A stretch of 63,840 nucleotides of DNA, filler included, from Hausera hauseri (lineage: Eukaryota): the NCBI GenBank assembly GCA_046269625.1. It is 12 parts of 12 records of this genome, joined end to end, with 100 filler letters (N's around TTAATTAATTAA, not from the genome) between each part and the next. Parts side by side here need not be neighbours in the genome. Positions count along the whole stretch, not along the records: positions 39,386 to 44,651 come from JBJURY010295279.1; 11 more parts are not named here. One strand, given 5' to 3'. Shown here piece after piece: positions 1 through 63,840 of this stretch; position 1 is the first letter of the stretch; each line of letters starts with the position of its first letter. Under the pieces are notes generated by a model that saw only the letters and a list, made by a program, of their open reading frames with translations, had not been told where the DNA came from and made no database searches. Made by a program: the position numbers and the translations under genes.

Positions 1-1890
1 AAAAATGAATCAAATTGGCTAATTAGCTTACTTACATTGATGATGTTAATAAAACATATAAGTGCGGTAACCGTCTATGATTGTGACAAGTTTAAATTAG
101 GACAGAGATATTCCTTAATGGACCTAGAAGCCTGCGAGGACGCGAGACCGCACAAACTAGAAACACGAGAGAAAAATTACTTCCTGTATCAGCAACAAGA
201 GTCGGTATCGCTAGATGGCATGGAATGTATGCTAAAACGGTTACGCAGTATTTTTCACTGTTGACTAATACATGGGCACTCTTCCATAATTAAGCCCACC
301 ACTCCTTTAATCCCGATGAATTTGGAGCGTCAACATTGCAAACAAGCTAAGGAGATCGGAACGATACAATGGGATAGCATGCAACTGGAGATGCAGCCCG
401 GAAAAATAATCAGAGCATATAAAGTAGTAGCTGCAAGGTTGGATATGCATAGCGGACATTGTAATGGAGCAGAATACGATACCGGAAAAGGATTAGAATC
501 AAATGTCGTGGTTGTGGATTTCTATGAAGCAGAAATGCGGTCACAAAAAGTAATGTTTTACAGTGTCACAAAATTATACACCGAGAACCAGAAATGTCAT
601 ATACAAGATGGAACCTGTGCTTTTAGAAGCTCGGTCGTAATATGGGAACCTCCTTCTGGAAGAAATTGTAATTTTATTAAAATTAAGGAACTAAAGTTCA
701 ATGAAACTACCGGAAGGAGATACGTAGATAAATCGGAGGCTAATTCGAGAACACGCGAAGATGTATCGGAACAACCGACACCAACTATACTAATTTCCGA
801 CGCATACGGACTAAAATTTATTAAGAAGGAGATGATGACTCGCTGCGATGTAGCAATGTTCGCTACAAACTATGAAGCGTTCTTTGTAGCTGAAACAGAG
901 ATAAACGCGAAAACTTACAAACTAGAAACGCAGGATGTTCGGATTGAAGATTATCTGAAAAAGAGAGACGATTACTTCTATTATAAAGGACAGGTCGGAA
1001 TAACGGAATTATATCATAAAATGATTATGAATGACTGCAAATTGGATACCGAAATTATGAGAACTAAAATGACTCTCATATACGCAAACCCGGAATTAGC
1101 CTCTCCGATCATTCCTATGAGAGAAAGAATCTTCGGTCGAGTTACGGGCGAAGTGTTGCTAACCTATGAGTGCGAAAAGAGAGAAGTACCCATCAACGTA
1201 GAAGAAAAACGTTGCCTCCAAGAGCTTTCTGTTATTTATCAAAATACTCCAGGATTAGCTACGCCACTGACGAGAGTGTTATTAGATAATGCGACACAAC
1301 CAACCATACTTAAGGATTGTAAAGCAAGCCTGGGAGAGTCCATGTTTAGACGTAGCGGAACCGACTGGGTTAGTTTACCTAATGGAGGCATTACTGCCGC
1401 TCCTAGCAAACTGACAGGAACAAACCTAGCAAAAGGGATTACGGATGACAAATTCCAGGGCACCTCATCGAAAGGTATATATAGGCCAAAGGAAATCGAG
1501 GCTTTCAGGCAATTCCTTGCTTTTCCACGACAACGAACACATGAGCTAAATCGAGCGATGGCGTCTGTAGTAGACGACACCAGGTATCAAGCTAAATGGG
1601 AATCATTGCTTGGCGCAAATCACTATCAGAGGCTAACAACATAAATACTTTACAAGATTTGGGGGAGATTTTTGATATTCGGACAGGCAGCATCAGGATT
1701 TTTGGCGATATATTTTCTGATCCAAATAATTAAGGCAGTCATCCAAGCTATAATAAATGGGTACAAAATATTTACACTAACTGGATTTTCTTGTAAAATA
1801 TTGACCGCGATCATAACGCCTTGTGGGAAATTCCTGAAAGCATACAAAGACGTAGAAATCGGACGTAGAACATCATGTCGGTTACTATAA
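1..1890 (+). pseudogene. env: Env-like class III fusion glycoprotein (chuvirus G / herpes gB-like), interrupted by in-frame stops at 262-264 and 1642-1644
   Basis: ORFs 37-264, 316-1644 and 1672-1890 share one frame. Signal-like WLISLLTLMMLIKHISA, then VTVYDC...SLMDLEAC, a Cys-rich ectodomain, and the C-terminal membrane region FGQAASGFLAIYFLIQIIKAVIQAIINGYKIFTLTGFSCKILTAII, which resembles chuvirus-type G proteins. Confidence 0.82.
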
Positions 1891-1933
1891 TCGTAAACGA
1901 AGAGGAAGACCGGTATTTCTGCGGAAACGAAAA

Positions 1934-2830
1934 TTGCCAAAATCCGTTATACGAAGGAATAATTCAGATGATGATGAGCCTAAGGGAAGAGAAGCATTTT
2001 CGGGAATAAATAGACATAAGATGTACTCCGTTGTTCAAGCGCCATTACCAATGCTACCTCCTACAGCTCCCTTCTATGACGAATGCGACAAACGGTCCAT
2101 GAGCTCATATCAGACAGAAATTTATAAAAAGACAATTAATGTAGAAGACCCTTATGAAGGAACGAAACAATATGGAATCTTACGGAAAATGTGTTACCGC
2201 CAATGCGCGGATGATCCTAAGATGATATACTCACCAAGAGAAGCGAAGAATATCGAAACTAGATCGACAGTTTGGGATAACCCAAGGTTTAAAACCTTCC
2301 AACATACTGAATTACATACTAATAATCGGGAACCTTTAATTAGTACTCATGAAATTGAAGAATTGAGCGTAGAAAATAATGAATTATATCCGAACGAAGA
2401 ATTAAGACAATTATCGGGAAACATAGTTTCTGCCCCGGAAGTAACAATAAACGGACATAAAATATCGGTGACTAGACGTTCAAAAGCAGCATCGAACTGT
2501 TTTGGAACCGTGATCGAAGGAAGACCCTTCGCCAAAGTTATTATTGAGGATTGGGAAGTTTATGCACTAATCGATACAGGATCCAAGATATTTTATATCA
2601 AAAATGATTCAATACCTCAAACGTTAAGAGGACACTTATACCCGCCATCTACGAAGGATCCAGGTAGTACAGGAGCTTTTGGTCAAATGTCAAAACCAAT
2701 GTTTAAATGGAATCCGGAAGTCCAATTAATTGGACAATCGTTTTGACACGAATTTGCAGTTATGGAACATTTAACTGATGATGTCGTCCTAGGATGCGAT
2801 TTACTAAAAAGGCTAACAAATATAGCGATT
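1934..2830 (+). pseudogene. pol: Linker plus retropepsin aspartic protease of Gypsy family A
   Basis: RPFAKVIIEDWEVYALIDTGS; after the stop at 2744-2746 the frame continues HEFAVMEHLTDDVVLGCDLL (protease C-terminal LG.D motif). Confidence 0.85.
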
Positions 2831-3381
2831 GACTTGCAAACAGGGAAATTAATCGAAATTAGATCAAAAAAGGGCATAAAAACGCTAAAGATAGAAAATT
2901 TGGAGAAGTATGGATACCGGTAGACAAGAATATCCCACCGAGAACGGAAACAATAATTTACGTACAAATCCAGCAAGATGACGACCAGCCAGTTTATTTC
3001 GAACCAAAGGAAACGTTAAATCCTAATATAACACTTAGTAACGTACTTACGAGAGTACACTCCGGTCGCGTACCGATCCGAATAGCGAACAAAGCACCGA
3101 CTTCCATCAAACTCCATGCTTACACCACTTTGGGAGATACATATAGAGTATCGTCGATAACTATCGAAGAAAAACCTTATAGATGTGCCGAATTTCCGCC
3201 GCACGTCAACACAAAGTTTCCACCTGAGTCTTGTTGTCAATTTTATGAATTTCTATGCCGCTAAAAATCAATTATCGCTAAAGATGAAGAAGATATTGGT
3301 AGAGCAAAAGCGTTAAAATTAACTATTCCACTCAAGAAGAAGCCCGGTTCAAATGAAGAAATAGATTTAGAGGATCAGAAA

Positions 3382-4630
3382 ATGCCGAAATGGTACCCTC
3401 CTCCACATTCGCTAAGACCCGAGATAACAAAGGAAGTCGAGCGGGTACTGAAAGCGGATATAATTAGGCCCAGTTACCGATCATGGTACTCGCCTATCCT
3501 CATGGTGAAAAAGAAAGGCACCACGAAGCACCGATTTTGTATCGACTACAGAGCCCTAAATAATCTTATGATGAAAGATTCCTTCCCTTTACCATCAGTG
3601 AAAGAAGCCTTAGACCGACTCTCAGGAGCAAAATGGTTTACTACTCTGGACCTACAATCCGGGTATTGGCAAATAGAAATAGAGGACGAAGTTCGCTATA
3701 AAACGGCGTTCAAGACACCCGATGGTGTTTATGAATTTAACTTCATGCCATTCGGTATTACCACCGGACCAGCCATATTTACCAGAATGATGAGCAAAAT
3801 GCTAATGGGATTGGACCACGCTTTTGCATATCTGGACGACGTAATGATAGCGTCTAGAACTGAAGAGGAACACTTAAAAGATATCGAACACACGCTAATG
3901 AGACTGGAACAGGCCGGATTGAAACTAAATCTGAAGAAATGCAAATGGGCTCAAAATGCCGTGTCCTACTTAGGCCATATAGTTGGAGAAGGAGGATCGA
4001 AACCAGATAAATCATTATTGAATAAAATATCGGACTGCATGGAACCGCAAAACCAGAAAGAACTAAGGCACTGGCTAGGGCTTTGCGGATACTACGCAAC
4101 CTACGTACCGGATAATGCAAAGATTAATGCCCCTCTATATCGTTTGCTTAAAAAAGGGATTAAATGGAAATGGACAGACGTTGAGCAGAAAGCTTTTGAT
4201 GAAATGAAGAAAATATTAACAAGCGAACCCGTTTTACGATATCCAGATTTTAAGTTACCATTTATAATCAAGACAGATGCCAGTAAAGAAGGTATCGGAT
4301 ACGAATTAGCGAACAGAAAAGAGAAGACGAAGAATTAGAACATCCGATCGCTTATGGAGGACGTTCCCTAAAGAAAGCTGAGAAAAATTATTCTGTTACG
4401 GAATTAGAGACTCTAGCAGTAAAAGAAGCACTTCGACATTTTACCGTTTATGTTTACGGGCAGAAAATCATAATTGTGACCGACCATAAGGCCATTACGA
4501 CTTTAAAGGGTAGAGCCAATAATCCAACCTACAGACTTAATAGATGGATCGAAGAAATCTCCAGGTAAAATATCGAATTTCAATATAAACTAGGGAATAA
4601 ACATGTCGATGCTGATGCACTATCGAGATT
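3382..4630 (+). pseudogene. pol: Reverse transcriptase / RNase H (Gypsy)
   Basis: ORF 3382-4338 with YLDD; the frameshifted continuation reads AEKNYSVTELE...TDHKA...HVDADALSR. Confidence 0.95.
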
Positions 4631-4907
4631 AAAAACTAAAACAAGCGCAATCACCGTAATGAAGAAAAGTCAACTTGAATAGCTAATAGACCGCCAACGC
4701 GCGTTAATAATAGATAGGGCGAACAAAGTTTCAACAGAACAGAAGAAAGATAAAATTATCCAGCAAATTATAGAATTCGTTAAAAAGAATACTATACCAA
4801 AAGGGCGACAATTAAAGAAGCATTTACACAGATATGGGCATAAATACTGCGTTTTAAATGATGGGAACGGCGGAGATATTTTATATTATGAAAGAAAAGG
4901 AAGGAAG

Positions 4908-5647
4908 TTGATAGTTATTCCGAAGAGCTTACGAACGGAAGTATTAATGTCCGAACATGACTCATATTTAGCCGGACATATGTCCTGGAAGAAAATGTTA
5001 GAAAGAATAATGAATAAATATTTTTGGCCTAGCATCTACATCGATGTAAAGAACTGGGTAAATGCTTGCGAAGTATGTGCAACTAAACAGAAAAAGACGA
5101 AGAACTACATGGCCGAATTAAAACCAATTGACGTGCCCGATCGGCCCATGCAGGCCATGTCAATGGATATTATAGGACCTCTTCCTACAACTCACAAGAA
5201 CAATAAGTATATCTTAACATGCATTGATCGCCTAACTCACTTTGTTGAATTGATCGCGCTGACAGATCAAAAGGCCGAAACCTTGGAAGAAGCCGTTGTA
5301 AAGAGAATTATTTGCCGGTATGGGCCCCCAGATCAGAGACTCACGGACCGAGGGAGAAATTTTACCAGCGAATTATTTGAGAAAATCACCAAAATATTTG
5401 AAATCGAGAGATTAACTACTACTGCATACCATCCTCAATGTAATGGAATGGTCGAACGGATGAATGCTACCGTTATACGTATATTATCGACAGTAGTTGC
5501 AAAGGATCAAAAGGATTGGGATGAATTTTTAGAAGGAACCCAATTCGCTATTAATACCACACCACATCCAGCGACAGGATTCACACCATTTTTCATGATG
5601 TATGGACGTGAAGCCGTGTTACCCACGGACTTAGGAATGACGCCATA
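4908..5647 (+). CDS. pol: Integrase (Gypsy), truncated by contig end
   Basis: HDSYLAGH...CEVC zinc finger and DDE core. Confidence 0.93.
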
Positions 5648-5747
5648 NNNNNNNNNNNNNNNNNNNNNNNNNNNNNNNNNNNNNNNNNNNNTTAATTAAT
5701 TAANNNNNNNNNNNNNNNNNNNNNNNNNNNNNNNNNNNNNNNNNNNN
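5648..5747. other. Artificial contig spacer (44N-TTAATTAATTAA-44N). Identical spacers at 9963-10062, 14232-14331, 21904-22003, 29930-30029, 35094-35193, 39286-39385, 44652-44751, 48932-49031, 53961-54060 and 58447-58546
   Basis: Same 100-nt construct each time; TTAATTAATTAA places stops in all six frames. Confidence 0.99.
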
Positions 5748-6111
5748 TAAATGCAAAAAAATCGATTTTACCCTGTGGTACATCCTAAAAGAAAATTTCA
5801 ATAAAAATTTATGTTCGAATTTCGTTCTGATTTTTTGCCCTATAGTCAATTCGACTACGCTGATTCTGAATATCATGTTTATATTTTGATTGGACAATTG
5901 GAACTATGCCAAAAATTGAAATAAATGCTTTTTAATCATTTGAATTATTTTTTCAGTCACTTTTATAAGATAATTTAATAATTTTTCTGCAACATTTACG
6001 AATTATGCATTCACTCCAAATGTATTTATTGCCTGATTTTATTATTATACGTCCTGTTTCACAAAATTTACAATCTGAATTATTTGATACCATTTTTATA
6101 TAACCATTTTA

Positions 6112-6249
6112 TTAGTAGTTGTATAATGGCTGGATGGGCCGGTTTTTCAATTTTTAAAAAATTTTTTCATGAGTGAGCTGTGGCGAACGAATGAAATTTT
6201 TTTTTAAATTTAAGGGGCCGGCCGCATCCAGCCATTATACAACTACTAA
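6112..6249. repeat. MITE-like element with 25-bp perfect terminal inverted repeats
   Basis: TTAGTAGTTGTATAATGGCTGGATG (6112) and its reverse complement CATCCAGCCATTATACAACTACTAA (6225-6249). Confidence 0.7.
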
Positions 6250-6599
6250 GAGTATCGGTAGTGTGCCTCCTATCGATCGACTCGCACATAATGGTTAATC
6301 AATATCTAAGTAAAATAGCAACTCACAAGTTGGTACTTCACTAATAAGTAAAGTTTAAGTTTGAGGTTGAGGGACTCAAACTAATCTCCGATTCTTAAAC
6401 TTAACAAAAAGTCAAAATTATATTTTTATTATGTAACCTGTTAGTTTCCAATAACAAATTTCATTTTTTTGCTGAAATATAAGTTAATTCTGGACATTTT
6501 CTGAATGTTTGTATTTAAGAAATTTCCGACAATTATTCAATTCACTGGTATATCATCCAATGAAATATCCCTACCGATTTTGATATAAATTCTCTTTAT

Positions 6600-7368
6600 A
6601 TGATTGCAATTTCATTTGCTTTTTTGAACATGCTTTTTCCTTACTTTATTATTACCCTGTTTATTTCATTTACCAACGGTGTGCCCATGACAACAGTCAT
6701 AAATAATAGAACGTATTTCAGAAGACAAATCATCAAAAATGAAACAGCATTTACAGCAGCACAATATTGTGAGAGTGTCAATGGCCTTTTACCCATGGGT
6801 TATGATCTGGCTAATTTATACAGTATTGGATGGAAGAACTTTAGCTATTTTGTAGGGATATCCGATTTGGTCGATGAACGATATAACAATAAATCGGGAT
6901 GGAGAAATTTTGATGGATCTCTGTTCATGGAAACGCAGCTCTGGCATTTACCTGAACCGAATGGTGGAAAGAAGGAAAACTGTGTTAAACACACGACATC
7001 ACACGGATTGGCTGATTATGGTTGCAATGTTGTACAGAACGTTGATGGCATCTGCGTCATTAACACCATTTCGGCACCCAATTCAGAGTTTATGGTCTTG
7101 TCAAAAATGATTGTCAATCCTGGTAGTGAAGAGGGTACATCTGAGTCATACAAGTCAACGTCGATCATCGAATGTTCCTCATTGTTAGTAAATATTGATA
7201 TTGGTTTATTTGACTTTTTTCAGGTGCCTCAATAGAAAACCATACTGCAAAAGTATTTATTATCGACAAGATACGAATGCATGCATGTTAAACATTTACA
7301 CGGATCAGTCATTGCCATTGAGATTAGGTAATCAATCAGCGTTGTGGCAACGATTATCAATGACATAA
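6600..7368 (+). CDS. Secreted C-type lectin domain + PAN/apple domain protein; join(6600..7183,7224..7368)
   Basis: Signal peptide; CTLD with AAQYC...WHLPEPNGGKKENCV...LADYGC...GIC. Removing a 40-nt GTTAGT...TTTCAG intron gives the PAN-like SIIECSSLCLNRKPYCKSIYYRQDTNACML. Confidence 0.8.
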
Positions 7369-7914
7369 GTTGGACAACATTGATATCAACTTTTACTTTT
7401 ATTTTTATTCGTTATCTTATTTTTCTGTGTTTCACAGTTCGAATAATTATTCGTTATTTCTATGAAAAATAAATAATTTGCTTGTTGTGATCCATAAGGA
7501 GTCAATCGTATTAGCTCTTCAAATAGTAGAATTCCGTGCTGCGCTATCGATTCTTGGTTCATTATTTGAAAAAATATTCATATTTTTAGTTAGGTTATTT
7601 ATTGTTCAATAAATAAGCATGAACGTCATAAAAAATAGTTGCATTCGAACATTACCAACATTTAACACTAGAACAATAGTTTCATTTTACACTAAAACGA
7701 TGAAGAAGTCACAAATAACGAGATGTTAAAGAATGATAGAAAAATCTGTAAATATTTTATTATAAACATCAGAAGCATTCATTGTAATATAAACATCATA
7801 TTAGCGCAATCACAAATACTTTGTATACAAGAGATGGTACTAAAAAGTCAATTGTTATGACAATTATTCAAAATGCGTTATTATTGAAAACATTGAGCAC
7901 AAAGAGTAAGATGA

Positions 7915-8040
7915 ATTTTTTGCACAGCTTTGCCGCAGTCGTTACCACATAAAAATTTCTTGCAAGAGCGACAGAGCACACTAGTTTTCATTGCCCCTTG
8001 GCCCATTTTTGTTCAACACGGTCGGACGTATCGCTTTCAC
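7915..8040 (-). mobile_element. Possible piggyBac transposase C-terminal Cys-rich remnant
   Basis: Minus strand reads KRYVRPC*TKMGQGAMKTSVLCRSCKKFLCGNDC. Confidence 0.35.
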
Positions 8041-9400
8041 TATAGCGGACCAATGGTCGGGCCCGATTGGATCATCGATTATAGATCGGTGCTGACTGTG
8101 CATCTCAGCCATCAACGATTAAACTCCTCTCACGCCATTTGAATTACTATGAATTTGAGAGTTGTACTTACCGAAAATTTTTCAATCATTCGTTTTCCGT
8201 GTCTCGGTGCTATACCTGTATTTTTTGGTGTAATGTTACTGTTGGTGAGTGCAGAATATGTACATAACAATCCTGTAAAATTGTTGTTGTGTTCTGTAAA
8301 TGTACCTTTACCTCTTAGTCAAACACAATTTTAATAGAAATTCCAAATAGATGGTGGGGAATATTTTATTTAAAATATTTTGTTTTGTTCAAACCGTTCA
8401 TGTACAACTGTGTGTAGCCGCCATTGACTAGCTGACATTGGCTCATCTTATCTCGGGTTGGAGCAATAAAGCAAAACGTCTTCTGGAAAGGGCAGAACAG
8501 AACCCAGTAGCTGGCCAGTCCATAGTTTTTGTGGCCACACACAAAACCTTCGAAAGTCGATAACTGGCGCTACATATTATAATCAAGGTCAAATGGAGCC
8601 AAGCAACAAAAAAGATCATTCGGGTGCCGGACTCATCTTACTTTAATGAATACCGAAAGTGTTAAGCCGATTCAAAGTGGTATTGACCAATTGCAGGTCA
8701 TCGATGCACAGCTGCAAAATGATACTGGCAAATTTGTATCAGCCATTGAATTCGGTAGTGTCATTGACTGGGGACAATAAAGATATTATTTGGAATTTAA
8801 TCAACCGATTATCTGTCAGACTATTTTTACTGGACAATATTGAAATGAGAAATACTCGAGATTGTTTCTTTTGTGAAAACATTCACTTTTTATTGAATTA
8901 AGATCTTCGTGTTGGGTTGTATTTAAAGGGCCGATAAAAACAGTGAGAAGTGTTTTTGCAACACGGTTTCATCTATTTGAGAATACGTTATCATTTGATC
9001 TTTAGTTGAGTTCATAGATTGTATTTAATATGGGACCGATCAGTTGTAGCAAATATTTGCAAATTGAAAAATTTTAACATGTCGTTATAAGATATAACCT
9101 TGTGGATTAATAATGAGATTGTACAATTTCCAAGAAATAACTACTAAACACCATAGGGGTTAACAGAAATTTCATTTCGTTGCAACTAGATAATGTGTAA
9201 GAAACACTGAATTACAGAAGTGGCCAAATTATTGCAATCAAGGCATAAAAATTGCAATTATTGCAGATGGTTAGTAACTGATTACTAACAATTTAGTTAC
9301 CATGAAAATTTAATTTTGTACTGATTTCTAACAAATGTTATTTAAATATTTAATGCAGATAAAATGTTAGTATCTAACAGTTTTATTTTGTTGTTGAACA

Positions 9401-9962
9401 ATGGACAAATCTCATGATTTAACCGAATCCGAAATCTCTAAAATTCAAATTTTGCTTCAACGCACCAACAAAATACAGCGTGAAATTGTTAATATATCAC
9501 AGTATTCAGTATGTAAAGTCAAGAAAAGCTTAGGTTGAGGGTGTGGCACCAAAAGAAGAAGAAATGGAGCTTGTGGAAGAAAATGGTTGTCAAATCCTCC
9601 TGATGATCGGATATTCAGAAGGACAGCGATGAACAATAGAAGGCCATCGTCTACACAGCTCCAAAACACACGAGCTGAATATGATGTTGTAGCTAGCAAG
9701 CGTACAATTCATCGAAGACTGTGTGAATTTGGCTTATTTGCTTGCAGATGACGAAAGAAAGCGAAATTAACAGCTGGGATCATGAGAAACGGATATCAGT
9801 GGGCAAGAAATCTTTCCCACTGGAATTCTGATGATTGGTCTAAAGTTGTCTTCACGGATGGGTGTTATTTTGAAATGAAGGATGAACAAAGCCAATATGT
9901 AAGAAGATTTCCAACAGAGGAGTTCAAAGAAAACTATGTTAATCAAACGGTCAACGATGGAG
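9401..9962 (+). mobile_element. Tc1-like transposase, degenerate 5' part
   Basis: MDKSHDLTESEISKIQILL HTH region, GACGRKWLSNPPDDRI, HWNSDDWSKVVFTDG (first catalytic D). Confidence 0.85.
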
Positions 9963-10062
9963 NNNNNNNNNNNNNNNNNNNNNNNNNNNNNNNNNNNNNN
10001 NNNNNNTTAATTAATTAANNNNNNNNNNNNNNNNNNNNNNNNNNNNNNNNNNNNNNNNNNNN

Positions 10063-10208
10063 ATGGCAAAAATTGTCAGTTCACATGACGGAGAAACAGC
10101 AGCAGCGGCAGCAGCTGCGGCAGTTCTGTCACCGGAAGAAGCTAAAGGCTACCTGATACTGAAGCTCAAAGCATTCAATGGAAAATTGGGAAGTTTACTA
10201 TGATTTAA
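10063..10208 (+). pseudogene. 3' end of the conserved unknown ORF that accompanies pPolB (homolog of 54698-55162)
   Basis: IVSSHDGETAAAAAAAAVLSPEEAKGYLILKLK...GKFTMI matches the C-terminus of the 154-aa ORF. Confidence 0.8.
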
Positions 10209-10489
10209 CTGACTTACTTTGTGTTTTTGTGATTTTAGTTTTTCTCCAATCAATTAATAAATGTATTCGTATTATATATTTTGTTTTCTCGTACAAGATT
10301 ATTGTATTACTTTTACTTATATCTTACTTAATAATAATAGGTTAAGTAACCGAAAACAAAACACAATAGACACTAAACAAAGTACATGATTAACATTGAA
10401 ATAAAAAAATGTACAAATGATAATTGTCAATAACTGTCACAATATCAAGATCAGATTGAATTGCCTGTATCTGAAGGTGTTTTATTTCA

Positions 10490-13400
10490 ACCTACAATGC
10501 CAATACGCCAAACTCTTCTTTCGCCCCACTCACTTTCGCTTATCATCGGTGTATGACAAAGCAACTTTGGCACTGGATATTGTATACAGCTGGTGCTCAA
10601 TTGTTCGGATGATCGTTTGAGACACAACAGCCTTTGATTGCCCTTCTTCATAGATAGGGCGATAATCACCGTAGCTTATTTCCGTCTGGGCAAACTGAAC
10701 TCCTTTGGGGCGCATTTTTCGTCCACAGTCAGTTAAAAGACTATAACATTTTGGCCGTAGAAATATCCATTCCCGATACTGAAGACGACCTTCACTTTCA
10801 TCCTTGAAGCAGACGATTTTGTTTGTGATGGCGTTGCTGTACAATGGATGATTCTGTGGATAATTCGACGTGTCCAGTAATCCGTCTGCCATTATTTGCA
10901 CGGTAGTTGTTCGCGATTAACTTTTCCAGTTTCAAGAAAAAACTGACTGTGTCATCGGCAATTACATTGATCTTGCACCCGCCGCCGAACATTTGCCGGT
11001 AACATGCCAAATCGCGATACTGCAGCTCATATATCCGCAACTTGCTCAGGTCCAATACCCCTTGTCCTATATAACTTAACCGGTCCAGTACGACTTTTTC
11101 CCTGTTTAAAAGCACGGCAACTAATCCATCTGCAATGTGCATTGATCGCCTGAACTGTGCCTTGCTCGTGTACGTGACCAACCGCTTTTCGCTATGCCAT
11201 ATGAATACATTGAGCTGCTTTTTCAGATTCTCTACTGTTTTTCAGTAGATTTGTTTTTCAGTTTGTAATAGTCTTTTCAAACTTTTTACATGCTGCAGCT
11301 CGTTCTTCCCAATTCCGACTGATGTACGGCTTGAATATTGGAGCCTGTGCGAATCGGATTGCGCGATGCAGCTGTGTGACGTGTACACCCAACTGCATGC
11401 AAAAGTGTAACAGACGCCAATGAACTATGTAATTTTGCTTTGCTTCATGCGTCATAAGCAGCTTCTTTACCTTCGAGGCCGGCGGACATTGGCTAATTGG
11501 TGCGACCGGCAATTCATCCAGAAAGTCATGCAGCTCATCTGCTACCACGAGATCGACATCCATCAGGTATCCGATTAAGCTGTTTTCTGCTGTCGTGTCT
11601 GCTCTCGGAACATTTTCCAGTATTGTGTCCAGGTCCTGCTTGTCGACTACCCATTCGAATGAACCGTACGGCAAGGATTGTGAAAGCGCTCAACCGTACA
11701 GGTTATTAATGTCGATATACGACAGTGATGTAGTATAATCACTGATTACGTGATGCTTGTTGGCAAATGTCATGCCGCCACAAATACCAACATCAAATAT
11801 TCGGTACATTTCCGGCTCTTGCAATAGCTCGATATCCCGATCCAGTGACATAAGAGCTGATGCCCAACTCATTCTGGGTATTGAGTAAAAGTTGAGTGGC
11901 TCCAGCCTATCTTATGCCAACGCTTTAGCTCCAAATGTCTGAAACACATCGACTAACAGGTGCACGTCCAATTTCAGATACTGAAGCATGTACTCCAACA
12001 GGTTTCTGCAGCCAAACTCTGCCCAAAACAACTGCACTTTGTGATATTCTTCTATGATACCGGGCCATTGCGGTGGTAATTCGTCTGTCGTCTGGAGCCG
12101 CTCGTATGATATCGCAAAGTCATACGAGAATATGCCTTTCCTAGAAGCAATATATGTGGGGAACTGAGTCAATGTTAGCGGCACATCTGGCAAGGTATTT
12201 AGCAGCTTTTCCAGAGATTCATTGAAAAATTGCAATAAATCAAGGAAGCGTATCTGGAACCGGTTAATACGAGCAGACAGTGACAGGTATTTCTCCATCG
12301 TAGTAGGAATTATGGATAGTTCCCAGTGCGGAAATCCGTGTATGGCCCATTTGAAAATATGTTGACAATCATAACCCCGGAAGTTACGAAAAATCACCGG
12401 AAGGAATCGCCTCACATGCCTCGCCAAATTGCATGAATTGCATGTTGCTCCGAGATATCAAACTGTAAAATGGTCGTGATCCGGTACGAGCCGTTCCTGT
12501 GCATCAAACGGTAATATTTTATGGCACAGGCAACATTCATCTGTGACTGCAAACGTCAGGCGTTCATCTTCTGTCCACATCGAAGGTTTATTGCTATTTG
12601 TACTGTACCAGGGTGCGATTTCCGTTTCTATTATTGTTTCCAACTGATGCAAAAAGTCGCGTACGCAGTTCCAGCCATGAAAACGTAATGTGGTTGACCA
12701 GTGCTTTTATTGAGACAACCAACATACCGACGGCGATTGGAACATGTTCTTGGTCATATGTTGGGCCATGGTAAGATAGCTTCGATATCGGCATATGCTA
12801 CATATGCCGGACTGTCTGTTTTTGACCATTCAGTGAACCTAAGGTCCTTTTTGACGGCATGACATTCATTGTTGTTCCCGATGAATTTTGTCTGCAGTGT
12901 CACATGTTTCTCCCATGTTACTTCCGACCTAAATCCTTACAGACAGAGGACACCATTTACAACGTATACACTTTTCGATGAAGTGGTCATGTTCCATGTT
13001 CAACAGTCTGTTCAAATTTGTCACGGTCACGTAATGGAATTTTCCGTCCTTTTTCTCTAACAGCAACAAATTTATTGGGCGTCCATTCGAGTTCCAACTT
13101 CTATAGATTACGTCCACATAGGGGTTCTTGTAAATCTCTTCGTCTGCCAGTATTTCTACGATTGTGTTGTACCGAAATACGTTAACTGACAGTGTCCGGT
13201 TATGCCGCTCAAAAGTCGGAATGGTTTTCAGTTTCATCAAAGTCCAATTAGGAAAAATAATGCCGATACTGATTTGGACGATATGCACTGTCATATTTTA
13301 ACGGCCAGAATACTATAAATGNNNNNNNNNNTAAATGAAACAGTATTCGTCATCAGTATTTTTTACATTCACTGCCGCATAAGAGTTCTTTAGAGCTGTA

Positions 13401-14231
13401 GGTGTCGGTATAAATGATCTTCCGGACAGGCAAATTATATCACTCGACCTTATTATAATAAAGCCGAGAGTGACAATTTTTATAATTTGTCATCCACTAC
13501 CCTTTTCTGTGTAGTTGGTGATTTTTTCGTCGAGCTTTTCGCCTATATCGACAATAAAATCGTCGGAATACGGTTCGGCTCGATGTGACAGATACCATTG
13601 TTTCCTGTCACCTTCCAAATTTTCGAATTCTGCAAGTGCATAATATTGCACTTTGCAATGGAGATATTTGAATTTCTCAACTTCGGATTTCAAACGGTTG
13701 CGCACATTTTGCGAAACATGTCTCAGTTCCGTTGTTGTTTTCACAGACATGTTCACTTTTATGTCCACGTACGATCTGTTCATATAGTACTTGACTGTAA
13801 TGGGAATATTGGCCTCATGTTGTAGTTGTTGATGATGATAACCCTGCTGCTCCTGTTGTTGCTGCTACTCTGTACTGTGTCTGATTAAGTCGTCAAGACT
13901 TGTTGAGGTCTGACGTTTCCTACGGGTTGTTGTTTTTTCGACCGCTTAAAGTGGTTTAAGTAATCCTTGTGCAGATTATAAAATTGTTCATAGTTGATTT
14001 GAGTTTCAACTATTGAACAAGCGGGACAAACGTAGGCCGGTTTATTGTGCAGCGTTGTGGTGCCATAGTATTGCTCCATTGCACTATGACAACCACTAAC
14101 GTTGTGCACTTTATTATTGCAGTAGTGTGGGTATGTGGGAAAATGCTCAACCATCATCTTAGATCGAGTAAACGGTCCGAGTTGATGCTTGTGCACCTCA
14201 TAAAAGTCGGGGTACGGACAGTGGGCTGAAA
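10490..14231 (-). mobile_element. Polinton/adintovirus-like protein-primed DNA polymerase B, copy 1 (degenerate)
   Basis: N-terminal Cys/His region, EKGSG, YADIE (ExoI), FRNFRGYD (ExoII), DHDHFT...C..CN insert, YIDINNLYG, IADDTVSFF (decayed DTDS), FLRPKCYS, ALSYTDDKR. Confidence 0.9.
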
Positions 14232-14382
14232 NNNNNNNNNNNNNNNNNNNNNNNNNNNNNNNNNNNNNNNNNNNNTTAATTAATTAANNNNNNNNNNNNN
14301 NNNNNNNNNNNNNNNNNNNNNNNNNNNNNNNAAAAAAAAATAAAATAATATTGACAAAAGGTTAGCATGCAATAGGCACCAC

Positions 14383-17300
14383 AATATCCCCCCGTGGCTG
14401 AGTTGAAAACTGTAAAGATAAAATTAAAAGAAAATCCCGAAAACAAACAGTATAATTTGTTTAATAAGTTTTTGTGCGTACAAGACGTTGTAATCCTTCG
14501 TTATTTAATTTTCTACTATAGGTACTGAATGTAACTGATTTGCGATGTACCTTTACCTTAGTGTCTGACTGTTGACGGGGTTTGGCAAAAGAAACATTAG
14601 ATTTAGTATGATTGGGTGTTGTGTCTGGGGAAGGTAATGCAAAAGAGGGAAAAGAGGTGATTGTAGGTTAATTATTCCGGTTTTCTGCGATAGTTTCGGA
14701 AAGTGATAGGTTGAGAGAGGAAGTAGAAATAGGCAAAGGTATAGGTGTAATAAAAGTAGGAGGAGAGAAAAATGCGGAAATGGAGACAGGAATGGAATTG
14801 GTAGGTTACGATATATTCACAGAAACGGGGAAAGCGGAATGATGTGTGGTAGACTGAGGAATTGAAGTCGGGGTATAGGTGGGTACAGGGTGAGAAAAGA
14901 GGTTGATGTTTCGATTGGTGAGGTATCGTAGACGTAAAAGGCAGGTTTTAAATTAGTAATATGCACTACAACTTCTTTCCCGTCTTTGAGGATAATAGCG
15001 TTGTGCAAATGCAGCTGCACTAATTTATAGGGTCCTAAGTACTGTGGCTGGAAACCACACGGTGTCTGATTTTTTAACCATACAAACTTTGCCGAGTATA
15101 AGTCTTCTGGTATGTAAGATTTGTCATTATGTAAGAGCCTGCAAGACGAATCCTTGCTGATTGTAACGAAGTGATCCTGTGCTGCTCGTATACTCTCGTC
15201 TGTAGGGGTCTCTTCTAGAACGGTTAGTTCAAACAATGACTATACAGGGGCTCCGAATAAAGCTTCCGTTGGTGAGCATCCTGCGGAAGTGGATGGAGTG
15301 TTCCGCCAACCAAGCAGAACGAACGGTAGAAGGGTATTCCAATTTGTGTTTGATTGTGCAAGGATTCTAAGTGATGTTTTCAATGTTTGGTGGAAACGTT
15401 CGAAAAGGCCGTTCGATTGGGCGTGATAAAGTATTATATGAATGTGGCTTATTCCCAATCGGTTGACTAGGGATTTGAACAGATTTGATTCAAATTGAGG
15501 ACCTTGATCTGAGATGATATAACGATGGGCCCCGAACCTACTAATCCACGTTCGAATGAAAGTATCTGCTATTGTGTCCGAATTTGTGTTCCGCAGTGAG
15601 ATGGCTTTCGGCCATTGCGAGAAACGGTCCATCATGGTCAGAATAAATTGGTGGCCATTGTCTGTTGGGAGGGCACCGACTATATCAATATGTACTGTTT
15701 CAAAACGTGATATGCAGGGGAAGTGGTATATTGGTGGTTTCAAATGTTTTATTGTTTTATATTTTTGACAAACCACGCACTCTTTAATCTATGCTTGCAC
15801 ATCGGCGCACATGGAAGGCCAAACTACTGGATGTTGAAGCAAGCGAAAAGTTGCCTTGGCACCAAGATTATGTAATGAATGTATACTATCATATGTTTTC
15901 ATTTGTGTAAAGAAGAGCAAGAATTATTTTGGAATGTCCTGGTTTGAAATTATCTAAGGCCACACGGTCAACGATGTGGTGAGACCTGATCGACTTGAGA
16001 ATATCTTAAGATGGCTGATTTTCTTGACGTTTTAATGAAAAGTTGATTGAACCGACTGATCTAGATAAGACATCGGCAACTAGATTGTCAACACCGTCAA
16101 TGTGTTTAATGTCGAAGTTAAATGTGGATAAATATGAAATTTGTCGTTCTTGTCAAGTTGAAGGGTGGTTCATTGCCATTACATTAATCAACGGTTTGTG
16201 ATCAGTTTGAATAACAAAATGACGAGCTGTAAGTAAATGGGAAAAATGTTTTAAAGCAAGAACGATTGCCAGCAGTTCCCGATCGAAAGTTGAATATATA
16301 GTTTCGGGCAGTTTTAATTTTTGAGAAAAGAATTCTAGAGGCTGGTTTTCGCCTTTATATAATTTGTGTAGTACGGCGCTCACTGCGATGTTTAATGCAT
16401 CTGTGGTCAAAATTAGCTCAGCGTCAGGCTTAGGAAATGCTAGCATTTCAACAGTCTTTAGTCCTTTGCGTCGCCTATCAAACCTTTTAACCATTTGTGG
16501 TGTCAACTGGATTTTCTGGTGTTTTTTCCTCCGCTTAAGTGTGCAGAAGGTGCCATGAGTTCCAAACAATATGGAATATATTTGTGGACGAAATGCAAGG
16601 TACCAAGAAAACTGCGCATTTCTGTCGTTGTCCCAGGTAGTTGGACGTTTTTAAGAGTCTCAACTTGATCAGGCTAAGGTGAATGGCCGTTTGATCAGAT
16701 AATATGTCCACGAAAATTAACGCGTTTTTGGAAAAAGTTACATTTTGCAAAACTGATCTCTAAGTTGAACTGAATAAGTCATTTGAAGATAGATCATAGG
16801 TGTTCCTGGTGTTGTTTTACAGAAGAAGAAGCAACCAAGATATTGTCAATATATGTGTGTGCAAAAGGGAAGTCTGAAAGGATTGAATCGACGTGTCGCT
16901 GAAAAGTCTGCGTAGCACTCCGGAGACCGAAAGGCATGTACAAGTACTCATAAAGACCGAAAGGTGTGGTAAGGGTAGTTTTCCTGATGTCTTCCGGTGC
17001 GACAGGAATTTGATGGTATGCTTTTTCTAAATTAATTGTTGAATACATTGTAGTAGAATTAAGCTGATGTAATATGTCTTTATTCAATGGTAGTGGATAT
17101 GTATCCACTATGGTTAAAGTATTAAACTGGCGATAATCGCCGCATCGTCGGAAAGATTCATCTTTTTTGGAAAACGTGGATAGGAGAAGACCATGGGAAT
17201 TTAGATCTACGAACAATACCTAATTGTTCGAGTTCAAAAAATTACGCCTTTACTGCATGCCTGCGACAAGGTGACAATGGACGAACCTTTTGTCGAATTG

Positions 17301-17640
17301 GTCTTTGGTGTCGTGTAATTATATGGTGGTAAATGCCGTTTACAAGGATGAAATTCCGATATTTCTGGAGAATAGGAGGACAAAAAGTATTGATGAATTG
17401 TTGTAAACTTACGGGTAGTTGCTGGAATATTGGAAGTGACGATGAACCGATGTTGCTAGCAGTACTTGGTGAATGTTGGATGATTGGTGGTGGGAAATCG
17501 AGTGGAATTTAATGTAGAGTAGTCGTGTCCAAGACCATATTTGAGTAAGTGTTTAGTGATTTTACTGAAGATACAAGATCGTGAGTGTCAGCATTGAGTT
17601 GTGGCTGACTATCGACATTGTTCTTTAAAAGCTTACGAGG
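14383..17640 (-). mobile_element. pol: Ty3/Gypsy family B (CsRN1-like) RT-RNaseH-IN, degenerate
   Basis: RRCGDYRQFN, YLYMPFGLRSA, YIDNILVAS, LTTDALN, YSTFDRELLA, TDHKPL, HIDIVG...ISDQGPQF...NGLFER, PQYLGPY. A PPT-like GGGGGGATA directly precedes TGT at ~14383. Confidence 0.9.
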
Positions 17641-17646
17641 TAAAAC

Positions 17647-20445
17647 GTGATAGTTAAGAGAATTAGTATGGGGTTGCGGTACAATACAATAATAGAAATA
17701 CCGGCAAACGAAGAAATATATAAGAACCCCTATGTGGACATAATTTATCGAAATCGGAACGCAAGTGGACGCCTAATACATTTGTTACTGCTGGAGCAAA
17801 AAGAAAAGCTCTATTACATGGCAGTAACCAATTTTGACCGACTGTTAAACATGGATCACCATCAGTTTGTCCAAAAGCGTATACAATGTAAATTGTGTCC
17901 TGCATGTCTGCATGGTTTCAGGTCAAAAACAACATAGGAGAAACATGTGACGCTGTTCAAGCAGAATTTAACGGAAACAACCATGTACGTCATGCCACCC
18001 AAAAAGGAGCTCCGATTCAATGACTGGTCGAAAACGGACAATCCGGCATATGTGTTATGTGCTAATGTTGAGGCAATTCTACCCCGGCACAACGTGCATG
18101 ATCAAAAACACGTTCCAATCGCCGTTGGTATATTGATTGTCTCAATAAAAGCGGTTGGTTAGCCGCGGTATTACGTCTTTCATGGCTGGAACTGTGTATG
18201 TGATTTCCTTCAGCGTTTGGAAACGATAGTGGAAACGGAAATCGAGCCGTGGTATCGCAATAATTCCACTAAACCATTGATTTGGACAGATGAATATGAA
18301 CCGAATATGTTCGCTGCGACCGATGAATGCTACTTGTGACACAAAATATTACCGTTCGATGCACACAAACGGCTCGTACAGGACTATGACCATTTCACCG
18401 GTCGATATTTGGGAGCAACATGCAATTCGTGAAATTTGGCCAGGCGTGTGCGGCCATTCCTGACTGTGATTTTTCATAACTTCCGGAGTTATGATTGTCA
18501 CCATATTTTAAAATGGGCCATTAATGGATTTCCCGCTGAGAACTATCAGTAATCTCAATAACAATGAAGAAATACCTGTCCCTGTCAGCACGCATAAACC
18601 GGTTCCAGGTACGCTTCCTAAAACATTGCAATATCTCAATGAGTCTCTATCAAAGCTCGTAAATGCCTGGAAGAATGTGCTGATAACATTGACGAAATTT
18701 CCCACATATTGCGCGTAGCAAAGACATTCCCGTATGACATTGCAACATCATATGAGCGACTTCGAATAGAAGAAGAATTACCGCCCCGATGGACAGGTGT
18801 CGCATAGGATGAATACTGGAAAGCACAAAAGTGTTGGACAGAACTCGGCTGTAGAAACATGTTTGATTACATGCTCCAGTATCTTAAAGTAGACATGTAC
18901 TTATTAGCCGATTTGTTCCAAGCGTTTCGAGCGAAAGCGTTGGCTGAAGATAGGCTGGAGCCACTCAACTTTTATTCCATACATGGAATAAGTTGGGTGT
19001 CATCTCTAATGTCACTGGATCGAGACATTAAGATGCTACAAGATCCGGAAATGTACCAAACTGTTTGATGTTGGTATTCGCGGCGGTATGATATTTGCCA
19101 ACAAGCATCAGGTCAGTGCTACCGATACCACATAAGTGTTGTATATTTATATTAATAACCTGTACGGCTGGGTGCTTTCACAACCCTTGTCGTACGGTTC
19201 ATTCGAATGGGTTGTCGACAGACGAAATCTGGACGACATAATGGTCAACCTACCACGAGCAGATATGGCAGTCTCAATCGGATACCTGATGGAGGTCGAT
19301 CTCGTGATACCAGATGAGATGCATGACATTTTGGACGATTTACCGGTCGGACCATCTAACCAATGTCCGCTAGACTCAAAAGTAAAGAAACTGCTCATGG
19401 CGCATGAACAGAAGCTGTATTACGTGGTCCATTGGCGTCTGCTACAGTTCTACATGCAGCTCGGTGTACGCGTCACACAGCTGCATCGTGTAATCCGATT
19501 TGCTCGGACTCCAATATTCAAGGCATACATAGATGGAAATTCGGAGAAACGAGCCACAGCTTCTACAAAGTTCAAAAAGGATTATTACAAGCTGAAAAAC
19601 AATCCCATGTACGGAAAAACAGTGGAGAATCTGAAAAATCGGCTCAATGTACGCCTAAGTAACAGCGAAAGGCGGCTGGTTACGTATACCAGCAAGGCAC
19701 AGTTTCAGCGGTCAATGCACATTGCCGACGGATTAGTATAGCTGCTGTTAAACAGAAAAGTCGTTCTGGACCGGTCAAATTACATCGGACAAGGGGTATT
19801 GGACCTGAGCAAGGTGCGCATGTATGAGCAACAGCATCGCGACTTGGCACGTTACCGGCAAATGTTCGACGGCTGTAACATGAGTATACTTGCCGCTGAC
19901 AGACGGTTTTTTCCTGCGGTTGAAAAGTCAATCGCAAACAGCTACTGCAGAAAATGCAGTCAGATGGATTACTGAACACGTCCAACTACCCACCGGAACA
20001 TCTGTTGTACAGCAGCGCGATAACCAACAAAATCGGCTGCTTCAAGGATGAATGTGAAAATCGGGATCACTATCGGGAATGGATATTCCTACGCTCAAAA
20101 TGCTACAGTCTTCTGACGGACTGTAGACCGAAAATGCGAGCAAAAGGAGTCCAGCTTAAGCAGACGGAAATCGGCCACGGTGATTATCGCCATATATCTA
20201 AATCAGCAGCAGCAGCAGAAGAAGAAGGAGGACAATCAGTGGTTGTTGTGTCTCAAACGATCATCCGATCAATTGAGCACCAGTTGTTCACAATAACTAG
20301 TGCGAAAGTCGCTTTGTCATGTAACGATGATAAGCGAAAGTGGGTGGGGCGTAATAAACTTTGGCATATGGACATTGGCAGCCGAAATAAACGCACGTCC
20401 AAACAATCGGTGCTCTGTCCGTTAAGATCAGTTTATTTCCTGTGA
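17647..20445 (+). mobile_element. Polinton/adintovirus-like pPolB, copy 2 (5'-truncated, degenerate)
   Basis: INNLYGWVLSQPL, YYKLKNNPMYGKTVEN, KIGCFKDE, ALSCNDDKR; collinear with copies 1 and 3. Confidence 0.9.
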
Positions 20446-20650
20446 CAGTCATTAACAATTATCCGATGTATATTGCATTTTTATATTTCAATAACGTATT
20501 TTGCTCAGCATCTTTTGTGTTTTGTTTTCGTTTACTTAACCTATTCATAAAAGTAAAACAATAACCTTGCTCGAGAAAACAAAACATGTAACACAAATAC
20601 ATTTATTTATTGATCAGAGAAAAACTAAAATCGCAAAAACACAAAGTCAG

Positions 20651-21100
20651 TTAAATCATAGTAAACTTACCCATTTTCCATATTGGGGATTTGATGCCGC
20701 TCCTTCCCTTAAATCCTCTGAGCTTCAGTGCCAGGCAGCCTTTAGGTCCTTCCGGTGGCCAAACTGCTGCTACTTCTCCGCTATGTGAAGCATATTTTCG
20801 CCATATTTCCTTTGAGAAAAATCGAAGATGTATCTCGGATATCGTTACTCAACGCAAATCACTGTCAACTTTTCTAATTGTGCCTTCCATTGTATCCAAA
20901 TCATCGTCGCTGATCTTTTTCACCAATAGACCATATTTCACCGGTTTGATTTTTACCGTTTGGGTCAATGGCAATTGAATAGCGTTGCGCAGATAATGTA
21001 AGTTGTATCCATTATACAATCAGAAATTTCTGAGCGAATATTTGCTGTACCGTGGCTTTTTTGAGAGACTGTGACCTGCTGAATTGTTTTCCAAAGACAT
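20651..21100 (-). pseudogene. Conserved unknown ORF next to pPolB (frameshifted homolog of 54698-55162)
   Basis: Starts MSLENNSAGHSLSKK, contains YNGYNLHYLRNAIQLPLTQ, ends WKMGKFTMI. Confidence 0.8.
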
Positions 21101-21239
21101 TTTTTTTAAAAAGACAAACGTGAAATAAAATTGCATCTCTATTTATATCAAATTTGTTCACACCGGTTTGCTTTCATTGTAAACAAGAGATATTTACTTT
21201 GTGAGAATTCTCATCAGAATGATACAAATTACCTCCACG

Positions 21240-21717
21240 TCTCCGTTCATTCGTAATGTGTACAATATCCATTATAACACATTTACATTCTGGACATTGG
21301 TGGGTTACTTTAGCGGTAGAACACATTTGACAAATAACAAGATGGCCGCACATTAAGAATACCGTGTACACTTTTCTTCGTTTACATAGTACACACAAAC
21401 TGACAGTCTCGTACTTTGTCCATTATTTTCGATTTCAGGTTCTTTAATTCACCGCGTACCTTTTCAACAGTATTGAAGTAATTTATAGTATACAATCGGT
21501 GAATGCACATTTGATTTAAAACAATAATTAGATTTTCTATAGAGCTGCAATCTGTTGTTGTATTCAATGCTATTGACGCTAAATCTTCTTTAAATCCAAA
21601 ATCACCTGCTGCTCTCGCAACCAGATGACTATCAAGTACTTGCCACCATCGTACCAAGTCTGAAATTGATAATCCCTAAAAATTTTGCAATTGCTTTAGT
21701 TGATTAACTATCTCCAT
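21240..21717 (-). pseudogene. IAP-like UBA + C3HC4 RING protein without BIR domains
   Basis: LDSHLVARAAGDFGFKEDLASIAL...SSIENLIIVL (IAP UBA-like), then CVLCKRRKVYTVFLMCGHLVICQMCS...CPECK (IAP-type RING). ATG at 21717, with an early stop and a frameshift. Confidence 0.72.
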
Positions 21718-22039
21718 GATGACCAATATTATTTCCTACCCGTATTTTTAGCTTTTGAATTATTCTACTGACCAATACGGCGGACCTTATTTACAGAAAG
21801 AAAGAAACAGAGAATTACATTTATTTGTTTACATGAAATATATTCAATACAAAGCCGTAGACTTTTCTGTAAGCGGTCCATGATCACGATACGGACATCT
21901 AATNNNNNNNNNNNNNNNNNNNNNNNNNNNNNNNNNNNNNNNNNNNNTTAATTAATTAANNNNNNNNNNNNNNNNNNNNNNNNNNNNNNNNNNNNNNNNN
22001 NNNCCCCCATGGCATTCATAATGCTATGGGACTAAAATA

Positions 22040-22145
22040 CCCAACATAAAGTTTGATGTTTAGCTACTTATACCCAACATAAAATTTCTTGTTTAGCTAC
22101 TTATACACAACATAGTTTGTCATTTAGCTACTTATATCCAACACT
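22040..22145. repeat. Short tandem repeat, about 3 units of ~35-40 bp
   Basis: TTTAGCTACTTATA(C/T)...CAACA recurs three times. Confidence 0.7.
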
Positions 22146-23305
22146 TAGCAGCAAAGGAATAAAAAAAAAAAAAAGACAGCTGCACAAAAATTAGCTTATT
22201 ATTTTTAACCATTCAGAGATTCCATCTACATTCCCTTAAGTAACATATCTTATTGAATCACTTCACCATCTTAAAGCAACAATGGATATGAAAGAATATC
22301 CAAAAAAATAAAATAAAATAAAATTTGGTTATGAAGTCTTACCAGGAACTGAAATTTAAAGAGCACAAAACTATGTTATGACTTCATCAGGACTAAACTG
22401 TTACTGTTTCCTATCTTAACAGTCCTCTCCTTACACACTAAAGGATATGACACTAGGCCAAATTTTCTTGTAAAATGCAGCACATGAAAGGGTAATGTTG
22501 CCAACACAATACTTCACCACTTATAAATTCCCAGATAAACGTATCCAGTGATTTTTCACAGTAAAGTGAACTGGAGCATTCCTGCTGAAAACCTCTACAA
22601 TTTCCATGACAATTGTGTGCATAAATGCTCAGTCAATCGTCTGCTCCTTTTGTATTTTGCTTTCTAGTTCACTGCCTGATGTCCATGTCTCACGTGCACA
22701 CAATAATAATCAGTTGAAATAATTTTTCTAGTTTTTCATGGTGATGTAGCATCGTTACATTCTAGGTAGCTACTGCCATGTCTACTCGTCATAATTTTTC
22801 CATTTTTGTACCAAACGGTTACTTCACACCTTATACTGATGCATGCGGGAAGGCATGGTCATTGTTGATACCAGGCTGTGACCAATCCAGTATAATTTTA
22901 GCATTATTCACTGGACTTGAGCTGGGCAATTTTGTAAAGAATTTAAAAAAATAAAATAAAAGTTTTATACCATCAAAGCTCATCCCTCTCTGGGCGGTCA
23001 TTGTCTGTTACTATTCATTAGCCCATTACCTCAATTGGAACAGTTTTCAATGTGCACATCACAGAGGTGGGGGTAGCTTGTGTGTTCAAGGGTCATCAGC
23101 AGGCTACTAATTTTGACTTGTAACTCCTATGGAGTAAGAGCCAGCCGACCCCAACACCGCTGGCTGCAATGCCAGGTGCACAACACCAACTTCTTTATAT
23201 TCCCTTTCTCAATAAGATATGAAGTAACAGTTTTTATTCTAAATACATTGTAAGTGGCAATATGATAATTCTTAAACAAAAATTAACAGATCTTTTCAAT
23301 GTGAC

Positions 23306-23463
23306 CTTGTGTAAATAGCATCAATTACTCTTAGAGTTGCTGACTGTGCAGGTACGAATGATCCAATCTGAGCCATGATGCTAATCAGTGCTACCTGGCG
23401 GATGTACGAACTTTTCCCTCCCATGTTGGGTCCTGATATAACCATCACTCTCTGACCTTCTGC
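23306..23463 (-). CDS. MSH3: Internal exon of MutS homolog 3 (ATPase P-loop)
   Basis: 158-nt exon bounded by TTGCAG/GT encoding [63 protein letters not shown] favours MSH3 over MSH2. Confidence 0.82.
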
Positions 23464-23549
23464 CTGCAAGACAATAGAAAAATATAATAATAATGACCTA
23501 TTCACCTTGTGATACCACAAAACTGATGAAAATGAACACGAGTGTGGAG

Positions 23550-23715
23550 GAACCCATAATAGTGAATGACAGGCAGTTGGAAGAAGTGAAGTAATTTGTC
23601 TATCTTGGAAGCAAGGTTACATCAAATGGCGACTGCATGAAGGAAATAAATAGTAGAATAAGTCAAGCAAATTACAATTTTGCATCCCTCCGATCAATCT
23701 GGAAAACAAACATTC
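23550..23715 (+). mobile_element. RTE-like LINE RT fragment
   Basis: [37 protein letters not shown]. Confidence 0.7.
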
Positions 23716-25132
23716 AACCAGTTACGTGCCATCCAGACAAGCAAAATAGGCACTGCCTAATTTCCACCAAGTCTAAGATAAATTAGGTCTGGAACAATTC
23801 CCTGAGAAGGTAAAGGGGCTTAGCATCATGCTGACCACATAACCCATTCATACACCACTGGCAAAGGAACCACTCGGACACTAACTTAACATTTCCTTAT
23901 ATGTCTCTGGTCGTGAATGCACTTTTACAAACAAATAAACACTTAAATACTTTGTAGAACATAGGGGTGTAGCATTAGGAACATTTTTTAAAGCCAAACG
24001 GTACATTAAAGGATGATGTGGCTAACACTGTGCCTGGGCACCTGTAGTTTCTCAATTCTGTTTCGATCTCCACATCACCGAAAGTCAATTCTTCTAGATG
24101 ATCCCTGATAGGGGCTGTAGTCCTAAGAAGGGCTCTAGAGTAGTGGCATTGAGCATTCCTGCTGTCCCACTGGACTCTAGTAGGGTAGACCGGAGTCCTC
24201 CAGGCTTTAGTGCAATGTTTGGCCTCCCAGAAGTTATCCACCTCTCAATTGGAAACCATGTCGATCCTCCCAACATTGGCCAGAATTTCTTCTGTTTCCA
24301 GGATGCACTACAAGGAAAGTGTTGAGAGGTCTTGGTCAGTAAGTTGGTCTTGGTCCTGACTAGATCGAGAAGTGATCCCAGTCTCAGCATCCCAATTTCT
24401 CAATTACAGATGGGTGAACTGTGGTGCACCAATCTGGATCTGAACCCCAGACTTCCTCCCTAACATGCCAAACCATTTGGCCAATATTGCATACACAAGC
24501 TAATGAACAGAATTAAAATTTAGAATTTAGTTCCAGAAAGGAAAAAAAAAGCAACAAAACAAACATAAATGAACATACAGTACAGGTTTAATCAAAACGT
24601 ACACATTTTAAAGCTTGTACATGAAACGATACAAATCAAAGAAACTTTTTTTTTAAAAAAGAGATTTAAAAAAAACATCACAGAATATTGCACTTTATAC
24701 AGACAATGATGAACAGAATGCTCAATTGTGGATATAATCTTATCACCAAAATTAGGCACCTGACATGAAGACATGCCTCTCAATGAACTTTAGTCTCTCT
24801 AATCAACTCACAGTCTTCCACTCCACATGCCACTTGGTCAGCTGCTTAATGAACCTGTCCTTCTATCAGGCGTGTCCACCGGGCAGCGGATGCCTCTAGA
24901 TATAGAGGTTAGCTGCGAAATACTGAATGAGCAGCTGGGGACCATAAAAAACTGGGGCGTATCACCGAGAGCGAGGTGAGTTAGTTGTGCGGGAGCAACT
25001 AAATTTGAATATTCCTCAAAAGCTCACTGACGAGACAGTGGCGCCTTAACCTCCCCCCCCCCCCCTCACTGCCTTGAGGGTAAGACTTTTTAGTCAAAGG
25101 CTACCGGTGTAAACTGCACATAAATCTTACGG

Positions 25133-25365
25133 ATGGCAAGGGGAAACCACCAATGTGTTCCTAAGAGAATTATGTCTCAACAAATCTCAGATTATAAAGA
25201 TGGGAAGAGAACTAGTGGAAGACAGAGGCAGAAAATTATAGATGGTTTGATAACATGGTATGGTCAAGAAACATCGACAGGTTTAATATCGAGCACAAGA
25301 GATAAAGAGATGTGGAGAAACATGATCGCTAATGCTGTTAGGCAGGGAACAAGATGATGGTGATG
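25133..25365 (+). mobile_element. RTE-like LINE 3' end
   Basis: DGKRTSGRQRQKIIDGL...RDKEMWRNMIANA followed by a TGA/TGG trinucleotide-like tail. Confidence 0.7.
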
Positions 25366-27322
25366 TTTGTGTTTATGTTTCTGACAAACGGTAAGGTGTT
25401 CTCCAAAATATTATTGCAGTCATATTCTCTTTAAGCCATACAATATATGAAAAGGCGATATGACAGACACGGTGATCATTCCCTGGCACTCACCTGTAGC
25501 TAGGAACCATGGTAGAATAATGGCAGTGCATGATAGCTTATCAAGTTGTGTGTTTTCCAGCACTGTAAGCTTAGTGTTTTTCGAGCCCCTAAAAATTGAG
25601 AATCAAAGAAATTCACTAGGGAAGCAAAGGTAGCCTGATAATACGCTGACCACATAACCCAATATGTGCCAGTGTCAATGAAAATTGGGACGCTAACTCC
25701 ACATTCCCTCACATGTCTTTAGATGCAAACGTGTCAAGTTTTATTTAATCCACAACAGGGTGATGCGTTGGTAATCGGCCACACTCCTAATAATCATCAG
25801 TTGCAGAACGTGGAATTTTTCAAAGTGTTAGCACATTACATTATTTGTCCAATGTCACTACCCATAGAGTAAGGAATGTTTTTAGCAGAGGATCTAGAAG
25901 AAAAAATTCCCAATGCTTTCATGAAGATTTGAAATTATTTAAGAAACAGTTTACCTCTATACTCTTCTGGTCTAAACTTCTTGAAAGAAATGAGTGACTA
26001 AGTAACTCCTGTGATGTAGCCACACGTTTCCCCATTATAGTTTGTGAAAAATTAGAAACACATAAGTGACAGTAAGTACACACCCATTCATCTAAACTCT
26101 GACCTTTCAGCGTTTGACGAAATGCTAACATTGAATCAACGGTGTGCAGTTAATTTTCAAAATAAACATGTCACAGAAATGGCCGATAATCACAACAATA
26201 CCCTAGCACCCCTGTCCTTCTATGTTAGTGAACAAAAAGTTTGCCAACATTGAAGGAAAGGGGAGCTAAGTATCACTAACAGCGGAGGCTGAAAGCAATG
26301 CTTCTTTTGCTATGGAGAGCTGATGGCTGTAAAATTCTCAGGTACTGGTGACCATCAGAAAACTACCTGACCCCCATTTGGTAAAAGAGCCAGATCCTTA
26401 ACCTTGTTAATGACAGCCAAGTGCTTAACTATGCTGCCAGCTCCATGCATTTACACAGAAACACTAAGAAAAACAAGCATAGTGACTGAAACAGAACAAT
26501 GAGAGTTCTGAGTAGCTCAGTTGTCGGGTTGTTTGCCTTCTGACTTAGAGGTCCTGAGTCCATCACTTTCTGTAATTTCTGGAAAAAATCAGTCTCTGCA
26601 TTTCAACATTTATAAATGAAATTAGTTAAAGATCTCACGGCTTTTGGAAATCAGATAAATAATAAGTAACACATATCAAAGGGGATTTTTTCAATTAGAA
26701 ACTAACATCTAACAAGGATGCTATCTTTAAAGAAAAATAGGAGATTATTGTGAATTAACAAGGTTCAAAGGGTTACCATGCTTCTTCTTTAGCAAAAAAA
26801 AAAAAAAAAAGGCGATAACTGCCTATTTAAGTAGCCAATTTCCAAGGCCCATGGCACTGCAATGTAAGCACCTGAAACGTAAGTTATTCCTGACAGGTGC
26901 TTATGACGTATCTGGAAAACAAAAAATACACCCCATGCTAGGCACAACTATAGACAATTATATTCAACACTCGGGGAGTAAGAGTTGCTACAGGCTCATC
27001 TAACAATGAGAAATGCCTGCAACCATGCCAGCCGTACCTGATCTCCAGACCCGGTGCTCCCAGTTACCACAGACACGTCTCTGGAAAATGACGAATATCT
27101 GGCGTCAATAAACCAGACCCCTCTGAATCTACCGTGGGTAAAACACTAGACAATGGCTGATATGATTCACTTTATGATGAAGTCACGGGAGCTGATGACC
27201 TCAAGATGACAGCTTTCTTCCAAAAAATTCACATCGACATCTGAAAACGTATGAAGAAGAAGATATGCAAGATTTTTGGCATACCTTACTGATCATCACC
27301 TGTTATGTACAGGGAGATGAAG

Positions 27323-28430
27323 TCACAGACATCTTGCTATTACTTCCTCTGTTCCCATGAATATTTTACCCTCTTTTGATTTGATGCATCCTCTTGAACC
27401 ACTTGATCTTTTCCCTGTAATGTTATTTATTGCTTGATGCATATTTCTTGGATTTTTGTTGCTGAGTGCTTCGATCTCATCACATCTTTTGGTTAGCCAG
27501 TCTTCTTTTGCTGCATTACACATTTTTCTGATTGTATTACTTAAGTGTCTATACTGTTCTTTATCTTTTCTGTTTATTCTTCATTGTTACATTAGATTTA
27601 ATATCTCTAGTGTCATCCATTTTAGATTTCCCTTCTTTACAACTATGGGAATGATTTCTCTAGATGTTTGATGTATTGATTCCTGTAACATTTTCCATTG
27701 GTCATCTATGCTCTCTATATTTGCTATGGCATTGTATCTATTCTTCACAGCGATTTACTATTTCTTCTTGCTGCTAACTTAACGTTTTTTAACTCTGATT
27801 TTCACTTCAACAGGTACATGATCACTCTCAGCATCAGCACTTCGTATTGACTTAACTGATAGCAGCGCATTTCTGAAGCGTTTCTGAATTAGTATATAGT
27901 CTATTTGATTATAATAATTATCTCCTGGGATTCTCCATGTCCATAAACGTTTTGGATGTTGCTTAAACCATGTGTTACCTATGCTCATCTGGTGTGACTC
28001 TGCCCATTCAATTAATCTATCTCCTCTGTCATTTCTCTGCCCTAGACCAAATTTTCCAGTTGTATCACCATCTGATTCATCTAGCACTTTGGCATTAAAA
28101 TCCCCCATTACTATAGTAACTTCTCAATATAGTAACATTGTTTCATTGCTGCATCCATTTCTACATAAAACTGTTCAATTTTTTCTTCTGAGCTACTGGC
28201 TGTTGGAACATATGCTTGTATTACATTTATATCTGTCTGTCTACCTTTTAATTTCACTATCATTACCCTGTCTGATATTGTCCAAAATCCTTGCTTTTTC
28301 TTGGCCATTATTTTGTCTAGAATAACAACAAACCCTCTTATATGTGAGGTTCCTCCTGAACATATAATTTTGTACTTTCCCGACTGCGTTTCCTCTGCTC
28401 CTTTCCATCTCACTTCAGAGATCTCACTTT
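27323..28430 (-). mobile_element. RTE-like LINE, apurinic endonuclease domain and linker, degenerate
   Basis: ISEVRWKG, IQAYVPT, MGDFNAKV, LWTWRIPG...NQIDYILI, ESDHVPV. Confidence 0.9.
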
Positions 28431-28865
28431 TGAGATCAGTGAAAGGAATATATCTTCCCCGTCAAACTCTCAAACCTCATCTTCTTCTTCTTCTTTCGTT
28501 CACGTTGACCCATACCTACAGATGTGTCTCCCTCATGAACTGCACAATGTTCTGGAGGTGCTGTATGTTATGAAACGAGAATGACGATGCGGTAACTATT
28601 CCCGACATCGATTTGTCACAGAGAGTAAAGACAAGAAAAGACGACCGCTTGTCCTAGCATTGTCATAGATGACACGAACAATAAACTTGGCGGCCCCACG
28701 TGAAACAGTTTACATATTAAAGCTCCCTCGCAGAAAAAAAGGTGGGCTGTAAAAGGAACTGCAAATGATATGTCCGTCTTTGTTCTGGGGATTTCAGACG
28801 TTCTGAGTATCAGTTTTTGATGAATACCACAAACACCACGTTTCAGAAAAAAAAAAAAAAAGATA

Positions 28866-28938
28866 CGCCCGATAAGGGACTTGTATCCTTGACCCTCAGA
28901 TTAAAAGTCTGATGCTCTACCGACTGAGCTAACCGGGC
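28866..28938 (-). tRNA. trnK-UUU: tRNA-Lys (anticodon UUU), variant T-arm, possibly a pseudogene
   Basis: GCCCGGTTAGCTCAGTCGGTAGAGCATCAGACTTTTAATCTGAGGGTCAAGGATACAAGTCCCTTATCGGGCG followed by an oligo-T Pol III terminator. Confidence 0.85.
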
Positions 28939-31900
28939 ATGTCGTTATAATATTTACAGTCATGTAGTATGATAATATATAGACACTTTTTAGTTGTTAG
29001 TGTTGGGCTCTGTGGCTTTGAGGTAAAACGTTCGGGAGAAAATGCACACTTCGGGAGAAAATGATCAGAGATTCGAAGAACTGTGTATGATGAAGAAAAT
29101 AATCGTGAATCAACAATGAAACAGTTTTGAACTTATGATCATCTATGAGTCGATGTGTAAAGTAAAAAAGTAAACTCCATTCACACGCCTAAGCAGGCGT
29201 ATAGGCAAATGTGGAGTTAGTGTCCACATATTTTCCTAGTCGTCGGCACATAATTGGGCTATGTTGTTAGCATAACGCCAGGCCGCCTTTACTTTCCCAT
29301 ATAATTTCTCCGGTACCCATTTTTGAGGCTGGGTGGGACCTGGGGCCGTTTTGATTTAATAAAAATTCAATACCCACAGCTGGTATTGAACCCCAATAGA
29401 GTCGATGTGTACTTAGAAGGAAATGTGGGACTGAAGTGCTGTGTGTGTGACGACCCATAGCCGACCGTGACACACAGAGCCAGGGCTGAGAACCATAGTC
29501 AGCCAAGATTCTCTGCCCACGTCCCCGTCGTCGTCCCCGGAAACGGTAGAGAAACCTGCAGGCGTGAGATGGTCCCCAATTAAGTGGTGGATCAGTTCTA
29601 GAAGACCAAGATAAGCATGGAGGAGCTTGGACACCATGAAAGCTCAACACCAATACTCCACAGTCTTTACTTAGGACTACAGCCCTTATCATAGCTCATC
29701 AAGAAGAGCTGACGCTCGGTGATGTGGAGATCATTAGTCAATCAAACAATCAAAGAATGCAATGTGACATTCTGAGTACGAGTAAGTCTGCCCCGTGACG
29801 ATATAACCCCTGACATTTTCCTAAGGAAAACGTTTCCGTTTACAATATCGTAACTATTTTTCAAAATAAAACTGTACAAGTAACACCTACTTCTTTGCAA
29901 AATTCAAACATATTATTTCTTCTTAAATGNNNNNNNNNNNNNNNNNNNNNNNNNNNNNNNNNNNNNNNNNNNNTTAATTAATTAANNNNNNNNNNNNNNN
30001 NNNNNNNNNNNNNNNNNNNNNNNNNNNNNAAATCCGTTACTTTTGGCACTTGTGATGTTTGTCACATTAAGATTGAACCAACTCGGTTCAGCACCCAGCA
30101 AAGTGTGCCCAGACAAAACTTAGGAAAGAAAAAGAAAAACAATTAATTTTGAAGCCAGAAATTTCGGTTTGATGCATTGATATTTTGTGAACTGGAATTT
30201 GGTTGTGACGTATTTACAATTGTTTTCAAAATGTTTTTGTGCATGAGGAAAGACAAACTGCAAAATAGAGCAGAGGAATCCGACAATGAAATTTCTCAAA
30301 AGCATGGCACGGACAAGCATGATGAATTCGTGAAAAAGGGAGTTCCAATGCAGTTATGCGGCGCTACATATATTATACCCATTTATTATGGAATTAATGT
30401 TAAATGAATAATATCCATATTCGTTCGTTTATAGTACCTGATCATTGATCGAGTGTCTTCGAATAATTACTTATAATATAATAACATTTATGGTATAATT
30501 ATTAATATTGGTGAATTATTATTATTTTATAAGTATTATATAAATTCACAAGGAGGGGCTCGTTTATTGATATGGAACTCAGTGTAATATTTAATAAGAT
30601 ATTAACTTCCTTAAAATCTAGAGTTCTATGAAAAATTTTTAGTAAATATTAAATTGATATACTTATAGATAACAACCAACTACAGTACACAACATCCCCA
30701 AACTTATTGCAAATGGATGAAAGTAAATTTAGATAACTTTTATCCATGGTAATGAATATAGAACATTCAGACAATCTTCAACCGAAACCTCAGAATATTT
30801 CGACTCAAATAACGAATGATTTTGAAATAATTAAAATGATTAAATACGATTACATAATTCCTCTAAATATTCAAGTATTTTTTCAATTATTTATACAGTA
30901 GTCATAATATTAACAAGATAAAATCAAATAGGAAATACAGAAATTTATTTAGGTGCGGAATTATCTGACATTTGTATTATTTTTCGTTGGTATCTCTATC
31001 ATCTGATCTTTAGCTAATCTTTAAATAGTAGACTATCAAATGGAATAGTATTATTTTCTCCGTCATTTCAACATCATTGTTTTAATATTGTAATGAGTGC
31101 ATACTGGTATGGCAATTCAAAATTTAAAATGTTTATAGTCATTATCTTATTTCAACGTCGATAAAAATTTGAAATGGAAATAAGTCATTTGAATCGCTGC
31201 TTGATTTTTGGTTATTTCTAATTCATTTCTTCGGTTGTTTTCAGGTTTGACTGAAACGTAAAATAGTTGGTATAACATTCCGTGAATCTGAAACCTTTCA
31301 TATATCATCGAGCAGTATCTTTGAGATTTATCTTATTCTATTTTTAGACGACCGTTTGTTACTGATGTCTTTCAATTTATTTTAGTCCATTAGATGTTCG
31401 TAATGTAGCTGAAAATGAAACATTAGTCACATCAAGTTCTTATGAGTAACATTTAAAAAATGACAAGCAGTGTTTTAAGAGCTGAATGAGTCATTTAGAA
31501 CGTAAATGCGAGTGATCGTGGTGTCGTGCCTAGATCATGCAGGTTGTACGCCAAATAATGAGTTGATATTATAGAATTAATAAGAAGTATCAACGTTTCA
31601 ATGACGTCGTAATATATTCAAAGCAATGTAATTAATTCAACACAGTTGCGAATTGTGAGGTTACTTGATTTAAGACTAGAAATTTAATCGTTATTTCTGC
31701 AATCTGGAATTCATTGTGAATGAAAATAATTCGGTATCGAAAATCCCCTGATTGTATTCTGATACTTAAGACACGGTTGTTAAAACAGTTAATAAAAATT
31801 GATAGTTGAATAGGAAATCATAATTACTAAAAATAAACAAACAGAAATTGCAAATTCGTGAAAATAAAACAGTTGCTTGTTCTCAGATTAGATCAGCAAA

Positions 31901-34900
31901 TTTCAAATCAACTCATAACAGACATCCAGAATCAAAGAGCCAATCAAAAAGTCGTGATCGTAAATATTTTTTGATGTTATAATTTTAGTTCTGAATTAAT
32001 AAAATTATTTTGTTTTGTTTTTTCGTTTTTTTTTTTGGTTGATCGAATTTATAATTGCTATATTTCATTTGTAATTGTTGAAAATGAAAATGAATCCACA
32101 TTGAATTTTATCGAGTCTGAATGAAGTTTCGTTCCCAGGATTGGTCAATACGGATGATTGGTCAACTCGGTTAAGATTTATGTACATCAAATAAGTTTGT
32201 ATTACATATTTCTGTTCGTTTAAAAATAGCCAACGCGTATGTCTGGTCTTTGTGTTGTTTGGTGCTTGACAAGCAAATTACTATAATGAAATAATTACTG
32301 TGTAATACATACAAAATATTAGCAATTGTTGATTCTTACAACTACTTCAGTTGGGTCTCTTAATTTTTTACCAATCGAAATATGTAGGTATAACAAATAA
32401 AATCGTACATCTCGAATATTCATACATATAACCTAAAAACAAGATTCCCCCTCCACAAAATCACACTATATATGGAAATAAAATTTAATATACATTTAAT
32501 AGCACAATTATCTTTTAAAATCAATATTCCTACAAAGACTGCTGGAAAAGTTGATCACAGAAAAACTAAAATCAAATGTTATACGTTGATCTTGTATTTT
32601 GTTATCCATAAAAGAACTGGAAAGATCTTTATTCATGAATTTTCGGTAATGAATCTATCTTTTGTCATCAAATAAACATTGTCCTTAATTACGACCAAAC
32701 TACATAATAACCTTGTTTATTAGACAGACTTTTCAGCGGCTTCATGTCAATAATTATATCGAAGTTTTTCAATTCATAAATGGGAAAATCTTAGTACCGA
32801 TTGATAATAATTTCATCTGAAATAATTTTATCTGAAGTAACAATCTACTTGTGGTCCCTGATTTTTAATTTTCGTATTTCCTTCAAGTACACTATCGAAA
32901 GACTAGTGATTTGTGTTCCATTTCCTTCATTTACATCTAACAAATCGTACGACATTGATAATAACATTTATTTGAGGATGTGAATGATTTCAAATTTTAT
33001 ATAAATAAAATTATGCAGTAGAATGAAATTTTTCTGAAGCTCTTTTGTTAGGAAAACATTTCATATACAAGCATATAAAAGATGATAAAAATTTTAATCA
33101 TTTAAAATATTGATTCCATAATAAATCAGCATTTTATTGGAAACGGTTTATTTATTTCGTTGATGAATATTTTACCAAATTGTTGCAAATATAAAAATGA
33201 CAAGAAAAGAAGAATTTCGGCTATAATAATTTACGGTTAAGCAAATCAAAGAATTTTCCTTGGGAAATATGCATACTGTTTTATGTAGAACTATCATGGA
33301 ATATTGTAAAAATCATCAAATGTTTGACAAAAGAAATGTAGTATGTTGTACGATCTGGACAAATGCCGTTTTGGACAAGATGAATCGAAACAGAATCTTA
33401 TTTATTTTGATAATCCTGAAATGATTTGTTTATTTCAATTCAAAGTTAATTCGTTTGCAGTCATTACTCTCGTTTGGAGTTACTGTCTGGGTTTTTTATA
33501 GTAATGATTTCACAATGAATATCAGAAAGTATACGTGTATGTGTGCGTGCGTGCATGCAAAAGTTACTTTTAATATGTTTACTCACTGTATTAGTAAGAC
33601 AAATGTCATTTCTAAATATTAAGTACTATTATCTCTATCTATATAGTCTAATGTTCTTATTAGCCCCTTTACGAGTTGTTAAATTCAAATTAATGATTTT
33701 TGAGACAACGATAAATGTTGAAGATCCAAAATTGGATATCAGAACAAATTAATGAAGATATTATGTAATTATTTTGAAGAGCAATTTTAACAACACACGT
33801 ATCCAAAATATAAATAATTTAATATATAAATAGCGGATTACCGAACTAGTCAGTCGGGTTCCAACACTTACCTTGAGTTTGCAATTTACATCCTTATTAT
33901 TATTCAGTTGATTCTTCTTCCTGACTCTTAGAAAAGTATCTCGGGATTTTGTCTGTTCTGAGCACTACTGAGAATTTTCTTTGGAATCATACTGTTGGAT
34001 TTCTTATGGATTTAACTACCGGCCAACTTGAACAAAAAATACTAATGTCCTCAGATAAACAACTTATCGGATTTCTTAAAAAAGAATAATTTTGTCGAGT
34101 GTTTGCAATCTAAAAGGCTTGTAAAATTTAAACGATCGCTCGACTTTTTATCATGGATATGTATGGTTAATATTAAAATATATATTAAGATCATTATTTT
34201 GGTGTCATTTACGGCTCTGCAAACCACATATGCACTTACGACAGCTGATTGCGACCGCAAGCCTATAAAATCTGTACCTAAATAGAGATCCAATCAAAAT
34301 TGTTTAGTGGTTTTTCTAAATATAAGTCGTTAGTCATAATCATAAATTGCAAAGTCAAATATTCAAAATGATCATTTGTAATGTGTACTTCAATACAATC
34401 AAAACGATATTATTTTCATCTATCAAATAAGTCTGAAAAATATTTCATTTATCCTAACACATTTTGTCTAACGGTGCAAACCGGAAAAGCGTAAAATCTT
34501 AGCTAATACAGGCTATTCAAATATTACATTTAAAGCTAGTTCAGAAAGTATAATATAAAATATCTCATTAATGTTTCCAAATTAGCAAAATAATTCTTAT
34601 TTAACAATGTTGCATTATTTTCCGCTACTATGATCGTCACACCTGCAATTGAGAAAGTGATTCTATCAAATAAACCAGCCAATTAAAACCGTTCATTCTA
34701 AAATTAAATGATTAGTCATAGTCATACATAAAATTAGTGTGATACTAATGTGTGAACTATTTATTCAAATTGGTCTGGATCCAAGAACCGTAAGGTTTGA
34801 ATCATTTGTAATTTATACTCTAATACTTTTTTAACTCACTAATGTATGTTTTTAAGTTTATTTTTGTTGGAATGTCTTCAAGTTTAGTCATTTATAAACC

Positions 34901-35193
34901 ATACGGTAATGGGTTAAAATTCATATTTAATATTATTGTAGGTGTAAATTATTCTACAAAAAAGATGATAGAACTAACTGGAAGCGTCTTTAGAAGGCGA
35001 GGATCCCTGGTGGAGTGGAAGACGCGGCTCCTCGCTGACTTATGAACATGTCAGGACGTAGGTGACACTCTTAATCATAATGGAGAGTGTTCCNNNNNNN
35101 NNNNNNNNNNNNNNNNNNNNNNNNNNNNNNNNNNNNNTTAATTAATTAANNNNNNNNNNNNNNNNNNNNNNNNNNNNNNNNNNNNNNNNNNNN

Positions 35194-38100
35194 TCTGAAA
35201 GAAAATACAAAATAAGGGTCAATCCTAAAACAAAGTATTGTTCTAAAAATGAACCAATTCTTTGTTTGATAGTGGAATAACCCGATCTGTAGTTGTCAGG
35301 TTATTTCGTCATTAATTCCATCCTGTGGTACCATCACCCTTAATTCCTTGTCGGTGATTTTATGACGCTTAATACAACAGTTTTTTGTAATCAATCGACA
35401 AAACGCAATTAACATTATGAGAGCAAATGTTGATGATCCAATAATCGATATTAGTGACAAGGTTGTCTATTCAGTTAGTTTTTGTGTTTTAGTAGTAGTC
35501 GTAATTTCATATTCCTTTTCTCGTCAATCGGTGGTTTCGCTGGGACAGTCTCGTTGAGAGTCCGTGCCGTAAACGTTCTCCTTTGTTTGTTTCTGCAATC
35601 ATTTGTATTATATAATCCGTTTTGGGTTTCAGACCAGTGCATTTGGTTCGATAGCTACTCTTAACCAATGCTACTTTCTGATTATTGTGTAATGTTCGGC
35701 AGCTTATTTCTACGTTGTAGTTAAGGATCTTTAAGGATCCTTCTGAAACGATCTGTTCGTTGAAATGATTTTAAAGAGTGCTGGAGTAGTAGACTTTATT
35801 TTTGTATTTGTAATTCTACTCGTTGTCATTCCAAGTGAATTTTTCTGGATCGGATTTCTAAATCAGTAGTTTCCTAGAGAAATACTCGACTGGTTTGGTT
35901 TGACTTCATATAAGTTTAACTGAACTCTATATTTAAATTTCTGGGGTAACTTGCAGCATCTTTTCGGTTGCCCGACGTCGATTTAATAGTACTGTTGGTT
36001 TTGAGCTACTATGTTTTCTTTCAGGAACCGGAATGAGATTACTTGACCGTTAATTAATCTTACTTTTGTATTTATTTGAACACAATTGTCATTTGGATTT
36101 TCTTTTATACTGGCGATATTTTCTTCCAGCATCCGCTTTACTGGGTCGACGGACTGGAACATTTCGTTGGGTTTTATCCCAGGATGCCTGTTCCGAGCAG
36201 GGATGACTAATTGAAATCGTGGATTTATTTCATAAATTTGAGATAATTTTGGTAGACACAGTCGGTAGGTAAGGTTGCAAGTGCGTCCGAAATCCGTATC
36301 GCAACATTGCGTATGCTCTCCGGGCCCAAAATCACAATTCCTTGCTTCTTTTGTTATTACATCTTCTAGGACAATTTGAAATCTTTTAGAACTGTGGTGT
36401 TGTCCCGTGCCTTAAATCCAACGCATGTGGAGTTCGGCGAGTAATAATGAATTGTGACTGATTGTAATAACGTAATATCTTTTCTTCTTTGGATTTCTTC
36501 TAATGTTGGTATCTTTTCCGTTTTATTTACCTCTGGTTTGGATCCACTTTTCCGCCCTCCGTATACATTCTTTAGTGTAGATCCGTCGTGACACCACGGA
36601 GTTTGTGTTCTCGGAATATAAGAAGCAATTAGCGATGATGCTAAAACTATCTGAACGTATGATATCGGTCTGGTGATAATTGACGAGATCTTATTTTCTC
36701 GTGGTCTTAGATTGTAATGTTTAGCTGACCTTATATCCGTTTTAACTACTCTTTGAATCGATACGACTTCCTCTTTCCCGTTTTTATTGATATAAACTGT
36801 GGTTGGTGTTGTACGGATGATTTCATACGGTCCCTTCCAGTAAGTGTTAATTTTAAAGATGTACTTTCTTTGCGACTGGGTAATGTATATAAACCCAATT
36901 TCCCTTTTCCAGATCATGAGGCTTAGTCTTTTTATCATATTGTTTTTTAAATTGTTCCTGATATTCGATTGATAATGTTTTTGTCATTTCCCAACACTTT
37001 TGCAATCTGGTCTGTAAGACTTCGGCAAAATTTTGCTCTAGATCCTCGAGGATCTTTTTGTACGGTGTCATACCTAAATCTGTAGGTAAGATTGCTTCTC
37101 GTCCATACATCATAAAGAACGGTGTAAATCCTGTTGCTGGATGTGGAGTTGTATTTATCGCGAACTGTGTTCCTTCTAGGAATTCGTCCCAATCTTTTTG
37201 GTCTTTGGCCACTACTGTTGATAGTATAAGAATGACTGTTGCGTTCATACGTTCGACCATTCCATTACATTGGGAGTAATACGCGGTAGTAGTTAAACGT
37301 TCGATTTCAAATAACTTGGTAATTTTTTCAAATAATTCGCTTGTGAAGTTCCTTCCTCTATCCGTTAAAATCTGTTCTGGTGGTCCAGATCTGCAGATGA
37401 TTTTCCTTATTACCGCGTCGGCTAGGGTTTCTGCCTTTTGATCTAATACTGCCACCAGTTCAACGAAGTGCGTTAGTCGATCCACGCATGTTAGAATATA
37501 TCTTTTATTTTTGCGAGTTTTAGGCAAGGGTCCTACTATATCCATAGACATGGCTTGCATGGGACTATCTGGTACGTTTATAGGTTTTAATTCTGCTACG
37601 TAGCCTTTCGTTTTCTTTTGTTTTGTCGCGCAAACTTCGCACGCTCCTACCCAATTCTTTACATCGATATAGATGCTTGGCCAATAGTATTTATTTAATA
37701 TTCTTTCCTATGTCTTCTTCCAAGACATGTGTCCGGCTAAGTATGAATCGTGTTCGGCCATGAGTACTTCGATACGCAATCCTTTTGCAATAACTATTAG
37801 TCTTCTTCCTTTCCGCTCGTAATATGGGATATTATCTTGTTTTGATGCATGATATTTATGTCCGTGTTTCTGTAGATGCTTTTTTAGTTGTAGTCCCTTT
37901 GGTATTTTATCGTTTTGTAAGATCTCGATAATTTTCTGAATAACCGTGTCTTTAGCCTGCTCACTTGTAATTCTAATCGTCTTACCCGATATTAGAGTTC
38001 TTTGTCGTTCAATCAACTGTTCGAGTTTTGGCATTTTTATTGTGGTGATTGCACTCGTTTTTGTCTTTCATCTTGACAGTGCGTCGGCGTCGACGTGTTT

Positions 38101-39285
38101 GTTACCCGGTTTGTTTTGAAATTCAGTGTTATATCGTGAGATTTCCTTGATCCAACGGTTTAACTTACATGTCGGATTATTAGCTCGCCCATTCCATGTC
38201 GTAACTGCTTTATGATAGGTCGTTATTATAATCTTTCGTCCACAGACATAGGCATTAAAGTGTCGTAGTGCTTCGTTTACGGATAACGTTTCTAATTCGG
38301 TAACTGAATAATTCTTTTCCGCTTTCTTCAATGAGCGTCCTCCATAGGCTATTGGATGTTTTAATTCCTCGTCTTCTCTTTTCTGAGCTAGTTCGTACCC
38401 TATACCTTCTTTACTTGCATCTGTTTTAATGATGAATGGTAGGTTAAAATCCGGGTATCTTAAAACTGGTTCGCTTGTCAGAACTTTCTTAATTGCGTCG
38501 AATGCTTTTTGTTTCACTTCCTTCCATCTCCACTTAGTCCCTTTTTTGAGTAGGCGATATAGTGGTGCGTTAATTTTCGAATTGTTCGGTGCGTAAGTGG
38601 CATAATATCCGCATAGGCCTAACCACTGTCTTAACTCTTTTTGTATCTGCGGTTCCATGCAATCGGATATCTTAGTAGAGATTTGTCCGGTTTTGATCCT
38701 CCTTCTCCAACTATGTGTCCGAGGTACGATACGACGTTCTGTGCCCATTTACACTTTTTTGGATTTGGTTTCAACCCGGCTTGTTCCAGTCTCATAAGTG
38801 TATCCTCAATATACTTTAAGTGTTCTTCTTCTGTTTTTGATGCTATCATCACGTCGTCCAGGTGCGCGAATGCATGATCAAGTCCCATGAGAATCTTATT
38901 TATCATTCTAGTAAAATAGCTAGTCCTGTGATGATGCCGAAAGGCATAACATTAAATTCGTATACGCCATCGTGTGTTTTGAATACTGCCTTATATCGAT
39001 CTTCTTCTTCAATTTCCACTTGCCAGTATCCCGATTGTAAGTCGAGAGTGGTGAACCATTTCGCTTTTTATAGTCTGTCTAAAGCTTCTTTTACTGACGG
39101 TAGAGGCAACGAGTCTTTCATCATCAATGTGTTTAATGCGCGATAATCTATACAAAACCGATGTTTTGTGGTTCCTTTCTTCTTAACCATAAGTATGGGC
39201 GAGTACCATGATCGATAACTTGGTCGAATTATGTCGGACTTTAACACTTACTCTAATTCCTTAGTTATCTCCGGTCTCAATGAGT
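35194..39285 (-). mobile_element. pol: Gypsy family A, copy 2 (RT-RNaseH-IN plus 3' membrane-protein region)
   Basis: Motifs nearly identical to copy 1 (IIKTDASKEGIGYELAQ, EHDSYLAGHMSWKK, KDQKDWDEFLEGTQFAINTTPH). Confidence 0.95.
35296..36700 (-). pseudogene. Integrase-fused type I membrane protein (signal-like segment, Cys-containing ectodomain, FN3, TM)
   Basis: ORF 36366-36938 runs from the IN C-terminal WKGPYEI into YVQIVLASSLIASYIP. Downstream are CTGLKPKTDYIIQMIA (FN3 motif) and the TM LSLISIIGSSTFALIMLIAFC. Confidence 0.72.
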
Positions 39286-39385
39286 NNNNNNNNNNNNNNN
39301 NNNNNNNNNNNNNNNNNNNNNNNNNNNNNTTAATTAATTAANNNNNNNNNNNNNNNNNNNNNNNNNNNNNNNNNNNNNNNNNNNN

Positions 39386-41016
39386 AAAGGCAGCTCCTGA
39401 GTCTATAAGAAAGTCGATATGTGAAGTACCTCTGCATAACAGTACAGCTTTCAACAGAAAGACTGCAGAGGCGGTGTCGAAACGGCCAAAAGATGGAGCG
39501 ATATTGCCTGCACCAGAATGTGCCATAAAATCTGGTGGCAAGCGAGATTTATCGTTGTAATGTTTACAACCAGGCACGCATGATCTAGCCTGTGACTGGA
39601 ACTTTTTGTGGTAGACACAAATAGGGTTGTCCACAGCGTACCTTTTACTGTAGAACCGACAACCCAAAAAGCATTTCCCAGCATTCCTTTGAAATCGCGT
39701 GTGATAGAAGCAAGTCATGCGTCCGCCAGGTGAAATGGATCAAGTAGAGTGTCTGGAAATGCTTCTCTCCCTTGAAGGTCTGGTTTCACTTCGTCGAGGA
39801 CCATTAAGATTATTTAGTTGGGTAGTAATGGTTGATATCGACTACTGTAACTTGTCAAACTGTTGCTGCACCATTTGAAATTGTTGAGTAAAAATGTTAT
39901 ATCTATAGTTGGAGCACATATGGTTGCAGCCGCAATAGGAAGAGAACTGTTAGTATGAAGAATCTCAAAGGATTTGTCAGCCATTATTACCAGTTTTTCG
40001 ATAGCAATGGATTCATCGACAACGGTTAATAAGTTTCTGATTGAGGTGGGCAACGATGACAAGAAATAACGGTAAATTAAATCCGCGTTATTCGTAGGTG
40101 TCACTCCTAGAGCGCTAAACTGCATAATGGCCGTATGGAGAAAATATGATGGCTTTTGGTTTCCTACTGCGTGGTCGTTAAAATACTTTTGTATTATATT
40201 ATCAATCTAAAGATCTGTGACATGCAGTACAGCTTTACAGAGTGTATTGTAAGGTATCGAGGATTGTAGCAGCTCGGATATATTACTAATCTGCTGCTTG
40301 ACGTTGACAGGCAGAAGGATTAAAAGACTATTGGCTCGCACCAAAGAATCAGTAATGTTGTTCGATTTTAGCCACTGTTGGCGGAATTGGAGCCATGGTT
40401 TGCAGGAGTTGTTTTTGTCGAGAAAATATTCCACACAAGGTAAATTTAACGAACCTCGTGACTGTTGGGAGTGTGACAAACGATAGACGTTGCCTGTATT
40501 TGTGGATTTGTCATCCGAGCAGGATGGATTTGGATCCGATCCACCTCGGAGGCGAAAATGGAGCATAAGGTGGATGACTGGACATTCATGGCATACGAAA
40601 GACAAGAGTGAGTCGACGGCATGTACAATGGTACCTCGATGTGTAAAATAGAAATTGGCAGTGTCGAGTGAGAAGGATAGAGAGGTGTATAGTAGCTGCA
40701 CCGTGGAATTGAGTGGAGCCTTAATAATCGTTATGTTTTGATTGTTATTGAAGATAAGAAGGGAGAGTTGCAGCGAAACAATTCCACGAGAATGGTAAAA
40801 TGCAAAAGGAACTTGTGCTGTTTTCTTCCTTGTTAACAAAAGATATGGGCGTGCAGTCGGGATAGCGGTGGCAAGTGATGATTGGAATAAAGCAGTGTCC
40901 AAAGATAATAAGCTAAAAAACCTTTTAATGTGAAAAATGGTGGGAGATGTGAGGAATTTGTAGATGCGAAGAACATGGCTGCACCGGTGGGCATAAATCA
41001 GTAAAAAGAACCTCAC
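39386..41016 (-). mobile_element. gag: CsRN1-like Gypsy gag-protease with N-terminal ubiquitin-like domain
   Basis: Ub-like domain ending RLRGG (40540-40773). Gag motifs PWLQ...NITDS...LP...PYNTLCKAVL and GNQKPS...FLSSLPTSIR...MAD, two C-X2-H-X9-C-X3-C knuckles, and protease FLIDSGA at the contig end. Confidence 0.82.
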
Positions 41017-41749
41017 CCACCTGTGTTTGAATATCTGAGTCCTGGATGTCGTATTTGGTCACATCTGGAGTGTTTCCCCCAGTGGACCATCCTTGTTGAT
41101 TAAATGGATGCCGGTCTCGTCGACACCTCTCCAATATTGGTTCTTTCTTCCTGAGGTTTTCGATAGCATTTCAACTAGACTTTTGGTGAGCATTTTGGTT
41201 TCCAAGCTGATATCCTGTTTTCGAGCCATCGTTTCGAGTTTCTTAGCAGTCTTCTCCAATTCTTTGTTCTGTTCAGCCTTTTTCTTTTGCAATTCATCAA
41301 GCATAATCGATATAGGAATTGTCGATAAGACGTTATCAGTTGTGTTCACGGAGATATTAGACATATCACTACTGGTTATACCATCCTCAATTTCACTGTG
41401 AATAAGACAGTCAATTAAACGATCCATTATTTGAAAGCTGATAATTGCAATATCCATGGACACCATTAGGACGTTGATTTCTTTCGTCACTATACGAGAA
41501 ACAGTCTGTTGAAGAAGTAATTCTTGAATGATTTGTTTCCGTTTGTCAAGTCAAGATCGAACGATCAGTCGAATAAAAGAATCCATTACATAATTGAAAG
41601 TCTGTGTTAAACGTTCGACAACAAATTGACACAACAGTTCGTAACTAGTGACAGTTTGATCAGATTTAGTGTAGGACATTGATATGATATGTTCATCACT
41701 GTTTCGATAATGTGATGACAGTTCACTGCTACTTTTCCGAGTGGTCAAA

Positions 41750-42085
41750 TGATTGATTTCCATTATTTGACGGACGATTTCATTTGCAATTTGATTACCC
41801 CACTCATTTATCAACGGCATATTTATATTATCAATAGAGATTGACAATTTTTTAGCAGCCGGTGGCCCAAATGTTGTGTCTACTTGTTTCTCAACAAAAC
41901 TTTCAATTGTGCGCTGAATTAATGCTGGAGTAGTAGCAGATGAAAAGTTAAAAGATTTAGAAACATGAGATTCAGGATTATATTTTGCCATAAATTTCGA
42001 TACTATAACTGTCTTAGCTGTTCCTTGTTCACCAATCAATGGGTCAGATTTCCCTTGTTTGGCAATGGTATCAATGAGAGTTTCA
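41750..42085 (-). pseudogene. Isolated fragment of axonemal dynein heavy chain (DNAH5/8-like, AAA3 P-loop)
   Basis: [10 protein letters not shown]...FNFSSATTP...[44 protein letters not shown]; no flanking dynein sequence. Confidence 0.8.
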
Positions 42086-42697
42086 GTCCTTACATTATCA
42101 ACATTAGGTACAAGAATTTTCGAATATCAGGAACGTGATCTGTGGCTCGAACCAAGGCAGATGTATTGGGATTGTCCGTATCGCTGTCCAATGATTGTAT
42201 AATATTATTGCAGAGTTTAAGACCAACGATACAAACATCAGGATTGGTGCTGCTGCCTCTGAGAGTGGCCAATGGGATGAAAATGAATGATAAGATAAAA
42301 ATGAATGATAATATGAAAGTCAATGACAGAATGCAAGTTGATGAAAAGATGAATGTAATGAGAGAATAAACATTTTATATGTTACGCTTTGATGTCATGC
42401 AATGTACTCAAATGATATAATGTGTAGCGCCCTAGGAGTAAGTTCGTGTCAAGAGTATCCCTCAGGATACAGCACTCTTTCTTCAGTGTGAGTTAACGTG
42501 AGTTGGATGTTTTGTTCAGCATCTTGTCTGAAGCCGCTACTAACGCTGCGTCCCACGTGAAGCTCCGTTAGGCCATTGTCATCATTTTGGCCGTTTTGTC
42601 TCGGAAGCAGGTGACACTGACCAGCAGCGCTGCTGGCCGAGCTATGTCGGCTGTAACCGCTGACCCGACGGTCACCCTCACGGTGGGACGCCGCTAG

Positions 42698-43864
42698 TCA
42701 TTCTGACAGCTGCGTGTTTGTATTGAGGGCATCTTCTTCGTAATCCCTCACTCCCTTACAAACCTTACATGACAGCAGACGCCGAAATGCGTTGTAGAAA
42801 TTTCTATTAAAATAATAATACAGTAGTGGATTCATAAGAGAGTTGATATAGCCGAGCCACAACGCAATCTGCCAGGGTACATACATCAGTGAGTATCCAA
42901 GCAGAGGGTCGATGATGTTCATAATGAAAAACGGAAACCAGCACACGGAAAAGCAGCCCATAATAATTCCAAGCGTTTTGGCTGCTTTGGATTCTTGTTT
43001 AAATTTGCTTTTTCTTTTGCAGTGATTATAATGATTATGATTCCCAGCAGCTTCAAGGGTTCGAATCTGATGCGCTTGTTTGACAGCCGCCATGTATATC
43101 TTTACATTACAGACAGCCATAAACGCTACGGGAATGTAGAAAGCTATCAAGGAGCAGATAAATGCGAAAGGTATATTCACGACGAACGAGCAGACTTTGG
43201 CGTCTGTTGGATACGCGCAGCTGACAATGTCTTCAATTCCGACATGATTCCATTCATTGAAGATGGGAATAAATGAGATGAAGATCGGTGTCATCCAACA
43301 GAAAGCAAGCATAGCTGCCACCCAACGGAAAGATAAACGTTCGTGGAGAAACGGGCGACAGATGGCAAGGTAGCGGTCTATGGCGAGGCACGACAGATGA
43401 AAAATTGACACGGTACACATCATAACATCAAGACTGGATGAAAGCTTACAAAGCAACTCGCCAAGATGCCAGACTCTGTTGTTGACTTCTTGGTATATGG
43501 AAAACGGCATGACGAAGAGGGAAACACACATATCAGCAACAGCCAATGAAACCACGAAAGCGTTTGTAGGCGTCCTGAGTTTTCTGTGTGTTATGACAGC
43601 TAAAATGACGACGCAGTTCCCAAACATGGTCAGGATCGGCACGCATATGAGAACCACTGAAATAGTGTATCTCATGGCGTCGTCGTATTCTGGAGGTGGA
43701 CCGGCCATATGGGCCAAAATTTCCTCGCATTTTAATGGTGATGAATTGAAGTTGTTTTCCGCCACTGGATGAACTGTAACGTCGGCGTTGATGTAAGCCA
43801 AATGATCGATCTCCTGTGGGGAAATCGAAGTTACTAGATCATGTCGACTACCTTTAGATACCAT
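42698..43864 (-). CDS. HTR4: 5-HT4-like aminergic class A GPCR, coding region uninterrupted
   Basis: GN, SLAVAD, D3.32 (LDVMMC), DRY, WMTPIFISFIPIFNEWN, CSFVVNIPFAFICSLIAFYIP, KAAKTLGIIMGCF.VCWFPFF, WLGYINS.MNP.LY. TM4-TM7 closely resemble 5-HT4. First ATG at 43864; a splice acceptor-like TTCTTGTAG lies just upstream. Confidence 0.88.
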   Translation of the reverse strand: MVSKGSRHDLVTSISPQEIDHLAYINADVTVHPVAENNFNSSPLKCEEILAHMAGPPPEYDDAMRYTISVVLICVPILTMFGNCVVILAVITHRKLRTPTNAFVVSLAVADMCVSLFVMPFSIYQEVNNRVWHLGELLCKLSSSLDVMMCTVSIFHLSCLAIDRYLAICRPFLHERLSFRWVAAMLAFCWMTPIFISFIPIFNEWNHVGIEDIVSCAYPTDAKVCSFVVNIPFAFICSLIAFYIPVAFMAVCNVKIYMAAVKQAHQIRTLEAAGNHNHYNHCKRKSKFKQESKAAKTLGIIMGCFSVCWFPFFIMNIIDPLLGYSLMYVPWQIALWLGYINSLMNPLLYYYFNRNFYNAFRRLLSCKVCKGVRDYEEDALNTNTQLSE

Positions 43865-44039
43865 CGTGTGCACACATTTATTGAAACGCACTGGCTACAA
43901 GAAATACATTAATGTTAACCAGCCAATACTATTAAGCTCAAAACTATTATTTTAATATTTCTTACTTGAGAATTGATGCCCTTTAATGTTAATTACTTGA
44001 TTAATGGAGATCTTTGGAGTTATTTAAACTTATGAAGGG

Positions 44040-44651
44040 ATTTATAAAGATACTGCTTATGTTGTATCCAAATCCAGCCATTATATGTGTTGAAAATCTC
44101 ATGTCTCTTATGATATTCCATAACTTTTTATCTTGTACACAGTCAAAAACCTTGGTGCAATCAATGAAACAAGTGTGTAGGTCTAAGTTGTACTCTCTGC
44201 ACTTCTCGAAGATGTTTCTCAATTTAAAGATATGGTCTCTGGTGCCCCTACCATGTCAGAGCTGAGACTGTATTTCGTGTATATCTTCTTCTAGTTTCTT
44301 TTTCATTCTCTACATGATGATGTGTAAGAGGATTTTACTGGCATGGCTTATAAGAGTGATGGTGCTGTAATTGGTACACAATTTTAGATTGCCTTTCTTT
44401 GGTATATACTGATCTTTTCCATGCTTTGGGCCAATCAGCACTTTTCCAGATCCAAACACATGGTGTATGATAGACTCGGGTGCTAGCTTCCCCTCCTGCG
44501 TGATTAGTTCAACCGGTATGTCATCACAACCTGTATGTCATCACAACCTGGTGATTTCCCTTTCTTTAGGCTATTGGTTACGGAATTTCTTCATCTAATG
44601 TAGGTTCTGGTTCTTTATCTTCGTCTTTCATATTTTCTGTATTACTTTTGG
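44040..44651 (-). mobile_element. RTE-like LINE RT fragment
   Basis: KGKSPGCDDIP, NYSTITLISHASKILL, NLRNIFEKCREYNLDLHTCFID. Confidence 0.85.
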
Positions 44652-47600
44652 NNNNNNNNNNNNNNNNNNNNNNNNNNNNNNNNNNNNNNNNNNNNTTAAT
44701 TAATTAANNNNNNNNNNNNNNNNNNNNNNNNNNNNNNNNNNNNNNNNNNNNGCTTGCGGCAGTGCGCTCCCTTCCATCTACTTTGATCAGTGACTAATCA
44801 TTGTTACAATACATCGAATGTAATATTACAATATACGTAAAATGCAAACATCTTCGTCTTGTTTTGTATTGTTAAACCCCACTGATGGGTATCTTTATTG
44901 TTTCCTGTTTTTGTACGTATGTTGTTAACCAGTTGGAGGCGGCAGTGGTGTCATTAGTAACAAACACGAGAACTTTTAAAACTCACATAAGGTATAGTCA
45001 CCATTTCAGATAATAACAATTTATTGGGTCGTTAAGAGAAAAAAGGAAAATTTGTTCTTGTAGAAATATTAATAGGAATTGATATAATTTGATATTTGTG
45101 AACATATAATTTAGCAAACATATATTAGTGATTAATGTAGCGGTTTTAATTGAATAACCGATTGTTGAAACATTGCCGCTTGTAAAATGAACAAATTTGG
45201 AACATGTGTTATGCCGTTGGTAAATCGACCACAATATAACAATTGCGTGCAGGTGAATTTGAAAAATGCAATTACAGGACATATGTTCTATTATCAGTGA
45301 AATTGTCTACAATAAAATGAATACATTATTGACCAATTAGTAATTTGAAAATGCATTAGCATTATTAGAGTCACCACATGTAAATAAAGAAAATCGAATT
45401 TTAAAAAATCAATTATTAATTCAAAAATCATGTTAATACAATGAACTAGTATATAAGCCAGCAGTAATTACCACAAAAACAACTAGAAGAATACTAAAAT
45501 TCTGACTGAATATTGCAAGCAAATTCAACAGTAAGTCTTTTTGATAATCGGTAATTCATCTTAATCATTTAAAGAGTCATTACCGGTACGATTGTTCAGA
45601 CCAAAATAATCATTGGCTTTGAAAATATATTTTGAGATTGACTTTGACAAAACAGTAATTCCAGATCCGTAGGAAAACTTATCGACATTCATTTCTAAAT
45701 GGCAGAACAGGCTACGAATACTCACAATTATTCAGGAGAACAAAATGGTAATGAACAAGTATAATTACTTATTGTGAATAAAATAATCGTTTTCACAAAT
45801 GATTCCATATCGCCGCTAAAAGATTTTTGTATAGATTTTTAATATAATAAATGATTTTTATAAAGAATTTATATATGAAAGGATGTTGAATTAGATAGCT
45901 AACTGACCCTAACTACAGAAGGTCGTTCGAGAAGGAGATGAACGCGATGATTTTGAAACAATGAATCTCTCCGAAGGAAACCCGACGGAGAATGATTGTA
46001 TTTAACATTAACGAAATATGATGAAATCGTCGAATTTAAAGAAAATACAAAGATGAATACGGTTCGGGAAGACGATTGATCGATTATCGCGTTATTCTCA
46101 TAACAAGGATTGTTAAATTATATCATTTTTTCTCTATTTGAGTACGTGAAATTTTCTTTGGGATGAATAAAACATTTCATAATAGTGGCTGATGATTGTA
46201 TGATGAACTACTTCCAATAATGATAATCAATGATATTTACAATGCAAAGACGATATGTATGGGTTAATAGGCTTGAATTGTAAATTGATATACAGATATA
46301 ACTAAGCATTTAAGGGAGCGTCATCGTTGGTGATGGGTCAAACTATATACATTCAATTATTTCCTTTTGTATTGGATTATTATCAATTCGTTATAAGAGG
46401 GTATGATTGAATAACCTCGTAACGAGTTATGTTTAAGGGTTTCCTTTTGTGTTAAAGGAATTGGTAATAGTGTTAACCAAATGTGTATCGAATCTTGACG
46501 AGATATTATTCAATTAGGAATTAATAGATTCGTGTAGATTTATGATTTGTTAAATTGACATAATGATGTCCTCCTCGAGAGACCAAGTTATGACAACGAA
46601 TATGAAATCAAAAAGTTACGATGTTGAAGGTTTTAACGTAGCTGAATTGCCTGCCATTGAGTTATTGAAATGCAGAAATTGCTTACACCTGATAGTAGAA
46701 AAATACAGCGGAATTGATTAGCATTAGTCTAAAACTAGCCTTCGGTAATAAGAACCAATTAATTGATTCATCCAAAGCATATTTGTCTTTCGGTTTAGAT
46801 AGTTATCTTGACCGTTAATCAATAATTATGAGACTAATCCAAGTTTTAAAGTTTGCGGAGGTATACCTCGAAGGTAAGATTAACACCTAAAATTGGCATT
46901 ATAAAGTGAATTTATTGACCGTGTAGATTATCTGGATTGTTAAGTGATGAATTCATAAAATAGAGTAAAGTAAAGGTCGAAGCGTCTAACAGGATGTCTG
47001 AATAAGATAAGAGCCAATGATGAATACCATAAAATTAGAGGATGAAAATCAGCTCGGAAGGATTAACATTGTTATTATGGAATGTTGGACTAGAATTAGA
47101 GATCTAGATGTCACTTATGATAGAGTTATTTGGGATAGTCGTAATGGAAGTCTAGAGATATTAGGATGACAAAGTACACTCATCTATGTGAGAAACTACT
47201 TAGTAATGACGCATATGGAATGCTAATGTTTTAATAAACATTAAAACAGTGTATAAGTTAAATAATGGATAGGTAAAAAGAATAAATTCTTTTTGAAATT
47301 TACCTTATGTTACGTCATATGATAGTATATAATATTTCTTGTTTGAATGGATATGTTTATTCGCTATTGTACTGGGAAGAGAAAATTATTTAGTTAGAAG
47401 GGAACAATTTAATCTCGATGAATGATTAAATTTAGCTCAGTTAAAAATTTACATATTGTAACTCAGAGATTGAATATTTGGGAATAAATAATATAACGGT
47501 GATTGATAACAGATAAACTGGTTTGGGACACCTGAAGAATTATTCGTGTTTTGGGGCATTAATGACATTCTTTTGAAAAGGCTAATATCTCAGTACTGTT

Positions 47601-48289
47601 TAGGGTAAATTAATATATCATGTTTGTAATTTAAGTAAAATAATTTATCTTTTCTGATATTCATCGTCATCTTATATGTAAGTACCGGATATTGGCTGTA
47701 CAAGGATGTGAAACAAACTAACTAAATTTAACTCTGGTTTGTTGGAAGAATTGAAAAGATTTAGAATAAACATACAGGACATGTCTTCTATAAGGTGAGA
47801 CTATGAATCAATACACTGATAAGGATGATATTAGATGTAACAAATTTCTTAAGATAAAAATCGATTTTCAAAGTCTAATCAAAATCTTGTTTGTTGATAA
47901 TATGATTGTGCAACACATGAATTACTTGGTGTTATTATGGCATCAAAAGAATTATATATACTTTCTATTCAGCAGATCTATGGAAGTAATAAGTAACGAC
48001 ATTATAATAAAAAACCGAAAGTAAAATTAATGATGTTTTACGGGATATAAGTACAATAGTTATTACGAAGAATTCGAAGGAGCCGGATAATTACGATTGT
48101 CAAACCGCCACAAGAACTCATTTCCTTCAGGATAATTCACATATTATATTAGTTAAGCGTATCTTTTATTATATGTTGCAACTCTAAATTGCCCAGAAGA
48201 CTCTATATAAGTTGATATTATGATAGAAAGAGATTGAGAACAAATGTAATGAGTAATGAATATAAAAAGAAAGCAACAATGTTCATTGT

Positions 48290-48660
48290 CTAAATACCGC
48301 CGAATGGTACTTGGACGTGCAGTACTATTGCTAAATTCGACAATTTCTTTCCTGAACTTCTCCGATATCTTGAAGGGAGCTGTCTGAACACAGTTTGAGA
48401 TGACGCACGTCTCGTGTTGATAGCTTCTTGCGTCTTCCACAGTTTCCTCTGATGCTTGCTACTGATCCTCCTTCCTTGTATTTCTAAAATGATATAAATT
48501 ATATAAATTACACATATTGAGACTCTTACCTTGATGGAATTCCTTACAGCTCCAACAGAAACAGATAATAATGCTGATATTTCTCGTAAGGACTTCCGTT
48601 TAATATGTAGCGAAATCATGCGCTATTTCAAGTTTAAACTAAAGTCTGTCCTTTCCCCAT
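48290..48660 (-). mobile_element. Tc1-like transposase N-terminus with a 46-nt intron (48484-48529)
   Basis: KSLREISALLSVSVGAVRNSIK|GTAAGA...TTTTAG|KYKEGGSVASIRGNCGRRKKLSTRDVRHL. Confidence 0.75.
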
Positions 48661-50364
48661 TGCTGGAAGGTTTTAAATGTGGCATCTAATATACAACCAA
48701 GGAATTGATTACATAAATCAAATATTTATTTCAGAAATTAGGTTTATTTCAAATTTCCATGGATGTGCTTATTTTTTGCACGACATTGTACGTCGTTTTC
48801 ATAATCTTCCAGAGGAATTTTAAAATGGCATAAAACTTTCTTTTTTTCAACAAATATTTTACTCAAGTCAGATTTCCAGTTTGTTGTTCATGTTATGTCC
48901 GTGTACAATGTATTTATCTAATTATCAGTTANNNNNNNNNNNNNNNNNNNNNNNNNNNNNNNNNNNNNNNNNNNNTTAATTAATTAANNNNNNNNNNNNN
49001 NNNNNNNNNNNNNNNNNNNNNNNNNNNNNNNCCACGATAAATTATTGTTGGTATCATATTGCTTCATTTTACATTTTTTCTTATATATTTGTGTGTCTTT
49101 ATTATATATCGTGATGTTCTTTAAAATAATTACAAAACCGAAAAAATCGATATTTGTCTAAATCCGCATAAAAGTTCATGTGTTTAAAGTTCACATGTAC
49201 GTAGAAAATTCGTTTTCCTTTGCTATACGTTGATGGAGATGCGTAAAAACTTTGCGACATACATAGCCATAATCAGTAACCGATGACCGATCGATTGAAC
49301 TCGGTTATGTTGAATTTCGATGAAAAATAATTTCCGTTTCCATAGGTATACCCTATGACGATTTTCGATGTTTTCCATCGTTGTTCCGTTCGGCAATGGG
49401 TTATTTCCATTCGGACACCATTATCGAATAGCCCGAGTCATGGGCTTTCGTTTCCTGTTCCACTTTACATGCGATTCCATTATCAGTGCACACACACATG
49501 GGTGTTTGTGACGTCATCGGTGCATCGTGCACCTTCCTTTCCGGTTCCCTCGGGCTACTTACAAGCCCATTGTTATGGAACCATCAACTGTTGGTTGATA
49601 TGGTTTCCCACTTCCTCATAAACCATATGCAGGTTGTGGATCACTTTTTCTCCATCGCCCCGTGTCTCTGCGCTCCATCCGATCGACTTCGTTCCTTCGA
49701 CATTTGATGCGTTATCCATGTCCCATCATTTCTATGCGTCACACGTCACCATCTATCATTTCCTTCTAACATCCGTGTTGTGCCCACATTCACTCTATGG
49801 ATAATTTGTATACGAAAAATATTATTAAGGCAGGTGTTTAAATATTGGTATGCAGAAGCGGTGTAAAAAATTTGAAATCGAATAAAAATTATAAACGTAT
49901 CATTTTGAAAACAAACCTATTTTGTATATAAAAAGTTTTCTTTGCTGTGTAATTATGTTGCTTTATTAATGGAAGTTGGTAATTCGAAAAATTTATCGAC
50001 AACATTCGATCCAAAATCTACGACACATCTTGGAAATTTGGCAGTTAATTCTTCAACAAACGACCAGTCTGTTCCTTGTAACTATCCATCATTGCGACCT
50101 CCCGTGCCATCGATTTGTTCAACTGATCTCGATGATGTGCCGTGCACCAGAAATTTATCCGGTGCAGGAAACAATGATTTTTACAATCCGCTTTTTTTCG
50201 TGCATTTCCCCATCTTCCGTGGTGCATGGTGAACCTTTCCCGGTGTGAGTTTTGAAATCTCCGTCGCCTAATTGACAAACCCAGTACCTGTGTGCGCATC
50301 AAGCACGCTTCGTATGGGTTGCATGGGGGATGGCTTGACGCAGTGTCCTCACATCCTACTATTT

Positions 50365-50532
50365 ATTATTGTTGCTTTCATATCAACCACGTAGAGAGGA
50401 CCACCACCGAAAAATAATATTTATGCCCATATCATGATTGACGGCGAGTTTTTCATCCTGCCAACCGTGTATCGTGGATTGAAACTCTATCCAACAGGAC
50501 GGCGAACAAATGTGGAGAAGCTGTAGAACTGT
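50365..50532 (-). repeat. Inverted partial copy of the adjacent Tc1 transposase (pairs with ~50860-51030)
   Basis: The reverse complement aligns by eye over ~165 nt with scattered substitutions. Confidence 0.85.
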
Positions 50533-50769
50533 TTAATGACGCTGTCATCACTAAACAGAGTGGTAGACCACTCTGTAACACTCTAGGTTTTATAGCGCTG
50601 TGCAAATGCCAAGCGGTTCTTGATGTTTTTGGCTGACAAGTGATGAGTAACTGACAGTCGGTGAGCTCGCAGGCCAAAATCATGCTACAGACTGTGTCGG
50701 ATTGTTCTGGAATTAGTGGGTTGTTGCAACTAAGCTACAATGAATGACGATGATTCAGTTAGATCTTTG

Positions 50770-51406
50770 ATTACCATGCGCTTGATGGAAAGCTCAGTAG
50801 CTGGCGTGTAGCAGATTGGTCAACCACTCTGTTTAGTGATGAGAGCATTCTACATCGTTTTACAGTTCTACAGCTTCTCCACATTTGTTCGCCGTACTGT
50901 TGGAGAGCGTTCCAATCCACGATACACGGTTGGCAAGATGAAAAACTCGCCGTCAATTATGATATGGGCATCAATATCATGTTCCGGTGGTGGTCCTCTC
51001 TACGCGGTTGATAAGGAAGCAACAATAACAGAGGCGTACTACCTCTCAATTCTTCAGCTGTACCTCCTGCCGATACTGACAGTCCACTCATGATAACTTT
51101 TCAACAAGATGGGGTTCCGGCTAATATTGCTTACTCGGTGCGGAGATGGCTGGCTGAAAATAATGCCAACGTTTTTGAACCATGGCCTGGCAACTCAGCT
51201 GACCTGAATCCTATCGAAAATTGTTTGGTGATGGTGAAAAGAAAGTTTGGCGAGCTACAGCCAACGTCTCTGAGTGATCTGGAAGAGAAAATGAAGCGAA
51301 TGTGATAAACAGAAGTAACTGCCGAGTATTGGCGTCACTGATTAAATCGATGCCAGAACGCCTGGTAGCTGTGATTCGTGCCAGAGGTGGGCCAACAAAA
51401 TATTGA
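50770..51406 (+). mobile_element. Tc1-family transposase catalytic domain remnant (DD35E spacing in this copy)
   Basis: WSTTLFSDES, IMIWASIS, FQQDG...WPGNSADLNPIEN, MPERLVAVIRARGGPTKY*. Confidence 0.9.
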
Positions 51407-51708
51407 GCATGATTTCTGTATTAGTGACACTCCCAAGACATCTGTCTGATGTTTCTGTGTGATTTGCATGCATAAAGTTACTTTTATTTAATAAAAAGTA
51501 GATTTGGTTTAAAAAAACGCGTCTTTTTATTATTGTTCTAATCTAATTGCCAGCATGGTATATATGAAGGGTGCGTCACAATTCCTGTCTCAAAATTTGA
51601 ACCGGTGCACAGCATTACTACGCATTCGCAAAGATTTGATATTTTGACGTTATTTCAGTCCAAGTAAGTGTTTTTAATTGTAAAATTTAAAATTTGAGTG
51701 AAACAATA

Positions 51709-52739
51709 ATGAAAACGATAAGCAACCAAATTAAAAGAACTTAAATAATTGAGGTTTTTCTGCATCATATTTCCAACCGAAAAGTGACCAGAGATCACTT
51801 TTGTCAGCAAGGATTCAACATACGATTCATCGGCCGAGCACTAGAACAGCATTGTAAAAATAAAATCATCAGATACAAGCAGTCAACAGGCCGAATTCCA
51901 AAAGTAGAGACTCCTAAGAACGCGAAAACGTTGAAGCATCGTCTAATCAAGAAAACTTCACTTTCTGGAAGAGCCGCAGCAAAGGATCTGAAAATTTCTG
52001 AGGCCAGTGTCCTAAGACTAAAACGAGATCTTGGTATTGTAACAAGGACCAAGCGGAGTGCACCTTTGTATAAAAATGATCAAAGTGAAATGGCAAATAA
52101 ATGCTGTAAAAAGGTATACAAACAGTTAATCCCATCGGGCGGAAAAAAATTCGTAATTATGGATGACAAAACTTATGTGCCGTTCAATTACACTCAGTTA
52201 CCCGGGAAACAGTTTTGGAACGACATTCCAGACGATTTCAAGGTGAACAGGAGAGAAAAATTCCCGGTCAGATTTCTTGTATGGCAAGAAATAGCGCAAG
52301 ACGGAACTGTAAGCAAACCCTTTATTGTCAAAAAGTCTTTAAACGGTCAGATCTACCTCGATGACATATTTCGAGACCCATTTTTGAATTTTTCAAGTCG
52401 CAAATGAACAAGGGTAACTTGTTATTTTAGCCTGATTTGACTGCAAGCCACTACTGTAAACCGGTGGTTGACTTTTTGAAGCAGCAGAAAGTCGAGTTTG
52501 TGCAGAAAATTGACAACTCGCCAAATGTGCCACAATGCCGGACTATTGAAAATTTTTGGGCCCTCAGCAAGCTGGAGTATTTTAAAACTGGGAAAAAACT
52601 TCCCTATATAGCGGCGTTTAAGCGGAAGTGGACCCAAATCTCAACTCTGGTGACCCTCAAACATGGGAAATCACTGTTTAGTGGCTTCAAACAGAAGTTA
52701 CGATTAGTCGGTGATAATGGACCGCGATATATTGTATGA
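51709..52739 (+). mobile_element. DD37E (TRT-like) Tc1/mariner transposase, frameshifted
   Basis: FVIMDDKTYV, FLVWQEI, PDLTASHY...NSPNVPQCRTIENFW; 37 residues between D and E. Confidence 0.85.
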
Positions 52740-52998
52740 ATATGTTGGACAGAAATAAAAAGTTGTGTCTGCATGTAATTAGCATAAAAAACTTCATTTT
52801 ACAATTTAGGGGGCGCAACTTTTTGTCACAATTTAATGATGGATTACTGCTATATACATTGATTTTTTTATTTTTTTCTCTCTAATAATGAATTGCATTC
52901 ATGCTTTTTTATACATGCTACATTGAATTACTATATTTATGTTTTTATAGATTCATATTTTTCTATTTGTGATACAAACTCTTATTTCTCTTGTCATT

Positions 52999-53960
52999 AT
53001 GGCTTCATTTACTACTAGGAGTTTAAGTAGGCATTCTGCCTTCGGTGATGCTAAAGAACTTTGCCGAGATATTATTCCTTTTTGTTCAGTTGCTTTCAAT
53101 GCTTACCTTTACCATCAAAGAAAGTACAATACGCTCACTGAGAATAAGATATCAAAGCGCGTGGCATGTGAGGTTAAAGACATTTATGTTAAATGCAGCA
53201 TACCAACGATTGATTTGAATATTATTGAGAGAAAAGTACAGAGTTTAATTGTCATGGATTGCGAACTCAGAAAATATTCGAAGACTAAGCGTAACTCTAC
53301 ATCTTACAAAGAAGCTGTATCAATGTTATGACCTTGGTACCCATGACAGGAGAAGTTGTAGGTGTAAGATGACATGTAAGATACCAGAGGTAAAGTGGCC
53401 ATTCTGTATAGGTCAGAAAAGCAGTAGAAAAATGAAGATCGGTAAAATAGACAAGACTGAAAGTCTGAAACTGGAAGAACATGAGGGAAGAAAGCTAAAG
53501 TTCAGATCATTATGCGAAGAAGTGTCAACATAGTACAAGAAGATGATGATGCTGCTGGTGATGAAGAAGGAGAAGGCAGCGATGAAACTTCTTCTGAAGA
53601 TACGACTGCGGTTGGTCATTATCAAAATCGCACACATTATCTGGAACTTTGCAAAGTTCTGGATAGCACACATACTATCATAGAAATGCTTGCCTGATTG
53701 TAAATGCAGTACTAAAGGATCTTTGAATTTAACTATCTGCCAACATTCTATATACAAGTAAAGTGAAACGATTGAGAAAGCGCTGGAGAATAAAGTTATC
53801 CAAGGAACACAAGGAAAGCCATGATGGCATAGAATGCTTAGGATTTGATGCAAAAATAGATGAGATAGCTGTTACCATTGGAAATGTTCGACGAAAAGTT
53901 AAGAAGGAGCATTATGCGTTGGTGTCATTTCCAAATGGCCACAATATAGATCACATTGTA
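52999..53960 (+). mobile_element. DNA transposase remnant, probably hATm-like
   Basis: VKDIYVKCSIPT, CRCKMTCKIP...GQKSSRKMKIGKID, LGFDAKID...KEHYALV...HNIDH. Confidence 0.55.
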
Positions 53961-54060
53961 NNNNNNNNNNNNNNNNNNNNNNNNNNNNNNNNNNNNNNNN
54001 NNNNTTAATTAATTAANNNNNNNNNNNNNNNNNNNNNNNNNNNNNNNNNNNNNNNNNNNN

Positions 54061-54529
54061 CTAAAGCAGTTGCAAAATTTTGATGGATTATCATTTTGAG
54101 ATTTGGTACGATAGTGGCAAATAATTGATAGTAGTCTGGTTGCGAGAGCAGCAGGTGATTTTAGATTTAAAGAAGATTTAGCGTCAATAGCATTGATGAC
54201 AGCAACAACAGATTGCACCAACAACAGATTGCAGCTCTATAGAAAATCTAATTGTTGTATTAAATCAAATGTACATTCACCGATTGTACGATACAAATTA
54301 CTTTAATACTGTTGAAAAGGTATGCGATGAATTAAATAAAAATATGGACAAAGTACGAGACTGTCAGTTTATGTGTGTACTATGTAAACAAAGAAAAATG
54401 GATATGGTATTCTTAATGTGCGGCCATCTCGTTGTTTGTCAAATGTGTTCCACCACCACCAAAGTAACCAACCAATGTCCAGAATATAAATGTGCTATAA
54501 TGGAAATTGTACACATTCATTACGAATGA
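54061..54529 (+). pseudogene. IAP-like UBA-RING protein, second copy
   Basis: Homologous to 21240-21717; RING CVLCKQRKMDMVFLMCGHLVVCQMCS...CPEYKC. Confidence 0.72.
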
Positions 54530-54650
54530 CTTCTTCTTCTTCATTAACGGAACGTGGGTTTCAATGACGTGGAGGTAATTTGTATCATTGTGGTATGAGA
54601 CAATACTCATAAAGTAAATATCTATTGTTTACAATGAAAACAAAACTTTG

Positions 54651-54660
54651 ATATAAATAG
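54651..54660 (+). promoter_or_regulatory. Conserved TATA box upstream of the 154-aa ORF
   Basis: TGATATAAATAGAGATGC occurs about 45 nt before the ATG here and in the paralog (reverse strand, ~21133-21150). Confidence 0.5.
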
Positions 54661-54697
54661 AGATGCGATTTCAGTTCACGTTTGTCTTTTTTATACA

Positions 54698-55162
54698 ATG
54701 TCTTTTGAAAACAATTCAGCAGGTGACAGTCTGCCAAAAAAGCCACAGTACAGCGAATATTCGCTCAGAAATTCCCGGTTGTATAATGGATACAACTTAC
54801 ATTATCGGCGTAACGCTATTCAATTGCCACTGACGCAAAGGGTTAAAATCAAACCGGCGAAATATGGTCTATTTGTGAAAAAGATCAGAAACCATGATTT
54901 AGATACGATGGAAGACACAATTAGAAAAGTTGATAGTGATTTGGAGTTGAGTAACGATATCTCAGATACATCGTCGATTTTTCTCATTGGAAATATGTCA
55001 GAAATAGTCAGTTCACATGGCGTAGAGACAGCAGCAGCAGCAAAAGCAGTTTTGCCACCGGAAGACGCTAAAGGTCATCTAAAATTGAAGATGAAAGGAT
55101 ACATGGATCTATACGGCGTTAAATCGCCAATATGGAAGCTGGGAAAGTTTACGCTGATTTGA
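54698..55162 (+). CDS. Conserved hypothetical 154-aa protein of the pPolB element
   Basis: Intact ORF; homologous sequence sits beside all three pPolB copies. Confidence 0.75.
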   Translation: MSFENNSAGDSLPKKPQYSEYSLRNSRLYNGYNLHYRRNAIQLPLTQRVKIKPAKYGLFVKKIRNHDLDTMEDTIRKVDSDLELSNDISDTSSIFLIGNMSEIVSSHGVETAAAAKAVLPPEDAKGHLKLKMKGYMDLYGVKSPIWKLGKFTLI

Positions 55163-55405
55163 CATACTTTATTTTGATTTTAGCTTATGATGATTAATAA
55201 ATTTTATTGATTTTGTTTGTTTGTTTTTTATATTGTTTCTCGTCAGATTAAGTTAAGTATAAAGGACATTAAATGATAATAAAATAATAAAACAAAAGGC
55301 AAAACAATGAACAATATACATTATTTATAAAACAGAGATCTCAACAAAATGTCATAGTTAATTGATCTGTCTGCACCGATTTCATCTATGTATGTGCGTG
55401 TTTCA

Positions 55406-58290
55406 TTACAAACGCCAATGTTCGTAAGCCCAACTCTTATTCCGCCCCACACACTTACGCTTATCATCATTGTATGATAAAGCGACTTTTGAATTGGTTA
55501 CCGTATACAGCTGGTGCTCAATCAACCAGATGATCGTTTGTGAAATAACACCATTTGATTGTCCTCCTCCGTCTCCTCCTTCTTCATAGACACGGCGATA
55601 ATCACCGTGGTCGATTTCCGTCTGGGCCAGCTGAACGCCTTTTGCGCGCATTTTAGGTCCACAGTTCGTCAGGATACTGTAGCACTTTGTGCGTAGGAAT
55701 ATCCATTCTCGGTACGGAACATGGCCTTCGCTTTCATCCTTGAAGCAGCCGATTTTGTTCCTGATGTCGTTGCTATACAGCGGATCATTCTGCGGGTTAT
55801 TGGATGTGTCCTGTAGTCCATCTGCCATCATTTGCCGGAGTAGTTGGTCGCGATTGAAGTTTTTCAGCTCAAGGAAAAATCTGTCTGTGTCACCGGCAAC
55901 GATACTTATCTTACAGGTGTCGAACACTTGCCGGTAACGTGCAAAGTCGCGATACTGGAGCTCGTATGTTCGCAACTTGTTCAGGTCCAATACCACTTGT
56001 CCGATATAGCTTGGTCGATCCAGTACGACTTCTTCGCTGTTTAACAGCACCGCAACCAATCCATCGGTAATGTGCATTGACCGCCTGAACTCAGCCTTGC
56101 TGGTGTACGTAATCAGGCGCACATTGAGTCACTTTTTGAGGTTCTCTAGTGTTTTTCCGTAAAGGGAATTATTTTTCAACTTGTAGTAGTACTTTTCGAA
56201 CTTTGCACAAGTTGCGGCTCGTTTCTTCGAGTTTCCGTCAATGTACGCCTTGAATATCGGCGCCTAATTGAATTTGATTGCGCGATGCAGTTGTGTGACG
56301 CGTACACCGAGCTGCATGTAAAACTGCAGTAAACGCCAATGAATCACGTAATTCGATTTGGGTTCATGCATCATGAGCAGATTCTTCACTTTTGAGCCGG
56401 GCGGATATTGGCTGATTGGTGTCACGTGTAATTCGTCCAGAGCGTCATGCAGCTCATCTGGTACCAAAAGATCGACTTCCATTAGGTAGCCTACTGAGCT
56501 GCTTTCTGTCGTGTTTGCTGCTGACAGACTGTCCAGCAATGTATCCAGTTCTTGTCGGTCAATTATCCAATCAAATGAAGCTTACGGCAAGGGTTGAGAA
56601 AGCACCCAGCCGTACAGGTTATTAATGTCCATGTACAACATTGATGCGGCATCATCATTGTCATTAGTGGTTACGTAATGCTTGTTGACAAATGTCATGC
56701 CGATACGAATACCAACATCAAATAGTCAATACATTTCCGGGTCTTGCAACAACTCAATTTCCCTGTCCAGCGAGATAAGTGCCGATGTCCAACTCACCCC
56801 CGGTATGGAGTAAAATTTTAGCGGCTCCAGCCTATCATCCGCCAACGCCTTAGCACGAATGTCTAAAACACATCGGCTAACAAGTACACGTCCAGTTTCA
56901 GGTACTGGAGCATGTACTCCAACATGTTTTTGCAGCCGAGCTCTGTCTACGCTTCCCGTGCTCTGTGGTACGCGTCCTCTGTGATTCCGGCCCATTGTGG
57001 CAGAAATTCATCTCTTGTCTGAAGCCGTTTGTACGACACAGCAAAGTCATATGGGAATATGTCTTTGCTGCGTGCAATATGCGCGGGAAACTGCGTCAGC
57101 GTTATAGAGACATCGACAAGGCACTTACGAGCTTTCCTAGAGACTCATTGAGGAACTGTAGTGAGTCAAGAAACCGTACCTGGAACCGGTTTGTGCGTGC
57201 CAACTTCTCTATCGTTGTTGGAATTATAGTTAGTTCCCAGTGCGGAAATCCGTTTATGGCCCGTTTCAAAATATGGTGAAAATCATAACATCGAAAGTTA
57301 TGAAATACCACCAGTAGGAATGGCCGCACACGCCTTGCCAAATTGCATCAAACGGTAATATTTTTTGGCACAGGTAACATTCATCTGTGACTGCAAATGT
57401 CATGCGTTCATCTTCATCTGTCCACATCAAATGTTTGTTGCTATTTCTATTGTAACAGAGTGCGACTTCCGTTTCTACTATTGTTTCAAACTGATGCAGG
57501 AAATCGCGTACACAGTTTTAACCATGAAAAACGTAATATTGCGGTTGACGTGCAGCTTTTATTGAGACAACCAACATACGGACGGCGATTGGAACATGTT
57601 TTTGGTCATATATGTTGTGCCGTGGTAATATAGTTTCGATATCGGCATATACTACATATGGCGGACTGTCTGTTTTTGACCAATCAGTGAATCTGAGTTC
57701 CTGTTTGACGGGCATGACGTACATTGTGGTTCCCGAGGAATTGTGTTTGCACAGAGTCACATGTTTCGTCCATGTTGTTTCCGATCTGAACCCGTGCAGA
57801 CATACGGGAAACCATTTACACCGTATACGCTTTTTGATGAACTGGTTATGTTCCATGTCCAACAATTTGTCTAGATTTGTCACTGCAACGTAATGGAATT
57901 TTTTCTTTTGCTCTAATAACAACATACTTTTGGGCGGCCATTTGGGTTCCGACTACGGTAGATTATATCCACAGGGGGTTTTTGTAAATTTCTTCATCCG
58001 CGGTATTTCTACGATTGCGTTGTACCGGAACACATTGATTGTCAGTGTCGGACTACGCCGTTCAAATGTCGGAATGGATTTCAGTTTAATCGGCATACAG
58101 CATCCGTCGTAATTTAAATCGGAAAATATTTCTGATACTGGTCTAGACGATATGCACTATGTCTGTCCACTTTGTCGTATTTCAATACCGCCAGAATACT
58201 ATAAAGAAAACAGTATTAATCGTTAGTATATTTTACATTCACTACCGCAAGAGACTGCATCAGAGCTGCAGGTGTCGGCATGAATGATCG
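55406..58290 (-). mobile_element. Polinton/adintovirus-like pPolB, copy 3 (degenerate)
   Basis: VVYADIETIL, FHNFRCYD, YMDINNLYGW, KLKNNSLYGKT, VAGDTDRFF, ALSYNDDKR. Confidence 0.92.
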
Positions 58291-58546
58291 GTAGTAGGAG
58301 GAAAGGAGCGCACTGCCTCAAGCCCCCCCCCCCGCGGAAAGAAAGCATTGAGCGTGGGAAAATTTTCCGACCGTGGGAAAAAATTTTATGTTATCGAGAA
58401 AATTTTTTTTTCTTGGTAGCTAAATTTCTTTTGAAAGTTCCATCTTNNNNNNNNNNNNNNNNNNNNNNNNNNNNNNNNNNNNNNNNNNNNTTAATTAATT
58501 AANNNNNNNNNNNNNNNNNNNNNNNNNNNNNNNNNNNNNNNNNNNN

Positions 58547-61500
58547 TTTATGCCATAAGCGACACCTGTTCCGAGATGCCTTACATCAAAAACGACGCAA
58601 GTCCTCAAACGTTAAATGGACAGTTATATCTACCATCTATTAAGGATCCCGGAAGCACAGGAACTTTCGGACAAATGTCGAAACCGATGTTCGAATGGAA
58701 CCCAAAAGTTTAAATGGTTGGACAGTTTTTCCGTCACGAACTTGCAGTTATGGAACAATTAACTGACCATGTAGTTTTAGGCTGCGACTTACTGAAAAGT
58801 CTACCAAATGTAGCAGTCGACTTGCAAACAGGAAGACTAATACAAATTAGGCCAAATAAAGGCGTAAAAGCCACCAAAGATAAGAAATTTGGAGAAGTAT
58901 GGATCCCAGTAGATAAAAGTATTCCACCAAGAACAAAGATAATAATCTACTCCAAAATCCAACAAGATGACGACCAAACAGTATATTTTGAATCAAAGAA
59001 AACATTAGATCCAAACATAATACTCAGCAATATATTGACGAGAGTACACTCAGGTCGTGTGGCGATCAGGATAGCGAATAATGCACCGACCTTAGTCAAG
59101 CTTCACGCTTACAACATTGGGAAATACCTATAGAGTGTTATCTATAACCACTGAAGAAAAACCTTACAAATATTCCGAATTCCCATCTCGTGTGGAAAAG
59201 AAGTTCTCACCTAAATCTTACTGCCGATTCTATGAATTATTATGCCGTTATAAATCAATCATTGCTAAAGACGACGAGGATATTGGTAGGGCAAAGGCTT
59301 TAAAATTGACTATTCCACTTAAGAAAAAGCCTGGTTCAAATGATGAGATAGATCTTGAAGATCAAAAGATGCCGAAATGGTATCCAGTGCCACATTCATT
59401 AAGACCGGAGATAACAAAAGAAGTTGAATGGATGATTAAAGCCGATATAATTCAGCCCAGCTATAGATCTTGGTACTCACCAATTCTTATGGTTAAAAAG
59501 AAAAGTAATACAAAACATAGATTTTGCATTGATTACAGGGCACTGAATAACCTTATGATGAAAGATTCCTTCCCGTTACCGTCAGTAAAAGAAGCTTTGG
59601 ATAGACTTTCAGGAGCAAAATGGTTTACTACTCTGGACTTACAATCTGGATATTGGCAAGTGGAAACGGAGGATGAAGACCACTATAAAACCGCGTTTAA
59701 AACGCACAATGGTGTCAATGAATGCAATGTCATGCCCTTTGGTATTACCACTGGAACAGCTATTTTTACAAGAATGATGAATAAAATGGTGATGGGTCAA
59801 GACCACGCATTCGCATACTTAGATGATGTAATGATAGCGTTGAAAACAGAAGAGGAACATTTAAAAGATATTAAGCATACATTGATGAGATAAGAACAAG
59901 CAGGATTAAAACTGAATCCAGAGAAATGCAAATGGGCTCAGAATGCAGTATCCTACCTTGGCCACATCGTTGGAGAAGGAGGATCGAAACCAGATAAATT
60001 ATTATTGAACAAGATATCAGATTGCATGGAGCCGCACAATCAGAAAGAGTTAAGACACTGGATCGGTTTATGTAGATATTACGCCACCTATGGACCATAT
60101 AATTTGAAAATAAATGCACCTTTATATCGTCTACTTAAGAAAGGAATTAAATGGAAACGGACAGATGTCGAACAAAAGAATTTCGACGAAATGAAGAAAA
60201 TTTTAACAAGTAAACCATTCTTACAATATCCAGACTTCAATTTACCATTCATAATTAAGACAGATGCCAGCAAAAAAGGTATTGGATACGAATTAGCTCA
60301 GGAACGAGAAGATGAAGAATTGGAACACCAAATTGCGTATGGAGGACAGTCTTTGAAGAAGGCCGAAAAGAATTACTTTGTTACCGAATTAGAAACCTTG
60401 GCCGTTACGGAAGCCCTCTGACATTTTAACGTCTATGTATACGGACAGAAAATTATAATTGTTGCTGATCACAAAGCCGTCACGACTTTAAAAGGACGAG
60501 CAAACAACCCGACATGCAGGCTTAATAGATGGATAGGGGAAAATTTTAGACATAATATCGAATTTTAGTATAAGCCTGGCAACAAACATACGGATGCCGA
60601 TGCATTATCAAGACTAAAAACTAAGATAAGTGCAATTACAGTAATGAAGAAAGCTAGGCTCGAAGAATTACTAGACTGTCAACGCGCTTTGACGATGGAC
60701 AAAGTCATGAAAATCTCAACCGAACAGAAGAGCGATAAGGTTATCCAGCAAATTATAGAATTTGCTAAAAAGGATATAGTACCAAAAGGACGACAGCTTA
60801 AGAAACACTTATACAGGCATAGACACAAATATTGCGTCTGGAACGATAAATGTAACGAAGACATTTTGTATTATAAACAAAAGGGAAGGAAATTAATAGT
60901 CGTCCCAAAAGGCTTAAGTACTGAAGCTTTAATGACAGAACATTATTTATGTTTATCAGGACACATGTCATGGAAAAACACGCTGGAAAGAATAATGAAC
61001 AAATACTTTGGCCCAGTATCTATATTGATGTGAATAATTGGGTAAATGCTTATGAAGTATCTGCGACCAAACAAAAGAAGACGAAAAATGACATGGCGGA
61101 ACTGAAACCAATCAACGTACCAGATAGACCCATGCAGACCATGTCAACGGATATCGTAGGACCACTACCTACGACCCATAAGAATAATAAATATATCTTA
61201 ACATGTATTGATCGGTTAACCAATTTTGTCGAGTTAGTAGCTTTGACTGACCAAAAGGCAGAAACTGTAGCAAATGCTGTAGTGAGAAGAATTATTTGTA
61301 GATATGGACCTCCAAATCAAATATTCACAAATCGAGGAAGAAACTTCACCAGTGAACTGTTTGAGAAAATTACTAGAATATTTGAAATTGAGCGTTTAAA
61401 TACCACTGCATACCATCCTTAATGTAATGGAATGGTTGAACGAAAATGCAACCGTCATGCGCATATTATCCACAGTAGTAGCCAAGGACCAAAAAGATTG

Positions 61501-63422
61501 CGACGAATTTTTAGAAGGAACTCAATGTGCCATTAATACAACATCACATCCAACAACAGGATTTACACCATTCTTCCATGATGTATGGATGTGAATCTGT
61601 GTTACACACAGATTTAGAGATGACGCCATACACATTCAATCCCGAAGATTTAGAACAGAATTTTTCAGACGTGATACGACGCCATTACAAAATTGCTGGG
61701 AAATCGCCAAAGAATTGTCTCGAGAATATCAAGAGCAGTTTAAAATACAGTATGATAAGAAAGCAAAACCACACGAGTTACTACAAGGAAATTGGGTTTA
61801 TGTACATTACCCAGCAGCTAAAAAGGGTACGTCGTTAAAACTGACATGTACAGGCAGAGAACCGTACGAAGTTACTAAAGTTACGCCAACTACGGTGTAC
61901 ATCAACAAGAATTAAAAAGAAGAGGTTGTATTAGTACAGAGAGTAGTGAAGACAGACATACGACTCAATAAACGTTAAAATTTACGACAACGCGAGATAA
62001 AAGCTTCTTCAATAATTGCTAGACCGATCTCATAAGTTCAGATAGTTTTAGCACTGTCGTTAATTGCCTTTTATATTCCAGAAACACAAACTCAATGGTG
62101 GGGCGACGGAATTACGCTAGGAGATGTATACTGAATCCTGAAGAATGGATTAAAGCCGAAAACCATCATAGCGAAAAAGAAGCCAATGGCCGAAGAGATC
62201 CAAAAACGAGAAAACACTATTCTGTTACAATTAATGAAGGCTCATTACTTTTCATCTGACTCTGTCTGTTTGGATTTAAAACTTGGAGACCGCATCATGA
62301 TTTCGGAGAATTTGAAGTTGTACTATAGGATATAACAACAAGAGAAGTGAAAAACTGTGATTTTGAACCCGGAGATTATGCACAATGCTGCTACATAGAT
62401 TATGGACACATCTAGATCCTTACTTATCGACTTATTTACCAGACCCATCAGAAGTCTATATCGACGTAAATCCACAAATTCGCTTAGTTATTCCCACTTG
62501 GGCCAGACGATTCGAAGTGGAACTCGACAAAATGCTGCAATCCCCGGACCAAAATATAAAGTTATTAGATGAAAATATCAAAGGGGTCTCAGTAAAATAG
62601 GAAAAACAATGCATCCAAGTAGATGCTTGAACAGGATGAACTCTTAGTTAAGGAATTAGTATTATTTTCGAAGCAATAAACGGAAAAACCCCGAAAATAG
62701 AATACTGTTCTGTACATGCCGTTGTGCAATACCCGTGTTGTAAGCTACCAGTAAACCAAGAATTCAAAATAAAATTTGACTTATATGAAGTACGACCGAA
62801 TAAACCGGGCAAGCACTTGCGAACTTATTACCCAGAGAATAGAATAGAAACGACAACCAAAAAGCCGACCACTCTAGTTAGTGCGATTATGGTAACTGTT
62901 ACATCACGCAGTGTGCCTAAAAGAGAATTAGAAAGTATACCTATTAAGTATTCGGCACATCGATTTAAAATTGTGTACTTTGTAGAAGAAAAGGTAAATT
63001 ACGATATACATATAAGCTGCCCAACAACGTATAATAATCAGTTTGTAACATTACTTAAAAACACTTACCAGATAGAATGCAATTTGTTAAAACCACGATC
63101 CGATTACATAATACAAGTACATTCAAAGAATAAACAAAACCAAACAATTACATTACGTACCTTAGATGAAATCCGTACAGAATCGCATATATACAAAAAC
63201 ATAGACGATGAAATCACAACTCCAGTCACCACACAAGCACCAATGGGATTAGCCACTTTACCGATCGTATCAATTGTCGTATTATCAACCTTTATTGTTA
63301 TTATATTATTTGCGATTTTTCGGTTAGTTGCCAAAAAATGCAAGTCTAAGCGTCCTAAAACTACAGAATGGGAACTAAGGGAATTGGAAATCCCTATTGA
63401 TCCGTATGGTAAAGTAACCTGA
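58547..63422 (+). mobile_element. pol: Gypsy family A, copy 3 (PR-dUTPase-like-RT-RNaseH-IN-membrane protein)
   Basis: Collinear with copy 1 from the protease onward (KDPGSTG.FGQMSKPMF.WNP, MPKWYP.PHSLRPEITKEVE, YLDD). Confidence 0.95.
61990..63422 (+). pseudogene. Integrase-fused FN3-containing type I membrane protein, copy 3
   Basis: Signal-like VQIVLALSLIAFYIP. ORF 62724-63422 has CNLLKPRSDYIIQVHSKN (FN3), a Thr-rich stalk, TM LPIVSIVVLSTFIVIILFAIF, basic stop-transfer RLVAKKCKSKRPK and a short tail. Confidence 0.78.
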
Positions 63423-63840
63423 CAACTAAAGAGCTGGTTATTCTATCATTCAACAAAGAATTGGTTTGATTTCAAGACCATTCTTTGTTATAAGATTGAC
63501 CCTTACTGTTTATTTTTTACACCGATGAGTAAAGAGAGAGTTATGAAAACGAATACCGGATGACCTAGAATCGACGAACCGCCATCCATCCAAGAACAAG
63601 AACGATGTAATATTGATAAATCACCAAAACACCGACTTAGTATCGACGAATCCCTGCAGAACTACGCTACCGTCTTCCTCCAAAATTCCAAATCTATATA
63701 TCGAGAAATTCATAACTAATTGCATGAGAGAACTTCCGTGAAGTATGATCAAACCAGTAAAATCCCTAACAGTTGAAAGGGTATAGCGGAGGAAAAGAGG
63801 ACAGTTTACCATTACGCCATGAGAGAAGACACGGATACCC

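Follow-up and report, generated by a model that had tools for sequence, protein, structure and literature searches.

A decayed Ty3/Gypsy element of the gB-type GAG-ENV-POL kind in Hausera hauseri and a putative second membrane protein in its family

A contig of Hausera hauseri (assembly GCA_046269625.1) carries what is probably, at roughly 78%, a decayed copy of a multicopy animal Ty3/Gypsy (Metaviridae) element of the gB-type GAG-ENV-POL kind, which was once made as one polyprotein. The window, that is, the whole stretch of 63,840 nucleotides analyzed, is made up of 12 short contigs in a row with N-TTAATTAATTAA-N spacers between them, and the element on the first contig (positions 1–5647, + strand) is referred to here as copy 1. 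Within copy 1, a class III fusogen region (1–1890) is followed by a coding linker and then by the Ty3/Gypsy domains PR-RT-RH-IN, env being located directly 5' of pol on the same strand with a gap of less than 2000 nt. The contig opens at base 1 and stops at 5647 within the integrase; gag and the LTRs would lie beyond it.

Two sister copies were detected elsewhere in the window. Sister copy 2 (58547–63840, +) contains PR-RT-RH-IN and then a further protein behind the integrase (the post-IN protein), and is 77.9% identical at the nucleotide level to 2559–5647 of copy 1. Sister copy 3 (35194–39285, −) contains RT-RH-IN and then the post-IN protein, with 74.9% nucleotide identity to 3415–5647. None of the three copies is complete, each being truncated where its contig or the window ends.

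Glycoprotein and enzyme domains of copy 1

The original prediction described a frame open from base 1 that runs through an internal signal-like segment into a glycoprotein of ~600 codons. Both the segment and the glycoprotein were found, but stop codons at 262 and 1642 interrupt the frame, which closes at 1890. Positions 1–66 (+) comprise the end of an upstream part and the signal-like segment (residues 6–22, ahead of a YDC motif; nt 16–84), whose h-region covers residues 6–17 and which is likely cleaved after residue 22. Because no Met is present ahead of the h-region, the ORF appears to begin 5' of the window, and the segment is placed like the internal signal segments of polyprotein relatives. 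The Env ectodomain (67–1656, +), which is of the class III (gB/chuvirus-G) type, contains 14 cysteines and both internal stops. Next comes a region (1657–1890, +) in which the membrane anchor (residues 557–586) precedes an amphipathic segment, and where frame +1 ends. The original prediction named a YDC start and a C-terminal hydrophobic region as features of chuvirus-type G proteins, and both are present, the YDC motif standing after the signal segment. No furin-type R-x-K/R-R site was found in copy 1 env.

The three stop-bounded pieces of env (~600 codons) match PF24664 (Monjiviricetes_fusion) at profile positions 5–86, 89–506 and 538–600, with E values of 1e-6, 8e-33 and 2e-14, respectively. 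For structure prediction, the env translation was read through with X at both stops, and an AF2 model based on 117 sequences reached a pLDDT of 85 and a pTM of 0.62. Using Foldseek, we found that all 39 PDB rows listed for this model are herpes gB (best E 4e-13), and that the top matches in a viral structure library are chuvirus-like G proteins (E 2.5e-38, TM 0.5–0.6). A VIA structural search returned four matches at Z of at least 8, all of which are gB (best Z 10.4, rmsd 9.8, 424 aligned residues), and the Bourbon virus glycoprotein scored 6.1. Across the 117 sequences, four ectodomain cysteines never vary and another eight are conserved at 90% or more. The profile and model comparisons support a class III viral fusion protein fold for copy 1 Env, as had been proposed, and make it a predicted fusogen.

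Pfam matches in copy 1 follow the order RVP (weak), RVT_1, RT_RNaseH, Integrase_H2C2 and rve, which is the Ty3/Gypsy (Metaviridae) order, and no Pao-type family was found among them. The aspartic protease (2519–2851, +; DTG at 2573, stop at 2744) matches PF00077 with an E value of 0.028, under the curated cut-off; it aligns with the proteases of relatives and is 69% identical to that of the sister copy. A post-protease domain, RT and RNase H occupy 2863–4565 (+), with frame changes near 2882 and 4311 and a stop at 3262, and the integrase, with an H2C2 zinc domain and core, occupies 4683–5647 (+) up to the contig end, by which it is cut. Copy 1 is 23–31% identical to its relatives in env and 40–46% in RT. 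A BEL/Pao (Anakin-type) element was considered and rejected on the basis of the Gypsy-type Pfam set and the RT identity to Gypsy-type relatives.

Polyprotein relatives and the frame change behind env

A word-based protein search with env gave no match at near or longer lengths, which reflects the sensitivity of such searches, since a full HMMER search with the same env detected 655 proteins, the best 150 of which were listed. Locus searches revealed at least three loci in metagenome contigs and no match in viral contigs or bacterial genomes. The relatives come mostly from ENA and JGI contigs; one of them, P0002, is recorded as part of a bacterial MAG and is probably a stray eukaryotic contig.

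Of the best 19 of the 150 listed matches, 14 extend as far as the env TM; in 11 of these 14 the protein goes on to a protease motif, and the other three stop 12–57 residues later without a protease. In the remaining 131 listed matches, the TM is reached by 118, two of which have a protease motif behind it. Domain scanning of 18 proteins revealed Env-PR-RT-RH in one chain in five cases, four of them with IN. P0105 has the usual order, integrase then env, and P0024 has DUF5641 ahead of env. Gag markers were found ahead of env in the same ORF in P0007, P0013, P0016, P0017, P0002, P0008 and L003, and the order Gag-signal-Env-TM-PR-RT-RH-IN was observed in one ORF in several relatives. L003 is a single ORF of 2693 aa from Gag to the end, and L001 is an ORF of 3426 aa whose 5' end is open. 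In L002, Gag is followed by an in-frame TGA (L002:3058–3060) and then by the env signal; P0004 is continuous at that place, and the TGA may be either a mutation or a read-through site. The placement originally proposed, with env flanked by gag and pol in one polyprotein, is supported for the lineage by intact relatives, but copy 1 itself is broken at the env/linker join and lacks its 5' end, and for this copy we infer it.

In a quick env tree (33 rows, midpoint root, no bootstrap), copy 1 falls within a 17-row polyprotein clade with an SH-aLRT of 100, on a long branch of its own (1.87). The RT tree contained just one element from outside the set, which puts monophyly beyond its reach.

Env is encoded in frame +1 (TGA at 262, TAA at 1642, end at TAA 1888–1890), and the linker and protease in frame +2 (1856–2746), with a further stop at 2744 within the protease; the two frames overlap over 1856–1890. 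A linker of about 200 codons leading to a DTG protease without an LTR-like break had been predicted. The coding linker and the protease exist, but in frame +2 and not in the env frame, and self-BLAST of the window found no repeat or LTR-like sequence within 1–2558. The linker (1856–2518, +) is an open, poorly conserved frame with no significant match among the relatives, and it would form the cytosolic tail of Env. It contains a PTAP-like motif, PPTAPFY, which we take to resemble a late domain. From 1856 to the DTG the frame is free of stops for 239 codons, and none of 20000 shuffles was open in that frame. In copy 1, ~304 codons separate the env TM from the DTG, versus 129–223 residues in 11 relatives and 389 in a further one.

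The switch from the env frame (+1) to the linker frame (+2) lies at 1849–1890 (+), a place at which the length of other copies differs from that of copy 1. Related contigs were detected in two public runs, X1 and X2 (23198 and 1849 contigs, a depth that is not a copy number), and are present in each of the 30 bins from env through linker to pol; X1 is possibly the source sample. There are 11 rows of length differences in all, 8 in X1 and 3 only in X2, and those of X1 are listed solely at 1849–1854 and 4311–4312, i.e., at the env/linker and RT/RNase H frame changes. Four stops of copy 1 (2744, 3262, 4566 and 4680) are missing from sister copy 2, which differs from copy 1 in length at 2882 and 4311. 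Substitutions between these two copies are mostly at third codon positions (19/8/41 by position in PR, 57/32/202 in the RT region and 61/43/199 in RH+IN). Given that other copies differ in length at the join and that 11 of the 14 nearest full-length env relatives are continuous there, the env/PR frame break in copy 1 looks like decay. The multicopy comparison thus revealed length differences at the join, but its contigs are too short to span the whole env/PR join, so that frame continuity in the family of copy 1 is a point we infer and consider very probable.

A different arrangement, in which env and pol were separate ORFs joined by programmed frameshifting or splicing, would yield less Pol and make the frame change original. 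The overlap of the two frames, the three close relatives that end soon after the TM and the stop that separates Gag from the env signal in L002 would fit it. No Ty1 or Ty3 +1 frameshift motif was found at the join, however, and the lone XXXYYYZ heptamer (1825) lies out of register and would lead into a closed frame, giving no indication of a programmed frameshift there. Considering also the continuity of most close relatives, and that the length variation among other copies at the join recurs at the RT/RNase H break, we regard this arrangement as unlikely. It is far less credible still that the glycoprotein is an independent chuvirus-derived insertion beside or inside a Gypsy element, of the sort reported next to Gypsy fragments in arthropods (PMC10084718). 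Chuvirus G proteins are indeed the top structural matches, but retroelement polyproteins are the nearest sequence relatives of env (E down to 3e-92), with the chuvirus G protein P0022 (E 1e-30) ranking well behind them, and env groups with such polyproteins in the tree. Moreover, the linker is an open frame and contigs of both runs cover every bin from env to pol. A Jingchuvirales endogenous viral element was likewise rejected, the nearest relatives being retroelement polyproteins and the coding linker running on to PR.

A putative membrane protein behind the integrase

Sister copies 2 and 3 both extend past the integrase, through a GPY/F region, into a signal-like segment; the reading from GPY/F to the signal is one frame with three stops in sister copy 2 and has no stop in sister copy 3. 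Behind this segment, both encode a Cys-rich ectodomain and a beta-rich module, and then a Thr-rich stalk that leads to a TM and a tail. In sister copy 2 (+), the signal (~62030–62090) precedes the Cys-rich ectodomain, an FN3-type module (62925–63170), the TM and a tail to 63422. In sister copy 3 (−), the signal is at ~36670–36610, the FN3-type module at 35770–35570 and the TM at ~35457–35400. An in-frame signal-like segment behind GPY/F was observed in all eight relatives that reach this point (P0002, P0003, P0011, P0152, P0157, P0166, L001 and L003), and at least seven of the eight have a further hydrophobic segment at the end. It is likely that the family carries a second, hitherto undescribed membrane protein behind the enzymes; no single copy holds env and the post-IN protein together, and the two are linked via the sister copies and the relatives.

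The FN3-type module of the window's copies (C-x2-L-x-P-x-T-x-Y type) is common to five of the eight relatives, and the post-IN ectodomains of P0011, P0166 and L003 are of other types. Pfam fn3 matches one of eight members (sister copy 3, E 7e-4). Four of the five module-bearing relatives contributed to a profile, and P0157, which was left out of it, gave two matches at E ~1e-4. Comparison of this profile with the PDB returned 58 matches (best E 5e-4), 54 of which are named proteins known to bear FN3 domains, one being unnamed and three unrelated. A word search with the profile retrieved one multi-FN3 protein, and an AF2 model of the post-IN protein had a pLDDT of 39. Weak but consistent profile matches thus suggest an FN3-type identity for the module. 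Between the sister copies, the post-IN protein diverges faster than Pol (89/80/106 by codon position, 228 codons).

Hydropathy, considered together with general knowledge of signal and stop-transfer sequences, suggests how the polyprotein may have been threaded through the membrane. When active, its full order would have been Gag - signal 1 - Env ectodomain - TM - linker - PR - RT - RNase H - IN - signal 2 - second ectodomain with FN3-type module(s) - TM - tail. Signal 1 would thread Env into the ER, where signal peptidase would cut ahead of YDC, and Gag would stay cytosolic, hanging from the membrane by signal 1. The Env TM would stop transfer and leave PR-RT-RH-IN in the cytosol, so that Pol would be anchored at both ends, by Env at its N-terminus and by signal 2 at its C-terminus. 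Signal 2 would make the second protein a type I membrane protein by exporting it to the lumen. Gag might then assemble on the membrane and bud, with Env trimers outside and Pol inside, and Pol would be packaged without a Gag-Pol frameshift. Signal peptidase would set the glycoproteins apart and the element's own protease would free RT and IN, and Env would fuse membranes, with the FN3 protein as the best candidate for attachment or as an entry accessory.

Tethering of Pol and its release by proteases are consistent with the hydrophobic pattern observed in the relatives. P0016 and L003 carry two hydrophobic segments before env and P0166 carries three behind IN, indicating that simple alternation fails for some members. 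In L001, an extra signal-FN3-TM cassette is present between two protease copies, which would keep the enzymes on the cytosolic side. In flavivirus and hepacivirus polyproteins, the enzymes face the cytosol from a precursor threaded through the membrane. The foamy virus Env leader peptide is likewise a signal segment that links capsid protein to envelope (PMC7828637); neither system is homologous to these elements, and the analogy is one of mechanism alone.

We tentatively propose, at somewhat less than even odds, an undescribed lineage of two-glycoprotein, retrovirus-like elements, in which one ER-threaded ORF would provide a gB-type fusogen before Pol and an FN3-type attachment protein behind it, with Gag, Env, Pol and the attachment protein in 1:1:1:1 proportion and with membrane tethers, in place of Gag-Pol frameshifting, packaging Pol. 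If true, this would account for cell entry by gB-type errantiviruses in the absence of gD or gH/gL. The attachment role taken by itself has about an even chance. The post-IN protein could also be a captured receptor-like decoy, a modulator of signalling or a mere membrane anchor for Pol, a possibility that we would not discount even if it falls a little short of an even bet. In its features the protein resembles host FNDC9, FNDC5 and cytokine receptors (scores 0.88–0.90, leads only), its ectodomain type varies among relatives, and the presence of Bcl-2-like and ubiquitin-like domains in relatives indicates that these elements capture host domains. On the other hand, a signal and an ectodomain occur at the same place in eight of eight relatives and evolve faster than Pol, and attachment proteins tend to evolve fast. 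Synthesis at 1:1 with Env on the same membrane would favor packaging, and herpesvirus gB-type fusogens need partner glycoproteins (PMC13524379). An attachment protein behind the integrase would offer a concrete partner candidate for the lone gB-type fusogen, with a testable topology, and surveys whose annotation ends with the integrase can overlook one of the genes of such elements.

Known systems and additional sequences

The position of env before pol, which the original prediction had implied to be unusual, is already known, as it has been published for gB-type GAG-ENV-POL errantiviruses of Nematoda, Bryozoa and Platyhelminthes, which are non-monophyletic (Chary and Hayashi 2026; PMC13524379). 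Copy 1 has in common with them a Ty3/Gypsy pol, an HSV/gB-type env with signal and TM before pol, and many copies in an animal genome. The same paper calls their entry mechanism unknown and credits the nematode env-before-pol case to Sacco et al. 2022. The sections covered, figures aside, describe neither a single membrane-threaded ORF nor a second membrane protein behind the integrase, and the terms "fibronectin," "polyprotein" and "single ORF" have 0 occurrences in its main text. None of four env motifs searched for occurs in its 7 supplementary files. Unlike those elements, which were included on the basis of intact ORFs, copy 1 has several stops and frame changes; because it is decayed, this has no bearing on its lineage. 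In the literature covered, most of it outside subscription journals, we found no post-integrase FN3 membrane protein and no membrane-threaded Gypsy polyprotein, and Sacco et al. 2022 or the figures of PMC13524379 may already cover the post-IN protein.

Env resembles Jingchuvirales G and herpesvirus gB in its fold, YDC start, conserved cysteines, central helix and C-terminal anchor, whereas those proteins stand alone at ~650 residues or more, are 9–25% identical, and are not fused to Gag or Pol. The nematode ERVs of Sacco et al. 2022 (J Gen Virol 103:1739) are said to have a continuous gag-env-pro-pol ORF and a glycoprotein resembling those of negative-strand RNA viruses; that study reportedly deals with nematodes only, and the extra ORFs are reportedly a small hypothetical protein or a helicase. 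Anakin, a Pao element with a chuvirus glycoprotein, contains the same glycoprotein family within an LTR element but has a BEL/Pao pol instead of the Ty3/Gypsy pol found here, and BEL/Pao envelope genes are located downstream of the polyprotein (PMC7642597).

Several relatives contain additional domains. A Bcl-2-like stretch ending in GGW was found just ahead of the env signal in P0004, P0005, P0166, L001 and L002; PF00452 matches that of P0005 with an E value of 1e-3, under the cut-off, and the stretch is possibly a captured anti-apoptotic domain. A ubiquitin-like domain is present between Gag and env in L002 (aa 650–701, PF00240 E 0.005), and similar ones occur in P0007 and P0157. The aspartic protease domain is repeated in P0152, P0007, P0003 and L001, some copies being behind the integrase, and P0152 (4844 aa) has seven Pfam protease stretches plus ankyrin and C2H2 domains. 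A separate exonuclease ORF (PF00929) is located 3' of the L001 polyprotein (L001:10617–12104), and DEDDy ORFs have been reported in rotifer LTR elements (PMC5408684). In P0075, immunoglobulin domains are fused ahead of a Monjiviricetes-type glycoprotein.

Other contigs of the window encode a rhodopsin-class GPCR (42701–43894, −) and a C-type lectin (6564–7235, +) of the host, which is therefore an animal. An ORF at 51745–52404 (+) is presumably transposase-like. A further, distant Gypsy pol, whose RT is ~30% identical, lies at 14991–17340 (−), with no env match in the window. Three decayed pieces (10063–14231, 17673–21699 and 54061–58446) are 75–79% alike, and we take them to resemble the DNA polymerase B region of Polinton-type elements.

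Follow-up and report, generated by a model that had tools for sequence, protein, structure and literature searches.

A Ty3/gypsy retrotransposon family in the genome of Hausera hauseri (GCA_046269625.1) carries a gene that follows the integrase and codes for a membrane protein, predicted to be built from fibronectin type III (FN3)-like domains. The gene lies in frame with the integrase tail in two copies of the family, its cysteine and transmembrane (TM) plan recurs in four sequences, and a gB-type glycoprotein gene is present in a third copy. Our preferred but tentative reading, to which we give somewhat less than an even chance, is that the FN3 gene is the element's own and encoded a second envelope protein, serving attachment beside a gB-type fusogen. 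The layout of gB-type errantiviruses is already known, and what appears to be new is the extra FN3 membrane protein behind the integrase.

The window, by which we mean the whole stretch of 63,840 nucleotides that was analyzed, consists of 12 short scaffolds (4.1–7.9 kb) joined by 11 identical 100-nt N/TTAATTAATTAA linkers (e.g., 35094–35193 and 39286–39385). Because separate scaffolds are joined in this way, the neighbourhood of genes on either side of a linker is artificial, and linkage of neighbours across linkers was rejected. One Ty3/gypsy family occurs on three of the scaffolds, as copy 1 at 1–5647 (+), copy 2 at 35194–39285 (−) and copy 3 at 58547–63840 (+), all alike disrupted by stops and frameshifts. 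Over the shared pol span, nucleotide identity is 75.4% between copies 1 and 2, 78.3% between copies 1 and 3, and 73.6% between copies 2 and 3. The protease-reverse transcriptase (RT)-RNase H-integrase order of Ty3/gypsy elements (Metaviridae) was recovered by Pfam on copies 1 and 2, with a weak match for the protease (RVP, E 0.028), the translation of which contains a DTG motif. These four domains occupy 1856–5647 (+) in copy 1. In copy 2, a partial and broken RT extends to the scaffold edge at 39285 (38750–39285, −; 72–80% nucleotide identity to copy 3), and the region of copy 1 that matches it was assigned to RVT_1 (E 4.5e-38); it is followed by the RT connection and RNase H (38068–38748, −; RT_RNaseH_2, E 1.9e-33) and by the integrase zinc finger and core (36853–37707, −; rve, E 2.3e-14; Integrase_H2C2, E 4.4e-7). 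The nearest database Pol is 40% identical in integrase. All three scaffolds stop inside the element: copy 1 begins at the gB signal, at the start of its scaffold, and ends inside integrase, while the scaffolds of the two FN3-bearing copies finish 102 and 418 nt beyond the stop of the FN3 gene, and no repeat of the element ends (LTR) was found within the window.

The first-pass annotation had described an integrase that reads in frame into a signal-like segment and a membrane protein. The translation of copy 2 agrees with the central part of this description, as a single stop-to-stop frame at 36366–36983 (−), with its first ATG at 36938, contains the GPY module (36833), the HYNLRPR motif (36719) and the hydrophobic segment (36659). 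From the GPY module to the signal the description holds in both copies 2 and 3, but it fails for copy 2 on either side of this stretch, where a frameshift near 36870 parts the GPY/signal frame from the integrase core (ORF 36853–37707) and the ectodomain lies in pieces, with a frameshift near 36405–36425 followed by further shifts and stops. Copy 3 likewise keeps the GPY module and the signal in a single frame, and tblastx aligns this stretch with copy 2 as one block of 211 codons, at 49% identity and with stops. As the integrase-signal frame is seen in both copies, it is therefore no accident of one copy. The C-terminal GPY module and HYNLRPR of copy 2 (36699–36850, −), in frame with what lies downstream, match Pfam MLVIN_C at E 0.001, below the cut-off, and are followed by the signal-peptide-like segment (36585–36698, −), placed by hydropathy and codons with an h-region at about 36624–36656. 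This segment is 59% identical to the N-terminus of an intact database homologue, P0071, and its hydropathy rises to 2.1–2.3 over 11 residues without reaching the threshold set for 19 residues, which is how a signal h-region would behave. In both copies an ATG is absent from the stretch between GPY module and signal. Immediately ahead of the signal, P0071 has a Met and copies 2 and 3 have Ile codons, and since P0071 is a separate protein call that begins in this way, the fusion to Pol may not be universal. A YAG occurs just 5′ of the h-region in both copies (about 36672–36690, −, and 62003–62025, +) and may be a possible splice acceptor, or simply a conserved Arg codon.

Behind the signal, copy 2 retains the remainder of the gene in recognizable order. 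By tblastn to P0071, FN3-like domain 1 falls at approximately 36205–36455 (−; model strands 77–161, with a frameshift inside) and domain 2 at approximately 35860–36117 (−; with in-frame stops). Domain 3, which contains the L.P..DY.I motif, falls at approximately 35550–35780 (−; with frameshifts), its copy 3 equivalent being the one that was folded. They are followed by a TM helix at approximately 35389–35454 (−), aligned to the TM of copy 3 and of the database homologues P0070 and P0071, and by a cysteine-containing and basic cytoplasmic tail with a TGA stop (35296–35388, −; translation and alignment). The corresponding gene of copy 3, with signal, three domains, TM and tail behind integrase, is likewise broken and lies at 61973–63422 (+; tblastx and translation). 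Alignment confirmed that the Cys motifs, the L.P..DY.I motif and a single TM are common to copies 2 and 3. Hydropathy over 19 residues of the TM reaches 3.1 in copy 3 and 2.3–2.95 in P0070 and P0071, and both hydropathy and the model helices fit the predicted type I membrane plan of one signal, predicted to be cleavable, and one TM. The C-terminal end falls at the same aligned position in all four sequences (copies 2 and 3, P0070 and P0071), which are 30–49% identical and across which the Cys pattern, signal, TM and stop position are retained.

Faster divergence of the ectodomain than of pol, which had been judged by eye, was evident from nucleotide windows between copies 2 and 3: identity is 60–80% in 17 pol windows, 73% in the signal window and 52–66% in the next nine, and past the stop it stands at 78%, above the pol average. 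The ectodomain identity of 0.59 is close to a gapped shuffled baseline (mean 0.535, maximum 0.56, 20 shuffles), and its alignment score of 346 is far above the shuffles (at most −22 in 20); at the protein level, blocks of the ectodomain are 31–51% identical. A receptor-binding or immune-exposed role, as proposed in the first-pass annotation, is one candidate, but faster divergence of this kind would fit any surface protein. In sequencing run X1, one contig leaves out most of the ectodomain that lies between signal and domain 3 (35616–36667), with a short side of only 27 letters, a weak hint of an internally deleted derivative.

The domain structure is drawn from predicted models. AlphaFold2 on P0071 (9-row alignment, mean pLDDT 60) gave a helix at residues 16–29, beta-sandwiches at 77–161 and 191–282 (block pLDDT mostly 71–84), a poorly modelled third sandwich at 327–385 and a TM helix at 429–455. 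Foldseek with this model returned 289 PDB matches at E ≤ 0.001 (best E 3.2e-6), and the rows listed comprise fibronectin, tenascin, Robo, DCC/neogenin, Tie2, LAR, cytokine receptors and tissue factor, at 7–16% identity and with low whole-chain TM-scores of 0.13–0.19. In a re-ranking of the Foldseek hits, domain 2 was realigned to fibronectin with Z 9.2 (rmsd 2.1 over 85 residues) and domain 1 to EpoR with Z 7.7 (rmsd 2.6 over 89 residues). Domain 3 of copy 3, folded alone, formed seven strands (pLDDT 61), and its model had zero Foldseek matches at E ≤ 0.001; in a wide search, fibronectin was the best of 48,161 chains with a Z of 7.4, which is under 8 (rmsd 2.9 over 79 residues), and non-FN3 Ig-like folds reached Z 6.3, about 1 Z below fibronectin for a model with a pLDDT of only 61. 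The FN3 or beta-sandwich fold proposed from the sequence is thus predicted by AlphaFold2 and the fold searches, with domains 1 and 2 well supported in the model as seven-strand FN3-like sandwiches and domain 3 likely, if weakly supported, as a third. Pfam fn3 remained below its gathering score (best 13 bits against 25, E 0.12, on P0070), and a feature-based Atlas search placed FN3-clan clusters at 0.83–0.88, which is under 0.9 and makes them leads only. In a viral structure library, the matches were FN3-type phage and giant-virus proteins and herpesvirus membrane proteins, with a fish herpesvirus protein at the top (E 1.2e-6). It should be noted that FN3 is a common fold and that the fold alone shows no function. 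The top Atlas row for P0071 is a 433-aa cluster of 166 mostly arthropod proteins (0.88), which are possible relatives.

Relatives of the FN3 protein are few. A HMMER scan of 1,835,955,588 representatives with the copy 3 piece as query found only two, P0070 (189 aa, 49% identical) and P0071 (479 aa, 36% identical), both of which are ENA singletons and may stem from the assembly to which the window itself belongs. Of the two, P0071 is intact over its 479 aa, with signal-like N-terminus, ectodomain, TM and tail. A search for the nearest host FN3 donor, as the first-pass annotation had suggested, found none among these 1.84 billion representatives. Word-seeded protein searches returned none of 252 candidates with the copy 3 piece and one of 5,669 with a profile, namely P0071 itself, while PDB sequence searches gave no match at E ≤ 10 with the FN3-protein profile and one match, at chance level, with gB. 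At the DNA level, scans of viral contigs, JGI metagenomes and prokaryote genomes with the FN3 gene revealed no relative, nor did scans of viral contigs with integrase or gB. A metagenome scan with integrase identified 10 loci (28–39% identical), and neither gB nor the FN3 gene was present in any of the 10.

The copy 2 region (35194–39285) is represented by 15,969 and 1,462 contigs in two of two sequencing runs, with 30 of 30 bins covered in each; the two runs come from two studies with two organism labels, and their contigs are mostly under 95% alike. In run X1, the variants listed for sites within the FN3 gene are carried by 12–96 contigs. Being covered by many diverged contigs, the FN3 gene is therefore multi-copy, like pol, and the combination of many distinct contigs with homology that two diverged copies share from integrase until beyond the stop argues that it is part of the element. 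Among the matches listed in the two runs, no contig spans the whole element.

The gB-type (class III) fusion glycoprotein gene of copy 1 (1–1890, +; Pfam Monjiviricetes_fusion, E 1.5e-64), absent from the earlier account of the FN3 protein, has stops inside and is near-complete, covering profile positions 6–599 of 653. It lies directly upstream of the protease, so that a class III envelope gene stands before pol as in the GAG-ENV-POL layout of errantiviruses, in copy 1 only. In the same two runs, the gB region (1–2900) is covered by 8,789 and 737 contigs, many of them diverged, again with 30 of 30 bins in each. Other contigs carry length variants at the env-pol junction, and for this reason the frame change at this junction in copy 1 may be decay. 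The gB and FN3 genes were seen together on no scaffold or contig and are linked only through pol identity; as the pol of copy 1 is more similar to that of either FN3-bearing copy than these two are to each other, the family quite probably had both genes. The gB-type fusogen upstream of pol shifts the reading of the FN3 protein from an odd env to what is probably a second envelope protein other than the fusogen. None of the four post-integrase proteins matched F-type or gB-type env families in Pfam at E ≤ 10, which makes the FN3 protein an unlikely fusogen, and with a full gB-type gene in copy 1 this role was rejected.

If the FN3 protein was a second envelope protein, translation of Pol would continue through integrase into the internal signal sequence, or a spliced message would supply an alternative start. 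Signal peptidase would then release the ectodomain into the ER lumen, the TM would halt transfer and anchor the protein, and the protein would reach the membrane where particles bud. Incorporated beside gB, it would bind a surface molecule of the target cell and gB would perform fusion, a split that would resemble herpesvirus gD and gB by analogy. Labour in herpesviruses is divided between gD and gB. Rhabdovirus G and baculovirus GP64, which are class III proteins, attach and fuse without a partner, and the gB of this family need not therefore have had one. A continuous gag-env-pro-pol frame is said to have been described in nematode elements by Sacco et al. in 2022. A more specific version of the proposal, two-component entry, is doubtful when taken as a whole: gB before pol and an FN3 receptor-binding protein after integrase would both derive from one polyprotein that crosses the ER membrane repeatedly, with readthrough giving a long-tailed form of the attachment protein.

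Several other roles would account for part of the same evidence. The FN3 protein may have been cargo that the producing cell exposed on its surface as a receptor mimic or immune decoy, there to bind a host ligand or to block superinfection by sister elements, and tandem disulfide-bearing FN3 domains do resemble cytokine-receptor ectodomains. Class I/II cytokine receptors and tissue factor fill many of the structure-match rows, the fish herpesvirus protein heads the viral library at E 1.2e-6, and the ectodomain is the most diverged part of the element; we nonetheless consider this role unlikely, as plain fibronectin repeats score equally well or better, the WSXWS motif is absent from the printed sequences of the FN3 proteins, and the tail is only about 25 residues long. 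FN3 repeats are also typical adhesion modules, and an adhesion protein for direct cell-to-cell spread could have served some lineages as an alternative to gB. The occurrence of the gB and FN3 genes on different scaffolds only would agree with such a division, and env-free cell-to-cell transmission of retrotransposons is the subject of a preprint, going by its title (PMC11952523). This alternative appears quite unlikely, given that the gB-bearing copy 1 falls inside the pol spread of the two FN3 copies and that, within the same two runs, many contigs cover the gB and the FN3 region alike.

The gene may otherwise contribute nothing to the element, or not belong to it. FN3 single-pass proteins are ordinary animal genes (as in the Atlas leads at 0.83–0.88), and a captured fragment of one, carried as a passenger without benefit, would diverge faster under relaxed constraint, consistent with an ectodomain nucleotide identity near the shuffled baseline. 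Retention of the signal, Cys pattern, TM and stop position in four sequences that are 30–49% identical, one of them intact over 479 aa, and the lack of a host-type homologue among 1.84 billion representatives make a passenger very unlikely. That the region is a host gene beside an insertion, or duplicated with one, and so outside the element, is scarcely credible: a 3′ LTR could not be shown in the window, which would suit a host flank, but two copies that are 74% identical in pol remain homologous without a break from integrase across the stop, introns are absent, the frame is shared with integrase, and 12–96 contigs of run X1 carry the listed variants inside the gene. The region as host flank was rejected on the unbroken homology, the shared frame and the many variant contigs. 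The preferred reading remains the second envelope protein.

Comparison with known elements places the novelty behind the integrase. The sections available of Chary and Hayashi (PMC13524379) describe gB-type GAG-ENV-POL errantiviruses in nematodes, bryozoans and flatworms, and an ENV-GAG-POL arrangement in two mites. Like copy 1, these elements have the PR-RT-RH-IN order and a gB-type glycoprotein upstream of pol, whereas copies 2 and 3 add a membrane protein behind the integrase; gag and the LTRs are outside the scaffolds of the window. The terms 'fibronectin' and 'FN3' do not occur in the accessible main text and seven supplementary files of that paper. In the Ty3/gypsy proteins P0026 and P0030 (Daphnia), the frame of the integrase tail continues, as here, through a hydrophobic signal to a membrane protein, but their cargo is a Baculo_F fusogen (PF12259), while the window copies encode an FN3 tandem without a fusogen match. 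P0026, where integrase is read into a signal and an F-type env, offers a precedent for the expression route. Another gypsy protein, P0019, also has an integrase tail that runs into a hydrophobic signal-like stretch. LTR elements of bdelloid rotifers likewise carry a family-specific ORF after pol, in some cases with TM and Cys (Rodriguez et al., PMC5408684, in the parts available); according to the same source, these ORF3 products are GDSL esterases, DEDDy exonucleases, F-type env and TM proteins of 210–230 aa, in place of the FN3 protein found here. 'Fibronectin' does not occur in the available text of that paper, nor is it mentioned in that of Kojima (PMC12440569).

Cellular FN3 single-pass proteins, such as those with fibronectin repeats, class I/II cytokine receptors and tissue factor, carry tandem sandwiches before one TM, as is predicted here. 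The window protein differs from them in being 7–16% identical, below the Pfam fn3 cut-off and without a PDB sequence match or donor. Herpesviruses pair a gB-type fusogen with a separate beta-sandwich surface protein, gD, which this family may resemble; the likeness of the FN3 protein to gD or gH/gL is one of analogy only. No FN3 cargo in such elements is described in the full texts searched; subscription papers and repeat databases were mostly outside reach, and an existing annotation is possible. Among the matches listed for papers that join gypsy, retrotransposon and fibronectin type III, none concerns an element-encoded FN3 protein, judging from titles and the openings of abstracts, and no paper title among the matches listed reports a second envelope protein in errantiviruses.

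Errantiviruses of the gB type occur widely among animals, and PMC13524379 states (section 11) that their attachment and entry are unknown and, noting that HSV gB needs gD/gH/gL, leaves entry of these elements unexplained. A second surface protein built from FN3 domains gives the missing step of attachment a concrete candidate and, if two-component entry is true, would be the first candidate partner for a retrotransposon gB. If the envelope role is true, an LTR element would have recruited a cell-adhesion fold into its envelope; as a decoy or passenger, the gene would still be a new type of extra ORF, with a narrower meaning. Cargo behind the integrase can escape surveys that look no further than gag, pol and env.

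The sequence that follows the FN3 gene has features in common between the two copies. TGA-CAA-CTA with a predicted long stem-loop occurs at 35202–35298 (−; z −4.13) in copy 2 and at 63420–63516 (+; z −3.35) in copy 3, so that hexamer and stem-loop follow the TGA in two of two copies, with a spacer of 4 nt to a weak helix and 13 nt to the main helix. The common stem-loop has 25 consensus pairs, 0 broken and 3 compensatory, and with only two sequences its covariation is not above shuffles (66 of 500). Both CAR-YYA and 3′ stem-loops after spacers of 7–12 nt are readthrough signals (Firth et al., PMC3159437, in the part available). Beyond the stop of copy 3 (63423–63840, +), the 139 codons of the continuing frame include 3 stops, and the two other frames include 6 and 14. 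Over the first 32 codons past the stop, the 22 differences between copies 2 and 3, counted by eye, fall 7/8/7 on the codon positions, a spread that does not show coding constraint beyond the stop, and the sequence after the stop matched no Pfam domain and no Rfam family. Judged from sequence, TGA-CAA-CTA with the stem-loop is a possible readthrough signal, though an export or packaging element is as likely.

Other elements and genes share the window. Three decayed copies of a second element, 75–79% identical to one another (10063–13419, 17673–21699 and 54061–58289), encode a DNA polymerase B of the protein-primed type (PF03175, E 1.8e-5) and are possibly Polinton-like. An unrelated second LTR-type pol with RT, RNase H and rve lies at 14820–17219 (−), on the same scaffold as one of the polymerase-B copies. 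An intronless rhodopsin-family GPCR (42698–43894, −), a piece of a dynein motor (41551–42126, −), a C-type lectin (6564–7235, +) and a MutS_V piece (23296–23616, −) are also present and speak for an animal as host, and there is a 220-nt inverted repeat (87%; 50366–51028 and 51745–52407) near an ORF with a weak HTH_6 match.

What the first reader, a model, noticed from the sequence alone, without database searches (positions are those of the whole stretch)
42449..42700. Candidate programmed stop-codon readthrough in a 5-HT4-like receptor: UGA-CUAG, 82-codon extension and a 3' stem
Seen: the stop is TGA CTA G. The frame stays open for 82 codons (LAASHREGDRRVSGYSRHSSASSAAGQCHLLPRQNGQNDDNGLTELHVGRSVSSGFRQDAEQNIQLTLTHTEERVLYPEGYS, stop at 42449-42451) with coding-like GC content. 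The bases right after the stop (CUAGCGGCGUCCCACCGUGAG, 42697-42677) can pair with CUUCACGUGGGACGCAGCGUUAG (42562-42540), forming a ~20-bp stem closing a ~115-nt loop. Established: UGA-CUAG is the known leaky context in AQP4, MAPK10, LDHB, MDH1 and the GPCRs OPRK1/OPRL1, and 3' stems stimulate readthrough in alphaviruses and Drosophila. Inference: a C-terminally extended receptor isoform with added Ser-rich kinase sites (RRVS, RHSS). Vertebrate 5-HT4 varies its tail by splicing instead.
Basis: partly seen in the sequence, partly recalled or inferred. Interest (0 to 1): 0.85.

Follow-up and report, generated by a model that had tools for sequence, protein, structure and literature searches.

The report
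Candidate leaky stop, snail 5-HT4 receptor
A snail serotonin-receptor gene ends in the stop signal best known for being read through (UGA-CUAG), followed by a long open frame and a strong RNA hairpin, so a minor longer-tailed receptor is plausible but not shown.

Summary
A single-exon gastropod 5-HT4-type GPCR (minus strand, ATG 43864, 388 aa) ends in TGA at 42700-42698, followed by CTAG. The frame then stays open for 82 codons to TGA at 42451-42449. A 22-bp interrupted stem joins 42698-42676 to 42539-42562.

None of these looks like chance:
- An 82-codon open frame has P about 0.03-0.04.
- Only 1 of 2000 shuffles gave a duplex as strong.
- The fold stays exceptional when the peptide is kept and only synonymous codons are shuffled (z -3.8 to -4.6).

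It is not a nonsense allele. About 26 gastropod orthologs, and a nemertean, stop at the same ...S-E/D position. Bivalves read straight on there and show no hairpin.

One ortholog model, from Bulinus, carries a tail homologous to frame 0 of the extension (0 of 5000 shuffles).

The signal resembles vertebrate UGA-CUAG readthrough and alphavirus-type UGA-CUA plus an extended 3' stem.

Synonymous codon usage of the extension does not resemble that of the receptor.

Verdict: a good but unproven readthrough candidate (about 0.5) and a new member of a known kind. The rivals are a structured 3'UTR element with no useful extension, and stop bypass by splicing or RNA editing.

The parts
42701..43864 (-). 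Single-exon coding sequence of a 5-HT4-type class A GPCR, 388 aa from ATG 43864 to the last sense codon GAA
   Evidence: ORF. Pfam 7tm_1 E 1.2e-62. 73-82% identity over 90-100% of its length to gastropod 5-HT4 receptors. The start aligns with ortholog starts.
42698..42700 (-). First stop codon, UGA, at a position shared by all gastropod orthologs
   Evidence: All gastropod models end at ...S-E/D.
42694..42697 (-). CUAG tetranucleotide directly after the UGA; it also forms part of the outer helix
   Evidence: The motif's role is documented in PMC4132726.
42452..42697 (-). In-frame extension of 82 sense codons. It is Ser/Arg/Gly/Ala-rich, has no Met and no Pfam domain, and contains RRVS, RHSS and GRSVSS motifs
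   Evidence: Residues 38-63 are homologous to the Bulinus model tail.
42449..42451 (-). Second in-frame stop (UGA, followed by C); GC falls to 0.33 after it
42676..42698 (-). 5' arm of the long-range stem; it begins with the A of the UGA
42539..42562 (-). 3' arm of the stem. It encodes L-H-V-G-R-S-V-S, the core of the block conserved in Bulinus
42563..42675 (-). 113-nt interior of the hairpin, itself largely paired (for example 42671-42665 with 42565-42571)
42704..42874 (-). A second, independent structured domain in the last 171 nt of the coding sequence. It leaves the UGA in a 5-nt linker between two long helices
   Evidence: z -3.84 against synonymous shuffles, while 15 other CDS windows have |z| below 1.9. 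z -3.48 against dinucleotide shuffles. Joint fold.

Best explanation
This is the 3' end of a gastropod 5-HT4-type receptor gene whose conserved UGA stop is probably leaky by design. Most ribosomes terminate and make the 388-aa receptor, which ends in the conserved ...T-x-x-S-E tail. A minority decode UGA with a near-cognate tRNA (Trp, Cys or Arg, from general knowledge of eukaryotic readthrough). These ribosomes continue for 82 codons and add an 83-residue Ser/Arg-rich, probably disordered tail.

Two elements would promote this:
- the CUAG immediately 3' of the UGA;
- a long-range hairpin that starts at the stop codon.

With the UGA in the A site, the outer 7-bp helix lies inside the mRNA channel. 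The inner 15-bp helix (9 + 6 bp with a 1-nt 5' bulge) then starts 6 nt after the stop, at the channel entrance. That geometry is close to the alphavirus and plant-virus stimulators.

Shown here: the motif, the open frame, the statistical strength of the hairpin, the conserved stop position, and one conserved peptide block in a second snail lineage. Inferred: that ribosomes read through, at what rate, and that the tail changes receptor regulation.
For: - The stop is UGA-CUAG. Every UGA-CUAG gene tested in human cells gave 3.5% readthrough or more. Only 23 human genes carry the motif, against about 39 expected (PMC4132726).
- The frame stays open for 82 codons, P 0.025-0.042. The other two frames have 3 and 10 stops.
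- GC drops sharply right after the second stop.
- The stop position is conserved in about 26 gastropod ortholog models spanning heterobranchs, caenogastropods, vetigastropods and Patella, and in a nemertean. Without selection, an 82-codon frame downstream of so old a stop would be there only by chance.
- The Bulinus model tail aligns to frame 0 of the extension: 14 of 26 identical, E 2e-6. The Smith-Waterman score is 66, against a maximum of 45 in 5000 shuffles, and frames 1 and 2 score 19 and 15. The match runs about 10 residues past the stem arm with conservative replacements (G/A, Q/D, D/E).
- The hairpin is robust: z -3.65; z -3.8 and -4.6 with the peptide held fixed; duplex matched by 1 of 2000 shuffles.
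- Four bivalve loci that have no stop at this site have no unusual fold there (z -0.2 to +0.4).
- The architecture matches the UGA-CUA signals of PMC3159437: a 10-12 bp stem with a 1-nt 5' bulge, an 8-9 nt spacer, a loop of about 100 nt, and up to 10-fold stimulation.
- No SECIS element or other Rfam family explains the region.
Against: - There is no direct evidence of translation. No RNA run is on record for this organism. The only run is low-coverage DNA that does not cover the stop.
- The extension has no hit among 1.8 billion representative proteins or in the word search.
- Synonymous codon usage in frame 0 does not resemble the receptor's: -0.118 per codon, worse than the other two frames. 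The training set is only 388 codons, and the stem may constrain codon choice.
- GC periodicity is weak.
- The conserved Bulinus block overlaps the 3' stem arm, so RNA-level selection could explain part of it.
- The full stem starts at the stop codon itself, whereas validated stimulators start 7-9 nt downstream.
- The strongly conserved short C-terminus shows that the short form is the main functional product.
Confidence: 0.5

Rival explanations
1. The region after the stop is a structured 3'UTR element, for example for mRNA stability, localisation or protein binding. The open frame and the CUAG are by-products: a GC-rich helix has few stop triplets, and CUAG is simply part of the outer helix. 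Any readthrough is incidental and the extension has no selected function.
For: The strongest statistics belong to the RNA structure, not to coding. A second structured domain lies just upstream of the stop, which suggests a larger RNA element centred on the mRNA's stop region. The Bulinus-conserved block overlaps the 3' stem arm. Synonymous codon usage is unlike the receptor's. No extension homologs are found in the protein libraries. The conserved short C-terminus argues that the short form is the functional product.
Against: A Markov model trained on the extension's own composition still gives only P 0.04 for 82 open codons. The Bulinus similarity is specific to frame 0, extends beyond the stem arm and uses conservative amino-acid replacements. 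The exact UGA-CUAG context is rare, at about 1 in 256 UGA stops. GC falls exactly at the second stop.
Confidence: 0.27
2. The extension is translated, but the stop is removed from the RNA instead of being read through. One route is a small in-frame alternative intron: donor GT at 42707-42706, 7 nt before the stop; acceptor AG at 42601-42600; 108 nt in all, similar to what the Bulinus gene model does. The other route is A-to-I editing of UGA to UGG within the duplex.
For: The Bulinus model joins ...ALNATQ to the homologous tail and skips the stop. The window has an in-frame GT...AG pair in a similar place (read). In-frame GTAAGG donors at 42768 and 42759 could also pair with the AG of CTAG, giving introns of 75 or 66 nt. 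The A of UGA is the first base pair of a 22-bp duplex. Two long duplexes flank the stop, as ADAR substrates require. Vertebrate 5-HT4 receptors diversify this tail by splicing (general knowledge).
Against: The splice sites are poor. The donor is GTCAGA and the acceptor has G at -3. The CTAG acceptor has no pyrimidine tract, and the GTAAGG donors are forced by the conserved C-K-V-C-K-G codons. Their use would delete the conserved palmitoylation motif. The putative intron is the most GC-rich part of the region. No spliced long-tail isoform appears among 120 homologs, including RefSeq models and transcript-length Logan contigs; the only exception is the Bulinus model, which runs on into a 15-aa tandem repeat and looks ab initio. 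At the position homologous to the Bulinus junction the window has no AG (inference). For editing, the target A has a 5' G, the least favoured ADAR neighbour, and sits at a helix end (general knowledge of ADAR preferences).
Confidence: 0.15
3. The stop is a nonsense allele, an assembly error or a mark of a pseudogene, and the true protein runs on.
For: The open frame continues for 82 codons. Bivalve and cephalopod orthologs read on at this position.
Against: All gastropod ortholog models from independent genomes and transcript assemblies stop at the same residue. The receptor ORF is intact and highly conserved.
Confidence: 0.02
4. UGA encodes selenocysteine.
For: The codon is UGA with an open frame after it. 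Some Sec sites have adjacent 3' stem-loops (PMC4132726 introduction).
Against: No SECIS element or any other Rfam family was found at E up to 10 in 41000-43000. No selenoprotein GPCR family is known (general knowledge). Orthologs in bivalves have no Cys or Sec at this site.
Confidence: 0.01

Closest known systems
Vertebrate UGA-CUAG programmed readthrough, especially the opioid-receptor GPCRs OPRK1 and OPRL1 (also AQP4, MAPK10, MDH1)
   Same: An identical 7-nt signal, UGA-CUAG. The host gene is also a class A neuronal GPCR. The product would be a C-terminally extended cytoplasmic tail made alongside a dominant short form (PMC4132726).
   Different: The extension here is much longer: 82 codons against, for example, 13 in MAPK10. 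It comes with a large 3' hairpin, and RNAz predicted no conserved 3' structure for AQP4 or MAPK10. Conservation of the motif across orthologs and a measured readthrough rate are not available here. The lineage is a mollusc, for which I found no reported case.
Alphavirus and tobra-, peclu- and furovirus UGA-CUA/CGG readthrough with an extended 3' stem-loop (Firth et al. 2011, PMC3159437)
   Same: UGA followed by CUA. The long-range stem has a 1-nt bulge on the 5' side. About 100 nt of partly structured loop separates the arms, and the element spans about 140-160 nt after the stop.
   Different: This is a cellular gene. The stem is longer (22 bp) and begins at the stop codon itself. Only the inner 15 bp start at a viral-like distance (6 nt against 7-9 nt). 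No covariation data exist.
Drosophila readthrough genes with 3' stem-loops (kelch, hdc) and the abundant neuronal readthrough of insects
   Same: An invertebrate, nervous-system-type gene with a long in-frame extension and an adjacent RNA structure.
   Different: Those cases rest on multi-species coding signatures and experiments; this one rests on a single genome plus one ortholog model.
C-terminal splice variants of vertebrate 5-HT4 receptors
   Same: The same receptor family and the same outcome: several cytoplasmic tails on one seven-helix core.
   Different: The mechanism there is alternative splicing. Here the gene is a single exon through the stop, and the candidate splice sites are weak.
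Hepatitis delta virus amber/W site (stop removed by ADAR editing in a duplex)
   Same: A stop codon embedded in a duplex, with an open frame behind it that gives a longer protein.
   Different: There the edited A lies in UAG with a favourable 5' U. Here the A of UGA follows G and lies at a helix end. No RNA data are available.

Membership tests
UGA-CUAG programmed stop-codon readthrough (AQP4/MAPK10/OPRK1/OPRL1 class) | The stop codon is UGA | tested here: met
   TGA at 42700-42698.
UGA-CUAG programmed stop-codon readthrough (AQP4/MAPK10/OPRK1/OPRL1 class) | CUAG immediately 3' of the stop | tested here: met
   CTAG at 42697-42694.
UGA-CUAG programmed stop-codon readthrough (AQP4/MAPK10/OPRK1/OPRL1 class) | An in-frame open extension ending at a second stop | tested here: met
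   82 codons, P 0.025-0.042.
UGA-CUAG programmed stop-codon readthrough (AQP4/MAPK10/OPRK1/OPRL1 class) | Stop codon and CUAG conserved across orthologs | tested here: inconclusive
   The stop position is conserved in all gastropod models.
UGA-CUAG programmed stop-codon readthrough (AQP4/MAPK10/OPRK1/OPRL1 class) | Protein-coding evolutionary signature in the extension | tested here: inconclusive
   For: a frame-0-specific match to the Bulinus tail. Against: no other homologs, synonymous codon usage unlike the CDS, and no significant match to bivalve tails.
UGA-CUAG programmed stop-codon readthrough (AQP4/MAPK10/OPRK1/OPRL1 class) | Readthrough product detected (reporter, ribosome profiling or peptide) | not testable with these tools
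   No RNA run for the organism, and no ribosome or proteome data.
UGA-CUA/CGG readthrough with an extended 3' RNA stem (Firth 2011 type) | A stable long-range stem within about 100-200 nt 3' of the stop | tested here: met
   22 bp spanning 160 nt. z -3.65, -3.8 and -4.6; duplex matched by 1 of 2000 shuffles.
UGA-CUA/CGG readthrough with an extended 3' RNA stem (Firth 2011 type) | A spacer of about 7-9 nt between the stop and the stem | tested here: inconclusive
   The outer 7-bp helix starts at the A of UGA (spacer 0). The inner 15-bp helix starts 6 nt after the stop. Reference values come from PMC3159437.
UGA-CUA/CGG readthrough with an extended 3' RNA stem (Firth 2011 type) | Stem supported by compensatory substitutions | not testable with these tools
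   No ortholog nucleotide sequence was available.
5-HT4-type serotonin receptor (class A GPCR) | A rhodopsin-family seven-helix domain with closest relatives annotated as 5-HT4 | tested here: met
   7tm_1 E 1.2e-62. The top 70 hits are mollusc and lophotrochozoan 5-HT4 receptors, followed by vertebrate 5-HT4 at about 45% identity. DRY, NPxxY and the CxxC palmitoylation motif are conserved. Ligand and coupling were not tested.
Selenoprotein (UGA = Sec) | A SECIS element in the 3'UTR | tested here: not met
   No SECIS hit at E up to 10 in 41000-43000.
ADAR-edited stop codon | Target adenosine inside a long duplex with a favourable 5' neighbour; A-to-G seen in RNA but not in DNA | tested here: inconclusive
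   The A is the terminal pair of a 22-bp duplex, but its 5' neighbour is G. RNA reads are unavailable.

The most novel reading that the evidence does not exclude
The leaky stop is ancient. A stop at this exact tail position, present from nemerteans to all gastropod clades, would have been the ancestral lophotrochozoan state and was read through to give a second receptor tail. Bivalves and cephalopods, which read straight on after the same acidic residue (...TD-LSH... against ...SE-stop-LAASH...), would later have fixed the long form by losing the stop. The two helices that clamp the UGA in snails would then be a tunable, possibly temperature-, helicase- or editing-sensitive switch setting the ratio of short to long serotonin receptor in neurons.
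Probability: 0.12. Interest if true: 0.8.

Novelty: new member of a known kind. Interest (0 to 1): 0.55.

Why it matters
If confirmed, this would be a programmed-readthrough gene in a mollusc, a phylum for which I found no reported case in the searchable literature. It would also be a second, independent GPCR lineage (after the vertebrate opioid receptors) that uses UGA-CUAG to make an alternative cytoplasmic tail. The tail of 5-HT4 receptors controls desensitisation, trafficking and partner binding. Vertebrates vary it by splicing, so a snail doing the same job at the ribosome would be convergent evolution of tail diversity. The cellular hairpin resembles alphavirus readthrough stimulators, which would make a compact, testable model of how RNA structure tunes termination. 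Gastropod serotonin signalling (Aplysia, Lymnaea, Biomphalaria) is a classical system for learning and for parasite-host biology, so a hidden receptor isoform would have practical consequences for pharmacology and annotation there.

Tried and rejected
The decisive comparison of stop context, frame and stem covariation could not be made.
- The extension alone against 1.8 billion representative proteins found no hit. The word-based search found no hit. The Bulinus tail region as query found only itself.
- RNA evidence: no RNA run is on record. The single run X1 is low-coverage DNA, identical where it lies, and does not cover 42403-42722 usefully.
- Homology of the extension to bivalve constitutive tails was rejected as unsupported. 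BLASTP gave a best E of 0.076 in a 33-sequence set. A profile of nine veneroid tails scored the extension at E 8.6. Only the local pattern (acidic residue, then L/V/I, then S/T..H) is shared.
- Scans of genome contigs and viral contigs for relatives were empty. The metagenome scan gave bivalve-like loci only.
- The Rfam search found no SECIS and nothing above gathering score.
- The synonymous codon-usage test did not support coding in frame 0 and is reported as evidence against.
- Nonsense allele or error: rejected because of the conserved stop position.
All pieces were searched apart by reference.
Full report
**What is there.** On the minus strand of the piece lies an uninterrupted ORF, with ATG at 43864 and TGA at 42700-42698, encoding 388 aa.
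- It is a rhodopsin-family receptor (Pfam 7tm_1, E 1.2e-62).
- Its nearest relatives are gastropod proteins annotated as 5-HT4 receptors: Physella, Biomphalaria, Bulinus, Aplysia, Lymnaea and land snails, at 73-82% identity over 90-100% of its length.
- Next come bivalve, cephalopod and brachiopod relatives, and finally vertebrate 5-HT4 at about 45%.
- No protein in the library is closer than about 82% identical, so the species itself is not represented there.

**Checking the observation.** The stop is TGA followed by CTAG. The frame continues for 82 sense codons to a second TGA at 42451-42449.
- The two other frames of the same stretch contain 3 and 10 stops.
- First-order Markov models trained on the extension, the CDS or the wider region give P = 0.025-0.042 for 82 or more open codons.
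- GC is about 0.56 in the extension, 0.40-0.48 in the receptor, and 0.33 immediately after the second stop.

**The stem.**
- It has 7 + 9 + 6 = 22 bp (42698-42676 with 42539-42562), a 2-nt and a 1-nt bulge, and 113 nt between the arms.
- Pair probabilities are 0.5-1.0 in a 311-nt context.
- The fold is more stable than dinucleotide shuffles (z -3.65; 0 of 200).
- It is also more stable than sequences that encode the same peptide with permuted or resampled synonymous codons (z -3.8 and -4.6; 0 of 400 each).
- The first 25 nt after the stop find a -35.1 kcal/mol partner downstream. Only 1 of 2000 shuffles of the downstream 212 nt does as well.

**Is it a nonsense allele?** No. I aligned 16 gastropod orthologs and listed the tails of 120 homologs.
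- Every gastropod model ends at the same position: heterobranchs with ...TQMSE/D, caenogastropods with ...TNTSE, Haliotis, Gigantopelta and Patella with ...T-x-x-SE.
- A nemertean and several unnamed lophotrochozoan sequences also end there.
- These models come from independent genomes and from transcript-length assembled contigs.
- So the stop position is very old, and the short C-terminus is itself conserved.
- Bivalves and cephalopods read on after the homologous acidic residue. Four bivalve-like loci from metagenomes show this in contiguous DNA (...TD-LSHS...).

The genome and viral collections held no relative.
- The extension alone has no hit in 1.8 billion representatives or in the word search. 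This is expected if nobody annotates it.
- One lucky exception exists. The Bulinus truncatus model (496 aa) skips the stop and carries a tail whose non-repetitive part aligns to residues 38-63 of the extension.
  - 14 of 26 residues are identical, with VGRSVSS-x-FR shared (E 2e-6).
  - The local score is 66 against a maximum of 45 in 5000 shuffles. Frames 1 and 2 of the same DNA score 19 and 15.
- The receptor core itself is only about 81% identical between these lineages, so neutral 3'UTR should not be alignable. This block is under constraint.
- Its core is encoded by the 3' arm of the stem, so part of the constraint may be on RNA. It also runs about 10 residues past the arm with conservative replacements, which suggests a peptide constraint.
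- The Bulinus model then runs into seven copies of a 15-aa repeat, so it looks like an ab initio artefact. I use it only as a window on the Bulinus sequence.
- A profile of bivalve tails does not match the extension significantly.

**Counter-evidence on coding.** Synonymous codon usage in frame 0 does not resemble the receptor's. GC by codon position (0.65, 0.49, 0.51) is only weakly periodic. Both tests are weak: the training set is 388 codons, and the stem demonstrably constrains codon choice. They do not help the coding reading.

**RNA architecture.** Sliding the synonymous-shuffle test along the gene shows |z| below 1.9 everywhere except the last 174 nt of the CDS (z -3.84; z -3.48 against dinucleotide shuffles).
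- In the joint fold this upstream domain closes 3 nt before the UGA, and the downstream hairpin opens at the A of the UGA.
- The stop codon therefore sits in a 5-nt linker between two long helices.
- The four bivalve loci, which have no stop there, show no unusual fold at the equivalent place (z -0.2 to +0.4).

**Mechanism.**
- UGA-CUAG is the validated leaky context of AQP4, MAPK10, OPRK1, OPRL1 and MDH1. Every tested human UGA-CUAG gave 3.5% readthrough or more, and OPRL1 gave about 31% (PMC4132726). A 2026 deep-mutagenesis preprint confirms the CUAG core.
- UGA-CUA is also the alphavirus and plant-virus context. There, a 10-12 bp stem with a 1-nt 5' bulge, an 8-9 nt spacer and a loop of about 100 nt raises readthrough up to 10-fold (PMC3159437).
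- When the UGA is in the A site, the outer 7-bp helix must already be unwound. The inner 15-bp helix (with a 1-nt 5' bulge and a 113-nt structured loop) then starts 6 nt after the stop. That is close to the viral geometry.
- I therefore consider a few percent readthrough biochemically likely. This is an inference, not a measurement.

**Rivals.**
- (a) A structured 3'UTR element with an incidental open frame. This is the main rival, because the best statistics are structural.
- (b) Stop bypass at the RNA level.
  - An in-frame 108-nt intron (GT at 42707-42706 to AG at 42601-42600) would mimic the Bulinus model. In-frame 75- or 66-nt introns from the two GTAAGG motifs to the AG of CTAG are also possible.
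  - The sites are weak and the interval is GC-rich.
  - The GTAAGG motifs are forced by the conserved C-K-V-C-K-G codons.
  - No spliced long form appears among the homologs.
  - A-to-I editing of UGA to UGG is conceivable because the A is base-paired. However, it follows a G and sits at a helix end.
- (c) Nonsense allele or error: rejected.
- (d) Selenocysteine: no SECIS element.

**Novelty and verdict.** Literature searches found no report of readthrough in a mollusc receptor or of a mollusc 5-HT4 extension. If real, this is a new member of a known kind: UGA-CUAG readthrough with a 3' stem, notable for the host (a mollusc GPCR, paralleling the opioid receptors) and for the two-helix clamp around the stop.
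- Programmed or functional readthrough: about 0.5.
- Structured UTR without a functional extension: about 0.27.
- Splicing or editing: about 0.15.
- Other explanations: under 0.05.

Noticed in passing
window 42704-42874 (-): The last 171 nt of the receptor CDS form a second very stable structure. It includes a 15-bp helix between the codons of the NSLMNP (NPxxY) region and those of the KVCKGV palmitoylation motif. z is -3.84 against synonymous shuffles, whereas the other CDS windows have |z| below 1.9. The UGA sits in a 5-nt linker between this domain and the downstream hairpin.
   Followed up: partly
window 41554-42039 (-), and 42000-42334: On the same strand, downstream of the receptor, lies an ORF fragment with a dynein heavy-chain AAA_7 motor domain (E 6.8e-30). 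It is flanked by further stop-interrupted ORFs. In DNA run X1 the stretch 42000-42334 has about 45x word depth against 3-5x over the receptor and carries many variants. It therefore looks like a high-copy repeat or retrocopy carrying a dynein fragment rather than a working gene.
   Followed up: partly
P0001-P0032 tails: All gastropod 5-HT4 orthologs share a short conserved C-terminus, T-x-x-S-[ED]-COOH. A nemertean and several unnamed lophotrochozoans share it too. It is not an obvious PDZ ligand, and its function is unknown.
   Followed up: no
L001:3000-3260, L002, L003, L004: Bivalve-like orthologs from marine metagenomes have no stop at the gastropod stop position. They continue for 27-36 codons (L-S-H-S-A-S-A-N-S-H...NNNVEL in the veneroid type) and show no unusual RNA fold there.
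   Followed up: yes
P0006 (Bulinus truncatus model), residues 405-496: The annotated tail runs through seven copies of a 15-aa unit (DNWTYMANILITTDQ). This is most likely a tandem DNA repeat in the 3' region swallowed by an ab initio gene model.
   Followed up: no
window 39389-39718 (-): An ORF cut by the piece's edge carries two copies of a Cys/His motif (C-x-Y-H-x-x-F-x5-C-x2-G-C-x-Y). It has no Pfam hit and may be a degenerate gag-like zinc-knuckle region of a mobile element.
   Followed up: no
window 42449-42451 (-): The second stop is also UGA followed by C. A further in-frame TGA follows 17 codons later, in AT-rich sequence.
   Followed up: no
clusters of P0001 and P0005: The land snails Bradybaena and Candidula each have two paralogs of this receptor (388 aa and 387/381 aa). 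Both end at the same stop position.
   Followed up: no
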